A DNA stretch of 61,366 bases, filler included, from Hausera hauseri (taxonomy: Eukaryota): assembly GCA_046269625.1 (NCBI GenBank). It is 11 parts of 11 records of this genome, joined end to end, with 100 filler letters (N's around TTAATTAATTAA, not from the genome) between each part and the next. Parts side by side here need not be neighbours in the genome. Positions count along the whole stretch, not along the records: positions 4,191 to 9,339 come from JBJURY010322049.1; 10 more parts are not named here. The stretch is one strand, 5' to 3'. Positions 1 through 61,366 of this stretch are shown here, piece by piece. Position 1 is the stretch's first letter, and the number at the start of each line of letters is the position of its first letter. The translations under genes were made by a program, and so were the position numbers. The notes beneath the pieces are model-generated. The model saw nothing but the letters and a program-made list of their open reading frames with translations, had not been told where the DNA came from and ran no database searches.

Positions 1-3000
1 TTAATTGTGCTCCTCAAATAATTGGTTGATTTTTAGATGTGCAAACTTTACAGAGAATGCTTGGCTCAAATCCATGAACCTGAAAATTGCCACAGTATTA
101 TGATGAAATACTTTAGCCATATTTACAACAGGGTTCATTATTATATATGCCCTACATGTGAGGTAGTGTGTCAAACCAATTATGAAGACTTTTACAATGT
201 CCATAAACATCACTTGATTTCCTTCATCAAATCGAAAAAACCAATATTCAGTACCAATATGTTAATAATGACTTTCGTGCCAAAGGAAAATCAAAAATGC
301 AGTTCTTATGTGCAATACACAATCCTCAGAATTGCCGCAATACCATGAGGACACAAATTCAATAGGATCATCTATTATATCTGTCTAGGATATGAGGCTG
401 TATGTGATGGAGAATACATACAGTTTTATGAAGATCACAAACATCATTTGACTGATTTCACATAAAAGTCAAAGAAGTTCATCTTTAATGAACATAAGCC
501 AGTTGCACAGCTTGAAGTACTGCCGGATGCAGGACTAAAACGCGCATCAGGCCCATCAGACGCATCAGGCGTAGCGGCTCCATCAAATAGTCAAAGACAG
601 AGGCCAGTTAATGCTGCAGAATTAAAGAGGAAATGCCGCATATATATCATTGAAGCAACTGATCAAACAACCATCAAAGAGTTCCTGGAGTACACAGAGG
701 AAGAGTGAATTCTCCAGGATAACATAGCTGATCTCAAGACCCTTAAGGTTAATTTGAAACTTGAGGCCACATACGTCAATGTTGATGGCGAAGAGTCCAA
801 AGTGCCTTCAAGACTAGAAATAGACCCATTTTTGAGGCCACCAATATAGTAGAATGGCTGCATGAAGAGCATGCAACCTTGATCCGTGAAGCCGATGAGA
901 GCCAGAGTAAGAAGTGCGGATGGACTCTGGCAACCATCAAGAGATGGTTTGTGTATGTTCACAAGCATTCTCCCATGCGGGGTAGTTTATATATTCAGCT
1001 TCCGGAATGGATCGCTAATAAAAAAGCATGCATCAATGTCCTTAATAATGACAACATGTGTTTCATGTATGCCATTTTATGTAAACTCGTACGGCATCAA
1101 AAACATGCAGCAGATCGAGGTTGGCTATATAATGATCTGAAGCACAACTATGACTTCCAATGTATTAAGTTCCCACCATCTATAGATGAAGTAAAGAAGT
1201 TCAGTCGAATAAACAATATATCCATCAACATCATTGGATTGGATGCTGAGGAGAAATTCTATCCCTTGCAGATATATGATACTGAATTAGAAGATCATAG
1301 GGATCTGCTCCTACTAGACAATGGAGAAAAAAACATTATATTTGGATTAAGAACTTTGAGCATCTAGTCAGATCCCAAATTACGAAACACACAACAAGAA
1401 TCGAAATATGTAAACGATGCTTTTCCCATTTCAGTGGTGATACAGCAGTGGACAAGCTTGCAGAGCACAAAATTTACTGCAGCAACAATTACTGTGTAAG
1501 GCCAGAATTACCCAAGGAGGACTATATTGAATTCAAGGAGTTCGAGAAGAATATCAATGTCCCAATAGTTATCTATTGCGACTTTGGAGCTATTCTCCGG
1601 CCAGTTCACAGCTGCACTTCCAGTCCTCAACATAGCAGCACAAGGGCATACCAATATCATGAACTCTCATCGTATTGCATGTATGCCAAAGGCCTGGACA
1701 GTGAACCATTTCTATTCAGGGTTCCAGGCGCAGCAGCACATTTCATAAAACGACTTGAAGATATGGCTCATAAGCTTGAGAACATGCTTCAGCAACATAA
1801 GGATAATATGAGCATGTCGCGGAAAGAAGCTGAAGAATGGTGCCGGGCAACATGTTACTTGTGCGACAAGTCCTTCACCAAGTATAATCATAAAGTCAAG
1901 GATCATTGCCATTTTACAGGTGTATATCGGGGAGCAGCATGCAACAACTGCAATATGCGTTGCAAAACATGTATATATGTGCCTGTAGTGTTCCATAATC
2001 TCAGTGGCTATGCTTTCCATTTCATAGTCCGAGAATTAGACAACATTGATGGTAATATAGATGCGATCCCAAACAGTGAGAAAAAATACATCACTTTCAC
2101 CAAGCAAGTGGGCCGCATCAGACTTCGCTTCATAGGCAGTTTCCGTTTCGTGAGCTCGTCACTGGTCAATTAAATGAAGAACCTCCCTTCAGAAGAACAC
2201 AAGGAGACGAAGCGGTTCTTCCCTACTGCATTTGACCTCGTCAAGAGGAAAGGCGTGTTTCCTTATGACTGCATAACCTAATGGGGAAGACTGGATGAGA
2301 CCTTATTGCCGGACAAGAAGGACTTTTACAGTATCCTCTCTAATTGCCATATCAGTGATGTTGACTACCAGCATGTCCAGAACGTCTAACATACATTAAA
2401 ATGCAGAACATTAGGGGAATGCAGAGACATATACCTCAAGACGGATGTGCTTCTGCTGACAGATGTCTTTGAGAGCTTCAGGGATGCAACAATGAGACAT
2501 GCTTTGGATCCGGTTCATTTCTTTACGGATCCAGATGAGTTTGGCAGCAATGCTGAGATATACAGGTATTAGGCTGCAGATCATTAAGGATTACGATATG
2601 ATCCTTATGATCGAGAGAGGCATTAGAGACGAAATATGCCAAGCCATTCACCGGTATAGCGAGGACGATAACAAGTATATGGCCGAATACGACTCATCCA
2701 AGGAAACCTCATATATCATACTTGGATGCCAACAACTTGTATGGATGTGCCAGAAGCGTCCCATTGCCGTATGATAACTTCAAATGAGTCGAGAACCCTG
2801 AAAACATCCGTATATTAGACCTGGATCACGCTGGAGATACGAGATACATACTGGAGGTGGATATGGATTATCCTGCTTCCATCCACGCAAAGCATCAACA
2901 GCTGCCTTTCTTACCTGAGAGCAGGCCTCCGCCCATAAAAAGCATAGAAAGCTGCTATGTCATCTGGGTAATAGGGAGAGGTATGGACTTCGTACTACTA

Positions 3001-4090
3001 AGATCCACCGGACCCTATAGTTCAACCACTCCATGTGCCTGCAGTCATACATAGATCTTAATACGAAGCTGCGGACTAATGCCAAGAACAACTTTGAGAA
3101 AAACCAGTTCAAGCTTTACAACAACTCAGTCCTTGGCAAGACCATGGAGAATATCCGCAACAGGAGCAACATCGAACTGGTATGTGACTGGAATCGAGGA
3201 AGGAAGATTATTGCCAAGCCGAACTTCCACAGCAGAATCAGATATGTTAAGAACTTGGTCAGCATCCATATGCTGAAAACATCCTTGGTATTCAACAAGC
3301 CCATATGTGGGTATGGCAATCCTCGACCTGTCAAAGACCCTGATGTATCACTTCCACAACGACATCATGGTCCCCAAGTTTAAGTCTATGGAGCGGATGT
3401 ATATGGATACTGATCGTTTTATCTATCAGATCCATACAGTCTACATTTATAAGGACTTTGCCCAGTTGGCTCAACACATGGATACCTCGGATTATCCGAA
3501 GGATCATCCCAACAATTCAATTGCCAACAAAAAGGTCATTGGGCAATTCAAAAACGATGTGAATGGGGCAATAATATTAAGATTTGTAGCTCTCAGATCT
3601 AAAATGTATGCTCTAGACGTATGTGGCCAAATAAAGAAGCAGGCAAAAGGGGTTCAAAGGGCTACATTGGCCAAGAAGATTAGATTCAATGACTATGAGA
3701 GTTCTGCAGGAGCAAACACATCATATCAGAGATAAAACGGATCCAATCTATGTATCGTAACACAAACTGTAACCTTACAGAATAAAAGCCTAGATTGGAT
3801 GGACGACAAGAGGAGATCCTAAGCGATGGAATCCACACACTACCTTATGGACATGTGTCATTGTAGATATTGTTATACTTTGTTATTCTTTTGTTTAATA
3901 AATGTTGTATAGAAATATCGTGTTGTCTTCTTGATCAATAATGTGGAATATTGGATAAGGTCAAGAAAAACTAAGTAACTACTATATAGGATAAGGCCCA
4001 CTAATTTCATAATACATTTATTTAGTAACAATATAACTTTGACATAACGCTAAACACTTTTTATATGCACAATGTGAACCATGTTCACGA
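1..4090 (+). mobile_element. Decayed Polinton/Maverick (adintovirus-like) element fragment, copy 1
   Basis: Occupied by a protein-primed PolB pseudogene; colinear with copy 2 (19918-24523), including the 3' flank after PolB. Confidence 0.85.
37..3866 (+). pseudogene. Protein-primed family B DNA polymerase (pPolB) with an endonuclease-VII-like Zn finger insert; many stops and frameshifts
   Basis: Motifs RGSLYIQLPEWIANKKACINV, VIYCDF (ExoI), CYLC..KVKDHCHFTGVYRGAACNNCN, VFHNLSGY (ExoII), KGVFPYD, LDANNLYG, KLYNNSVLGK, YMDTD, KKQAKGV, DDKR, TLPYGH. Confidence 0.9.
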
Positions 4091-4190
4091 NNNNNNNNNN
4101 NNNNNNNNNNNNNNNNNNNNNNNNNNNNNNNNNNTTAATTAATTAANNNNNNNNNNNNNNNNNNNNNNNNNNNNNNNNNNNNNNNNNNNN
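4091..4190. other. Artificial contig linker (N44-TTAATTAATTAA-N44); the same linker occurs at 9340-9439, 14261-14360, 19818-19917, 24524-24623, 34508-34607, 39258-39357, 45819-45918, 51582-51681 and 57145-57244
   Basis: Ten identical 100-bp N blocks with a central six-frame stop cassette; sequence content changes abruptly across each one. Confidence 0.98.
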
Positions 4191-4612
4191 GAGCAAGATG
4201 TCAACTACGTCGAGTTGTAATTTTGAACCAATTTCTAAGAAATCATTTAGACACTTTCCCTTGTTCTTTGCAGCTGCGTCAAACACTATTCGATATTTTG
4301 TGGTATCACGATCGAACTTAACAACAGGAAAGTGTGGTAATAACCATTTCGTTTCCTTTTACTCTTCTTTCGATATTTTTTATGTACGACTTCTCCTCAT
4401 ATTCTTTAATAACTTTATAGTATTCCTCTTTTACTTTAATATCCTTATCTAACTTTTTTATTAGTAATTCCAGTCTTTTTTTCGCCATCCATGAAGAGTC
4501 AAAACCACTGACGTCTGGATGTTTCTCTTCCTTCCAGAGTAGCTTAACACAAAATCTATCTTTCTCATATTTTATTCCATTCGTTACTTTTTTTAATAAT
4601 TCAGTCTCTAAG

Positions 4613-5224
4613 CTATTTAACTCCGGTTTTTCCTGGAATCCTTGTTCCGCCTCCCATAGTCTGTTCCAATCCTCTCTTCACTTCATAGGTTCTTGTCCAG
4701 AATGTTCTAACGAAGTTGGTCCTTACTCTCTTTCTTTCATCTCCGATTACTCCAAGACATGTCCATCTAAGTGGGGTTAATCTGGCTATAGGATTGTTTA
4801 TTTTTCCTGCTATTTTCTTTATATACCTATGCAGGTGCATGTAGTTCGCGCCAATTATTCCATCAACCGATTTCGACGATTTTTGAACAGCGAACTTTAT
4901 TTCTCTCAAATGCGACCATTTGCTTTTCTCGACCGCCCAATTCACGGCCATCATTTTCCCAGTTGGATCATGAAGGACCAACGCTTCAAATGGGATGTTA
5001 GCCTTCCCGTTCTTACTTCGTAACTTCATTTTTACCCTCTCCATTTTCGATTTTGTTGTTCCTCCACCTACCACCATGACGGATACGTTTTCCAGACTAC
5101 CAACTAATTTTAATTGCTCTGGGACAGAACGTTTTACGAAGCATTCTGTACTCGCGTCATCTAACAACATACACACCTTTACTTTTCGCTCTCCATTTTC
5201 CAACCATACGTTTACAGTGCGCAA
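4613..5224 (-). pseudogene. BEL/Pao aspartic protease domain (DUF1758-like)
   Basis: LLDDASTECFV catalytic motif, WSHLREIKF, VDGIIGANY, PIARLTPLRWT. Confidence 0.85.
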
Positions 5225-5401
5225 TGCTATTTTATTTCCTGTCGGGATCTTTTCTGATCGTCAGGTCACGTAAGAGCTAACTTGGGCCTCCGTAACATCA
5301 CCTTCACATTCACCCTTTTCTTTCCTTAATTCCTCATCACCTTGCAAAGTATAAAATGTTCTTTCTTGTTTTTTGGATGTATTTTTCTTAGACGGCGAAT
5401 C

Positions 5402-5548
5402 ATGAGCATAACAACATTTTTCTCCATATTTTCAATTCCCTTTCACATGATACTTACAAACTTGCGTTTTACTGTTTCCCTCGTGAATATGCAGATATTT
5501 ACACTTATTTCCGAATTTGCAATTTCCGTTTTTCTCGAACTCCCAGCA
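5402..5548 (-). other. Two tandem C-x7-C-x5-C-x3-H (CCCH) zinc fingers in the Gag nucleocapsid position
   Basis: CWEFEKNGNCKFGNKCKYLH and CKYHVKGN*KYGEKCCYAH, where TGA at 5432-5434 occupies the second Cys position. Confidence 0.8.
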
Positions 5549-6715
5549 TATTTGGTTTTCGGTTTTGCTCATTGACTTAATACTATTATCCTTTTTTGTT
5601 TTATTTGGAATTGACGCCTCATTCCTGCTGGCATTTCTGTCTACATAAAAACTTCTTTGTGATTTTCTTTGAAATTCATGCTCTTTCGAAAGTGTATGAT
5701 TTTTATTATGAGCGAGAAATCGTTTTTCAACTGTCGTCTTATTTTCATCGTACGTCCGATTAGACTCATATTCTCTTCCTGGATTAAAGGTGTTTATACC
5801 TCTGATTCTTTTGATTGTATTTCTTGGGACACTTGCTTCCATCTCTACTCACAATTTTAACTCCTCAACTGTGCGATTTGACTTCTTTTCAGCAACATGT
5901 CTTTCCCATAATAATACTATGGACTCTGGGAACTTTTCCATTAGACTTTGGTACAACAGACCTCCACCTAATTCTTCCGTCCTCCCGAAATTTTGTAGTC
6001 TCACTGTTATGCCATCTAACAAAGCAACAAATCGATCTAGGCCTATGATGTCTTCTTCCTTGATTGATTTAAAACGCATCACTTCGGTCATAAAGGCGGC
6101 ATAACACCGTTGTTCTCCCCAATAATAAGAGTCAAGTTTTCCCATTGCAGCTTTATAGCCTTCTTGAGACAGGTCAAAGTTCTCAATTAATCTCTTCGGT
6201 TTTTCGTACAGGCATTGATTTAATTGCAATTGTTTGTAGATGTCAAACATTGACATCTTATGAACGCAGGTGTCAAACGTTGTCTTCCATTTACCATACT
6301 CTGTGACTATACCGCCAAACTTTGGGAGTTCTAACTTCTACAATTTCGGCAGTATGACCTTTGCCTTTATACCACTAACCGCACCTCTTGTTGTATTAAT
6401 TGCCGATTTGTTTTGCCTTAAGCTTCTTTCATAGATAACTGCGTTGGTCTTTTCGTTCTGCTCGTCTAATTTCTCTATTTCATTATCTAGTAATGTTACA
6501 TTCTCCTTCCTTTTTAATTTCCTGGCTGCGGTTGTCAATATACACAGTTCTTCTTGGACACTCGAAAAAACCTTCTCATAAATTTGATGGAATACGTTGT
6601 AATCATGTTCGTTTAAATTTACATCAATCAATCTTCTTCGAATCAAAGCCAATTTATTTATGAGTCTTTGTCGCTCGGCAATACGTTCTTCGAGTTCGTC
6701 TGCTGTTATTTCGCT

Positions 6716-6928
6716 TCCTCCTTTTGGCTAGAACGTTAATTGAAGTATTGTGCCGTTACTTAGGCTTTTCACTGCTTCATCGGTCCGTAGCGGCTTTCCG
6801 ACGTGTAATAGAATGAATTCCTCATTTATCCTCAAGTTTTTCTTTATATTCCCAATTAGATCCCAATATGACTGAGATTCAGTTAAGTCTACCACAGAAT
6901 TATGTCCGCCACAACGTATGATTACCTG
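6716..6928 (-). other. Ubiquitin-like domain ending in di-Gly, in frame upstream of BEL/Pao Gag
   Basis: QVIIRCGGHNSVVDL...FILLHVGKPLRTDEAVKSLSNGTILQLTF*PKGG; about 71 aa, resembling ubiquitin RLIFAGKQL...STLHLVLRLRGG. Confidence 0.7.
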
Positions 6929-8199
6929 TTTTCTTATTTCTCCAACTCTGTTTTCCGAAATCTTGTTTACCTCTTTTCCACTTATTCTTCCTATCTGATA
7001 CGGCAACTCTATTCCTCCTAATTCCCTATCTTCAAGAAGATTCGATATTTTTGAATTTGTACAATTAGTTTGTGCTTCTTCACTTAGCTTTTCAAACTGC
7101 TTCTCCACAACTTGAAGTTCCGGGCATCCAATGCTTTTTTGTAATTTGATCAATAATTTACGGCCACTTGCCTCAAACACGAGCCGTTTAGAACATGTTT
7201 CTTTGCGATCTGTTACAGGTGACCCTATCCGCTGAGGTTTATTCTCTATTTATTCAAAATCATAGACTCTCGATATATCTTCTAATTTTTTATCGCCTTC
7301 GGCGCAAGATTTCACGACTCTCCAATTTAGCGTCACCTCTGCAAAATAGTCACGGCGTTTCCTTTTATTCAATTCCCTACAGTCTCTTACCGTGCATATT
7401 GTGCAGAAGATTCTCGCTTTTGCTTCAACATTAAATCAGAATGAATAAGATCTGAAAACGAGGAGACGGACATACAGTATTTGTAAAAAAACTGCATTCT
7501 GTGGTTTGTGTCTGCGGATCACGGTGCAGAGCACAAACCACGCTCTGCTACCATAAAATGGAGGTTTTATATAGACGTTATGTAACGTGTCACCGTAAAT
7601 TAGAGATTTTATATGAAGTAAACATAGTGAATTATGCACATAAACCTCCAGATGAATGACAGGTTTGTCTCGGATATCACCTCTTGATATAATTCCTATC
7701 ATCTCTCCTCTGGGCACATACAAACTTTCTTTCAAGGTGTACGTTCCTTTACTTTTACTTGAAAAATATTGTATCAAACAACTGTTCAAACATAGACTCA
7801 TTACAAGGTTACGTATATTATCTACAATACAGCCTTTCTCTTCCATCGAATAACCGTATACGCACATACTCATTCTAAGACTATGTGTATCTTCCCTTGG
7901 TCCGAACATCATTAAATATGACTCAGTTCTTATTAGGCTCAATTTGCAAACCCATTTAAACCTCCAAATTCTCTTATTTAATGTATACCCATATGAAAAC
8001 ACATTAAATTGACTTATCCAAGCATACTCGGCTTTTGTTATCGCGGTATCTTTCCGCGGTGGAATGATTCCACCTTTAATTTGCTCCAAATCCAACACAC
8101 CGAATTTAACAACCATACAACTCCTCTCAACATCCGCGGGAACAAAAGGGAGATAATAACTATAATCCATAATATTTGTAGAACAACTTAACACATTAA

Positions 8200-8679
8200 T
8201 CACAAATTTCTACAATTGAGAGTTTGATCAGAATTGAATGAGCTCGAAATTGAGCTGTCTACACCTCTCATCTTATTCGACATATCCATATTTGTTACCA
8301 TAATCTTCATAGTTAGATACTTTCCAATTACATTTTGATTAATCTTCTTGTTACACTTATTCTTTGGAGAATGTCTAAATATTTTTGTTAGAATGCAGAA
8401 TCTTATTATTATAACTGTAGAACAAATAAAGCTATACAGAAATAGTCCTTTTTTATCTTTTTTGAATGTATCAGAATGTATGAATTCTTCAGTTTCATAA
8501 CGATATTGCATTTTCAGTTTGAGACAAATCATTTGGGACATTTTTGTTTTACAGCACTTTAGAATCTTTTTCCCATCGTTGTTTACCATTTCTTTCAGAG
8601 AGAATTTAGGGACGTAATTCCTGGATCTTTCCTTACTAATAGATCCATGAATTTCCTGGATCTGTTTTTTATACTTCAT
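8200..8679 (-). other. Unassigned ORF overlapping the start of the BEL/Pao extension, possibly a frameshifted 5' continuation
   Basis: 159-aa ORF whose TGA overlaps the GTG of 7436-8203; no recognised motif. Confidence 0.25.
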
Positions 8680-9439
8680 GTAAGTTAGTTTCGTTGAAAT
8701 AGGTTGGTTCAGAATTTTCAGAACATTTTAAATTCAATTTCATAAAATAAATATCTAATATCAATTTCTAGTGATTCAATATCAATATGACTTATTATTT
8801 CTTTATATAATTATATGGCATATATAAGCTAATATTTTTGTATATATCTATCTGGCTGAGAAAAACACGGTCATCAAACGAATGGATAAAAATTAAAGGA
8901 AACTGCCTTATAAAATTTTAAAGTCTCGAGATGATAGTTAAGCTAGACAAGCTAATGTACCACGAAGCCGACGTAATGAGAGCATTAACTCATGAAAATA
9001 TTCTCGGATTTGTTGATTTCCATAAAGATAGACCTTCTAACGTTTCTTTGAGTACAACTGAAGCTTGCTGTTCTTAGTAACTTTTGTTATTTTCGTCGCA
9101 TATTTTTTCATCATTTTGGATACAATTATGGTTTGCTGTTTTTTATATTTTCGTGAAATATGATTTGTGTCCATTAAAATTTCGAAGCGTTGTTGAAATT
9201 GAACAAGGGTAATGAATTTCTATTCATACAGCCAGTGATCGGAATAAATGCATCAGAAGGGACACAAATATTCAGATGGACCGATTGAAGTACCGATTGA
9301 CAAATACAACATTTTATCGATTTCTTTATTACATTAAAGNNNNNNNNNNNNNNNNNNNNNNNNNNNNNNNNNNNNNNNNNNNNTTAATTAATTAANNNNN
9401 NNNNNNNNNNNNNNNNNNNNNNNNNNNNNNNNNNNNNNN

Positions 9440-9775
9440 CGTTTAGTTTGTTCGGCGACTACCGGATGTGTTCCTATCTCATGCATACCTACGATGCTTG
9501 AGCGGGGTATTCCCATTAATTCAACAATTCTATGGATGCGATATCCAGCGAGGATATATCCGTATAAACTGTGTTCTAACTCGGCCTGGACAAGTTTGAT
9601 GTCTCTGCCTGTCGTATCGTAGCATGTCTCGCGAACGCGTTTTCTCGGACTAATGATCGTACAATATACTTCTGTTCAGTTTGTTTCTCGAATTGAGACT
9701 TCCATTGAAATCTTTTGCGCATCATTCCCTTCTCCACAATTGATTGCTATGATTCTTGTATTTCTGACATCTTGC
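9440..9775 (-). pseudogene. REX4/ISG20-like DEDDh exonuclease fold with catalytic residues substituted (element A)
   Basis: Manual translation, absent from the ORF track: RIIAINCGEG..MEVSIRETN*TEVYCTIISPRKRV..TTG..LVQAELEHSLYGYILAGYRI..SIVGMHEI. Confidence 0.65.
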
Positions 9776-10418
9776 ACTAGTCTATACGATTGTAAGAATG
9801 TGTCCAAATCCTTTTGACATTTTTTGATAGAATTTCAAAGGTGGTAGTTGGATATAGGGATAATCGTCGTAAGTCACCTCAAACATCAGTTTTACAGGAA
9901 GGGCAGCTACTCGAAATTCTAATTCATAGTGATGCAAGTCTCCGCTACGTAGGCTAAAAGTACTAAATCTGTATTGCCCTCTGTTATTAGCGTTCCATTC
10001 TTGATCTTTGAGTCGATAATATATCTCACCGTATGCTAGGTGGATATAATTATTTTGGTGATGTTTGAGTGAGTATGCTATCCTATGTCCTATCTTCTTC
10101 CGTAATACCCTTTAGATTGTTAGGAATTCTACTAGTCTGATCGTACTTCACAAAGGTTTTCTCATGCAATTCGTAATGAATTTCTCGATATATGAATTTG
10201 GAATTTAGAAGGAAGACATATTTCTGAAGAAACTCGTCGATGCTATATCGACGTTCTTGACTGGTTCCTTTTGGTTGGTTGTCGATACTATATCGTTCGG
10301 GTTTGTGAATACTCTTTAATTGGAAGAATAAACAGTAAGGATTACCTTTACAATAAAGGATGGTCTTAAAATAAAACCAACTCTTTATTTGATGATAGGA
10401 TAACCCGCTCTGTAGTTG

Positions 10419-11816
10419 TCAGGTTATTTTATCATACGGATCAATAGGGGTTTCCAATTCCCTTAGTTCCAATTCTGTAATGTTAGGACGCTTAGAATGA
10501 TAGTTTTTAGCAACTAACCGAAAAATCGCAATTAGTGTAATAAGAACAAACGTTGACAGTACAAAAATGGATACGATCGGTAAAGTGATCAATCTCATTG
10601 GTGCTTGTGTGGTGACTGGAATTGTGATTTCATCGCCTATATTTTCATATGTATGCGATTCTTCACGAATTTCATCTAAGGTACGCAATGTAATTGTTTG
10701 GTTTTGTTTATCCTCTGTATATATTTGTACTATGTAATCAGATTGCGGTTTTAGCAAACTGCATTCTATCTGATAAGTGCTTTTAGGTAATGTTACAATC
10801 TGATTATTATAGGTTGTTCGGCAACTTATGTGTATATCGTAAGTTTGTTCCTCCTCTACAAAGAACACAATTTTAGATCGATACGCCGAATATTTAATAG
10901 GCATGCTTCCTAATTCTCTTTTAGGCACACTGCTTGACGTAGCGGGTCCCATAATAGCACTAACTCGAGTAGTCGGCTTTTTAATGGTTGTTTCTACTGG
11001 AATCCTCCATATTCTATTCTTCGGATAGTAAGTCCGCAAATTTTTGCTCGGTTTATTCGGTCTTACTTCATATAAGTCGAATTTTATTTTGTATTCTTGG
11101 TTTACTGGTAACTTACAACATGGGCATTGCACACATTCATGAACAGAACAGTAATATATTCTCAGGGTTTTCCCATTCACAGCTTGGAAAATGATACTAA
11201 TTTCTTGACTAAAAGTTAATCCTGTTCGAGCATCTATTTAAATGCATTGTTTTTCCTCGTTTACCGAGATTCCTTTGATATTTTCATCTAATAACCTTAT
11301 ATCTGGGTTGGTGGACTGTAGCATTTCGTCGGGCTTCTTTTCGGATGGCCTGGACCAATGGGGAATTACCAACTGAACTTGTGGGTTTACGTCGTTATAG
11401 ACTTCTGATGAGTCTGGTAAGTATAGTTGATAAGTGAGGATGTAAACATGTTCGAAATCGACGTCGCAGCACTGGGTATAATCTCCGGGTTCAAAGTCAC
11501 AGTTTTTCACTTCTTTCGTTGTTACATCGCATAGGACAATTTGAAATCTTCCCAAATCGCGATGCAGTCTCCAAGTTTTAAATCCGACACACATAGCGTC
11601 TGGCGAAAAGTAATGAATTGTCATTGATTTTAACAATTTAGTGTCTTCTTGTTTTTGGATCTCTTCGACTCTTGGTTTCTTTTCCGTTTTAATAATTTTC
11701 GATCTTGATTCGCTCTTCCGAATCCCGTATATATCTCCTAGGGTAGTTTTATCGTTCCACCATTTAGTTTGTGTTCTCGGGATATAAAAAGCAATTAACG
11801 ATAATGCTAAGATTAT
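10419..11816 (-). pseudogene. Type I membrane protein with FN3-like ectodomain in the env position (element A)
   Basis: Same frame as the integrase C-terminus. Hydrophobic ISYV*IILALSLIAFY, two Cys modules (KNC..CC..Y, WSRPS), S/T/P stalk, FN3 tyrosine corner LKPQSDYIV, TM LPIVSIFVLSTFVLITLIAIF, tail ending IDPYDKIT. In-frame stops at 11817 and 11238. Confidence 0.75.
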
Positions 11817-14260
11817 CTAAACGTATGATATTGGTCTAGCAATTATTGAGGAAGTTTTCGTCTCACGTTGGCGTAAATTGTACCGTTTATTGGGCCGTAT
11901 CTCCGTGTTGACAACTCTTTGTTCTGATACGACTTCTTCCTTTCCATTCTTGTTAATGTATACTGTGGTTGGCGTAGCTCTGGTAACTTCGTACGGTCCT
12001 CGGCCTGTACGGGTCAATTTTAATGATGTGCCTTTCTGGCTACTGGGTAATGTATATAAACCCAATTTTCTTCTTCTAAATCATGCGGTTTCGTTTTCTT
12101 ATCATATTACTTTTCAAACTGTTCCTCATATTCTTGAGATAACTCCTTGGGGATTTCCCAACATTTTTGTAATCGCATCTGTAGCACTTCTGCAAAATTC
12201 TGTTCTAAATCTTCGGGCTTCACTGTGTATGGCGTCATTCCTAAGTCTGTAGGCAGCACGGCTTCACGTTTATACATGATAAAAATGGTGTAAATCCTGT
12301 TGCGTGATTCTGAGTGGTATTAATTGCAAATTGAGTTCGTTCTAAAAATTTTTCCCAATCTTTTTGGTCATTGGCTACTACTGTTGAGAGTATGCGTATG
12401 ACGGTTGCATTCATTCGTTCAACCATTCCATTACACTGTGGGTGATACGCGGTAGTTGTTAATCGTTCGACTTCAAATATCCTGGTAATCTTCTCGAAAA
12501 GTTTACTAGTAAAATTTCTTCCTCGATCCGTTAATATTTGGTCTGGTGGTTCAAATGGACAAATGATTCTTCTTACTACCGCTTCGGCCAATGTTTCTGC
12601 CTTTTGATCAATTAACATTATTAATTCGACACAATGAGTTAATAGATCAATACAAGTTAAGATATACTTATTGTTCTTGTGGGTCGTAGGAAGAGGCCCT
12701 CCGATATCCATTGACATGGCTTGCATATGCCTAGCCGACACATTGATTGGTTTTTATTCGGCCATGTAGTTTTTCGTCTTCTTTTGTTTAGTTGCACATA
12801 CTTCACAAGCTTTTACCCAATTCTTTACATCAATATAGATACTAGGCCAAAAGTATTTATTCAATATTCTTTCTAATGTTTTCTTCCAGGACATGTGTCC
12901 TGCTAAATATGAATCATGTTCCGACATTAGCACTTCGGTTTGTAAACCTTTTGGAATAACTATCAGTTTCCTTCCTTTCCGTTCGTAATATAAAATACCC
13001 TCATTGCTCTTGTCATTTAGGACGCAGTATTTTTGTCCATGTCTGTATAAATGTTTCTTTAATTGTCGTCCCTTTGGTATGATATCCTTTTTAGGAAATT
13101 CTATAATCTTCTGAATGACTTTCTTTTTTCTTTGTTCTGTGGAAATTTTAATTGCTTTATCCATCGTTAAGATGCGTTGGCGATATATTATTTCTTTAAG
13201 TTTACTTTTCTTCATTATCATGATTACGCTTGTTTTGGTCTTTAATCTTGATAGTGCATTGGCATATACATGTTTATTTCCTGGTTTATACTGGAATTCG
13301 ATATTGTATATAGAGATTTCTTTGATCCATCTGTTAAGTCTACATGTCAAGTTATTTGCTCGGATTTTTAAATTCGCGACGGTTTTGTGATCAGTGACAA
13401 TTATAATTTTCTGCCTGTATACGTAAACGTTGAAATGTCGAAGTGCTTCTTTTACGGCTACAGTTTCTAATTCGGTAACAGAATAATTTTTCTCGGCCTT
13501 CTTTAAAGAACGTCCTCCATAAGCAATTGGGTGTTCTAATTCTTCATCTCTTCTATGCGCTAATTCATATCCAATGCCTTCTTTACTGGCGTCTGTCTTG
13601 ATTATAAAGGGTAAGTTAAAGTATGGGTACCGTAAAACAGGTTCGCTTGTTAATATCTTCATCTCGTCGAAGGCTTTCTGTTCGACGTCTGACCATTTCA
13701 ATTTAATTCCTTTTTTAAGCAAGCGATATAAAGGTGCATTAATTTTTAAATTATCTGGCACATAGATGGCGTAATATCCGCAGAGTCCTAGCCAGTGCCT
13801 TAACTCTTTCTGGTTTTGTGGTTTCATGCAATCTGATTTTCTGTTTAATAACGATTTATCTGGTTTCAATCCTCCCTCTCTAACTATATGGCCAAGATAG
13901 GATACTGAATTCTGAGCCCATTTACATTTCTTTGGAATTAATTTCAATCCGGCTTGTTCCAAACGAATCAGCGTGTGTTCAATATCCTTTAAGTGTTCCT
14001 TTACTGTCTTTGACGCTATCATTACGTCATCCAAGTATGCAAAAGCATGATCCAGTCCCATTAGAATTCTATTCATCATTCTTGTAAAGATGGCTGGTCC
14101 GGTAGTAATACCGAATGGCATGACATTAAATTCATAGACGTTATCATGTGTCTTAAACGCCGTTTTTTATCTTTCTTCGTCCTTCATTTCTACTTGCCAA
14201 TATCCGAATTGTAAATCCAGAGTGGTAAACCATTTTGCTCCTGAGAGTCTGTCTAAAACC
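11817..14260 (-). pseudogene. pol: Gypsy pol (RT-RNase H-integrase-GPY)
   Basis: ORFs 12754-14121, 12241-12741 and 11817-12065 with canonical motifs, separated by stops and frameshifts. Confidence 0.92.
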
Positions 14261-14360
14261 NNNNNNNNNNNNNNNNNNNNNNNNNNNNNNNNNNNNNNNN
14301 NNNNTTAATTAATTAANNNNNNNNNNNNNNNNNNNNNNNNNNNNNNNNNNNNNNNNNNNN

Positions 14361-15050
14361 AATTTCAGAAATTATGAAATGGGATGTGTTTAGAATTCTT
14401 GGATAATCACTTGTATTATTGTGCTTGAGTTTTGCAAATGGTGCAGGAATTTGAAAGATTGTGTAGGACGTGAAAAGTTGTTAATGTTAATTAACAATTG
14501 TTTTTGATATTGATTGGCAAGAAATCATGAAAAAGGGATGTACCTCAACTACCGTGAGGAGTGCGTGTATTTGGATTGGCAGAGCTGAAAGGAAGTAACG
14601 TCGGAGAAGATTGGCTTTATTTTGTTGGTTTACTCCCAAAGAATTCAATTGTGATAGTGATGTGCATAGGAATTCAATAGGTTTTTGCTGCTCAAGAGCG
14701 TTCTCATTAAAATATTTTTGAATTATAGAGTCCAGAGAAGGCTCAGTTGCTTTAGTCTCAGCGTCCAATAGAGATTTGTAGGGGTCGAAGTAATTTTATA
14801 TTGGACGGCAGATGAATCAGCAAACTGTTGGCTTTTTGAAAGGAATCGGTGATTTTATGTGAGACTAGCCACTTTGCGTGGAAGTCTAGCCATGTTCTAC
14901 TAGAATTATGACTATCGAGAAAGAATTCAACGCAATAAAAGTGTGAAAAAGAGGAAGGAGTTGGCGACGCGAATGTTATGTTTGGCGACTTTTTAATCTC
15001 GTCAGAGTTTGGGTCAGAGACACCATGAGGTTTAGGCTAAAACGTGATAC
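14361..15050 (-). pseudogene. gag: Gypsy gag fragment
   Basis: DPYKSLLDA..QKPIEFL..LLRRYFLSALPIQIHALL helical Gag pattern; many stops. Confidence 0.6.
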
Positions 15051-15429
15051 AAATAGATGAAGAGGGATGCAAAAGAAAGTTGTACAGACGATCATATATG
15101 TTATTTTGCTATTCCTTAATGAATAAATCCCGATAAAATTTCGCCAATTCCTCGTAGAACATATCTGTATGTTTCTTGAAATGTTTGAAAAATAATTTTG
15201 AATAATCCCACGGTTAGATTTCCTTTTATACTGCTTGTTACACGTCGACCAAAATATTTGGAACGTATCGTAATTACAAATATAATTGAGGCAAACTCTG
15301 TTAAAAATGGCGAAGACGAAATTTCAAAATTGTGTATTAATTAAACAAACAATTCTTTTCCTGAAATCATAAAATTTTTTCAACATCACTAATTCACAAA
15401 CAACCGCAAATTCAAAATCCTGCAAATTA

Positions 15430-15872
15430 AACAACCGTTTAAAATATCAAACAATTGGGGATCATCCGATTCTAGAGCAAGTTCGCAGGCATCTTCCTCA
15501 AAATTATTCTTCATCATTACATCAACATCAGTCTCATTGATGAGATAGAGCGACTGACAAATGCCGTTTCTCGATGGCCCACAACAAAAAATGATAAACT
15601 AACGAATCCATATCCATATATCCGTTACAGCAGGCAATCTGTAGTGATGTGTGACCGGCGGCTGATTGGTGATCAACGTTAATGTCAGGAAATGAATGCA
15701 GTAAATGTTGTACGACAAGCAAATTTCCATTTTCTTCAGCATAATGCAATGTAGTCATTCCAATTTCGTCGGGTATAAATGGGCTGCTTTTATAATATTC
15801 AATTTCGATGGCGTAGTTTTCTTTTACCGCACGAATAAAACGCAATCCTGCTTCTTTTTGTTCTGACGACAT
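15430..15872 (-). pseudogene. Ankyrin-repeat gene fragment
   Basis: GMTTLHYAEENGNLLVVQHLL, GHTSLQIACCNGYMD, LLWAIEKRHLSV; continues after a frameshift. Confidence 0.75.
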
Positions 15873-16029
15873 ATTTCCGCATCCATCTTTTTCGACATCA
15901 GAATAATAATCATCATTTTCAAAGCGTCTTTTTTTCGGTATTCATGAGAATCTTTTGAGAATAAAATTAAATAAAAAAAATTGTATGAAACAGAATTAAT
16001 ATAATGATGATATAAAAATTGAATTTATA

Positions 16030-16766
16030 AGTTTTTCTTTTGACTAAACAAACTTCCAAATGATTGAAAATTGCCGAAATATCTTCTTCATGGAAATCCA
16101 TGAAATTGTCACCATTTGATTACTGAGAGAATTATTTAATCTGACATTTGTGATTCTAATGGGTTGCTTTTCTGTATAAAATATTTGAAATTGTGGTCTA
16201 CCAAACTTTTCATTATTTTGTTTTTATTCTTAATTCTGGTCTGACTGTGACGTTATAAACCTTGTTCGTGTTCAATTCATTTAATAACAAGTTTGTATTG
16301 TTTGTTGTATTTCACGAGAGTTTCTACCAGAGATTTTGTAACTAACGGTGAAGTAATTAGAACAGTTCCGGAGAACCTCGAAAGTCTATGAAACATTAAC
16401 ATGGTGATTAAATCCACTTTCGATGGAATTTAATTTGAAATCTTTAAAATCTGGTAGCAATGTTGATTCACATGACACCTTTGATTTAGAAGAATTTCTG
16501 AGAATGTTTGGAGCAAAAATTGTGAAGCAGTATGTAGTACATGACTTCAAATTTTCAAATGTTACAAATAAATCTTTCGTTGTCTTGAAATTCGCCAATG
16601 TTTTTCAAAATACAATTTTCATCTTTAGGCCTGATGAATGAATCAGGTTTTGGATAACGGATAACAAAAGGTTGAGTATTTTGTACAGATGAACTGACTG
16701 AATCGATTGATACAGATTTGGAAATAATGTAAAACTTTCTTCTGTTTATGTGTGAGTAGGTCATAT
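16030..16766 (-). pseudogene. Fibronectin type III repeat gene fragment (host receptor-like)
   Basis: FVTFENLKSCTTYCFTIFA tyrosine-corner motif in 16386-16598; disrupted; bounded by a Gypsy LTR at 16767. Confidence 0.55.
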
Positions 16767-16883
16767 TGTGACATTTTTGCGGCGGGAGATCGAACCCGAA
16801 TATGGATCCGACCAGGCGACAACGGACGCCCAACCGTGTCCAAACAGATGGGCCAAAGAGCACCGGCCGCGGTAGACACCACA
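16767..16883 (-). repeat. Candidate short 3' LTR (TGTG...CACA) of the adjacent Gypsy element
   Basis: Minus strand reads polypurine tract GGGGGCAAGTGA (16884-16895), then TGTGGTG...TGTCACA; GC-richer than flanks. Confidence 0.55.
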
Positions 16884-17003
16884 TCACTTGCCCCCGTGGC
16901 AAGTTTAAAACTATTAAGGGTAAAAGGGACAGAAAGAAGAAACCGCTAAACAAAAAGTGTTTGTGTCAGTTGGTCTTAGTGTGAACAAGACATTGAATGC
17001 CTT

Positions 17004-19817
17004 CTACTGATTTTTCCCTGTATACATGCTAAATGTGACTCTACGTGGTTTGTCTGTATGTGGTGTGTTTGCTTGCAGAGTTTGAAGTTGTGGAAAATTG
17101 TTGGATTTTGATGAAAGTGTTGTATCGTGCAAAGACGAGTTAGAATGAAGAGAAGGATAAGGTGAAGGAGGAAAAAAGATTGATGGAGACGGATAGTTAA
17201 AGGTATTCAGGAGAGTGTTAAAAGAAGAAGGAATGATAAAAGGTGCAGTGGCGGATGAAGGAAGAGGGACAAAAATAGGAGTAGAAGTAGGAATTATATT
17301 AAGGCGAAAGAAAAGTAGAAAATGAAATACGGGGAGTGGTAGAGATAGGAAGAGCGATAGGAATAAAAGTAAAAGGTGTGGAAGATGATGAAACGGTACT
17401 AGGAGCAGAAGGAGGAGGTGAAACTGGTGTAACAACAGATATAGGAACAGCAGGAAGTGTAGGTGTGAGAAAAGAGGTTGACGTGTCGATTGGTGAAGTG
17501 TCGTCGACAAAGAAGGTGGGCTTTAAGTTGGTGATATGCACTGTAAGTTTTTTGCCGTCTTTAGAAATAATAGCGTTATGTGAATGCAGCTGTATCAATT
17601 TATAGCGCCCCAGATACCGCGGCTGAAAACCGCACGGTGTCTGATTTTTTAGCCATACAAATCTTGCAGAATACAAATCTTCGGGTAAATATGTTTTGTC
17701 TTTATGAAGTAACATGCAGAACGAATCTTTGCTGACCGTAACGAAGTGATTTGTGCCACCCATATCATTTCATCTTTAGAAGTGCCGTCTAGGGCAGTTA
17801 GTTCGAATAATGATCGTACATGAGCTCCGAATAAGGCTTCAATAGGTGAGCATCCCGTAGCCAAGCAGAACAAACGGAAGAAGATTCGTCCAACTAGTGT
17901 TGGACTCTGCAAGAATTCTTAGTGACGTTTTCCATGTTCGGTGGAAACATTCTAAAAGGTCATTCGGTTGGGGGTGATAAGGTGTAGTATGTATGTGATG
18001 GATCCCCAATCGGTTAACAAGAGATTTTAACAGGTTGGATTCAAACTGTGGACCCTGGTCCGTGATGATGAAACAAGGTGACCCAAACCTGCTAATCTAT
18101 GTACGGATGAAAACGTCAGCTATAGTGCCGGTATTAGTGCTCCGCAGAGGGATGGCTCCTGGTCATCGCGAAAAACGGTCCATCATGGTGAGAATAAATT
18201 GATGGCCGTTGTCTGGAGGAAGAGGGCCAACAATGTCGATATGCACGGATTCGAAACGCGACGTATAGGGGAAGTGGAATAGTGGTGGCTTTAAATGCTT
18301 AGTTGTTTTATACTTTTGGCAATCCACACACTCCTTAAACTATGCCTGCACATAAGAACGCATTGACGGTCAAACTACTTGTCTGTGGAGTAAACGAAAA
18401 GTGGCTTTAGCACCAGAGTGGTGTAGCGAATATACACTATTAAATGCTTGCCTTTGCAACGGTGGTGAAAGGATTATTAAGGATTGACCTGGTTTGGAAG
18501 TGTCTAAAACCAAGCGGTCAACGATTATGCAAGACTTGAAAGAATTAAGCATGTCCTGAGGTGGCTGGTTCTGTTGAAGTTTGGCTTTCGTAAAAATTGG
18601 TAAAAAATTAATCGAAATAACTGACCGAGATAAAAAATCGACAACCAAGTTATTAACCCCGTTAATATGTTTTATGTAGAAGTTAAATGTCGACAAGTAT
18701 GATATCTGTCGTTCTTAGCGTGTGGAAGGATGTTTCATAATCATGATATTAAGTAAGGGTTTGTGATTGGTCTATATGGTAACTTGGCGCGCGACAAGTA
18801 GGTGGGAGAAATGCTTTAAAGCAAGAACGATGGTCAATAATTCTCGATCGAACGTTGAGTATCTAGTTTCAGGGGAAGTTAGCTTACGAGACAAAAATTC
18901 TAGTGGTTGATTTTTTCCCTTGTAGATCTGGTGGAGTACAGCATCTACTGCAGTGATTGAAGCGTCTGTAGTAAGGATGAGTTTTGCATCAGACTTGGTG
19001 AAAACTAGAATGTCGACGGTTTTAATTCCTTCGTGTAGCTTATTAAACTTGCCAACAAGTTCAGGTGTCCATTGGATTGGCTGATGTTTTTTGCCACTGT
19101 TTAAATTTGCGAATGGTGATTCAATGGTCAATTCAGAGCAATATGGTGCATATTTATGTATAAAGTGTAGTGTACCAAAGAAGCTGCGCATTTTTGTGGT
19201 CGTACGTGGTAACTGGATATTTTTAAGTGCTTCAACTCTGTCTGGTTGATGAGAGTAGCCGTCTGGTGAAATAACGTGGCCTAAAAAGTTGATGTGCTTT
19301 TTGAAAAAATGGCATTTGCCGAAATTGATTTGTAGGTTATGGTGGTTAAGGCGTTGGAATATTGCGCAAAGGTGTTCCTCGTGTTGTTTGGTCGAAGACA
19401 AAACGATCAGAATATCATCAATGTAAGGGTGCGCAAACGAAAAATCTGATCGAATCAAATCAATATGTGGCTGAAAGGTCTGTGTTGTATTTCGCAAACC
19501 GAAAGGCATAAACAAATACTGGTAAAGGCCAAAAGGTGTAGTGACAGCAGTTTTTTCTATGTCTTCTGGTGCCACCGGTATTTGGTGGTATGCTTTGGCC
19601 AAATCGATGGTCGAATAAATGATAATTAAATTAAGGCGATGCTGGATGTCCTTGATGAGTGGAAGAGGGTACTCATCAATGATGGTTAAGTTGTTCATCT
19701 GTCGGTAGTCACCGCGTGGTCTAAAAGTACAGTCGTTTTTTGTACAACATGTAAAGGTGACAACCGAGGAGATTTAGAACGGCGTACAATACCGGAGCGT
19801 TCTGGTTCAAGAAATTC
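17004..19817 (-). mobile_element. pol: Ty3/Gypsy pol, decayed (RT-RNase H-integrase-P/S/T-rich tail)
   Basis: IDLAKAYHQIP, TPFGLY, MPFGLRN, YIDD, TTDAS, YSTFDRELL, HIDIVGPLP, ITDQGPQFES, PRYLGRY. Confidence 0.92.
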
Positions 19818-19917
19818 NNNNNNNNNNNNNNNNNNNNNNNNNNNNNNNNNNNNNNNNNNNNTTAATTAATTAANNNNNNNNNNNNNNNNNNNNNNNNNNN
19901 NNNNNNNNNNNNNNNNN

Positions 19918-22900
19918 GCGGTGCATATTACATACAGTTCTATTATGATCCCAAACGTCATTTGAGTCACTTCGCATCAAAATCAAAAAAAGCCATTTAT
20001 AATAAGCAACATAATATTGATGCATCTGCTTCGCAGTATGATGCTTCCAGTATTCAGCCTCGCATTATGCTTCTGGATTTGATGCAGCAAATGCGAAGCA
20101 TATTAGAGAATTTAAACGCGCAGCCGCATCATGCGCAGCAGCACCATGCACAGCAGCATCAGGCACGGCCACATCAGACACACTGGCTCCATCAAAAAGC
20201 CAAAGACGGCGGTCAGTTGATGCGGCAGCATTAAAGAGAAAATGTCGCAGATATGATATTGAGGAAACTGGTCAAACAACCTTCCATGACTTCCTCTTAT
20301 ACATAAAGGACGAGACAAAGAGATTTCTTCAGGGTAACATGGCTGAGCTCAAAGCCCTTAAGGTGAATATGAAACTGGAGGCTACATAAATAAATGTTGA
20401 TAGCGAAGAATCCAATAAGGCCTTCAAGACCAAAAATAGGCCCATATTGGAAAACACCAATATATCAGAATGGATGCAAGCGGCGCACGAGAAGGTGATC
20501 CGTGAAGCCGGGGAGAGCCAGGATAAGAAGGGCTGGTGCACTCTGGAAACGATCAAGAGATTGTTTGTATATGTTCACAAGTACTCTTCCATGCGTGGAA
20601 GTTCATATATTCAGCTCCCTGATTGGATCGCTAACAAAAAAACATGTGTCAATGTCCATAATAACGACAACATGTGTTTCATGTATGCAATTCTATGAAA
20701 ACTGGTAACGGATCAAAATCATGCTTCACGAGTTGGGCTATATAAAGATATGCAGCACAACTATGACTTCAAATGTATCAAGTTCCCTCCATCCATAGAT
20801 GAAGTTAAAAAATTTGGAAAAGTCAACAACATATCCATCAATATTTTTGGATTGGATGATGAGGACAAATTTAATTCCCATGCAGATATGAAATACTGAA
20901 TTGGAAGATCATAAAGATTTGCTCCTACTAGACGACGGAAAAAAAACATGTTTGGATCAAAGACTTTGAGCGTTTAATAAGATCACAAACTACGAAACAT
21001 CATGGAGAAAGAAATATACAAACGATACTTGCCCCATTTCAGCGGCGATGTAGCAGTATTGAAGCTTGCAGAGCAAAAGATGTACTGCAACAAAAATTAT
21101 CGTATCAGATCAGAATTTACCAAGGATGACTACATTGAATTCAAGGGGTTCTAGAAGGAGATCAAGGTCCCAATATTTATCTATTGCGACTTTGAGGCTA
21201 TTCTGCGTCAAGTTCAGAGTTTCATTCCTTATCCACAACATAGCAGCACAACAACATCCCAATATCATGAGCTCTCATCATACCGCATGTGTGCCAAAGA
21301 CCTGGACAGTGTACCATATCTATTCATGGGTCCAGGCGCAGAACCTCATTTCATGAAGCGACTTGAAAACATAGCTCATAGGCTTGGAGATATGTTGCAG
21401 CAGCATAAGGATAACATGAGCATGTCAAAGCAACAAGAAGAATAGCGCAAGGCAACAGCATGTTATATGTGTGACAAGTCCTTCACTAATGAGAATTATA
21501 AAGTCAGGGATCGCTGCCATTTTACAGACACATATCGAGGCGCGGCATGCAACAACTGCAATCTACGATGAAAAACATGTACATATGTGCCTGTAGGGTT
21601 CCATAATCTCAGTGGCTATGATTTCTACTTCATTGTTTGGGAATTGGGAAACATAGAAGGAAACATTTTTGTTATTCCTAATAGTGAGGAAAAGTATGCC
21701 ACATTTACGAAGCATGTTTGGAAAATCAGGCTCCGTATCGTAGCAGCTCCCGTTTCATGTCGTCTTCACTTGACAGTTTAGTGAAGAACCTCCCTGCAGA
21801 AGAACTCAAGGAGAGGAAGCTATTCTTCCCTACTACATTTGACCTAGTCAAGAGGAAATGTGTGTTTCCCTATGACTATAACATCATGGGAAACACTGGA
21901 TTAGACCTCATTGCCGCCCAAGAAGGACTTTTACAATATCCTCTCAGATAGCGATATCAGTGTTATGGACTCTCAGCATGCTTAGAACGTCTGGTATGCA
22001 TTCCAATGTCGAACAATAGGAGAATTCAGCGATATATACCTCAAGATCGACGTACTGCTGCTCACGGATGTCTTTCAGAGTTTCAGGGATGTTACGATGA
22101 AGAGCTATGCACATTTCGTTACGGCTCAAGGGATGAGATTGGAAGATATATAAGCTGAGATATACAGGTGTCCGGCTGCAGATCATAAAGGATTATGACA
22201 TGATCCTCATGATTGAGAGAAGCATTAGAGGCGGAATATGCCAGGCCATTCACCGCTATAGCGAGGCCAACAACATGTATATGGCCCAGTACGATCCAGC
22301 AAAAGCATCCTCATATATATCATACCTAGATGCCAACAACCTATTTGGTTGGGCAATAAGCGCCACATTGCCATATGTTGACTTCAAGTGGGTGGAACAT
22401 CCTGAAAACATTCCTATACTTGACCTGGATTCCATAGGAGATACGCGCTACATACTGTAGTTGAATATGGACTATCCGGCATCCATCAACACAAGGCATG
22501 AACAGTAGCCTTTCCGCCCTGATAGCAAGCCTCCGCCCCATGGAAAGCATAGAAAGCTGCTCTGCCATCTGGATAGTAGGGAGAGATATGTAGTCCACTA
22601 CACAGATCTCCAGCAGGCGGTTTAAAAATGGACTCCGCATTGCTAAGATTCATCGAGCCTGCAGTTCAGTCAGTCCATGTGGCTGTAGCCCTACATAGAT
22701 CTTAATACGAAGCTGAGGGCTAATGCCAAAAACGATTTCGAAAAAGATCAATTTAAACTGTATAAAAACAGCGTTTTTGGAAAGGCGATGGAGAATATCC
22801 GCAACAGGATTAACATCGAGTTGGTGTGTGAGTGGAAGCTGACAAAGATGATCATTGCCAAGCCCAATGTCCACAGCAGCACCACATATATACGGAGAAC

Positions 22901-23516
22901 TTGTTCATTATTCATATGCTGAAAACATCCTTCTAATTCAATAAGCCCATATGTGGGTATAGCAATACTAGATCAAAGACCTTGATGTACAAATTCCATT
23001 ACGGCATCATAGTCCCCACATTCAAGTGCATACAGCTGATGTACATGGATATTGACAGTTTCATCTATCAGATCCATACGGAGGACATTTATGAGGACTT
23101 TGCTAAATTAGCTCAGCATATGGATACATCTAACTATCCCAAAGAGCATCCCAACTATTCAATTACCACAAGAAATTACTTGGGAAATTCAAACCCGAGG
23201 TGAATGGGGCAATCATCGAGCGATTTGTAGCTCTTAGGTCCAAAATATATGCAATTTATGTATGTGGCCAATTAAAGAAGCGGGCTAATGGAGTTAAAAG
23301 AGCGACCTTAGCCAAGAAGATGAGCTTCAATGACTATGTTAGAGTTCTGCATGAACAAACTTACATCATACAGAGATGTAAAGGATCCAGTCTAAGGCTC
23401 ATAAGATTCAGATAGTAACATTGCAGAAGAAAAGCCTAAATTGGATGAATGACAAGAGGCAGATCCTGGGCGATGAAATAAGCACACTACCTCACGGGCA
23501 TTCTGAATTAATGTAA
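19918..23516 (+). pseudogene. Protein-primed family B DNA polymerase
   Basis: RGSSYIQLPDWIANKK, IYCDFE, FHNLSGYD, IRGGICQ..YLDANNLFGWA, YMDIDS, FVALRSK, KKRANGV; homologous to 37-3866. Confidence 0.9.
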
Positions 23517-23592
23517 ATAGCTTTGAATTTGTTATGATGTGTTGTAATTTTGTATTAATAAATCTTATAAAAATATCGTGTTGCCTTCTTGA

Positions 23593-24201
23593 TCAAGTAT
23601 TATGGGATATAGGATAAGGCCAAGGAACTAAATCAATAAATTTGAAAATCAAATAAAAAATCAATGCTGTGTCATTTACTTGCATTTGTCTGTCATTATC
23701 TCTAAATGGCAAAAATATGTCCAATGTGTCTGCAGATGGTAAAAACATGATGTGTATGGCAACTTTCGACGCACATGCATTTTGAGGGTCTTCAGAAATG
23801 ACCATGTCGCAAAATATCATGACCAATATGCAGGACATATTGCGATTATGACGTTATACAATATGCAGAAGATCAGTGTCGGTACGTGTCGTGGGTAGGG
23901 TGCCTGATAAAGATGTCTGGCATAAAGCAATCTTTGCAAAACTAGGTTTTATATTTTTCCCACGTCAGTTTGTGATGATGTTGAGTCAAATAGGCATTTG
24001 TTGTTTGTGCCTTGTTTGTGCAACAATGTATTGTAAGTCTAAAATAGCATATATTGCATGTACTATACTAAAATTTACTTATGCAAATACATAATGTAGT
24101 GGATTAAACATATCCACTGGCATTATACACAGCTCCTTTATGATGTATTCATTATTATTATTATCCACAAATCCCTCCAAGTCAATAAAGAGGACAGCCA
24201 T
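23593..24201 (-). pseudogene. Polinton-associated small DEDD/DnaQ-like nuclease-fold gene
   Basis: MAVLFIDLEGFVD...YIIKELCI...LHYVF N-terminal pattern; remainder disrupted. Confidence 0.55.
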
Positions 24202-24244
24202 TATTTCAACAAAATTTATTAACACAACAACGTTTATAACAATT

Positions 24245-24523
24245 TTATATACATTGAGGTCTAAGCCAGTCCACACAATAATTCACACGTAGAAATGTCA
24301 ATGGATGTTGATACATAATGTCATTGTGTGTGACGGGTTGCCTCATACGTTCCAATTTTATCACCAAGGCTGATGGGTAATACATCCCAAGTGGATCAAA
24401 CACTTGAATATGATCTGGTGATATATGTATTGCTATCCAGTGTTCGCCTGGTAAATTAGCAGAATGTGTATTAATCACATATCCTCCATTGAGTAGATAG
24501 TCTGAAACTTTATTCAAAGGATA
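24245..24523 (-). pseudogene. Adenain-like (adenovirus-type) cysteine maturation protease
   Basis: YVINTH..PGEHWIAI..VFDPLG..YQHP; the expected CGxYC reads RVNYC, so the catalytic Cys is lost. Confidence 0.8.
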
Positions 24524-24623
24524 NNNNNNNNNNNNNNNNNNNNNNNNNNNNNNNNNNNNNNNNNNNNTTAATTAATTAANNNNNNNNNNNNNNNNNNNNN
24601 NNNNNNNNNNNNNNNNNNNNNNN

Positions 24624-24720
24624 GAATTTTTTAATCAAAAATCGAATTTTTTAATCAAAAATCGAATTTTTTAATCAAAAATCGAATTTTTTAATCAAAA
24701 ATCGAATTTTTTAATCAAAA
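24624..24720 (+). repeat. Control-region tandem repeat, 20-bp unit ATCGAATTTTTTAATCAAAA, about 5 copies (cut by contig end)
   Basis: Exact periodic repeat upstream of trnI. Confidence 0.92.
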
Positions 24721-24822
24721 TTGAAAAAACTTCTTTAAACACATCAGGACCCCCCGGAGGGTGAATTTTTAAATTTCCGATTTCCTCCATATTGTATAAA
24801 ATCAGGAAAGTTAAATAAACAA

Positions 24823-24886
24823 AGCGAAGTGCCTGAAAAAGGATCATTTTGATATAATGAATAATAAATAAAAAATTTCTTCGTTA
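24823..24886 (+). tRNA. trnI: mt tRNA-Ile (GAT)
   Basis: AGCGAAG/CTTCGTT acceptor stem, TGCCTGA D-arm, GAT anticodon. Confidence 0.85.
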
Positions 24887-24887
24887 A

Positions 24888-24958
24888 GTTGTGAAGAATA
24901 GAAATTAGTCTAAATCCAAAATAATCAAAATATTTTATGCATTTACAACACTTCACAA
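24888..24958 (-). tRNA. trnQ: mt tRNA-Gln (TTG)
   Basis: TTGTGAA/TTCACAA acceptor stem, TTG anticodon, position. Confidence 0.85.
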
Positions 24959-25026
24959 AAAGATAAGCTAATTATTAAAGCTGTCGGGCTCATAACCCGA
25001 AAATGAAACTAAAAATTCTCTTTTTA
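24957..25026 (+). tRNA. trnM: mt tRNA-Met (CAT)
   Basis: TAAGCTAA..AAGCT D-arm, CGGG-CTCATAA-CCCG anticodon arm. Confidence 0.9.
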
Positions 25027-25995
25027 ATTAAAATAAACATAAATACCAGATTATTTTTATTTAATTTAACTTTAACAAGAGCAAATCTCATAATTTTATC
25101 ATCAAATAATTGATTTTTTTCATGAATTATAATCGAACTATGTCTATTTTCAATTATTCCTGTCATCTCAACTAGAAAAAAAATAAGAAATCAGCTAATA
25201 AAGTTCTTCATTATCCAGAGAACTTCATCATCTCTAATATTAACCTCGTTAATTTTAAATTCATTATCAACAATTAACACAATTACAATAAGACTTTTAA
25301 TTCTGAGAACCTCCATAAAAATAGGAATGGCCCCCCTTCATAACTGAATAATCACTTTATTTTCATCATTATCATGAACAAGATGTTTTTTAATAGCAAC
25401 TATTCAAAAATTCCCACCATCAATTCTTTTTACTCAAATAATCCCAATTAAGTCATCCCTAATAATTTTATGTTCATCAATTGTAATTAGATGTTTCCTA
25501 TCAATTAAACAAACATTACTAAAAAAATTTATTTCAATTTCTTCTATTAATACTACTCCATGACTTATTATATCAATTTATATCAGCAAAAGGCTATTTC
25601 TAATTTATTCAATCACCTATTCATTAATTATACTTATAATAACAACAACCGCCGAAAAAAAAAACACTATTAGAATTAAACAAATAACATTCATATCAAT
25701 CAAAGAAAAACTAATAATTCAATTTTGCATATTCAGAATTATGGGATTACCTCCCACAACAGGATTTATCCCCAAACTAATTATTTTACAAACTGTAATT
25801 AAAATTAATTTCTTCATATCGATTATTATAATTATTTCATCCACTATTATAATATTATCATTCATAAAATTCTCCTCAATTAATTTTTCAATTAATTCAG
25901 AAAAAAAAAAAATATCAACAAAGCTAAAAACAGGAAATGAAGAAATCTTATTAAATAATACTTTATTATTTTCAGCTCTACTTACAATAATTTAA
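25027..25995 (+). CDS. nad2: NADH dehydrogenase subunit 2
   Basis: ATT start after trnM; KFFIIQ, KMGMAPLHNW, MGLPPTTGFIPK; TAA. Confidence 0.93.
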
Positions 25996-26007
25996 TTAAT
26001 CGTAAGG

Positions 26008-26074
26008 AAGGATTTAGGTTAAATCAAAAACTCTTAGCCTTCAAAGTTAAAATTATCTTTAAAAATAAGCCTTA
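26008..26074 (+). tRNA. trnW: mt tRNA-Trp (TCA)
   Basis: TTAGC-CTTCAAA-GTTAA anticodon arm. Confidence 0.85.
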
Positions 26075-26138
26075 AATCTAAATCCTACAAAGAACCCTTT
26101 AAACTTGCAATTTAAAATCACATAATGAATATTAGACT
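26074..26138 (-). tRNA. trnC: mt tRNA-Cys (GCA)
   Basis: TTAAA-TTGCAAG-TTTAA arm on minus strand. Confidence 0.8.
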
Positions 26139-26141
26139 AAA

Positions 26142-26208
26142 TGATGAAAGATAAATTGAATATCATATAAGAATTTACAATTCTAAGCCTTTAATCGGCC
26201 ATCCCAAC
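26142..26208 (-). tRNA. trnY: mt tRNA-Tyr (GTA)
   Basis: TAGAA-TTGTAAA-TTCT arm; abuts cox1 ATG. Confidence 0.85.
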
Positions 26209-27744
<1,536 letters not shown>

Positions 27745-27746
27745 GA

Positions 27747-27810
27747 TTCAATGTGGCAGAATAGTGCTATGAACTTAAAATTCATATATAAAGGAAACCT
27801 TTTTTTGAAA
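27747..27810 (+). tRNA. trnL2: mt tRNA-Leu (TAA)
   Basis: TGGCAGA D-arm, ATGAA-CTTAAAA-TTCAT; lies between cox1 and cox2. Confidence 0.88.
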
Positions 27811-28486
27811 ATTAACTCATGAAACAAAATCAACTGCATAAACAGTACAAGACCTACAATAGAACAATTAATTTTCATACACGATCACACAATAATTCTA
27901 TCCATCATAATTAGATCAATAACTCTATTCATTATAATAAAATTAATAACAAATAAACTGTCAAATAAAATATCTACAGGAAATGAATCAATTGAAATTA
28001 TTTGAACTTCCATTCCAGCCCTAATCACCCTGATTATTGCCTTACCATCCCTCAAAATCCTTTACCTAATAGAAGAAATTATTAATCCATCACTATCAAT
28101 CAAAACCATAGGACATCAATGATATTGATCCTATGAATATTCCGACTTAAAAAAGAAAATTGAATTTGAATCATTCATTAATAAACAAGAAAACCCAAGC
28201 AAATTTCGTTTACTAGATGTTGATAATCGAACTATTTTACCCTCAATAACCCAAATTCGCATATTAATTTCATCATCAGATGTAATCCATTCATGAACTA
28301 TTCAACCCTTGGGAATCAAAATAGACGCTATCCCAGGACGAATTAATCAATCAAGTATAACTATTAAAAATGTAGGAATTATATTTGGTCAATGCTCAGA
28401 AATCTGCGGAACAGAACATAGATCTATACCAATTGTAGTAGAAAGTATTAAAATAAAATCATTCATTAAATGAATAAAAATATTTT
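27811..28486 (+). CDS. cox2: Cytochrome c oxidase subunit 2 (incomplete T stop)
   Basis: [37 protein letters not shown]. Confidence 0.96.
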
Positions 28487-28558
28487 CACTAAGTGGCCGA
28501 AAGGAAGCTATGGTCTCTTAAACCAATAAATAGTAAATTTACAAATTACTCTTAGTGA
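28487..28558 (+). tRNA. trnK: mt tRNA-Lys (CTT)
   Basis: CACTAAG/CTTAGTG acceptor stem, TGGT-CTCTTAA-ACCA arm. Confidence 0.9.
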
Positions 28559-28565
28559 AACCCAA

Positions 28566-28630
28566 TGAAAAGTTAGTTTAAAAAAAACATTTAAATGTCA
28601 AATAAAAAATAACTGCAAATTACTTTTCCA
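28566..28630 (+). tRNA. trnD: mt tRNA-Asp (GTC)
   Basis: TAGTTT..AAAC D-arm, ATGTCAA loop. Confidence 0.82.
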
Positions 28631-28737
28631 TACCCCAAATATCCCCAATAATATGAACCTATCTTATATTAATTATAACAACCACACTAATTACAATAGA
28701 AGTTAATAAACACTTCTCAATAAAAAAAAAATGATAA
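28630..28737 (+). CDS. atp8: ATP synthase subunit 8 (short, 35 aa)
   Basis: MPQMSPMMW start; ATGATAA overlap with atp6. Confidence 0.9.
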
Positions 28738-29381
28738 CTAACTTATTTAGATCCTTCGACCCATCATCATCAACCTCTTCATTAATAAACTGAGTATCAA
28801 TCTTAGCAGTATTATTAATCACACCAAAGAAAATATCCATATTAAAGTCACGATGACTAGTAATAGAAGATCAAATCTCAAAAAAACTAGTAAAAGAATT
28901 CAAAAGAATTACCCCAAACAAACAGATTCTTCTAAAAACAACATCGATATTTCTAATAATTTTAACAATAAACATTTTCAGAATTTTCCCGTATACATTT
29001 ACTCCAACCAGACATTTAGCAATTACCCTATCAATAGCATTACCAACATGAATTATAAGAATTATATTCATAATAATTAAAAAAACAAATGTATTTTTAT
29101 CCCACCTTCTCCCCTTAGGTTCACCTCCTATTTTAATACCATTCTTAATTCTTATTGAAACAACCGGAATTTTAATACGACCCCTATCTCTGTCAATCCG
29201 ACTAATAGCAAACCTAACAGCAGGACATCTAATTATAATTCTTTTAGGAACTAATAAAGAAATAATTTCAATTTTTATTCTACCAATTCAAGCAATATTT
29301 ATATCATTCGAATTAAGAATTGCTATAATTCAAGCATACGTATTTTCAACAATTAGAACCTTATACTCAAAAGAAAATTAA
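28731..29381 (+). CDS. atp6: ATP synthase subunit 6
   Basis: MMTNLFSSFDP, SHLLPLGSP, RPLSLSIRLMANLTAGHL, IQAYVF. Confidence 0.95.
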
Positions 29382-29384
29382 CTT

Positions 29385-30164
29385 ATGAAAAATCATCCAT
29401 TTCATTTAGTTTCAAAGAGACCATGACCAGTTTTATCTTCAGTTAGAACAATAATCTTAGTTACAGGCTTAACTTCATGACTTCATAAAATAAATATACT
29501 AATTATAAATATAGGACTCTTATCCACATCATTAATTATGTTTCAATGATGACGAGACATCTCACGAGAATCAACCCTTCAAGGCAACCACACAAATAAA
29601 GTAATTAAAGGAATAAAAATGGGAATAATCCTTTTCATTACATCAGAAGTTATATTTTTCTTGTCATTTTTCTGAGCATTCTTCCATTCAAGTTTATCTC
29701 CATCAATTTCAATCGGAATATTGTGACCACCAAAAACAATTAAACCCTTTAACCCAACCGAAATTCCCCTCCTAAATACAATCATTTTATTAACCTCAGG
29801 AGCTAGAATTACCTGAGCACATCATAGATTGCTAACAAATAAAATAAATCAAACCATAAAAGCAACGATTATCACAATTTTCCTAGGAATTTATTTCTCG
29901 CTTCTTCAATTAATCGAGTATAAACAATCTATATTTACAATCGCAGATTCAACCTACGGATCCACCTTTTTTATTACAACAGGATTTCACGGAATACATG
30001 TATTAATCGGAACAACTTTCATCTTAATCAACTCAGTCTGAATTAAAAAAATACACATCAACAACATTAACCATTTAAGATTTGAAACAGCCGCATGATA
30101 TTGACACTTCGTAGACGTAATTTGATTATTATTATACACCTCAATTTACTGATGAGGAAAATAA
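29385..30164 (+). CDS. cox3: Cytochrome c oxidase subunit 3
   Basis: HPFHLVS.SPWP, QWWRD, TGFHGMHV, WYWHFVDVIW. Confidence 0.96.
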
Positions 30165-30227
30165 ATTTCTCTTAGTATATTTAGTACACTTAACTTCCAA
30201 TTAAAAGGTTTTTCAGAAAAGAGAAAA
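30165..30227 (+). tRNA. trnG: mt tRNA-Gly (TCC)
   Basis: TTAA-CTTCCAA-TTAA arm. Confidence 0.85.
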
Positions 30228-30242
30228 GCCAAAAAAAAGGCT

Positions 30243-30593
30243 ATAAAAACAATTATTAAATTAATTCTATCAATTTCAGTAATCTTAATATTTATACTTA
30301 CCGCCACACAAATAATATCAAAAAAAACAAAGCAAGACATAAATAAATCATCACCATTCGAATGCGGATTTACACAAATATCTTCACCACGAAAATCATT
30401 TTCTATTCAATTCTTTTATATCGCACTAATTTTTCTTATTTTTGACGTAGAACTATCAATTTTAATACCAATAATTTTTTTCAACCTTATTTCAATAAAA
30501 GAATGAACAATTACCAGAACAATTATTGTTACAATACTTATTCTAGGATTAGCAGCAGAATGAAATAAAGGACTAATTGAATGAACAAAATAA
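30243..30593 (+). CDS. nad3: NADH dehydrogenase subunit 3
   Basis: KSSPFECGF, FLIFDVE, EWNKGLIEW. Confidence 0.95.
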
Positions 30594-30596
30594 ATA

Positions 30597-30663
30597 AAGG
30601 AATGTAGTTGAAAGAAAAATAACATTTACCCTGCAAGTAAAAATTGTAATTAATCCATTCTTA
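30597..30663 (+). tRNA. trnA: mt tRNA-Ala (TGC)
   Basis: TTTAC-CCTGCAA-GTAAA arm. Confidence 0.85.
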
Positions 30664-30719
30664 AGTGAATAGTAAAAATTAGTTTCGACCTAAGAAAAGG
30701 ATTTATAATCCACTCACTA
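30664..30719 (+). tRNA. trnR: mt tRNA-Arg (TCG), short
   Basis: AGTGA../..TCACT acceptor stem, TTAG-TTTCGAC-CTAA arm. Confidence 0.8.
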
Positions 30720-30726
30720 AAACAAA

Positions 30727-30789
30727 TTAGGAAAAAAAAATATTTACTGTTAATAAATAAAAGATAATTAAAAAAATATCCTCCTAAAA
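30727..30789 (+). tRNA. trnN: mt tRNA-Asn (GTT)
   Basis: TTAGGA/TCCTAA acceptor stem, ATTTA-CTGTTAA-TAAAT arm. Confidence 0.8.
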
Positions 30790-30844
30790 GAGTTTAAAAA
30801 ATTAGCTGCTAACTAAAAAAAAGCGAAAACATCGCTAAACTCTC
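30789..30844 (+). tRNA. trnS1: mt tRNA-Ser (GCT), D-armless
   Basis: AGAGTTT/AAACTCT acceptor stem, TTAG-CTGCTAA-CTAA arm. Confidence 0.85.
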
Positions 30845-30845
30845 A

Positions 30846-30914
30846 GTTTTACATAGTTTAAAAACTAAAAAACAATGTATTTTCAATACATAAATATGAA
30901 ATATTTGTAAAACG
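30846..30914 (+). tRNA. trnE: mt tRNA-Glu (TTC)
   Basis: GTTTTAC/GTAAAAC acceptor stem, ATGTA-TTTTCAA-TACAT arm. Confidence 0.87.
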
Positions 30915-30980
30915 TCCAAAAATGAAAAACCACTTCCCCAACATTTTCAATGTTAAACTCTTTAAATAAGCTAAATGAAC
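30913..30980 (-). tRNA. trnF: mt tRNA-Phe (GAA)
   Basis: TAGCTT..AGAGT D-arm, AACA-TTGAAAA-TGTT arm. Confidence 0.85.
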
Positions 30981-32601
30981 AAAAAAAAAATAAAACAAAT
31001 CAAAAAAGAAAAGAAACGAAAAAAATCATAAAAGAAAAAAAATAAATATAAACAAAAGAATTAAAATAAGAACCTAGTCAAATTGAAAGACCACGTAAAC
31101 CCCCAGAAACATAATATTCCATCCAAGTATATTCAATATAATCAATAAATAGAAAAAAAAAATAAACCTTCGAAGAAATAAACCCCAAGGAAAAATAGTT
31201 TATATTTAAAACAGAACTCACTATATCATAAAAATAACCAGAAAAAAAAAAGTTTTTAAAGTAAAAAAAGTAAAACCCCAAAATTAACAAAAATATATAA
31301 AAAAAAAAAGGAAACAACTTCAAATAAAAATCAACAACAAAAATATATAAATCCTCAAACATTCAAAATAAAAAAGAACCAAACATTAATCTACCTAAAC
31401 CCAAAATAACAACTGAAAAATTAATAAAACTAAAACAATAAAAATTCAACATACAAAAAAAATAAACCCTTCCAAAGAAAATATATAAACATAAACGAAT
31501 TCTATAAATTAAAGTAAAACCTAAGCCAACAAAAAAAAAAAAGAAAGTAAATAAATTTATTTCACTCAAAATTAATATTTCAATAACAAAATCCCTAGAA
31601 TAAAACCCACAAAAAAAGGGTAAACCACATAAACTTAATAAACCAACAAGAAAAAATGATCTAACAAAAGGAAAACAAAAAATAAAACAACCTATATAAC
31701 GAATATCCTGACATCCACCAATACAATGAATATAATATCCAGAACACAAAAAAAGAAGAGACTTAAACACAGCATGAACCAATAAATGAATAAAAGACAG
31801 GTCTATCAACCCCAAAGAAAGACTAAAAAATATAAAACCAAGCTGACTCAAAGTAGAAAAAGCAATTACCCTCCTAAGATCATTCTCAAAGCAAGCTCTT
31901 AAACCAGACAAAAAAATAGTTAATAAAGAAATAAAAACTAAAAAAAAAGAAAAGAAACTAGAAAAAAAAAAATCAAAACGAATTAATAAATAAACACCTG
32001 AAGTTACAAGAGTCGATGAATGAACTAAAGAAGAAACAGGAGTAGGAGCCGCTATAGCAACAGGAAGTCAACTACAGAAAGGAAACTGAGCTCTCCTAGT
32101 CAAGCAAGAAACTAAAACAAAAAGATAAACAACTAACAAATCTATGTCAAAAAAATCAACATAAAAAATAAAATGAAAAGAACCCCTATTAAATATCCAA
32201 AATAAACCAAAAATTAAAAAAATATCACCTAAACGATTAACAAAAATAGTTGTAAAACCCGAACTCAAAGAAACCGAATTCTGATAATAAACAACCAAAC
32301 AAAACGAAATAACACCTAATCCATCCCAACCCAAAATAATAAAAAATAAATCAGGAGACATAATAAGGAAAATTATACTTAAAATAAAAAGATAAACCAA
32401 AAAGTAAAATCGACTTAATCTTAAATCACCCCACATATAATCTAAGCTATAAATATAAACACAACCAGAAATTAAAAAAACGAAAGAAATAAAAATTAAA
32501 GACAACCAATCAAAATAAAAAAAAAAAGAAAAAAAAAATGAATTAATAAAAAAAAAAACTCACTCAAAAACCAAAACAAGATCAACAATATAAAAATAAA
32601 C

Positions 32602-32651
<50 letters not shown>

Positions 32652-32684
32652 AAAAAAAAAAACGAAACTCAAAATAAAACTCAC
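30981..32684 (-). CDS. nad5: NADH dehydrogenase subunit 5 (start uncertain: GTG 32684 needs a shift in the A46 run; GTG 32691 is in frame but overlaps trnH)
   Basis: LGWDGLG, NRLGD, SAQFPF.SWLP.AMAAPTPVSSLVHSSTLV, AFSTLSQLG, HAVFKSLLF; incomplete T stop. Confidence 0.93.
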
Positions 32685-32745
32685 TATTCACCCACAAAAG
32701 ATCTACAGCACCACAAGCCAATGTTTTTAAATAAACTAAATGAAT
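32685..32745 (-). tRNA. trnH: mt tRNA-His (GTG)
   Basis: ATTCATT/GGTGAAT acceptor stem, TTGTGG loop; lies between nad4 and nad5. Confidence 0.8.
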
Positions 32746-32749
32746 AAAC

Positions 32750-33820
32750 CTAAAAAAAGTAAAACAAATTAAGACCAATAAAATATACAGGAAATAAATG
32801 AAAAAATAAAACTATGAACTCATAAACCCTCACATTAATAAAACCAAATAAACCACCATTTAAACCATGAAAAGAAAAAGAAAAAAAAAATAAACTATAA
32901 ACAGCAGAAAAAAATAAGCCCATAAAAACCCCAAAAAATCTAAAAAAGCTTCAACTTAAAGTAGAAAAAACAATTATAACCTCAGAAAATATATTAACAC
33001 TCAGAGGGAAAGATAAATTTCTAACAGATAAAACAAAACCAAACAAACCTAAAGAAGGACAACAAGTTAATAAACCACGAATAACAAAAAAACTACGAGT
33101 TCCAAAACGATCATACAACAACCCAATAAAATAAAATATACCTGAAGAAACTAACCCATGAGAAATTATTATTAAAACAGAACCAAAAATTCCCACCCTC
33201 ATTAAACTAAACAGCCCACAAATTACCAAGCCCATATGACTAACAGAAGAATAAGCAATTAAAATCTTTAAATCTCTCTGAACTAAACAAACAATCCCCA
33301 TAAAAAAAAAAGTAAACAAACCAACTCTAAAAAAAAACCAACTAAGACTTAAAAAAAAATCAATTAAAAAATCAATTAAACGAAAAACTCCATAACCACC
33401 CAATTTAAGTATAACCCCAGCCAAAATTATAGATCCACCAACAGGAGCTTCCACATGAGCCTTAGGCAATCACAAATGAAAAAATATTACAGGAAACCTA
33501 ACTAAAAAAGCAAATAAAAGAAAAATTCCAACAATTTTATCCTCAATATTATAAGTAACAACATATCTAAACCCACCCAAATTATAATCACAAATAAATA
33601 AAAAAACTATTAAAGGTATAGAAGCAAATCCAGTATAAAAAAATATATAAAACCCAGCACTTAATCGCTCAGGCTGATATCCCCAACCAAAAATTATTAA
33701 AACAATAGGAATTAAAGAAACTTCATACATAAAATAAAAATAAATCAAATCAAGAGTTACAAAACCAGAAATTAAAATCAACAAAACAATTAAAGATAAA
33801 AAATTAAAGAAAAGTCTTTA
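32750..33820 (-). CDS. nad4: NADH dehydrogenase subunit 4, 5'-truncated by a junction to non-mitochondrial DNA
   Basis: GWGYQPERL, HLWLPKAHVEAP, KLGGYG, IAYSSVSHMG; TAG at 32750-32752. Confidence 0.93.
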
Positions 33821-34507
33821 AAAAAAATCCCAGACAGGGCAAATCTAAATGAACTACGAAGGCACAGATGTTTTGGCAATGTCTAAACTTCACAACAATT
33901 ACTGCTGCGTCTGATCACCATGTCAGAGCTGCTCACAGGATGTGTCCCGTCACATGTTTGCAGAGGGGACGCCTCACGGTGAGGAGGCGTTTCAAATCAG
34001 CTTTGGATCCAGTCAGCTTTAAAAGCTGGTTGACAATTTGGGTTTCCTTCCTGAAGAGGTAATAAATTATAGATGCATTGATGCTTGTTCAGCAAATTGA
34101 GGTGTTTGACTTTTAAAATTGTTCTTTAAAAAGCCGTAAATCCCTGATACCAAGGAATCTAAATGATCACTTTAATCAAATCTGTGAGAAACCTCTTATT
34201 TTAGCTGTTTAGGTGAAGATATGGTTTTTAATTTCCCTTTTTGTTTTACAGAAACACTTAAGCCGTTAGTTTCCTGCTTGTTGAAAAGGTGAGTTTATTG
34301 TGGTGAAGTGGTTTCATTGATGCGTATGAACAGTGTAGTGTGACAGTTTTGTGCAGCTTTAAAGAGTCCTGTCTCACACAATTCAAATCTTATCAACTAA
34401 TTTAAAGGTGCACCCTCTACTGGACCCCCCATTCTGATAAAATGATCCTTTATTGTTTAAACTGTGTTTTCATTGCAGGTCCTTCTTGTTCGATCATGGC
34501 TCGCGGC
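33821..34507 (+). other. Nuclear-type spliced sequence: 37-nt exon (34252-34288) and an exon from 34479 with ATG GCT CGC GGC (MARG...)
   Basis: Polypyrimidine ..TTTTACAG|exon|GTGAGT ... TTTTCATTGCAG|; composition unlike mtDNA. Too short to name the gene. Confidence 0.5.
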
Positions 34508-35079
34508 NNNNNNNNNNNNNNNNNNNNNNNNNNNNNNNNNNNNNNNNNNNNTTAATTAATTAANNNNNNNNNNNNNNNNNNNNNNNNNNNNNNNNNNNNN
34601 NNNNNNNAGTGAAACCCAATCTGCCGCAGAAATTCCTTTGTTCACAACCGAAATTTAAACAAATTCTTTCGCGCCAAATTCAAACTTTTGCACCTACCTA
34701 AAAACCATACAGTTCGCGTGCTTGTGTGTATCCACTTTCTGACTGTGTATCTCCTATCTCCGCCCTATTAATCGTGTATGTGTGTATCATTTTTTCTACC
34801 GCATGACTGATCCCGAACCATTTGGTTTCCTTCCTTCCCTGGGGGGGGGGGTATTGGCGCAATGTAGTCACATTTAGCTACTAACCGTAAAAACGACCCA
34901 AACTTTAAGTTTTTTCAAGGCTCACCACAACATAGTCACAGAACTCCAAAGACCAAACAAACAGAAGATCAGGCTACTCTCTCCTCGCATATGCAAAGGT
35001 TTTCAATCAAAATTCAACAAACTTAAAAATCTGGCATCATTCAGAGGTAAAAATCACTTGGGGGCTTACCATTACACGC

Positions 35080-36222
35080 CGTATCAAAGAAAGATGTTTT
35101 CTGGCATACTGTACACTTCCTTACCCAATTCTGCACATCTTTTCACATTGATGACCATGTAACTTGATGTTGGAGGCGAAAGGTAGCTCTGGAGCCTGGG
35201 TTGTGCAACAAATGAACGTTGTGAAATGCTGTTCTTTGCAAAGAAGATGGAAGAATGATTTTCTTGTATCCAGGTTTGGAAGCGTCGAAAGCTACGCCAT
35301 CAATAATTTCATAATATTTAAAGATGGAGACAATACTATTATCTGGTTGAATCTGTCTGAGTAACTCATTATAAAAAACAGGTGCAAAACTTATCGAGTC
35401 AACGATGCGCGACAGAAAATCTGCAACCAGATTACCCAATTCTGATATGTGAGTGATATTAAAGGAGAATGTTAATAGACATGCAATCTGTCTCTCTTGT
35501 TGTGGTGATATTGATTTCGTGTTTAAGATGCGGAGAAACGGTTTGTGATCCGTTTGTATGGTGAAAGTTCGTGATAGCAACAGATGTTTAAAGTGTTTTA
35601 CGGCTAAGACAATTACGATCAAAGGTGACATAGCGTTACTCTGGATCCGCAAATTTGCGTGAAAAAAATTTGTAAAGCACCGCACCGGCTGCTGCTGTTC
35701 AGGCATCGGTGGTGAGGAAAATAACGGCATCTGAATTGGATATGCCAAGTTTTTGACTGTTTTAAGATTAACCTTCAGTGATTCGTAGGAGTTGATTAAA
35801 TAATCAGTCAGGTGAATGAGTTGCTCCTTCTTCCCGGAGCTGAGTGAGGCAAAAGAGAAGTTAATGTCGACCAACGTGGTACATATTCGTGCATGAAATG
35901 AAGAATGCCTAAAAAGATCGCATTTGAGTGGAAGTTTTCGGCAGCCGTATGTTCTTAAATTGCGTGATGCAATCTTGTTGAGGTGAATGGCCAAATTGTG
36001 TAATGATACGGTTAAAAAAGGTAATTTTCTTTTGAAAAAAGGAGCATTTGGTGAAGTTCACTTCAGGATTGTGATATAATCACTGGAAGATTATTCGGAG
36101 ATTCTAAGAGTGTTGTTTTGGAGGATGACGCAATTAAAATGTCATCTATAACGGGAAGGCAAAGTCTAAGCCGGAAAGACCTGTGTCGATGGGACGTTGA
36201 AAGGTCTGTGTTAAATTGCGAT
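35080..36222 (-). mobile_element. pol: Gypsy pol fragment (RT 3' half, RNase H, integrase Zn domain), decayed
   Basis: TQTFQRPID, AVKHFKHLL..TIQTDHKP, NLVADFLSR, HNVHLLHNPG..CQK. Confidence 0.85.
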
Positions 36223-36681
36223 TTTCAGGATTTCTGATTAATTTAGAAATAGTTCGATGTTCCGTTGGGGCGCTTACAATTTTGGAAGTACTTAAGGTAT
36301 TTTCGATGGTGTTCATTGAGGAATTGACTAAATGATTCGATTGGGAAAAGAATGCATCTGTAGAGATAATGTAGGCATAAATAAATCAAATTGATGAACC
36401 AAAGTGTTCTTATCTTCTGACAAGGATTCACAATCTTCTTCCATTTACAAATAAATAATACTGAAATTCAGGAATGAAAAAAAAACAAAGTTAATTGAAA
36501 ATAAAAACTTTGATAGATGAACGTTACAGTGTAGATCAGACAAATACAAAAATAGTGTACATTTAAACGAAAGTCATGATAAACCGCTGAATAATTCACA
36601 ATAGTTACAAATTTTAGAATATTTAAACAAAACAGTTACAGATTTTAACAGTCCATTTTTCCTCCTAATGTGAGTACCACA

Positions 36682-38170
36682 GTCTGCGAGGCACTTTGAA
36701 AACTGAAAGACATATAAACATACTCTAAGTGGCCGAAAGGTGTTATGACAGCCGTCTTCGGTATGTCAGCAGAGAAACTGGGATCTGGTGATATACCTTC
36801 TGTAAGTCTATGCACGAGAATATGGAAGTGCCATGGAGGTTTCAGAGGATGTCATTTATCAAGATGGAGGAGAATAGGTGTCCATTGTCGTTATAGTGTT
36901 TAATTGACGGTAGTCACCGCATGGTCGACGGGCGCCGTTTTTTGGAATTGCATGAAGTGGAAAGGCCCATGATGACTTTAAATGCCGAATAATGCATGGT
37001 TGTTCCAAAGAGTGAAATTCGGTCTGGACCGCTTTTCTGTGCTGTGGTAACAGAGGCCGTGCTCTCTGATGAATGAGTCGTTGAGTAAAAGTGACGATGT
37101 GATGGCAAGTGTTGGAAGATGGTTGATATGTGGGGTCTTTTTGTATTATTCTGGGACAATCAGAAGTAATGAATTCTTGAACGTTAGGCGTTAATTGAGT
37201 GAAGGAAGATGGCGGTGTGACCAGCTGTTCAACTGCAGTACAAACGGTTGGTCGTGTAAATGGAATGTGAGGAACAACTTCAGATCTATCGACATTCAAT
37301 TTGTCTTTTGAAATGAGTGACAGTTGTTTTAAAATTGATTTTATTGTTTGAAGTGGTGATATTGAACTTTTAAAAGTTGAAATCGAAGAAATATTAGAGC
37401 GATCAGTTTTTTGTCAGACGACGATTCCTGCAGTGACCTAGTAGGTTATAGTGTGAAAATAAGTAAATCGGATCCGAGAATTGGATTTTGAACATTGGCA
37501 ATTGTAAAAGTTCGTGAAAAAGGAAGAAAAGATTTTATCAGGATAGAGTTCTGTTGTGCCAATGGTATGTAAAAGTTCACCATTGGCATTAAACAATTGT
37601 TTTGTTATTGAGGAAGATTTTTGTAATGTATAAGAGAGAGGAAGTAGTGAGACTGCAGCTCCCGTGTCAGTGAGAAAGAGAATAGGTGAATTTTTTTGTT
37701 TAAGGGTAGCCTGTGAGTAAAAACAGCAAAGCATGCGTTACGGCTATTAAGTGAGGAGTTTGCGCCTTGACCAGAGGTTGTCGTTAGTTCTACTGGCTTT
37801 GTGAGTTGTTTGAAAGAGTTGTGAAATTGAATTGTGAAGATGAGGTGTAAAACGTGCAGTCTGGTAGACATTTGCGAGCACTGTGGTGAAATTTTTCATG
37901 ATAAATGCAGGTGGCGTCATTTGATGAAAAACCTCGATTATAAAATCTGCAACCTATGTAGCATTTGTTTGCATTGTTTTTAAATGTAGTGTGAAAAAAC
38001 AAATCTGATTACACGCAAGTGAATGGTTGCACGATGAATTATTTGATTTAGCGGGAAATTTTCGGTTCCCAGAACAAGATTGACGCGGTAAAGTGATTTC
38101 ATTAAATTTGTCGGTAACAGCCCTGATTGCTTGACGTAGTGCCACGTTTTCTGCATCTATTGACTGCAAC
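36682..38170 (-). mobile_element. Gypsy gag-protease-RT 5' fragment, decayed
   Basis: CFFH..F.NNANKC and CIYHEKFHHSARKCLPDC Gag knuckles, FLTDTGAAVSLLP, WAFPLH, RPCGDYRQLN, KTAVITPFGH. Confidence 0.87.
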
Positions 38171-39006
38171 TCATTATTAATGTTTCAAACTGTGTTCTGA
38201 TTTTGAGTTGGTGATGTTGAACGTCTGACTGTGAGTAGTAGAAAAATGCCGGTCCTGGTTCACCCCTCCCGCTTTTACATGCAGCCAATCCGAAGTGTGC
38301 TTGATGCGCACACCCGCACGGACCGATACATTCGACGACGTAGATGTCAAAAAACACTGTGCACGGTGCACCCCGGAAGCGGGGAAGTGCACGTAAAAAG
38401 CGGATGTTAGAAGAAAGTGGTGCACGTCGTTGAGTAGCACATGGAATGATGGGGCGCGGAAGGAGCATCGAACGGTGAAGGGCCGAAGTCGATGGGAGTT
38501 AGGGCGGAAGCAGCGGGCTTGGGCAAAAAAGTGAGCCAGGACCGGTATGTGGTTTATGGGGAATTAGAAGACGCCCGTGTGTGTGCACTAATGAAGGCGG
38601 CCGGTGTTGAGTAGCACGGAAAACGAAAGCCCAAGGCGTGGGCTATTCGATACCTGTGTCCGAATGGAAATAACCGCATCAAGAGCGCAGGTGCGAAGAG
38701 AAACATCGAAAACCGGCATAGGGTATATCCTTTGGAAACGGAAAAAATTCGTCCAAATTAAACGTAATCGGGTTCAATCGATCGGTCATCGGTTACTGAT
38801 TACGAATATGTGTATCGCAGAGTTTTTATGCATTGCCATCAACGTACAGAAGAGGAAAAACGAATTTCCTACGTACATGTGAACTTTGAACACGTGAACT
38901 TTTATGCGGTTTTAGACAAATATTTGAGGTAAATATCGATTTCACACACACATACATACGGAAAGACATATATATAAGAGGAAGAAAAGTAAATGTAAGT
39001 AACAAG

Positions 39007-39257
39007 ATGATTGCAACAATAAATTATCGTGGTTATGTACGTGGAACAGTTGAACATTTACAATTCAATCAATGGAAACCGCAACAATGTGTATTGAGAT
39101 TGGACAAATATACTTTGGTTATTTTCAAAAATGGTAAATGTAGAGTGATGGGCTGTAAGGAACCAATAGAGAAATGGAAGATAAATATTGAGAAATATAA
39201 AATTGTAGTCATCATTGAAAGAATTCAGTCAATAACTGTTACATGCAAGTTGGGTCT
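39007..39257 (+). CDS. Highly divergent TATA-binding-protein-like ORF (first core repeat; cut by contig end)
   Basis: TLVIFKNGKCRVMGCK matches TBP tALIFSSGKMVCTGAK; IQSITVTCKLG matches IQNMVGSCDV of repeat 2; TATATAAG at 38971. Confidence 0.6.
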
Positions 39258-39357
39258 NNNNNNNNNNNNNNNNNNNNNNNNNNNNNNNNNNNNNNNNNNN
39301 NTTAATTAATTAANNNNNNNNNNNNNNNNNNNNNNNNNNNNNNNNNNNNNNNNNNNN

Positions 39358-40075
39358 GAGATCAGATTGTTCCGTTTGGCGAGTGTTTGTGATTGGGTGT
39401 CTGGTATTTTTTTCAGGTGTTGGGAAAAGTTCTTTGGCTCTTGCTGCTGTTTTCAGAAAGTATGTGGCCCCTAGGCCTGATGTGTTTAGATATAATAGGG
39501 CTTTCTCAATAAGGGGATAGGTAGTTTTATCTTCTTTTTTCTTGAGCTTTTGGAAGTCCAGATACTCGAGTACGAGTTGTGTTACATCTTTTCTCATGTT
39601 ATTAGGGTCGCAATTTGGAAAGAAAGGATTTTTGTATTGGCCATAGTTGACAGCATAGTGGAGCACGAATAGACCACTATCCTCGCATTTTTGTTGTAAC
39701 GGGTAGTCACGAAGGAAAGAGATGCCCAAGCGTTCCTTTATTGAGATGTATGAGAAGTGGTATAGTATTTCAGTAAGTTTGGCGGTTATGTCGGTGTGCT
39801 CTTGGGTGGGTTCACTGGTGGCGGGGTCTATTAGGAAGCAGCAGTAGTCAGGGCGTTCAGAGACAGAGTAACCAGTGAGAGGCGCGTACGCGTATGGGCC
39901 ATAGAATAATTTGCCAGTTGGCGAAATAATTAAAGGGAAAAAGTTGGAATAGAGGTCTTTCATCGGACTGCAGCAGTGCTGACGTCGATAGAGGATTCAC
40001 AAACAGGACACCCGGATAATCAGCACGTTTTACCTGGATGTAGAGTTCGATCGTCCAGTCACTTAGTCATGCACT
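39358..40075 (-). pseudogene. Second Ulp1-like domain with catalytic His and Cys substituted
   Basis: *LSDWTIELY, VLFVNP, DYCCFLIDP, PLQQKCEDSGLFVL. Confidence 0.6.
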
Positions 40076-40174
40076 GCTAATATCCAAAGGTTGGGTTGGG
40101 ATATTTATATTGTTAAATTTATGTGATTTTAGAAGGTTGTTAGAGGTAGGGTTTTCCTAACTGAGTTCGTCTCA

Positions 40175-41044
40175 TTAGGTATCACGGCAATGGCGGGTGG
40201 CTGATGTTAGTAGTAGTTGGGTTTTACAGAGTAGGCAATAGAGGGCTGAGTCATGTGGGGTGGAGGTGTGAACTTTCAGTTTTAAGTGTTGAAAGGTTCC
40301 GTGTTGGAATTTGGCGGTGTTAGGTAGGAATGTTGATTGGAAGGAACAACGACTTAGGTTGCATTGTAGTACTAGTTGGTTAGTTGGTGTTTTGATTAGG
40401 AGGAAAGCAGTTTCTGGGGTTGTGGAGAAGTTATTAGAGGTGGAATTTGGAGCTCCCGCTGTATACGAGGGTTTCGCAGGAGTACTTGTTGATGGAGGAG
40501 ATTCTGGAGAGATATTTGTGGAAGTTCGTATAGATTCTACATCCACTTTAAGATATGTGGCATCTGCAGCTAGTTGAAGCATGTAGCCACAGACATAGGG
40601 ATCACAGTCATTAGAGTTTGAGAGAGGTTGGTGGTCTTTATGTTCATATTGATCTCTGAAAGTTAACTCTGGGATGTTGAATACAGTCTTGAAGACATCA
40701 AGGCGTGCATATAATAGTTGGTTGGGGATTTTGGTATATTCGGAGGATTTGAAGGGATCAATTAGATATAGAGAGCTGGTGTTTTTGTTTATATAAACAA
40801 GTAACCAGTGGTGATTATGCCAGAGTAAGATGAATGTGTGAGTAGTTGTGTCTATTAGTTTAGCATCTTCTGTTGATAGGTGAAGGTGTGCGGAGACATC
40901 AGTAGTATTTGGTAAGGCAATTTGGAATAGATTCCATGAGATATATAAGGCTTTATGTCTGAGGAATGTTTGGTAACCCCAATAATCAATTTCATCCGTC
41001 GAGAACCATGTCTCAGGTTTGTATTTTCTCAGTTTGCGTTTCAT
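40175..41044 (-). pseudogene. Ulp1/C48-family cysteine protease domain plus Zn fingers
   Basis: WFSTDEID, NHHWLLV, LIDP, HQ..NSNDC; then CNLSRC..HLKLKVH and CLLC..RHC. Confidence 0.8.
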
Positions 41045-43934
41045 TGAATTGTTGAAATTTTACACATATTATTAAGAGGTGTGTACGGATGGTTGCAAGT
41101 AGTTGTTATTTTTGTAGGTGTGTTTGAGTTTTAAGGATGTCGGAATAACATTTGCTGGAGGAAGAAGTAGAAGAAGAGATAAGGGAAGCAAGTTGTGTAG
41201 GTGAACTGATTTGGTCTACATGAGAAGGAGAATTAGTATTTGGGGGAGTGTGATTTTCACTTGTTGAGACGGTCTCAGTCAAAGAAAACCTAGTTGGTTT
41301 ACTTGTGATTTCAGAATTTTTAGTTTCTATTTGTGGTGTATAATTTTGGGTATTAGGTGGGGATTTCAGGAAGCATTCTCTGGACGTTTGAGTAGTACTA
41401 TCGGTTAATTCTTCAGTACATGTGTTAAATATTTTTGTAATAGTTAGGGTTGATGTAGGTTGAGTAGTTATGGATTGTTGAGTTATAGCAGGAGTTGAGG
41501 GTACGATTAGTGGGTGGTCATAAGTTTGAGTATTGGGTGTGCTTATATTTTGGATTGGTAGTTTATGAGAAATTGCAGAGTTCCCATAAGTAATGATTTT
41601 ATAATTATTTATCAGGTTTATAATTTCTTGTTCTGCTTAGGGTAAGGTTGCTCTTGAGAGGTTAGTTAAGAATGTTATTATTTCAGGTCTGGAGGAGAAC
41701 TTCAGAGTTCAGAACGTAGAAGGAGGAGAGTTGTAGGTCAGGAAAAATTTGCGTAGAAAACCTAAAGAACGGTTTATAAGTTTGGTGTTATCGAAGTTGA
41801 TGTTAGATTTGATTCGTGCGCTATGACCTTTGTAGAAGAAATGTCTTAAGGCTCGGGCGGTGGGGCTATATTATTCGAGTCTTGTGTCGCGAGTTGAGAG
41901 AGCATTTTTGAGGGGCCAGGTGAAAGGAAGATTATTCATAGGTTTTATTTGGTTCTGGTCCAGTGTGGGGATAGTGGATGTAATGATAGTATGTGGGATT
42001 GGTTGGTTAGATTTTTCAGGTATTGGGTATTTTAGTATAATTTTAGTGGGAATTGTTGTGGGTTTAGGTTTGTAGTTATGTAGTAGAAAATCCATATCTG
42101 GAGTGGAGGAGGGGAGGGAAGCACGAGACAGTTTTTCTAGGAATAGTAATATTTTGGCTCGAGAGGTGAAGTGGATCGGTGCGTAAGGTGGGGTTGATTT
42201 GTACCTTTGCACGAAATCGTTGAGGAAGGACGTAGCTTGGGTTTTAAGCTTATCTTTGTATATTACTGAGGGACTGACATTTGGCTTCTGATTTTTGGCG
42301 AAAAAGATTTTCAGAGATCTTACAGTAGAGATGAACTGTTCAAGGATTGGGTCGTGGGTAGTAAGAGCATTTGGTAGAGGCCAAGTAAAAAATGCATGTT
42401 GAGTTTTTTCAGTGTTAAGTTCCATTGCATTGTTGTTGGGTTTAGATGTGTGACGTTTTGTTGTGGTGTCGGTGATATTTCGGATTGTAGGGTTTTCAGA
42501 TAAAATTTCAGAGACATTCATCCGGTTCCATAAGTGGGGGAAGTTGGTAGGGTTTCGCTGAACAATATATTCTTGAGTGGCTTTAAGGAAGTTAAATATT
42601 GTGTGATGAGAGTCAAAGTGGAAGTTGAGATTGGGTGTATCAGTACTAAAGGAAGGAAGTTTTGTCTGAATTGTGACGATACGGGATGTAAGTTTTTTCC
42701 AGAAGATTTGTGGAAGTTGATTGGTGGGAAATGCTATATAGTATGTAGTTTTTTGAAGAGCAGTCTTTGGAGATTGGCAAACAGGATAGAAGCATAATGA
42801 GGTAATTGGTGTTTTAAGTCGTAGGAGTATTCATCGATATCTTCATTCACTATATAGCTTGTTAGTTGTTCCTCTACGGGAAGGTTCGACATTTGGATAG
42901 GGACGCATGTTTTTGGGGGTTGCAATTGTTGTGCAGAAATTTCAGAGTCGCCATATGCGTGTTTATGGTACGATTGTATGTAGGTGAGACTGCTTAGGAT
43001 TCTAGAAGGCAGAAATATTTGGTTGTAGAATTCATCAATAGTTTGTATAGTTCGATTGTGGCAGAAGGTAAATACAAATCGTGCAACTTCATGTGTCTGG
43101 GTAATTGGTAAGGAATCGCACGCGAGTGTAAAGAAGGCTTTTAGGATATGGATGTTGCCAATTGTGGCAGGTTTGACTGTGGAGTGAGTGGTGAAGAATC
43201 TTAGGTGGTTGGGTATTTGGTTGGCATAATATGACAATGTGGTCTTTTTGTCTTTGGTAAGGCTATCTATAAGAAAGAGAATCCAATTGCAGGAGTTATT
43301 TTTAAGGAAAAGAAGAAGGTCTGTTGCCATGCTTATAAGAATAGCGAGGTATTTCTCGCGGTTCTCAGACATCAGAGTGACAGAAGTGCTACTTTCATGT
43401 AGGTCGCAATTTTTGTTTGAAGTAGTAAAGTTAGAGGCGGGAGTGAATTTTATAAATTTCATTTTCGGAATAGAAGCAGGAAGCACCCCATCTGACTGAG
43501 TGTGCTATGACCTAATATGAGCCACAGCGATAGTTGTAGGGTCAGTCTGAACCGCCTTGTCAGAAAGTTTAATAGAAGGTGTTTGGGTTTGTTGGTGTCT
43601 CTTTTTGGAAGAAGTGGATGATTTGATCTGTTTATAAGGTCTTCGGAGACGCTCCCTCGGCGGGACAGGGGCGGTTGTTGCAAAGTCTGCAGTCTATTGG
43701 TGTGTGGCGGTGGAGGGAGTGGAAAAGATGGAGTAAGGGTTGGATATCGTGGAGGGAGAGGCCAGAGGTAAGGAGGAGGAGGGAGATATATCATATAATG
43801 TGTATTTGGGGCTACGGGGCGAGCTGTGCAACTCAGAAATGCCTCCTAACCTCTATGCGTCGGAAACACTGGGAAAAATCCATGGACACAAAATTCACGA
43901 AGTGAATCCTGGTCTGCTACTCTATTGATCATCG

Positions 43935-44720
43935 CCTGACGTAATTCCGACACTACCAGAATCTCTAGTCCCTTTATTTCTACGTATGTTGTCAGTGTGC
44001 CCAGGCAATCTAAGGGGCTATTATTTGCACATCGTAGTGTGGTGTCCTATTTCTCAGTTTGCCAGTTTATCCACGATCTTCTTGCTTATGACGTTTACCG
44101 TGGCCCCCGTATCCAATAAGCAATCTTCCAATCCATATTGTATCTTTAACTTGATTCCTGGTCGTCCATTAAACTTCCTGTATGATATTTGTTAGGCATA
44201 CAATTCTTCTAGCGTGAAGATGTGCATATCGTTCCCACTTTCCTCCGTTTTTTTGCAGCATACTTCCTCGAAATTTTCCGTTTTTATAAATTGCAGCAAT
44301 TTTCCTGTGTCTTTCTATCCATCACTATACATCCGTGCCCTTTTCTTGATCCGTCTATACTGTTTGATATACTATAGCTATTATACATAACGATATTTTT
44401 GGAGACTGAATCTACTGTATTGCCCCGATTTTCTCCACTTCTGTCGAGGCTCTGCCTTTGGAGCAACTGGCTCCTGTTCTGATTCTGTTTCTTCTTTCTC
44501 TACATTTGCGATTTCCCCTCGTCTTCTGTTCAGATTATCCCTGTACCTTCTTTTGGCGTTGTATCTATCCCATCCTGGTTCTCTTCTCCCCTCCAGTCTG
44601 GTGTAGCACTCCTTTTCCTTATTGTGACATCTTGCTCAGCTAAAGTTTATACAATTTCGTATGATGTGCTTTAGCTGACCACATCCATAGCATCGTATTG
44701 GTTTTCTTTCGGGGCACTGG
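43935..44720 (-). pseudogene. Gypsy gag-protease fragment
   Basis: EDCLLDTGATVNVIS protease motif near 44085-44130, with a degenerate Zn knuckle upstream. Confidence 0.7.
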
Positions 44721-44759
44721 CAGTTTATGTGTCTCTCTTTTCCGCATTCAAAGCATTTA

Positions 44760-44910
44760 ATTGAAAAATTTAACCTTCGAGCCTATAGACCTTCAAGGAA
44801 GCCAATGCTTTCAAGTAAGAATATTGCTGACCTTTTAGCATTTTGCCATAAATATTCTCACTGGACACCTGAAAATGGAGTTCAGTGTTATTTTCGGATG
44901 AATCAATATT
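44760..44910 (+). mobile_element. Tc1-family transposase fragment
   Basis: [22 protein letters not shown]..(frameshift)..W.SVIFSDES. Confidence 0.8.
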
Positions 44911-45350
44911 TTCTTTGTTTCTTTTGTTAGGGTTTGTTAATTAACATATACCCAACCTATACCCCAAACTATCAGTCCAAACAGAAAACCAAATACAAAC
45001 GCAACCAACTTAATTACAGAATATATGATTCTAAACATTAACAATTGATTATGATTCCAATAAAAAGACTATGACTTTATATGATCAACCCAATACTATA
45101 GACTATGACTGTGTGTATATTATTGTGATAATTAATAAATCTGGTATATACAACTGTTTTGCCTTTTGTGTTGATGTTGAACCCTTGACGGGTATCTCTA
45201 CCACTCCTGTTTCATGTGTAAAATTTTGTTAACCAAAGCGGCTAAATGAATAATTACTATATTCAGTAACGTTAAAGGATGGAAGTGCAGGCGGAATCCA
45301 CAATCTAAAAGAATGTGTATGTAATTAGATGCAAGATGCAAGATATTGGT

Positions 45351-45452
45351 CAATAATTCCATTGGAGTCGTAACGATAATCTGACACATATCAGCACCTC
45401 CACCGGCCAACATTTCACGAAATGGAGACAACTCTTTTCCTTCAGGTTTCAA
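45351..45452 (-). pseudogene. Mitochondrial glutamate carrier (SLC25A18/22-like) fragment
   Basis: EMLAGGGADMCQIIVTTPMELL versus family [23 protein letters not shown]. Confidence 0.75.
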
Positions 45453-45728
45453 CGACCATCCAAAGTCTGCCAATTTTAGATTATAACCATAATCGATGAG
45501 CAAATTTCCAGGCTTTACGCCGCAATGTATAACGCCTTTTGAATGACAATACACGAGTGCTTCACATAGAGTGGCCGATCTACAATCATTAAATCTGCCA
45601 TTCGCAAAATCCTATACATCTGACCTTACCAAGCATACTCAAGAACCAGTTAAACTCGAATATCATCACCAAACCAAGTATACAATTGCAAAATATTCTG
45701 ATGGGATAATTTAGTCATAATATTCACT
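45453..45728 (-). pseudogene. Aurora kinase fragment (subdomains IV-VII)
   Basis: LSHQNILQLYTWF, LVLEYA, YCHSKGVIHCGVKPGNLL, LKLADFGWS; HRD motif mutated; splice acceptor TTTTTTGCAG upstream. Confidence 0.85.
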
Positions 45729-45918
45729 GCAAAAAAAGAAATTAACAGAATTATTTTCAAACATTGATTTTTTGAACAAAACTTTCACTGCACAGATGAA
45801 TCCTTTTTTTTGTCTTAANNNNNNNNNNNNNNNNNNNNNNNNNNNNNNNNNNNNNNNNNNNNTTAATTAATTAANNNNNNNNNNNNNNNNNNNNNNNNNN
45901 NNNNNNNNNNNNNNNNNN

Positions 45919-48900
45919 TTTATTCCAGATACAATCTGTTGGCGTTTAGATCCAGTAACATTTTCTTCAACAAGAAATAATACAAAACTGGCTGGAATCA
46001 TTGATAGAGCAAAATTCAAAAATATAGATAATGATAACTCTAACGTCATTTGGCTCGTTACTTGATTCAATTGATCTTGTTTTGAATATACCAACGGGTG
46101 GTTGGATACGGCAATGCCATAAGTTGATGGGTTATTCCGAGATACGACTCTCGATCTCAGTAGTAAATTATCGAACATATTTGCATATGCGGGCATTGAT
46201 ACGTAACCCTTAGAATTAACCCAGATTCTCGTGTACGTTGTTTTCTTTCCAGACATTCGCAGAAATAATTGAAATGAGTGTAGAAAATTTGACGAATTTT
46301 GAGTATAATTGAAATAGGAATAGAGTGAAGGCCAGAATGATCCATTTACCAACATATTACAGGACTGTCCAAAGGAATCATTCAAGAAAAACTGATAACC
46401 ACCATACAGTTGTTGTTTGTAAAACATGAATTTTTTTATCAAATGATCAGAAATATTGTATCCGGTTAGATTATTTAAAATGTCTGAACTTTCCATTAAA
46501 CGTGAAGACGGTGTTGGTCCACCACTGGTTGGGTCCGAACATTGCTGCGTGCCCGTTTGATTACAATCGCAATCCGGTGTTTGCATTGGTATTGGATTAG
46601 AAGATGGACTTGACCAGAAATTTCTGCTGGCGTCATAACATTTGTAACCAGTTAAATTATAGATAGATGGTGCCATACAGCGAATGCCTGATTGAACAAC
46701 ATCCGACCCGTACGAATCACTCACACTGTCTACAGTAGGATCAGATACGATATCTTTACGATAAAATGTATAGAGATTGCTATATTGATTCCTGGGCATC
46801 ATAAGCCACGGATGGATTGTCATTGAAGGTTGATTCACGAACTTATTAGACGACTGTAGCACTGCAACCATTAATATTATCAAACATACAGGCAATATTA
46901 ATTCAGCCACAAATCCTCGAATATTTCGTTTTGTATAATGAAATCGTTTATATTGTAATGCCGCTATTTGTTGTTTAAATAAAGTGAAGCCACTCAATAA
47001 TTCGCATTCCAAATTAACAATAGGCGATTTTGCGGGGTTGTCTTTTATTATTCGATCTCTATCTCTCAGGCTCAATCTAGAAGCCGGAAGAGGTAAATCT
47101 CCGGAATCTGTCAAAATTCCTAAACCTTCGGAATAATCCGATTTAGTCGGGTCGTCGGCAACTTTCAAAAATACTTCTTCCAATGTTGTATCTGATAACC
47201 CGTACGTTGTCACGTTCAATTCGTTCAATGATTCGTCTAATTGTTTAAATAAATTAGAAAATTCCTTGGTTTCTTGATTCGAAATTGGAAGTATAATCGA
47301 AATTTGAGTCATGGTCTCTTCCACTATTCGAGCATTAGGTACAAAGTTCCTGACAAATTCTAAAACTTTTTCTGTTGACTTTGACGATTTCGATTTGACG
47401 AATTCTTCTTTCGTGTGCATATTCTTTTCCAAAATCAAATAGTATCCTTCTCCGAATTCTCGTTTGAGAAAAACAGACGACCCACAACATTTCAATTTCC
47501 CCTGAGAGATAATGGCAATTCTGTCACTAAGGTAATCTGCCTCATCCATATGATGTGTAGTCAACACGATTGTCCGGTCTGATGTACGAAACTTCATGAG
47601 AAGATCCCAAATTCCTCGGCGAGCAAAGGGATCTACTCCCGCTGTAGGTTCGTCTAGAAATATGACTTTAGATGCGCCAACAAAAGCCATGGCTATGCTT
47701 AATTTTCTTTTCATCCCTCCAGATAGTTTTTTTGAAAGCGAATAAAGTTTCCTTGACAACCCAACGTCTTCTACAATTCTCGGTATTTCTAAAGCAATTT
47801 CGTCGTTTGTCATGCCTTTTAATAAACCGTAAAAATACACATGATCCTCAACAGTGAGCATGTCAAATAAAATGTTATGTTGTGGACAGAGACCAAGAAT
47901 ATTCCGAATGGAGTCCATTTGGTTTCTGATGTCTTTGTGTAGAATAAATGCAGAACCGGATGTTGGTGGATAAATACCAGTGAGAATGGAAATTGTCGTC
48001 GTTTTGCCTGCTCCGTTGTGTCCAAGGAATGCCGTAATTTGTGATTGGTAGAAATTTAGACTTAATTTATCAACAGCAGGCTCTTTGGATTTGGGATAAC
48101 GTTTTGTTAAATTTTTTATTGCTATACCAACATTTAAATTTTCTGGTTCCATTTCTATTTTAAAGAGAGAATCAGTTGATAAGAGAAAATTTTCAGACGA
48201 GGAAATTTCTGAATGATCGCTGTACCCGCACCAATACCATTTAGTGAATAGGAAATGGAACTCCGAATTCACCACGAAAGACAGCCTCAACCTACCACGT
48301 AATGAGTAGGTAAATGACACTATCAGTCCACATCATAACGACACAATGACCAACACCGAAATTTAAGTTAAGGACGGTTATAGAACAAATTGTCGAAATG
48401 CACTCCAGTTGTTGTTTGTTCCAAATTGGCGATCACTAAGAAAGCATTACAAAGAGAAACCTGAGCAGAAAGACCTGATACATAATAAATTGGAGCAGTG
48501 ACGATATCTTGATTACGCATGATGATGGTGTAGAGCAAATAAAGAAGGTAGTAAATGACCCCTCTTGCAACTCCTGCGATGTTGGATCGGTTGAGAAAGA
48601 TACTAAACATAAAATATTGGCAAATAATTGATACAACATAAGAAAACAGTACAATAAAAACAACACTTGGAGAAGAGAATTCAAAGATTTTCATGAATTT
48701 GATGGTGAAAGTCAAGATTATAACGGAAATTGTCGTAACGATGAGAGAAGACACAAACCAGGCAGCCCAGTGGACAAAATTAGACAATCCCATTAACCGT
48801 ATAAATTTCTTTAGTCGTTTTTCTTTCTCGTAGGCAATGTTTTTGATAAGGAACGTGAAAGACATTACCCAGGAAATGACAAGAAATGGAATAAAATTGG

Positions 48901-49560
48901 AAATAACGAGGATAAATTTATCATCGACATAGCATGGATAAGGCATTATTTGGACACTAGAACTAGTTGTAACAGGCGTATTGTTGGATAGAATTTCAAT
49001 GAATGCATGGTCAGTTGCCTGCTACAGATATAGAAATCCACTCATGTAGTATTTCATATCAACGAGCGTGTTTATCCGAGGAATCGGACTGCAATAACGG
49101 TCGAGTACTTTCCCGTTAACTGTCAATACGCGATGTTGGTATGCGAATGGCGTATCTGAGCAATGTCGTATTTTCCACTGACGAGTCAAACAACCGAGCA
49201 GCGAAAGTACCATTGATCGGACTGTCGTTAAATTTATTAATGTCATCAGCGGACTGCAGTGGAATGAATTTATCCAGGACAGTTGAGTTTAACGTCGATT
49301 CAGTCCAATAAAAATGAAAGTGATTTGACGTAATTCAGTAATTTATCTAACGAGAATAAATGCCGCAGTAGAGGACAAATAGTCAATGTGTTATTTTGAT
49401 GAATATTGTCACATAATTTATGAATTATCTCTACAATAGCCTTGCACGGCTGTCTAATTGATCGATTTGACAATCGCCGCTGAATAACAGCAATTCGCAA
49501 TTTTTCCAAAATTGTCAATGGTTCAAATTGAATCGAAATCTGTAAATGTTCGAATTGTCA
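45919..49560 (-). pseudogene. ABCA-subfamily transporter (ABCA1/4/7-like), ECD1 end to TMD2 start; no introns evident; disrupted
   Basis: MPYPCYVDD, YEKEKRLK, GHNGAGKTT, LSGGMKRKLSIA, LDEPTAGVD, TTLEEVFL; stop in ITW*VEAVF, stop at 49022 and frameshifts near 48260-48370. Confidence 0.88.
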
Positions 49561-50639
49561 AATTAAAATGTTCAGTGGTAACAATCGATTTTGTCCTGTG
49601 GATTTCATTCCAATAAAGGCGCATAATTTGTTCTGTGAGCAAATTTTTGTCGCCCAAATCATTTCCAATAACAACACAACTCACTGATGATTTTTTAATA
49701 ACTGATATTCCAAATAATCCAAGTTTTTGTGGAATTTTAAATCCAATATTTGCACATTCTCAAGCTTAATTTGCTTCGTTAAATAGATCGTCATCCACAT
49801 GTGCAAACAATGTACATTAATTTTAGTTTCTATATTTGATTGAATATTAGTTTAAATGTTACGTAAAAAACAACTGCGAGGTGCCCCAAAGACAATAACC
49901 GAACTCACCAGTATGATTCTGTATCCGGAAGTCCAGCGAATCGATGCCTTTAGTACCATAGAATATGCTCTGAAATTCTTCTGACACCAATTGTTTTTTG
50001 TAAGAAGTACGAGTGCATAGGTCGCTGATCCTTCGAAGTAAATAAAGAAGTTTAAATTCTCAAAAATTTTAACCAAGTTTTGTTGGTGCATCGAAACGTA
50101 ATTTGTCAACTTCCTATGCACCAACAACATATTGCCATTTTGTTGAAATATGGAAACTTTGTAATTCATTATCACCAACGACGAGCTACTTTGTCCACCG
50201 TTTCCCAATGTACCATTGAAAAAACAAAACGAATTATTCAGTTTAATTTTTATTTTAATCATTCAAAAATTGAAATCACTTTGGCTCTTAGCGTGTGTTT
50301 AAAACAATCATATTAGGTAGCATAGAATCAAGAAATATATAGAGTTCGGCTTTTATCTAGGAACCTCCCACAGTTGTTTTGTATACTAATTTCCATGTTA
50401 TTAACTAGCATTATTAAAAATAAAAACATTACATGGATTATGTACACATAAGCATTATGGTGGACAAACTTTGTCATAAAAGATGCAAATCTTTAACATA
50501 AACTAGCGTCATAAAATACGTTACAACCTACACGACATGAAACAATTAACAACACTCTATCTCATAAAAAACTATGTACATAATAAATGTATATAAATAC
50601 ACTATGTAAATAATAAAATTACATTATATTAAAGTATTA

Positions 50640-51581
50640 GCTTGTGGTAGGCACTACAATACACCCCGTGGCTGAGTTGAAAACCGTAAAGAAAAGATTG
50701 AAAGAAAATCCCGAGAACAAACAGATAATTTGCTTAATAAGTTTTTGTGCGTACAAGACGTTGTACTCCTTCGTTGTTTAGTTGTATGCGATAGGTACTG
50801 AAAGTAACGGATTTGTGACGTACATTCGCCGTGTTGTCTGACCGCTGGTAGTGTTTGGCAAAAGTGACATTAGCTTTAGTATGATTGGGTGTTGTGTCTG
50901 GAGAAGGCAATACAAAAGGTGGAGAAGAAGTGGTTGTAGATAAGTTATTCCAGTTTTTGGATATGGTTTTGGAAGGTAATAAGTTGAGAGATGAAGTAGA
51001 AATAGACGAAGGTATAAAAATAGGGTGTGGAGCAGAAATAGTGATAGAAGTAGGAGTGTATGGAAATGCCGAGATGGGGGCAGGAATGGAATTGATGGGT
51101 GACAATGTAGGCAAGAAACTGGAGCAGTGGAATGATGTTTGGTAGACTGGGGAATCGAAGTCGGGGTAGAGGTGGTTGCAGGGGTGAGGAATGATGTTGA
51201 TGTTTCGATTGGTGATGTATCGTCAACGTGAAAGGCGGGTTTTAAATTAGTAATATGCACTACAACTTCTTTTCCGTCCTTGAGGATAACAGTGTTGTGT
51301 GAATGCAGTTGCACCAATTTATACGTTTCTAAATATTGTAGCTGGAAACTGCACGGTGTCTGGTTTTTTATCCATACAAACTTTGCCGAGTATAAGTCTT
51401 TGGGTATGTAAGATTTGTCATTATGTAAGAGCCTAAAAAACAAATCTTTCCTGATTGTAACGAAATGATTCTGTGCTGCTCATATCCTCTCGTCTGTAGG
51501 AGCGGTTAGTTCAAACAATGACCGTACAGGGGTTCCGAATAAAGCTTCCGTTGGTGAACATCCTGTGGAAGTGGACGGAGT
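50640..51581 (-). mobile_element. Gypsy integrase 3' end, P/S/T-rich tail, PPT and start of 3' LTR
   Basis: Homologous to 16884-17900 (STGCSP.EALFG, PKDLYSAKFVW, HITNLKP); minus strand GGGGTGTAT then TGTAGTG at about 50658. Confidence 0.82.
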
Positions 51582-52010
51582 NNNNNNNNNNNNNNNNNNN
51601 NNNNNNNNNNNNNNNNNNNNNNNNNTTAATTAATTAANNNNNNNNNNNNNNNNNNNNNNNNNNNNNNNNNNNNNNNNNNNNGACGTCCTTTCTTTTTGAA
51701 CGACAATTTGGGTGTGATGGTATTTTTGGACTGGGATTTCTTTTAGTCTTCTTTAGGGTTAGATCGATATGGCTGGGTAGGGAAGAATCATCATTTACTT
51801 TTATAGGTTCAGTTTTCATATCACTTGAATTGGAAGGCATTTGATTATAAGTACTATCTGATGATGATTTATTTAAAGAGTCTTTGTATCCATGGGCTCT
51901 GCAACTGATATATTTGGTGTTAGAGCCAGAGCTAAGAATTCTTCATTAGTTACGATTATATGTGTAGGAGTGAATATAGATTGTTCGGGTACTTTGATGA
52001 CTGCTTCTGA

Positions 52011-52480
52011 CTAATAATTCTTTGTTGATTGGTATATTTTGAGTATTACCATGGCTTTTTCTTTTGTTCTGTATGGATATTTTGAGCTGTTAAATTTCAT
52101 CAACATTTGCTTAGGAGTCATTCTGTTTTCTGGGTTAATTTCAGATTGATAGAGGAGATCTCTAATGCCTGCTATAGAATAGAGATTAAATAAGGCAATT
52201 GGGAGATATGTGTTAAAAACGTCGATTCCGATTATAATTTTTCCAGCGAGTCTGCCGGATAACAGGTCGTATCATATACTCATCCATTTGGCCGATTATA
52301 TCAGCTTCTCGTAGTCCAGTGATGGTACAATTATAATTATCCACTCGTTCTCGTGGGGAAACGCGTTGATCTAATAAGATTTTTCCATCTAGATCCATTA
52401 TAGTTATATCGATAATGGTTGTTTCTTTTGAACGGATTGGTTTGTTCAGCTAAGCAACGTTAGTAGACAATATGACCATG
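52011..52480 (-). pseudogene. REX4/ISG20-like DEDDh exonuclease fold with catalytic residues substituted (element B)
   Basis: MVILSTNVA..DITIMDLDGKILLDQRVSPRERVDNYNCTITGL..(frameshift)LAGKIIIGIDV..GIRDL..KEKAMVILKIYQ. Confidence 0.72.
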
Positions 52481-53299
52481 TTGTGTTTTTGTATTGTTGA
52501 GAATCTGGAGAAGGACAAACCTTTTTCCAATTCGTTTTTATTTGGCATGGATATCGGGTATATTCGTATCTCATATTCAGGATGAGGAATATTTTCTCAT
52601 CTGATTACCTCGATATGAATTATTGAATGTGGTCCGCCGTTTGTGCGAAGCAATAGAGTGACATTTGTATAAAACTGTTGGTCCAAATGAATAGTTTGAA
52701 ATTTTGGAAGTTCGAGTATATCTGTATATCCCTTGGTATAGGTTCGACACTTAAGTTGGAGGGTTTCATTGACTGTTGATATATAGACATCAGTGGTACG
52801 ATTTGAAAGGTCAATAAGATCAGATAGCTTTCTTGAGGCATTCGGTAGTTTTATAAGTAGGGCACTTCTTTGAGATATGGTATGTCCTTTCAGATTGTTG
52901 GGAATTAGTGATGCATTGGCATAATATCGATAGTCTTTCTGTATTGTCGTATTCAGATTTGTGACGATGTTGAAATAAAAAGATTTGGGTCGTTGGACAA
53001 CCTCGGAACCTTGTTGGACTGAAAATATGAACATCAATAAGAAAAATGTAATTTTTCTGTTTAAGATAATGGAAATAATATATTGGTTGGTCGCAGGGGA
53101 TTTTGCGGTTTTAGTTTTTAAGTAGGTTGTTAGAAATTTTACAACCTTGTTTTTTATGTACGTACATGAATATACGATTACATCATTTAGCGGACGGGTT
53201 TGCCGCTTAGGGTCGGTTGGCTTTTCAGCTGACCGATTTTGTATAGATGGGCACATTTGTTGATTATTATTGTCAGATATTTCGATCTGGCGTTCAGTA

Positions 53300-54545
53300 A
53301 AGGGCGCGTCTATGGGATCTATTTGGGAATCTTCCCTTAAAAGTTTTAACTGGTTCAATATTTCTCTTGTCCTGCGAGATCGCCGTCTTATCTTAGAATA
53401 ACAAATTATTAATGGCACTAGTATGGCCAATAATACCATAAATATACATAAAGCAACTATTATCCAGAAATACTTATCTGAGTTATTTTTATAATTTTGC
53501 GTTGTTATTATTCATACAATTTTCGTAGTTATCGCAGATATTTGTTTTAGTGTTTTTTCCAACCGGTATATTGTTTGTAAGATCTGTCCCTCTTCATTCA
53601 ATTCTGTTATAATGACTTTATAATTAGTATCAGCTTTAAAAAGTATACAGGCCGATATGGGTTCTTCTGGTGTAATGATTCCTTCACTAATCATTCTGTT
53701 ATAAAGAGAACATTCAAATTTCACATTGGTGTTTCGTAGGTTTGATACAGTAATGATAAGAGAATCTGATGTCGGCTGTATGGTTATATCTAAATCTTTT
53801 ACAATTTTAGATTGAATTTGAAATGGTGAACTGGTTATTATACTTTGTACTGGCCGTGAGGTAGATAATAATGGTTTTGTTGGAGTTGTTATCATTATTG
53901 ATTGAGATTTCTCTATTATTTCTGGTCCGTCTGACCACTTTGACCATGTGTAACCGTTAATAGTTGTTCGGTAAATTATTTGATACAATCTATCAAATGG
54001 AAAGGGACAACAAAAATATGGTTTTTGGTAATCTATTCTACAATTTTTTATAATATCGGTTTCATTTTTGATATAATATTCTACAGTATAATGTCTAGTT
54101 ATTGGGACTTCTGTTTCAGCTGTTGCACATGGTCCATTTCTCATGATTTTAGTATAAAATGAGACAAGAAAATATGGCTGATTGTAATAATAAATCATGT
54201 TAGGGTATGATAAATACGTTCTGTATGTCTGACCTCTTCTTCCCATAGCATATTGAATCCTATAGGATACTCCAAACATAAGTCCACAATAAGTGTGAGT
54301 TGAGTGGCCATAATACAGATCACAATATTCTGGTGTTGCTTTATACAGAGAAGGTACTTTGGATATAAATGTGTATATATTCACCGTACGTTAAATATCG
54401 ATTGGCCATAATTTTTACACATGGGTATCGTCCAACTTGGACAGCTTTATATTGTACAGTGGTATCTTCGGTAGGATCTTGAGCCGATATACAAGTTACT
54501 AAGTTTAACATTATAAACGTTACCATTAATAATAAGTTAGGGTTT
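53300..54545 (-). pseudogene. Type I membrane protein with FN3-like ectodomain and WSKWS motif in the env position (element B)
   Basis: Signal LLLMVTFIMLNLVTCISA-QD in the integrase frame; Cys modules; GYTWSKWSDGP; stalk; FKADTNYKV; TM FWIIVALCIFMVLLAILVPLIICY followed by KIRRRSRR; one frameshift and one stop. Confidence 0.78.
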
Positions 54546-54559
54546 CCGGTTCTTATCTT

Positions 54560-57144
54560 TGATTCTGTTGGTGCAAGCTTGCACCTGTTTACATGGACTT
54601 TTATGGGGTCAATTTTGTTTCGTTTACTTTTATTTAAGTAGATGTTAGTTTCATCTACTTTTTGAATCATATATGGGCCCTTATATGGCCTGTCCAATTA
54701 TGGAGTTTTTCCTTTCTTGCTCAAGGGCATATGTAACATAACCTTGTCTCCAGGCTTAAAATTAGGGGATTTAGCCTTTTCATCGTAACTTTCTTTGTAT
54801 TCTTTTTGGTACATTTTTATGTGTCGTGAAGCCAGATTCCATACATATCCCAGTTTTTCCTCTAACAGCTCCTGATATTCTATATCTTTTAAATGTGAAA
54901 CTGGTGTCTTAAAATCCAGGTCTATTGGCATATGTGCATCCCTCAGATACATTAAATAAAATGGAGTTTCTTTAGATGCAGAATGAATTGTATTTCTGAT
55001 GGCAAATAAGCAGGGCTTAATGTATTCGTCCCAATTATCCTGTCGTTCATTAACCATTGTTGCTAACTTGTTGATTAGAGTTCCATTAAATCGCTCTACT
55101 GTCCCGTTAGTTTGGGTATGGTATGGGGTGGTTTTCAACTGTAATATTCGGAATATTTTCGGTATTTCCGCCATTACTTTTCCTGTGAAATTTGGAGCTT
55201 GGTCCGTTAACAGTTTAGTAGGTGCTCCGTAGTTAAAAACAATTTCTTCTACAAAATAGTTTGAGCTTTTTGATCAGGTATTGAAATCACCACTGACCAT
55301 CTGGAAAATAAATCAACAAATACTAACATATATTTATTTCCATTCATTGTCATTGGCAATGGTCCTAAAATATCCATTGCTGAAAATTCCATAGGAGCGG
55401 GTGGGTATTCCAATGGTTTCAAAGGAACTTCAAATTTTGAGCCGGTATTTCTTCGTGTTTTACAAATTGGACAACTCTTGCTCCATTCTTCTACATCCTT
55501 TAACATGTTATGCCAATAATACTTTCTTCTTAATCTACCTAACGTTCGTTTTACTGATTGATCTCCTCCCATCATACCGTCATGGTACTGTGTCAGTAGT
55601 AATTTTGTCTTGTTGTGGGACAACTACAACCAATTTTTCTTTATAATTATAATATAATATATCATCTTTTATTTCGTAGTTTTCAGCGAACTTTATCAAA
55701 TGAGTATGAAGATTGGTATCTTTTGGTACTATTCATTTTTGAATATATTCTTTAATTTGTTTTATTTGTTCGTCATTTTGTTGTTTCTGCAATAGCGATT
55801 TTTCCTGTTCCGTAATACTCCTGATAGCTGCTATAACACCTGGTTTGTCTTCTATCTCTTCTTTCTGATCAGTATCTTCGGGTATCCTTGACATATAGTC
55901 AGCATTTGCATTAGCTTTACCAGTTTTATACTCGAACTTTAAGTCGTAGGGTTGTAATAACATGGTCCATTTTATTAAACGACTATTTGGAATTTTATGA
56001 TTCTTTAACCATTGTAATGGTCTATGGTCAGTATAAATAACAGTTGGTTTAGTTTCTGATAAGTACTGGCCATATTGTTCTAATGCATACACAATTGCGA
56101 GTAGTTCTGTTTTAATTGTCGAATAATTCCTCTCATGTTTTCTCAATTTTCTTCTTCCGAACGATATTGGATGCTCTTGTCCTTTATCGTGCTTTTGTGA
56201 TAAAACAACCCCAATGCCCACTTTACTCGCATCCGTAGCTAAGAAATAACGTTTGGACATATCTGGATAGGCTAGTATTGGTGGAGTCAATAAATTATCC
56301 TTTAATTGTTGATATGCCATTTGGCATTCTGTAGTCCAGACAAGCTTTGAATTTTCTTGTAACAGTGAGTGTAATGGAGAGGCTACCTGTTGGAAGTCCT
56401 TAACGAATTTTCGATAATAACCTGTAAGACCGAGAAATTTTCGGACTCCTCTGACTGTTTTAGAAACTGGGAAATTTTGAATTTTGTTTATTTTGCCTAT
56501 TTGAGGACTAATGCCTTCTCTACTCACCGTATGACCTAGAAAATCTACTTTGGTCCGTGCAAAGCAACACTTCTTAAGACTTATTTTTATTCCAAGTAAT
56601 GCACATCTTTCTGGTATATCCTTAAGGTGTTCTTTATGTTGCTTATAATCAACTGAAGCGATTATAACATCATCTACGTAGCACATTATATGGGGAGCAT
56701 CCATTGTAATTATATCAATGGCTGTTTGGCACGTAGCTGGAGAATTAAATTCGTAGCGTCTGCAGTTACGAAAGCGGTCTTCTGTTTATCTTCTTCCTGC
56801 ACTTCTATTTGCCAGAATTCTTTCTGTAAATCTAACGTAGTAAATAACATTTTATCTTTTAACTTGTCCAATAACTCATCGATTCTGGGTAAGGGATAAG
56901 TATTATCTATTGTTACTTTATTTAAAGTACAATAGTCCACACACATTCTGATCGATCCATCTTTTTTGTACCATTACAATGGGAGCTGCCCATGGCAAAT
57001 TACTTGGTCTAATTATATCATATTGTCTCATTTCAGCTATTATTTCTTTAGCTTTTTCTCTTTTATAATAATTGAGTCTATATGGCCTTTTTTAATAGGA
57101 GTCTCCATTCCAGGTTTTAATTTGATCTCATGTTTGATAACGGG
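54560..57144 (-). pseudogene. pol: Gypsy pol (RT-RNase H-integrase-GPY)
   Basis: ORFs 56710-56946, 55733-56704, 55249-55623, 54698-55174 and 54341-54697. Confidence 0.92.
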
Positions 57145-57244
57145 NNNNNNNNNNNNNNNNNNNNNNNNNNNNNNNNNNNNNNNNNNNNTTAATTAATTAA
57201 NNNNNNNNNNNNNNNNNNNNNNNNNNNNNNNNNNNNNNNNNNNN

Positions 57245-57741
57245 CCATGTTTACGGCTTTGGCTTCATTTGAAAGCCCGTTTTCTTGCGCGTATTTTAGC
57301 ACTATATTATTCGTCTATAGTTGTTTAGAATGGAGTTAATTCGCGATCACAAACGCTTATTATTGCATTTTAAATGGAAATTGGATATGAATGCGTTAGA
57401 AGGCACCGAAAAGAACAATGAAGCCTATTTAAAGAGAACAATTGGCCGATCTACAGCTAAGGAATGGTTTGCCAAGTTCAGAAACGGTGACGAGACATTT
57501 GAAGATCAGCTATGCACAGGTCGACCGATGACGTACGATGATGAAGATATGCAAGCCGAATTTGACATAGAACGTTCGCCAAGCACGCGCGATTTGACAG
57601 CAGAAATCTCGCAAATCGATGGCAGAAAGTTGTAGATAATGGTAATCTCTATTTTGAGGAATAATTGTTCTTGTTATAAATAATTTTTTCGCATAAAATT
57701 TGAGTTTCTTGCAAGGGTCGGAAACTTTTTAACAACCTAGT
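57245..57741 (+). mobile_element. Internally deleted mariner element (N-terminal HTH plus 3' TIR)
   Basis: WFAKFRNGDETFEDQLCTGRP; ends in a mariner-type terminus CGGAAACTTTTTAACAACCTAGT about 100 bp later, with no DDD domain. Confidence 0.75.
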
Positions 57742-57929
57742 CTAACTGTATTTTAAGTGGTGTCCGTTGTATATTTAAATTTTATGTACTAATAAAACTG
57801 CTTTAGGACAAAAATTTAAACAATTTAAAACACATCAAAATCAATAAACACGATAAAGCAAGACAATACACAAGACAATTGTGTATTTTAAAATCTCAAT
57901 ATTTCGTATCTACAATACGACGATTTCTT

Positions 57930-60105
57930 TCAAAACCGCCGTTTCAGTCTAAACTGCCGAATCGCCCGATCGGAAGATGGAGAATCCTGATTCTGCGGCA
58001 TCATCAATGCCGAATTAATATTCGCTGTTGGCGAAGATGTCACGTTGAAATCTTGTGAATTCCTGCCAACGTTTGATGTTGTTCCAATAATTTCAGCTGC
58101 ATATTTTGTCTCACTGTCATCAACTGGTTTTTGACTGCTGGCAGCTTCACTATCTGAACTACTGCTGATTATGACCGGTTCTTCTTCTTCATATTCTTCC
58201 TCTTCATCAACATCATAGTCACCATCATCATCATCATTATTATGAGATTCTTGATCATCATCAAGTGAAATGACAACATCCTGGACATTTTCCATTTCAA
58301 AATTTGGATTATCGTCCATGGCATGAGCAACCTCAGTGTGACTACAATCATCCGACAATTCTATCCCATGACCATATTGACTTTCAATGCTTATCTGTGG
58401 ATCTCCGGCACTAACTAGTTCATTCTGATTGCCAACAGGTTCTTCATCATGAGACTGTATTTGAGTTTCAGTAATTGGTTCTGGACAATACACCTCTTCA
58501 TCATAATCTTCCTCATCGTTACCAACGTCAAATTGTTCATATACTTGATCGTTCTTTTCATCAACTTCTTGGTCATTGACATTTCCATCAAAATCCAATT
58601 GGTTTATGCAATTTTCTTCGTGATTATCATTCATTTCTGTTTCCTTTGCAACGTCATTCATTTGCGAACTTTGTTCAAAAAATATATTTTCTTCGGCTAT
58701 GCTTTCTGGATTTTCATTTTCTCGTGGCCTTTCATTCAACTCTGGTTCCGAAGTCTCCACAATTTTATTCTTCACTTCTTCGCTTTCCAAATTTTCATTT
58801 TCCATTACAACAATGTCTTTAATTGGCATATTACTGAAAATATCTTTGTCACCAACATCCATTTGTAAATCTTCAATTGGTGTATTTGGTGGTGTCAAAT
58901 TTCCACCTGTCTCATCTGTAATATCTTCACCCATATGATCATCATAAGACAGGGTTTGATGCATGATAATTTGTTCTTCAGTCGATTCCTTTGTGTTTTG
59001 CTCTAATGATTCTGCAGATTGGCCATCTTTAATTTCCTGTAAAATTGGACCGGGGTTACTTAAACTGTAGCCATCTGTTATTTCAACACTAGCTTCTGGT
59101 GTCTCGATATCGAAATCTTTCATCGATTGGCCATTTTCAAATTCCTCAATTACATCATGGGATTGGTGATATTTCATTTCATATGCAACAGAGTTTGGAT
59201 TATCTTCCACCATGCCTACACTGGCTTCTGATGTAGCTATATTGAAATCTTCTGGCGATTTAATATCATCACATATTTCATATACTTCCTCGGATGGATA
59301 ATTTTCCAAATCATTATCCATGGTTTGGGAATCTTTAGATTCTTCTTCTTCCACTTCCGGTGACTTGTTATTTTCATTAGCAATGTTTAAATTATCCGAG
59401 TGTATAGCATTTTCAACTTCCTTAACAATTTGATCATCATCCAAAACGTCACTTTCAACTAAACACTCTTCTGATTGAGTGTCACGTTTTAATCTTTTAG
59501 TTTGGGGTTCATCAATACTAACTTGATCGGTAGTTCTCTTTTTGGCTTTGTCATCATTATTTTTCAAAGTCTGAAGTTCATCTTGAGTTCTTTGCAAGAA
59601 AATCTGAGTCAATTGCAATCGCTTTGACATTTCCACTTCATTATTTTTCAGGTTGTCACATGCTTGCTTTAATTCAACTATTTCTCTGGTCTTCTCCTCA
59701 ATTTCTTGCTCAATATTTCTGGAAATAGACAAAATGTCATCTTTTTCCTTCAGTGATGATGCGTGTTCTTCACCTAAAACCTTATATTTACTCTCAAGTT
59801 CGGCTAGTTCACGTTTTTTGTTTTCCGATTCACTTCGATATTTACGAGCTATTTCTTTTAATTGTAATAAAATATCGTCTTTTTCCTTCAATTTCGTTTT
59901 TTCGTCATTGATCTGCTTTAGCAATTCACTTGTCTCGATTTTCAATGACTCAAAAGAATGCTTCGATTGCTCCGAAGCTTCTTCTAATTGGTATACTTTT
60001 TTCCTTAACTTCTCTCGTTCATTGCAAACTAATCGATATTGCTCCGGATCCGTTTGTTCGACCCGTTCCATCAATTTGGAAAATCTACTAATCTCTTCCT
60101 TAATT
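57930..60105 (-). CDS. Nucleoprotein TPR/Megator-like C-terminal portion (coiled coil plus acidic disordered tail), 5'-truncated
   Basis: Open 714-aa frame; TDPEQYRLV.NE and QLKEIARKYR resemble TPR DTEEYRKLLSEK and QVKKIGRRYK; long D/E-rich tail. Confidence 0.6.
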
Positions 60106-61366
60106 GTTTTTAATCGTCAATTTTTCAAATCTTTACTTACCGAAATCCAATATTTACCAAAACGCGTTTCTGCTAAAATACAACGTTACATTACTTTTGT
60201 CGTTGCTTTTCAGTTCCATAAATGCATTCGAATTTATGTAAATATGCGCATGTGTCACCAAATAACTTTTCCACTTTGATCGTTTTTGTCAACCATTCAC
60301 GGGCCTTTGATTTATAACCAAATAACCAAAATGTTTTGAACGTTACCAGTAACACATGTTCGCTATGTTCGCACTTCATTAAAGCATCTTTAGTACGGAT
60401 TCTCCGATTGTTTTTTGTTGATAAATTGTTTCTGCCCACAGCAAACCGGAATTTGGTTAATGTTTTAATGCCATCAACAATAAACTTTGTGCTTGATCAT
60501 AACAATTTGCACGGATTTCTAATCGGATTGATGATAACCACAATTCGGCATTTTAGATATTTTTCGCTTTGGCTTTTTCTAATGTGTTTCGTGCTCTTGA
60601 CAATTTCTGTTGTTTTTCTTCTATTTCTGATTGCAATATCCACGGTTGAATGTTGTTTTGGATTTTTTATCGATCCTCTTTTATAAATTTCCAATGATTT
60701 ATTGGCCTTCATATTATTGTCGTCGTCATGACTATTACCATTTTCTTGTTGCTGTTGCTGCTGCCCTTCATAAAGCTGACCGAGCATCATCCACAATTTC
60801 GCATAAATCGGAAATTGTTCAACACCCTCAATCAATAATTTCTCTGCCGATTCCAAATCACCCAAACACCATTCCAATTTCGCCGATTTCATCCATACCC
60901 GTGCATTACCGACGTTTATTAGGGTTTTCTGCATCAGTTGCCGGGCACGATCAAATTCATTATTTTCCAACTCTAATTTTACTGCCGCCAACATGATTTC
61001 CTCCGAATTCGAATTGGCTAAAAATGCACGACTCAGAATATTTCGTGCACCTTCAATATCATCGGATTCCAATTTCGATTTGGCATACATTAGCCATAAA
61101 ACTTCTATTGTCTGACAACGTTTTACTGCAAGGTCCAATCTTTCCCCAGAACTTTCACGATTTCCATGGGATTTTTCAAATGGTTTTGCATGTTTTAACA
61201 TGCCTTTCCGATTTGGTAATTGTATCATAGCAACGGAATAAATGGCGCGTACGCATTCATAGCAACCGTGTTCTTCATAATTTTCCGCATCGTTAATCCA
61301 CGCATACTTCTTGTCTGGTTCGTCAACATCAATTCCAATAATCCGTTGGATAATTTTCAATGCCGT
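60106..61366 (-). pseudogene. PRPF6: Pre-mRNA processing factor 6 (U5-102K) C-terminal half, disrupted
   Basis: IGIDVDE.DKK..W..DAE, EVLWLMYAK, NSEEIMLAAVKLE.ENNEFDRAR, KLWMMLGQ, KAREWL, RCILAETRFGKYW.SVSKD; deletions, frameshifts and stops. Confidence 0.9.

Follow-up and report, generated by a model that had tools for sequence, protein, structure and literature searches.

We identified a lineage of BEL/Pao-type retrotransposons in which a leader and a ubiquitin or ubiquitin-like (Ubl) domain ending in Gly-Gly are encoded directly ahead of Gag, and by analogy with known ubiquitin fusions we consider it likely, with a probability of roughly 65%, that host deubiquitinases release Gag at the Gly-Gly. 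The architecture, the fold of the domain, the kept Gly-Gly with its fixed spacing, the single clade and the open frames of relatives were established directly.

The element in the window

The window is a stretch of 61,366 nucleotides from Hausera hauseri, made of short contigs chained by spacers, and the element lies on the minus strand of the contig at 4191-9339. Read in the direction of the element, a primer-binding-site-like motif seen in the sequence (TGGTAGCAGAG, 7553-7543), which we take to match initiator tRNA-Met at its 3' end, precedes a leader of about 105 codons that is open in translation in the Gag frame (6935-7249). There is no in-frame ATG between 7560 and 6700, and this leader could not be aligned to the 160-residue leader of the related protein P0003. 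A diverged Ubl domain of beta-grasp type follows (6716-6934), assigned from its fold and its alignment to P0003 and split by a stop codon at 6730-6728. The initial annotation had described a ~71-aa Ubl-like sequence in the Gag frame, and translation of 6716-6928 on the minus strand returned it exactly as given. Its di-glycine was also located correctly: the codons at 6721-6716, the predicted cleavage site, are followed by Ser and run on as SEITADELEERIAER in the same frame. This Gly-Gly shares an alignment column with the ubiquitin Gly-Gly of P0006, P0008, P0030 and P0031.

Downstream lie an N-terminal helical region (6341-6715, its helical character judged from the sequence) and the Gag core, DUF1759 (PF03564), at 5882-6319 (E 7.9e-14, 52.3 bits against a cut-off of 25.4), which bore out the proposal of a BEL/Pao Gag in frame behind the Gly-Gly. 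Tandem CCCH zinc fingers occupy the nucleocapsid position (5402-5548, zf-CCCH E 1.7e-6), the second of them broken by a stop at 5434. They are followed by a putative aspartic-protease region with the motif LLDDAST (4616-5260), where Asp_protease_2 scored under its cut-off at E 0.011, and, past frameshifts, by a conserved Pol stretch from right before the RT domain (4194-4358). This stretch is 52% identical over 54 aa to P0065, a protein that carries RVT_1 and Peptidase_A17. The contig ends at 4191, ahead of the RT core, and we therefore filed the element as BEL/Pao-type on its DUF1759 Gag and its pre-RT stretch. Its likeness to BEL/Pao (Belpaoviridae) elements comprises the DUF1759 core, a putative protease region behind Gag and a BEL-type pre-RT stretch; CCHC knuckles are typical of BEL/Pao Gag, and the classification does not rest on them. 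The 3' end of the element lies beyond the contig, no direct repeats were found within the window besides the contig spacers, and ARAGORN found no tRNA genes.

The Gag frame of this copy contains five stops (6730, 6340, 5851, 5434 and 5263). The initial annotation was right that a stop, at 6730-6728, hides the Gly-Gly from an open-frame display, but that TAG is only one of the five. The window copy is a pseudogene, a decayed retrotransposon copy, and for this reason the cleavage by a host isopeptidase that had been suggested for it does not apply to this copy itself. At 6726, the -4 position, it also differs from the tail typical of the family.

Related DNA is present in two public sequencing runs, X1 and X2. 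Nine X1 contigs, which account for 119 of 125.5 depth units, have a codon other than the window's stop, and at the -4 codon nine X1 contigs, all 94.6 depth units, differ as well; two longer X1 contigs span the junction between domain and Gag. The same comparison showed no variants at the Gly-Gly codons, but we give this no weight, as most contigs break off close to them. More diverged copies in X2, seen as single-contig loose ends, still run into the L-K-G-G tail when read by eye. P0003 comprises one open frame of a 160-aa leader, the Ubl, LKGG-Ser and Gag, with 55% identity to the window frame over 468 columns, and the P0004 gene call begins inside the tail and covers Gag, a pair of CCCH fingers and the protease. 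The TAG, whose fixation in all copies would have spoken against translation of the Ubl with Gag, is thus not fixed, since the nine X1 contigs differ from it and both P0003 and P0004 are open there. A search for related loci in metagenome contigs and viral contigs gave no confirmed loci.

Several observations concern the untranslated part of the element and the rest of the window. Contig depth in X1 and X2 is very high at 7459-7630, around the primer-binding-site-like motif and the presumed LTR end; the joints there go back about 47 bases, and this may be a separate short repeat. Just past that motif, other copies cover 7287-7458 far better than they cover the leader or the Ubl, and they show indels at 7309-7325; the stretch may be a conserved untranslated signal. 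Elsewhere, 24624-34507 reads as a mitochondrial contig, open under table 5 (invertebrate), with what we take to be nad2, cox1, cox2, atp6, cox3, nad5 and nad4 in an arthropod-like order; a small invertebrate is therefore the likely source of the DNA. Broken frames at 786-3735 (+) look like those of a Polinton-type DNA polymerase B. Two regions on the minus strand, 10422-14166 and 52600-56785, are what we take to be Gypsy-like RT/integrase regions; behind each lie additional frames that end in a transmembrane-like stretch and may be env-like.

Relatives with ubiquitin ahead of Gag

A protein search of 1.84 billion representatives gave 816 matches with E no higher than 0.001, and we worked with the best 150. 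Five of eight proteins picked for a Pfam scan (P0006, P0008, P0030, P0031 and P0033) carry PF00240 above the cut-off together with DUF1759, and P0006 is identical to ubiquitin at 61 of 76 residues (80%, counted by eye). A ubiquitin profile run over 154 proteins, including the best 150 of the 816, added only P0022, which is N-terminally short. Together with the window, P0003 and P0004, these proteins make up nine rows that reach the junction. Conservation of the Gly-Gly, proposed at the outset as a check, could be followed across them: it is kept in eight of the nine, 111-120 residues ahead of the Gag core. In the ninth, P0033, Glu-Gly stands 102 residues ahead of the Gag core; its ubiquitin core is disturbed, and this row may be decayed. 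The residue after Gly-Gly is Ser (six rows), Gly or Met, and never Pro. The tail of P0006 and P0008 reads LRLRGG, exactly as ubiquitin ends. The domain lies in a single open frame with Gag in P0003, P0006, P0008, P0030 and P0031, and is interrupted in the window copy.

Among P0006, P0008 and P0031 the ubiquitin is 54-67% identical, against 14-21% for the helical region and 20-36% for the Gag core. Judged from these sequences, such constraint may mean either that selection has long kept the domain similar to ubiquitin or that host ubiquitin mRNA has renewed it time and again. Every ubiquitin copy is distinct from host ubiquitin and from the other copies. The junction relatives are each a single-member cluster and a single-contig metagenome protein. 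In P0031, the leader before the ubiquitin contains an HSP90 fragment at residues 76-141 (E 1e-11), a captured host piece or a chimera. The Gag frames of P0004 and P0011 continue into host-like coiled-coil domains (CFAP58 at residues 920-993 and CC149 at residues 371-529, respectively), perhaps through insertion into genes or gene-calling chimeras.

In a tree of the Gag core only, comprising 152 rows after P0151 (too short) and P0001 (duplicate) were dropped, all nine junction rows fell inside one clade of 15 rows with an SH-aLRT of 99. The same clade was recovered at 97/96, with a bootstrap not fully settled, in a tree of 38 rows picked by hand (14 from the clade and 24 from outside, long outside branches included). 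The tree spans 175 columns, and several clade members sit on long branches. The remaining six clade rows start too late to show the junction, with no more than 82 residues ahead of the core. Two wider searches bear on the extent of the clade. An Atlas search with the ubiquitin and Gag of P0006 found only DUF1759 clusters (0.80-0.81), a lead at most, and a profile search started from nine Gag sequences scored 7999 candidates but recovered nothing beyond two of the sequences put in, so that the clade was not widened.

Outside the clade, the rows long enough to show a ubiquitin before Gag have none. Among the 138 outside rows in the best 150 of 816 matches, none of the 63 with at least 130 residues upstream of the core carries one, nor does any of the 37 with at least 200. 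These rows are gene calls without DNA, and an upstream ubiquitin could therefore sit behind an internal Met. Two outside rows within the same best 150 lack the domain although an L-x-G-G occurs in the same zone. Of the outside rows among these matches, 21 start with Met 100-150 residues before the core, at about the location of the clade's Gly-Gly, and their commonest second residue is Ser (6 of 21).

The window's subclade also departs from other BEL/Pao elements in its zinc fingers. Five clade rows have at least 120 residues past the core, and three of these (the window, P0004 and P0154) have CCCH fingers without CCHC; of the other two, P0030 has CCHC and one has neither. P0004 and P0154 each carry two intact CCCH fingers. 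Among outside rows with enough downstream sequence, again within the best 150 of 816 matches, 55 of 57 have CCHC knuckles, and two outside rows also fit a loose CCCH pattern. The three rows with CCCH fingers group together, with support of 100/98, in a subclade where tandem CCCH fingers stand in place of the usual CCHC knuckles.

Divergence and fold of the window domain

By sequence the window domain is hard to place. It matched nothing in Pfam above the cut-off (best SAMP2 at E 0.03 and OTU1_UBXL at E 0.1), and neither it nor the P0003 domain scored above the Pfam cut-off for PF00240. For lack of that match we class the window domain as a Ubl and not as ubiquitin, from which it is too diverged to score as such. 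One sequence search of the PDB with the domain gave no matches, and in another ISG15 came up at a non-significant E of about 1. On a ubiquitin profile built from four ubiquitin sequences of the clade itself, 35 of 1000 shuffles scored as well as the window domain and 10 of 1000 as well as that of P0003. HHalign aligned the diverged domain to the clade ubiquitins with a probability of 74.6%. The Atlas neighbours of the domain (scores 0.90-0.91) were unnamed in 28 of the 30 clusters listed, and the other two carry Rad60-SLD or ubiquitin on a minority of their members.

Structure prediction was more informative. The beta-grasp fold expected in the initial annotation appeared weakly for the window domain alone, whose model had a pLDDT of 52 with the elements in beta-grasp order; its listed Foldseek matches were all beta-grasp or known to contain one, none at E <0.001. 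The expectation was strongly borne out for the P0003 domain, modelled at a pLDDT of 87 from a two-row alignment of P0003 and the window that included no ubiquitin. Its last three residues were of low confidence. Foldseek returned 74 matches to this model at E up to 0.001, with ubiquitin and NEDD8 on top (E 2e-4, TM 0.74), and VIA superposed it on ubiquitin with a Z of 9.8 and an rmsd of 2.4 over 71 residues. ISG15, SUMO, PB1 and RBD domains lay within 1 Z unit, so the fold does not single out ubiquitin. FUBI, at a VIA Z of 8.8 against 9.8, was tied with ubiquitin, a comparison that speaks neither for nor against descent of the domain from FUBI. Marginal by sequence, the domain is established by its modelled fold and by the relatives with true ubiquitin at the same junction.

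The window subclade reverses the pattern of constraint seen among the ubiquitin-bearing relatives. Between the window and P0003 the domain is 36% identical and the Gag core 73%, with K-G-G-Ser unchanged. The N-terminal helical region of the window is 57% identical to P0003 and P0004 and 14-23% to the other ubiquitin-bearing rows, and the window domain is 22-26% identical to those of P0006, P0008, P0030, P0031 and P0033. Since the window and P0003 domains are marginal on the ubiquitin profile, host enzymes may no longer recognise them. If cleavage occurred only with near-canonical ubiquitin, then the domain of this subclade would be a relic, or a folding module that stays on Gag, and the low identity to the other clade domains, the missing PF00240 match and the faster divergence of the domain than of the Gag core would all fit. 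We regard this as unlikely, as K-G-G-Ser is the same in the window, P0003 and P0004 although the leader is unalignable, and the tail of the diverged X2 contig ends, by eye, is kept as well.

Proposed release of Gag and comparison with known systems

Host deubiquitinases cleave linear ubiquitin fusions unless Pro comes next, and a protein is stabilised by Ser, Gly or Met at its N-terminus. In the mechanism that we favour, release of Gag by host deubiquitinases, the ancestor of the clade would have captured a host ubiquitin coding sequence before gag. The precursor would be cut after Gly-Gly during or soon after translation, before particle assembly and before the element's own protease becomes active. 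After this cut Gag would begin at Ser, Gly or Met, close to the point at which the relatives without ubiquitin start translation, and a leader-Ubl product would be freed whose leader would be disposable and could evolve freely. The window-subclade domain has drifted to about 24% identity with the ubiquitin-like rows yet keeps its fold and L-K-G-G, and its cleavage would therefore call for a tolerant enzyme of the USP type, like that of FUBI.

The ubiquitin might instead stay on Gag uncut and serve as an integral tag, recruiting ESCRT factors or routing surplus Gag to the proteasome. Uncleavable ubiquitin on retroviral Gag can substitute for a late domain, and at the N-terminus of a protein it marks that protein for degradation. 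Such a tag would require loss of the Gly-Gly. P0033, which has lost the first Gly, would suit it, but that row has the disturbed core and may be decayed, and the other eight rows retain Gly-Gly with a non-proline residue next; we consider an uncut tag quite improbable. It is very improbable that the element's own aspartic protease cuts near the site and that Gly-Gly is a mere flexible linker. The element does carry a putative protease region, and the low-confidence last residues of the P0003 model are as in a flexible tail; retropepsins, however, favour hydrophobic sites, and the P0006 and P0008 tails reproduce the ubiquitin C-terminus exactly. Chance insertion beside host ubiquitin genes or assembly chimerism, which the single-contig origin of the relatives and the chimeric-looking parts of P0004, P0011 and P0031 might suggest, can be set aside as having hardly any likelihood, because nine rows share the junction column, the spacing and one clade, each ubiquitin copy differs from the host's and from the others, and read contigs span the junction.

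Beyond release of Gag by host deubiquitinases, a more far-reaching proposal, possible but doubtful, is that the clade outsources its first Gag maturation step to these enzymes, that the leader-ubiquitin, made once per Gag, enters the host ubiquitin system by conjugation or as a decoy, and that one subclade has a private, FUBI-like Ubl matched to a narrow set of USPs. If the private-Ubl reading were true, particle formation would be tied to cells or compartments with that USP enzyme.

Both halves of the architecture have known counterparts. In BVDV CP Rit, a ribosomal peptide and a truncated ubiquitin are inserted, host hydrolases cut and NS3 is freed (PMC8310069). The likeness extends to a captured ubiquitin within a polyprotein, foreign residues upstream and a host cut to an authentic N-terminus (same source). 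Pestivirus ubiquitin insertions have many independent origins and are recurrent, recent insertions before NS3 in single strains (PMC13517609). Unlike these, the Gag domain marks a whole, deeply diverged clade, precedes a structural protein and has drifted to a distinct Ubl.

The ribosomal ubiquitin fusions and FUBI-eS30 share the order Ub or Ubl, Gly-Gly and cargo, and show that divergence of a Ubl need not prevent specific USPs from cutting it (PMC8354635, PMC10611586). Cleavage of FUBI-eS30 needs Gly-Gly and USP36 (PMC8354635); FUBI is 36% identical to ubiquitin, and its V40 and P47 help limit it to USP16 and USP36 (PMC10611586). The window and P0003 domains are nonpolar at ubiquitin Arg42 and have Pro at Gln49, matching V40 and P47 of FUBI (PMC10611586). 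These residues hint at a FUBI-like restriction, although as a sequence likeness this is suggestive only. There are also differences: the ribosomal fusions and FUBI are host genes without a leader before the Ubl, whereas the retrotransposon clade has one, and the residue before Gly-Gly is nonpolar in FUBI and Lys in the window-subclade domains.

Burro giant Gypsy elements and Helentrons with OTU proteases are likewise mobile elements with host ubiquitin-system domains; these are MATH, BIR and OTU, and the available part of PMC6431247 mentions no ubiquitin moiety before Gag. In the literature searched, which included the accessible parts of PMC6431247 and PMC9289625 and lay outside Repbase, Dfam, GyDB, subscription journals and supplements, we found no fusion of ubiquitin to a retrotransposon Gag. 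BEL/Pao-type elements are already known, as is the use of ubiquitin as a processing signal that the host cuts. For the combination of both as a clade-wide Gag architecture, that search found no prior report.

LTR retrotransposons are thought to process Gag by their own protease within the particle. Annotation pipelines would likely call genes of the kind described here host ubiquitin, or overlook the domain. The clade provides a natural series, from a ubiquitin with 80% identity down to a Ubl that can hardly be recognised yet has the tail unchanged, which could help to define the minimal requirements of a deubiquitinase. With ubiquitin before Gag, an earlier cut would fall to a host enzyme, creating a host control point. 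The arrangement would also let the element carry a disposable, fast-evolving leader, a processing route unusual for an LTR retrotransposon.

Follow-up and report, generated by a model that had tools for sequence, protein, structure and literature searches.

The window that we analyzed is a stretch of 61,366 nucleotides (filler included) from the genome of the animal Hausera hauseri. It contains two decayed Ty3/gypsy elements, both on the minus strand: element A (9440-14260) and element B (51682-57144). Each is one whole short contig that is bounded by N spacers and cut at both ends, so neither LTRs nor gag are present on these contigs. Because there is no LTR on either contig, the placement of the cargo genes inside the elements rests on adjacency and on related contigs. 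Comparing A and B to the whole window with blastn gave self-matches only. The window also contains intron-free ABCA-like frames that adjoin a Gypsy relic.

Pfam identifies the domain order of Ty3/gypsy (Metaviridae) elements, that is RT, RNase H, and integrase, in both A and B, whose pol regions are ~31% identical. In A, the RT (truncated by the contig end), RNase H, and the integrase zinc finger are at 12757-14260 (RVT_1, 5e-20; RT_RNaseH, 7e-28; Integrase_H2C2, 5e-19), followed by the integrase core at 12241-12753 (rve, 3e-13) and the C-terminal GPY module at 11820-12080. In B, RT, RNase H, and integrase are spread over three frames at 54701-56874 (RT_RNaseH, 2e-35; RVT_1, 8e-14; rve_3, 8e-4). 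The end of the integrase has the GPY module in both elements, and these pieces align with z = 7.0; the GPY/F motif is named in PMC5408684. In two quick trees with free topology, one RT tree that took in 84 of the 85 long pol relatives of A and another of 24 hand-picked sequences, A and B did not group together. Monophyly of A and B in the tree of 24 sequences had an AU p value of 0.81.

Behind the integrase, each element carries a signal-like stretch, three small beta modules, a membrane helix, an IPNNLKG domain, and a REX-like nuclease remnant. The initial annotation claimed that B has the same architecture order as A, and we confirmed this along both contigs: RT, RNase H, integrase, GPY module, signal-like stretch, modules, membrane helix, IDP-x-D, IPNNLKG, and nuclease remnant. 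All of the motifs that it quoted are on the minus strand where it had placed them.

In A, the putative hydrophobic signal-like stretch (11760-11846; hydropathy peak of 2.9 over 12 residues) has a stop (11817-19) at its front. Next come two Cys-bearing beta modules that are likely of the FN3/Ig type (11415-11600 and 11064-11252, the latter with a stop at 11238-40), an FN3-like membrane-proximal module (10671-10910), a predicted membrane helix (10520-10592; hydropathy 2.8 over 19 residues), and a short tail with IDPYD (10419-10519). The tail ends in what we take to be a tyrosine motif of the endocytosis type and is terminated by a stop at 10419-21. The IPNNLKG region (9782-10418, with the motif at 10107-10127) is broken near 10060-10090, and the cover by related contigs falls at 10064-10092. 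The nuclease remnant is at 9440-9800 and has a stop at 9676-78.

In B, the GPY module, the signal-like stretch (54482-54538; hydropathy 2.5 over 12 residues), and the start of module 1 share one stop-free frame of 118 codons (54344-54697). Beta module 2 (53953-54135) is predicted to be a seven-strand sandwich of the Ig/FN3 type, and the FN3-like membrane-proximal module (53551-53796) is all-beta in our model. The predicted membrane helix (53404-53460; hydropathy 3.3 over 19 residues) is followed by basic residues and IDPID (53308-53322). Then there is a second hydrophobic signal-like stretch (53023-53079; hydropathy 2.7 over 12 residues), with no clear counterpart in A, the IPNNLKG domain (52600-53007, with the motif at 52885-52905), which is predicted to be all-beta, and the nuclease remnant in two frames (52011-52509).

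For each cargo, one frame has 19 stops, versus 48-61 in the other two frames. The earlier claim that one frame runs through the whole cargo needs qualification: in A, three stops (11817-19, 11238-40, and 10419-21) must be read through for this to hold, while B passes from GPY to the signal without a stop and then has one frame change and one stop. The stop at 11817-19 separates the GPY module from the signal-like stretch, which counts against a continuous Pol-cargo frame in A. We compared A to related contigs, with 13,370 aligned from run X1 and 816 from X2. All 30 bins were covered, mostly at 85-95% similarity, and the contigs from X1 cover the cargo entirely; X1 may be the window's own sample, and the depth on A does not give a copy number. 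At 11238-40, a different letter accounts for 954 of the depth of 1,058 (38 related contigs), and at 9676-78 for 1,220 of 1,233. These two stops are private decay of this copy. At 10419-21, in contrast, there is no difference among the 40 of 100 rows listed. Because many related contigs appear to share the letters of this stop, the claim that A encodes one polyprotein is not supported.

In the nuclease and middle frames of A, differences are rare at second codon positions (2 of 23). In the linker that follows the stop at 10419, they are distributed over the codon positions as 4/9/4, with no third-position excess in this copy's frame, so the linker may not be coding as drawn.

The cargos of A and B are 19% identical and share a 7-mer, and the match between them is weak but above chance. 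The ectodomain, helix, and tail together align with a Smith-Waterman score of 78 (z = 7.0), which none of 1,000 shuffles reached. With the helix of B held in place, none of 2,000 shuffles scored as high (z = 6.3), and with both the helix and tail of B held, 18 of 2,000 did (z = 4.3). The IPNNLKG regions also match (z = 5.1; 0/1,000 shuffles as high). In contrast, local alignment of the ectodomains alone is not significant (86/1,000 shuffles; z = 1.5), nor is the SPRKRV/SPRERV match from the initial annotation (260/1,000; z = 0.6). In global alignments of hand-cut modules, whose boundaries were picked after the motifs were seen, 3 of 15 pairs had z = 3.0-3.6: module 1 of A with module 2 of B (3.5), module 2 of A with module 2 of B (3.0), and the third modules with each other (3.6). 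Overall, the results support a shared, old cargo that once was coding.

The initial annotation described two Cys modules and an FN3 domain. The Cys modules are probably beta-sandwich repeats like the third module, which would give an ectodomain of roughly three domains of the FN3/Ig type. The modules are short repeats, separated by Ser/Thr/Pro stalks. For B module 2, the best VIA match is to the IL-21 receptor chain (Z = 5.9, rmsd 3.0, 76 aligned), where Z below 6 indicates a common arrangement; the underlying models of the B ectodomain and of the B IPNNLKG domain are from single sequences and both have a pLDDT of 36. With Foldseek, no match to the B ectodomain model reached E < 0.001 (the best was 0.029), and tandem FN3 pairs top the 42 rows listed (growth-hormone receptor, contactin, integrin beta4, neogenin, and the interferon-gamma and IL-6 receptors). 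With Atlas, a language model, all 10 of the best family-bearing matches share a family or clan with FN3/Ig-like leads, at 0.86-0.88, although one third of shuffled proteins gave an equally uniform list. These leads to a seven-strand sandwich (VIA, Foldseek, and Atlas at 0.87, on a low-confidence model) do not separate FN3 from Ig. No Pfam family, including fn3, was above the cut-off for either cargo.

We also looked for viral fusion proteins. Pfam has no env or fusion-protein match to the 10 cargo frames (E up to 1) or to two read-through proteins (E up to 10), although it does recognize a gB-type env in the protein P0008 (9e-75). No viral fusogen is among the 42 Foldseek and 50 VIA rows listed for the low-confidence, all-beta model of B. 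The predicted surface protein is probably more similar to host receptors than to viral fusion proteins, as was first proposed.

The IPNNLKG domain had been proposed to be a cytosolic effector. This is not supported: in B, the second signal-like stretch precedes the domain, whose 136 residues contain 6 sequons, versus 1.9 expected (23 of 5,000 shuffles were as high, in a region that was chosen after the sequons were seen). The A region has no sequons and no second signal-like stretch. The Atlas leads for the B domain are lectin-type sandwiches, all below 0.9. Motifs had suggested that this domain might be TNF-like or AlkB-like. For AlkB there was no signal, with a score of -1.6 that was equalled or exceeded in 211 of the 367 shuffles reported (of 500 run) and an hhalign probability of 0.1%; the profile was built from five bacterial AlkB proteins and has little power to detect a remote, dead copy. 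We attribute a match of the B domain to the ATP synthase gamma subunit (E = 0.0024) to chance, as the target is helical and neither A nor the all-beta model supports it.

A REX-like fold at the end of the cargo had been described as a pseudo-exonuclease; a REX-like remnant is supported, with weak similarity to the family. The sole match of the B remnant among 177,635 PDB sequences is small RNA degrading nuclease 1 (SDN1; E = 0.063). The A remnant has no nuclease match in the PDB sequences, and neither remnant has a Pfam RNase_T match. In both copies, the first acidic pair (D-x-E) of the REX/SDN1-type DEDDh active site is absent from what we take to be its place. At this site in A (9733-9741), no majority difference is listed in related contigs. 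The nuclease remnant is likely dead.

To find relatives of the cargo, we searched several collections. A 5.8-billion word search gave 0 of 3,658 candidates for the B cargo and 0 of 1,431 for the A cargo against shorter proteins. No relatives of the B cargo were found in 1.84 billion representatives or in viral contigs, where the pol alignment likewise found none. None of 95 pattern matches in JGI metagenome contigs held the A cargo, and no RNA that holds the cargo was listed. With PHROGs and NCBIfam (10 pieces each), nothing was above the cut-off (the best was phrog_18896, of unknown function, E = 0.002). Among the 85 long pol relatives of A, we scanned the 80 with an integrase match, and one (P0057) has the same layout. 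Its integrase, a signal stretch, an Ig domain (E = 2e-5), and a membrane helix follow one another in a single intact frame, so this layout can exist unbroken. Its cluster has five members, which are ENA/JGI proteins. A scan for P0057 loci found 10 contigs with generic RT, but the P0057 tail was on none of them.

Our preferred reading, to which we give just under an even chance, is that A and B are decayed members of two long-diverged Ty3/gypsy families with the same cassette behind integrase, and that the first part of this cassette encoded a predicted type I membrane protein with about three likely FN3/Ig-type domains that likely served in attachment, not fusion. The ectodomain would likely be an ancient capture from a host gene for a cytokine receptor or an adhesion protein. 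The ribosome would pass from Pol into an internal signal peptide. After cleavage by signal peptidase, the surface protein would enter the secretory route, and Pol would remain at the membrane. Capsids might then bud where the surface protein is and exit inside vesicles that adhere to target cells. The second part, with the IPNNLKG beta domain and the REX-like fold, likely binds RNA or a host factor but does not cut. In A, this part is probably a separate reading frame.

A protein of the same origin and build might instead stay on the host cell, as a decoy receptor or signalling mimic that damps the host response, and never enter a particle. Cytokine-receptor ectodomains are the best fold leads, and the short A tail with its presumed endocytosis motif would suit such a role. 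Also, the apoptosis and ubiquitin modules of the planarian Burro elements have been interpreted as host-manipulating (PMC6431247). Still, we think this rather unlikely: cytokine receptors are the commonest tandem-FN3 structures, the identities are just 8-15%, and co-assembly would better explain the env position and why the protein is fused to Pol in B and P0057. We consider it quite unlikely that the cargo is a passenger, with related host mRNAs gained separately by A and B through template switching and of no use to the element. The ABCA-like frames beside a Gypsy relic and the lack of a grouping of A and B in the free trees would fit passengers. Against this, three unrelated parts occupy the same position in the same order, with an in-frame join to pol in B; contigs related to A span its entire cargo; the nuclease and middle frames have few differences at second codon positions; and our searches found no host-like relative of either cargo.

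Least probable, in our view, is a very divergent viral envelope. It might be a fusogen rich in beta structure, or it might provide attachment in a two-part system, with the signal-led IPNNLKG domain of B as the partner chain. The env position, signal, paired cysteines, and membrane helix are all expected of an envelope, and a second signal-like stretch that leads a domain with six sequons is reminiscent of a two-glycoprotein precursor. However, A lacks both the second signal and the sequons, short repeat modules split by Ser/Thr/Pro stalks argue against a fusogen, and the searches that recognized gB in P0008 or listed fold matches for B found no fusion protein.

Returning to attachment without fusion, we speculate that there is a third env-position class in Ty3/gypsy elements: adhesins with FN3/Ig domains, derived from host receptors, fused to Pol via an internal signal peptide, and gained more than once, with which particles would dock and pass between cells without a classical fusion protein. 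We regard this as possible but doubtful. The cases behind it would be an FN3-type protein with a dead RNA nuclease (A and B) and a V-type Ig protein (P0057). A receptor-like protein in two families whose pol is only about one-third identical, plus an unrelated Ig case, suggests an overlooked class. It raises the question of whether retroelements use a host-type surface protein for docking, for vesicle loading, or as an immune decoy. A nuclease fold retained without its active site would add a second counter-defence candidate, on the RNA side.

How do A and B compare to known systems? In P0057, whose Gypsy pol is intact, pol likewise runs in frame into a signal, a beta-sandwich domain, and a membrane helix, but it has one V-type Ig domain, its sequence does not match the cargo of A or B, and it does not lie near either of them in the RT tree. 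In the bdelloid Juno and Vesta elements (Rodriguez et al. 2017, PMC5408684), the cargo downstream of pol is a DnaQ-like 3'-5' exonuclease, to which the remnant in A and B would be comparable. Because nuclease cargo in Gypsy elements was already in print, the initial annotation's "new retroelement system" is an overstatement. The Juno/Vesta ORF3 is described there as RNase D-like DEDDy, with intact acidic residues, stand-alone, and without a membrane domain. In contrast, the A/B remnant is REX/SDN1-like (a weak match), lacks the first acidic pair, lies behind a receptor-like protein, and falls outside the DEDDy definition. The same paper reports small ORF3s with a membrane helix and of unknown fold. 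The giant planarian Gypsy elements Burro/GYPSM1 (PMC6431247) also have many host-like modules and an env region in frame, in one polyprotein, but their env, which sits between gag and pol, resembles a fusion protein. Their extra modules are BIR, BCL2, MATH, and ankyrin, and the passages on Burro in that paper name no FN3 or nuclease. In Phalaenopsis, AlkB-carrying Ty3/gypsy elements (PMC9289625) also have an enzyme-derived cargo that is thought to act on RNA; that AlkB is an active demethylase in plants, whereas the IPNNLKG domain gave no AlkB signal.

We did not find an FN3-type receptor at the env position, or the A/B layout, in the literature, although an entry may exist in Repbase, Dfam, GyDB, or the supplements of PMC13524379. 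In that survey of errantiviruses (Chary and Hayashi, eLife, PMC13524379), the env genes of all 1,512 elements were classed as F-type or gB-type, and the main text does not contain the words fibronectin, immunoglobulin, lectin, or exonuclease. Because the baits were known env genes, a non-fusogen env could have been missed; this survey, the largest that we consulted, sorts the envelopes of invertebrate Gypsy elements into two captured viral fusogens by way of fusogen baits. Errantiviruses resemble A and B in that they occur in invertebrate genomes and encode a predicted type I membrane glycoprotein downstream of a Ty3/gypsy pol, but the A/B cargo has no F or gB match and has a nuclease remnant downstream. 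If whole copies confirm this, the A/B cargo would be a new kind of envelope-position gene.

A and B, the decayed Ty3/gypsy pol copies on the minus strand at 9440-14260 and 51682-57144, are a real and new form of cargo-carrying Ty3/gypsy elements, known from broken copies with weak fold leads and no LTRs in view. The window joins eleven short contigs with N spacers, and A and B are one entire contig each. Because both contigs are cut at both ends (within RT at one end, and within or just past the cargo at the other), any gag, protease, and LTRs would lie outside the visible stretch. We scanned 16 frames with Pfam: RT, RNase H, and integrase were all recognised in both copies, and the 10 cargo frames had no match above the cut-off. 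The two pols share ~31% identity. In RT-RNase H trees from a quick search, A and B are long branches and were left unjoined when the search was free, but constraining them together raised the score by 13.35 log units (AU p 0.81), so a single origin is neither rejected nor shown.

The initial annotation had proposed that the two cargos are related, and the alignment from module 2 to the IDP-x-D tail (19% identity over 242 columns) is above chance. Its score was matched by 0/1000 plain shuffles, by 0/2000 shuffles with B's membrane helix fixed in position, and by 18/2000 when both helix and tail were fixed. The ectodomains by themselves did not align significantly (86/1000 shuffles). Among the motif matches that had been claimed, IPNNLKG held up (chance expectation ~1e-4 to 1e-3), and the nuclease motif did not (260/1000 shuffles). 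One cargo frame of each copy has 19 stops versus 48-61 in the other frames, so both cargos were formerly coding.

In both copies, a signal-like stretch is found ~30-60 residues behind the integrase GPY module, and there is a single strong membrane helix. Between them lie modules of 60-80 residues, separated by Ser/Thr/Pro-rich stalks. Three of 15 module pairs align at z 3.0-3.6; A's modules 1 and 2 align to each other at z 2.3. Fold analysis of the ectodomain used B only, which has an unbroken 292-residue frame. Atlas leads for this frame are FN3 and Ig-like clusters (0.86-0.88), and the single-sequence model is all-beta with two strand clusters (pLDDT 36). With Foldseek, tandem FN3 pairs rank first for this model, with zero matches at E < 0.001. 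With VIA, B's module 2 aligns to seven-strand sandwiches (best Z 5.9; 13/48,161 chains at Z of at least 5). Atlas, the model, Foldseek, and VIA are each weak but concordant in suggesting that B's ectodomain is an Ig/FN3-type sandwich.

DNA related to A is present in two sequencing runs, X1 (possibly the window's own sample) and X2: 13,370 X1 contigs and 816 X2 contigs align to A, covering 30/30 bins, mostly at 85-95% identity. At A's stops 11238-40, 12754-56, and 9676-78, about nine-tenths or more of the depth has other letters, so these stops are private decay of A. Among the 40 of 100 differences listed (lowest share ~70%), none is at stop 10419-21 or at 9733-9741, which we take to be the expected site of the nuclease's first acidic pair. 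If the differences are ranked by share, as we infer, then many copies have both states. In that case, the membrane protein of the A type would terminate soon after its helix, with a brief tail, and loss of the nuclease active site would predate the death of the A copy. In the linker behind 10419-21, differences split by codon position as 4/9/4 in A's frame versus 10/2/11 in two frames further on, so the reading frame of A's linker is uncertain. A also has a stop at 11817-19, at the front of its signal-like stretch. In B, no stop interrupts the frame that leads from the GPY module into the signal stretch, and a single 304-codon frame contains the helix, the tail, and the IPNNLKG domain.

A's membrane helix and tail region (10383-10566) has far deeper matching than the other cargo, with loose ends at 10390-10392; this piece alone may be common to other families, or it may contain an RNA signal. 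Within 10236-10297 and 10030-10200, A has a short duplicated motif (RYSID twice) in a place with low cover by related contigs, and its two IPNNLKG-region pieces are weakly alike.

B's IPNNLKG domain is predicted to be all-beta (pLDDT 36), with lectin-type sandwiches as Atlas leads (all < 0.9); an AlkB profile gave no signal against the IPNNLKG domain. In B, another signal-like stretch precedes the domain, which carries 6 sequons where 1.9 are expected; both features would fit the lumen. A's region has neither the second signal-like stretch nor the sequons, which would fit the cytosol. B's nuclease piece had a single PDB match (plant SDN1, E 0.063), and A's had none.

We found no relatives of B's cargo in protein collections or viral contigs, and none of A's cargo among shorter proteins or JGI metagenome contigs. 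A's pol has 85 long relatives (29-42% identity), and fn3 or RNase_T was in none of these as listed. Just one of the 80 relatives with an integrase match, P0057, has hydrophobic stretches behind integrase. One unbroken frame of P0057 holds RT and, farther on, a signal, a V-type Ig domain (V-type Ig E 2e-5; Pfam Ig_3 0.024), and a membrane helix, and its cluster has 5 members. P0057, P0092, and P0093 are intact Gypsy polyproteins ending in signal, V-type Ig, and membrane helix; being unbroken, they are of interest in themselves. Another polyprotein, P0008, has a chuvirus-type gB glycoprotein before protease and RT, a known env-pol order.

At just short of an even chance, we favor an attachment protein for vesicle-wrapped particles. 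The element would have captured a host-type receptor, which would be translated as the end of Pol via an internal signal peptide; cleavage would presumably free it from Pol, and the expressed protein would bind for the particles. Such a surface protein could instead be a decoy, which we consider unlikely. Somewhat less probable still, the cargo might be a passenger. We give the lowest probability to a divergent viral envelope: in B's ectodomain, neither Atlas, the single-sequence model, nor the Foldseek and VIA matches listed gave any sign of a fusogen. The original description of a receptor-like protein rather than a fusogen agrees with these leads, which are Ig/FN3-type, individually weak, and from B only.

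Elsewhere in the window, long, intron-free, partly broken frames at 45867-49334, presumably ABCA-like from their motifs, are likely retrocopies. Their contig also carries a Gypsy relic at 50734-51479, and a similar stretch lies at 17004-17769. A decayed element with two copies ~80% alike (800-3700 and 20400-23340) has frames whose motifs we take to resemble protein-primed DNA polymerase, and the decayed gag-protease frames at 4191-7250 are presumably BEL/Pao-like, again from motifs. A 728-codon open frame without an intron (57930-60116) has coiled-coil and acidic parts. The mitochondrial contig (24624-34507) has pancrustacean gene order and may stem from an organism other than the retroelements', whose host we describe simply as an animal.

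In the published literature, with Repbase, Dfam, and GyDB outside the comparison, we found no FN3- or Ig-type gene at the env position. A survey of env genes in Ty3/gypsy elements describes F and gB types only (PMC13524379), and Burro packs host-like modules into a single polyprotein (PMC6431247). Rotifer Gypsy elements carry exonuclease cargo, but the enzymes described there are DEDDy nucleases that are still intact and lack membrane domains (PMC5408684), whereas A and B have a probably dead remnant behind a predicted membrane protein.

Follow-up and report, generated by a model that had tools for sequence, protein, structure and literature searches.

What use could a retrotransposon have for an exonuclease fold in which every catalytic residue has been replaced? 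The question is raised by an exonuclease-like domain at positions 52014-52491, on the minus strand, of the window analyzed here, by which we mean the whole stretch of 61,366 nucleotides (1-61366). The window is made of eleven contigs of 4 to 10 kb each, set apart by 100-base N spacers that carry TTAATTAATTAA in mid-spacer, and contigs that adjoin in it are not linked to their neighbors. The domain lies in contig 51682-57144, where it is part of the final accessory gene in a decayed copy of a Ty3/Gypsy element. Gene order in this contig runs from pol through a segment with a signal peptide, an ectodomain, and a transmembrane helix to a two-domain protein, with the following parts.

54701-57144, minus strand: decayed Ty3/Gypsy pol with reverse transcriptase (RT), RNase H, and integrase; the contig end falls inside pol.
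54479-54535, minus strand: signal-peptide-like stretch, in frame after integrase, a layout also found in P0002 to P0005 and L004.
53515-54390, minus strand: beta-rich ectodomain with Cys residues, for which fibronectin type III scored 0.87-0.88, under the line of 0.9, and is no more than a lead.
53404-53463, minus strand: transmembrane helix, with a mean hydropathy of 3.3 in 19 residues, of the membrane protein linked to pol.
53019-53079, minus strand: T-rich stretch ending in TTTTCAG, a candidate splice acceptor for the accessory gene; hydrophobic if read in frame.
52600-52998, minus strand: cupin-like double-stranded beta-helix domain with an IPNNLK motif, in frame before the exonuclease-like domain; fold predicted from the P0021 model.
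52255-52491, minus strand: N-terminal half of the ISG20/REXO-like DEDDh domain, with S-x-N at ExoI (52467, 52461).
52014-52250, minus strand: C-terminal half of the same domain, with T (52211), Y (52073), and K (52058).
51682-52013, minus strand: probable end portion of the accessory gene, up to the contig end at 51682.

The order RT-RNase H-integrase, together with a Gypsy-type pol, places the element in the Ty3/Gypsy class; the ectodomain at 53515-54390 has no Pfam match. The accessory gene is interrupted in this copy. Its cupin-like region, of about 135 residues, has a single stop at 52597-52599, and the exonuclease-like domain is broken by one stop (52450-52452) and by one frame break near 52252. 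A further stop, at 52011-52013, sits where all four full-length relatives continue. The N-terminal half of the domain is neutral (11 K/R and 11 D/E), and the C-terminal half has 11 K/R to 5 D/E.

Contig 9440-14260, which we call element A, has the same parts in the same order.

10521-14259, minus strand: pol, signal-like stretch, ectodomain, and transmembrane helix of element A.
10089-10286, minus strand: start of the element A cupin-like domain, with IPNNLK (z 4.4, 0 of 300 shuffles; E 0.035).
9445-9753, minus strand: element A exonuclease-like domain, with A-x-N at ExoI and I at the ExoII position (9528); E 4.6e-4.

The contig ends before ExoIII of this domain is reached.

Is the domain related to active exonucleases at all? 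A reading made from the sequence alone had placed it on a REX4/ISG20 scaffold, and the motifs on which this was based are indeed present on the minus strand of 52014-52491. With the domain read through with X, a PDB search gave SDN1, ISG20, and ISG20L2 as the top three of six matches (E 0.07-0.13); PDB held nothing for the C-terminal half alone or the element A domain alone, and Pfam nothing for either half of the window copy or for the exonuclease-like domain of element A. Word-based protein searches were blank as well (0 of 70 candidates for the exonuclease-like domain, 0 of 2270 for the two-domain stretch), and locus scans of metagenome and viral contigs returned no relative of the accessory gene and none of P0003. 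When the IPNNLK region and the first half of the exonuclease-like domain were used as query in a full HMMER search of 1.84 billion proteins, five relatives were found at E up to 0.001 (P0021 to P0025). Four of these have both domains and a long tail, with P0021 the closest relative of the accessory protein, and P0025 is a 160-residue piece. P0023 matches Pfam RNase_T (PF00929) over 164 of 164 positions at E 8e-8; P0021, P0022, P0024, and P0025 have no Pfam family at E 0.1.

A profile of the nine-row alignment A3 matched four sequences in total at E 0.1, namely ISG20L2 (E 4e-17, spanning positions 206-371), ISG20 (1e-10), SDN1 (2e-7), and a PolC exonuclease (0.005). A profile built from the five database relatives alone was run on 66 frames of the window. 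It recovered the N-terminal half together with the front domain at E 1.5e-28 and, at E 5.6e-6, the C-terminal half, which had been absent from the HMMER query; the exonuclease-like domain and IPNNLK region of element A were found at E 4.6e-4 and 0.035, respectively. Judged from these profiles, the resemblance of 52014-52491 to the REXO/ISG20 exonucleases is not chance.

Structure prediction for P0021 gave a model of medium confidence (mean pLDDT 53, pTM 0.33), whose alignment included live relatives, that is, those with catalytic residues, which can bias it toward a DEDDh fold. In Foldseek, ISG20L2 ranked first for this model. Against 48,161 chains, ISG20 was first (Z 12.7, rmsd 3.7, 146 aligned), with DnaQ at Z 10.3 and Pan2 at Z 10.1, and the RNase H-like five-stranded core is predicted to be present. 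The window copy (52255-53013), folded from its single sequence, reached a pLDDT of 30. Because the profile matches and the P0021 model matches agree on the ISG20/REXO group, we consider the fold assignment sound; the DEDDh/RNase T-like fold proposed earlier is thus borne out by both kinds of search.

The model also predicts a double-stranded beta-helix for the front domain, with matches to HP0902 (Z 10.7, rmsd 2.3, 98 aligned), many cupins at Z 9-10, the CENP-C cupin at Z 8.7, and ALKBH7 at Z 8.6. The viral list for the model was led and filled by proteins with AlkB or cupin domains. We therefore predict a cupin-like fold, whose source would be a cupin or an AlkB-like protein; leads to F5/8 type C and H-type lectin domains scored below the line, at 0.83-0.87, and gave way to the cupin match. 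The invariant columns of the domain are Y, I, P, N, K, R, and E. Conserved His/Asp metal ligands were not found, and since no His is common to the alignment rows, the front domain is likely not a metal enzyme.

In PMC6123492, SDN1 activity is reported to need Asp144, Glu146, Asp228, His278, and Asp283, any single change abolishing it; the equivalent ISG20 positions in our alignments are 11, 13, 94, 149, and 154. All five are replaced in the window copy, by S (52467), N (52461), T (52211), Y (52073), and K (52058), leaving neither the Asp-x-Glu of ExoI, nor the Asp of ExoII, nor the His-x4-Asp of ExoIII that mark an active DEDDh enzyme. No Asp or Glu occurs, in any register, in the 22 residues holding ExoI. 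The sequence-only reading had correctly seen S-x-N at ExoI and K at the ExoIII Asp. It also listed a VGH motif reading IGI, but that His is not among the five catalytic residues, and the acid position of ExoII is in fact the T. Its N-x-G for ExoI of element A was two residues out of register; the true reading is A-x-N (9747, 9741), the same pattern as in the window copy and P0021.

The relatives include both live and dead forms. P0023 and P0024 retain D-x-E, E, H, and D, a Glu standing in place of the ExoII Asp. In P0025, D-x-E is retained and ExoII has G; the sequence ends before ExoIII is reached. P0021 reads A-x-N and T, with neither His nor Asp at ExoIII, and P0022 reads A-x-S and F, without the His. 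Pairwise, the dead members are about 20-35% identical, and in an unrooted tree of seven rows, in which element A is a long branch, a branch with support 86/88 (not starred) sets the four dead members apart from the others. A single old loss of catalysis in the family is allowed by this tree; the corrected A-x-N strengthens the idea, because three sequences only 22-35% identical have small-x-Asn at ExoI. Around the lost residues, the pocket scaffold P-R, G, D, L, G, G is identical in seven of seven covering rows, live and dead. The Arg of P-R is kept across live and dead relatives and is not in ISG20 or ISG20L2.

Is the dead state, then, an accident of one decaying copy? Data on other copies came from one public run that contains the stretch, possibly the source sample; 86 contigs of this run were placed on 52030-52490 at a likeness of at least 80%, and differences were counted at a 30% share, which 38 single-site differences reached. 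The difference at the frame break (52252) and the one in the stop codon were dropped before the selection count, and sites were classed singly. Of the remaining 36 differences, 25 are silent and 11 replacing, against an expectation of 22-29% silent in the absence of selection; for this one run, pN/pS is 0.12-0.18 (p at most 4e-7). Of 37 sites, 26 fall at third codon positions and 1 at a second. Purifying selection acts on the exonuclease-like domain, and the excess of silent differences implies that it was conserved while the family spread.

None of the five codons aligned with catalytic residues shows a listed difference among the 86 contigs of this run, although differences may go unlisted at the ExoI Ser codon, which is near the end of the compared stretch. 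The stop at 52450-52452 and the break near 52252, on the other hand, differ from the other copies. P0021 and P0022 have unbroken reading frames that carry equivalent losses. Because the five codons lack differences and these unbroken relatives share the losses, the dead state is shared across the family and not peculiar to one copy. The sequence-only reading had looked to other copies for DEDDh residues that would overturn it, and none came to light in the 86 contigs of that run. Its view of an ancient loss followed by retention agrees with losses common to copies and relatives and with purifying selection, but a single loss is no more than allowed. Taken as a whole, what it said of fold, loss, and retention has held; what it overlooked is the cupin-like domain and the existence of relatives with catalytic residues.

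We think the chances are about even that the dead cupin-plus-DEDDh accessory protein, kept by selection, binds RNA 3′ ends without cutting them and so shields element RNA. One can envision that an active ISG20-like exonuclease was captured by a Ty3/Gypsy element and that one old loss of catalysis came after the capture. Holding an RNA 3′ end uncut would be the simplest use of a pocket without metal ligands, and ends held in this way might be shielded, whether in element RNA or in reverse-transcription intermediates, from host 3′-5′ exonucleases and small-RNA trimming. The cupin domain could act in dimer formation or as a scaffold. We imagine that the protein would be made separately inside the cell, probably via a spliced RNA. 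Maelstrom and EXD1 are dead DEDD folds that bind RNA (PMC5408684, PMC7968707), and TREX1 is reported to restrict L1 without catalysis (PMC10123124). A bolder version is possible but to us doubtful: an invertebrate Ty3/Gypsy lineage would have turned a captured ISG20-like enzyme into a cupin-pseudonuclease of its own with which it suppresses the host's surveillance of RNA 3′ ends. If it were true, the natural live forms (P0023, P0024) and dead forms (the window element, element A, P0021, P0022) would let the switch from cutting to shielding be tested.

Export of the protein would call for a different explanation. The stretch at 53019-53079 might be a second signal peptide, and the cupin and dead exonuclease domains might be carried outside in an envelope-like glycoprotein for which catalysis is dispensable. 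In the window copy, no stop separates the transmembrane helix from the cupin domain, P0021 also begins with a hydrophobic stretch, and 52600-53013 holds six sequons among 11 Asn (shuffle p 0.003, for one of 15 regions tested, picked after looking). In element A, however, a stop follows about 45 codons past the transmembrane helix and the corresponding region is free of sequons, and the pol relatives end shortly after their own helix. Relatives of the accessory protein have one to four sequons, with just two in the first 400 residues of P0021, and P0022 to P0024 lack the hydrophobic start. The stretch itself is T-rich with a TTTTCAG end, as in introns; among 45 YAG sites, the one at 53019 ranks second by pyrimidine content and first by T count, and element A has no comparable splice acceptor. 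We consider a surface protein quite improbable. Given the stop in element A, the ends of the relatives, the scarcity of sequons, and the T-rich TTTTCAG stretch, it seems likely that a separate intracellular protein is made from a spliced RNA.

Inside the cell, the dead fold might also do without RNA, pairing with or replacing a host REXO-type exonuclease or its partners and damping RNA surveillance as a protein-level decoy or scaffold. Purifying selection and the kept fold fit this equally well, and a cupin domain without conserved metal ligands, which matches the CENP-C cupin, is most simply an interaction module. Yet the dead members have drifted far for mimics of a single host protein (20-35% identity), and the family-specific Arg is kept in both live and dead members; we regard a decoy as unlikely. 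We give still less weight to a switched active site, in which DEDDh has been lost and other residues cut nucleic acid or handle another substrate, with the Asn at the ExoI Glu position as part of the new site. That Asn is found in three of the four dead members, at 22-35% identity, and Maelstrom, with its fold lacking DEDD, is described as an endoribonuclease in PMC7968707. P0022, however, has Ser at this position, the dead members have no common His, Cys, or acidic residue at pocket positions, and alignment A3 shows no ECHC-type zinc motif. That the whole is a neutral relic, an active exonuclease gene that decayed in the window copy or a set of misaligned residues, might be thought from the stops and frame break and from the weak single-sequence evidence, with no Pfam match for either half and elements A and B not alike in pairwise comparison (z 0.9). 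We consider it very improbable and already largely refuted, by the five codons without listed differences in other copies, the strong silent excess, the intact frames of P0021 and P0022 with their equivalent losses, and an ExoI stretch free of Asp and Glu whatever the register.

How does such a pseudonuclease compare with known systems? The sequence data indicate that the window domain, which a Gypsy element encodes in one protein with a cupin-like domain, belongs to the ISG20/REXO group and is a pseudonuclease throughout the family. Best among the profile and fold matches of the accessory family are the REXO/REX4-type DEDDh exoribonucleases (ISG20L2, ISG20, SDN1), from which the window protein differs in being without the five catalytic residues, in following a cupin-like domain, and in being encoded by a retrotransposon. 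The bdelloid Vesta/Juno LTR retrotransposons and Athena/Terminon elements carry a DEDDy-type ORF3, according to PMC5408684 and PMC6431247. There, as in the window element, a DEDD-superfamily exonuclease was captured as a third gene after pol, and the DEED motif variant occurs both in the bdelloid ORF3 and in P0023 and P0024. The bdelloid protein, as described there, is RNase D-like DEDDy with its catalytic residues intact and no transmembrane or coiled-coil partner, whereas the window family has a DEDDh/ISG20 source, a cupin-like fusion, a membrane-protein gene in between, and one dead branch. Membership in the bdelloid DEDDy ORF3 group is not what we find: the matches are DEDDh, the live relatives have the ExoIII His, and the window copy is dead. 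The bdelloid case is cited in PMC6338049.

Maelstrom and EXD1 resemble the window domain as DEDD folds without DEDD residues that selection has kept; according to PMC5408684 and PMC7968707, they are host genes of piRNA pathways from another branch of the fold, Maelstrom having its ECHC zinc motif, and neither appears among the four profile matches or the 50 fold matches listed. DEDDh nucleases occur in P and piggyBac transposons, as stated in PMC3627910, and these are like the window element in carrying a DEDDh domain as mobile-element cargo, except that theirs are DNA transposons. The literature covered, which lies outside Repbase reports and most subscription journals, describes no ISG20-type, dead, or cupin-fused exonuclease in a Gypsy element. 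Capture of an exonuclease by an LTR element is known; a protein that joins a cupin to an ISG20-type domain and has both live and dead branches we have not found in print. The role of captured exonucleases in retrotransposons is a question that comes from the bdelloid work, where catalysis was assumed. That an exonuclease of the antiviral ISG20 group has been kept after loss of catalysis implies a second use for the fold, and the live and dead relatives offer a natural pair for assays. It is worth adding that the five relatives, among them the live P0023 and P0024, are known as protein sequences alone.

In an RT tree of 19 rows, the element of 51682-57144 forms one branch with L004, P0003, and P0005 (95/91), and element A is unplaced. 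The Gypsy relatives P0002 to P0005 and L004 are 46-48% identical to the window element in integrase or RT, and in them too the integrase leads in frame into a signal peptide, an ectodomain, and a transmembrane helix; the profile of their ectodomains has no detectable match to the ectodomain of the window element. L004:1-4655, a Gypsy element of the same lineage, is filed in a bacterial metagenome-assembled genome and is most likely animal DNA wrongly binned. Among the pol relatives, P0005 has two aspartic protease motifs, P0007 has protease motifs after integrase, and P0008 has ankyrin repeats after its integrase tail. For P0007 and for P0027, which belongs to the cluster of P0024, the longest ENA contig is 8375 bases in each case; perhaps, and this is a hint only, the two are one element with pol plus a live cupin-exonuclease gene.

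Other contigs of the window hold further mobile elements and sequence of other kinds. Two more decayed Gypsy pol copies, at 14361-19817 and 34608-39257, are more distant, and the accessory profile has no match in them; a Gypsy fragment at 51177-51566 is 73% like 17458-17858. The decayed element at 4191-9339, presumably of BEL/Pao type from its gag, protease, and RT motifs, has more coding-like sequence upstream, at 7436-8727. Positions 415-3968 and 19929-23627 are 77% identical over 3.5 kb. Among the minus-strand frames of 39358-43845, possibly another mobile element, one at 40175-41059 is Ulp1/C48 peptidase-like (E 7e-4, just under the cut-off). The transporter gene at 45867-49021, which we take from its motifs to be of ABCA type, has long unbroken frames (821 codons) and is unusually intron-poor for an animal. 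A 728-codon frame at 57930-60116, coiled-coil and then acidic, has no Pfam match and in our estimation resembles the nucleoporin TPR. The mitochondrial fragment at 24624-34507, which makes an arthropod, or an animal that lives with one, the likely host, is in the invertebrate code, starts with a 20-base tandem repeat and carries, in order, nad2, cox1 (COX1 identity confirmed), cox2, atp6, cox3, and nad3, followed by nad5 and nad4 on the opposite strand, an order that we take to be of arthropod type.
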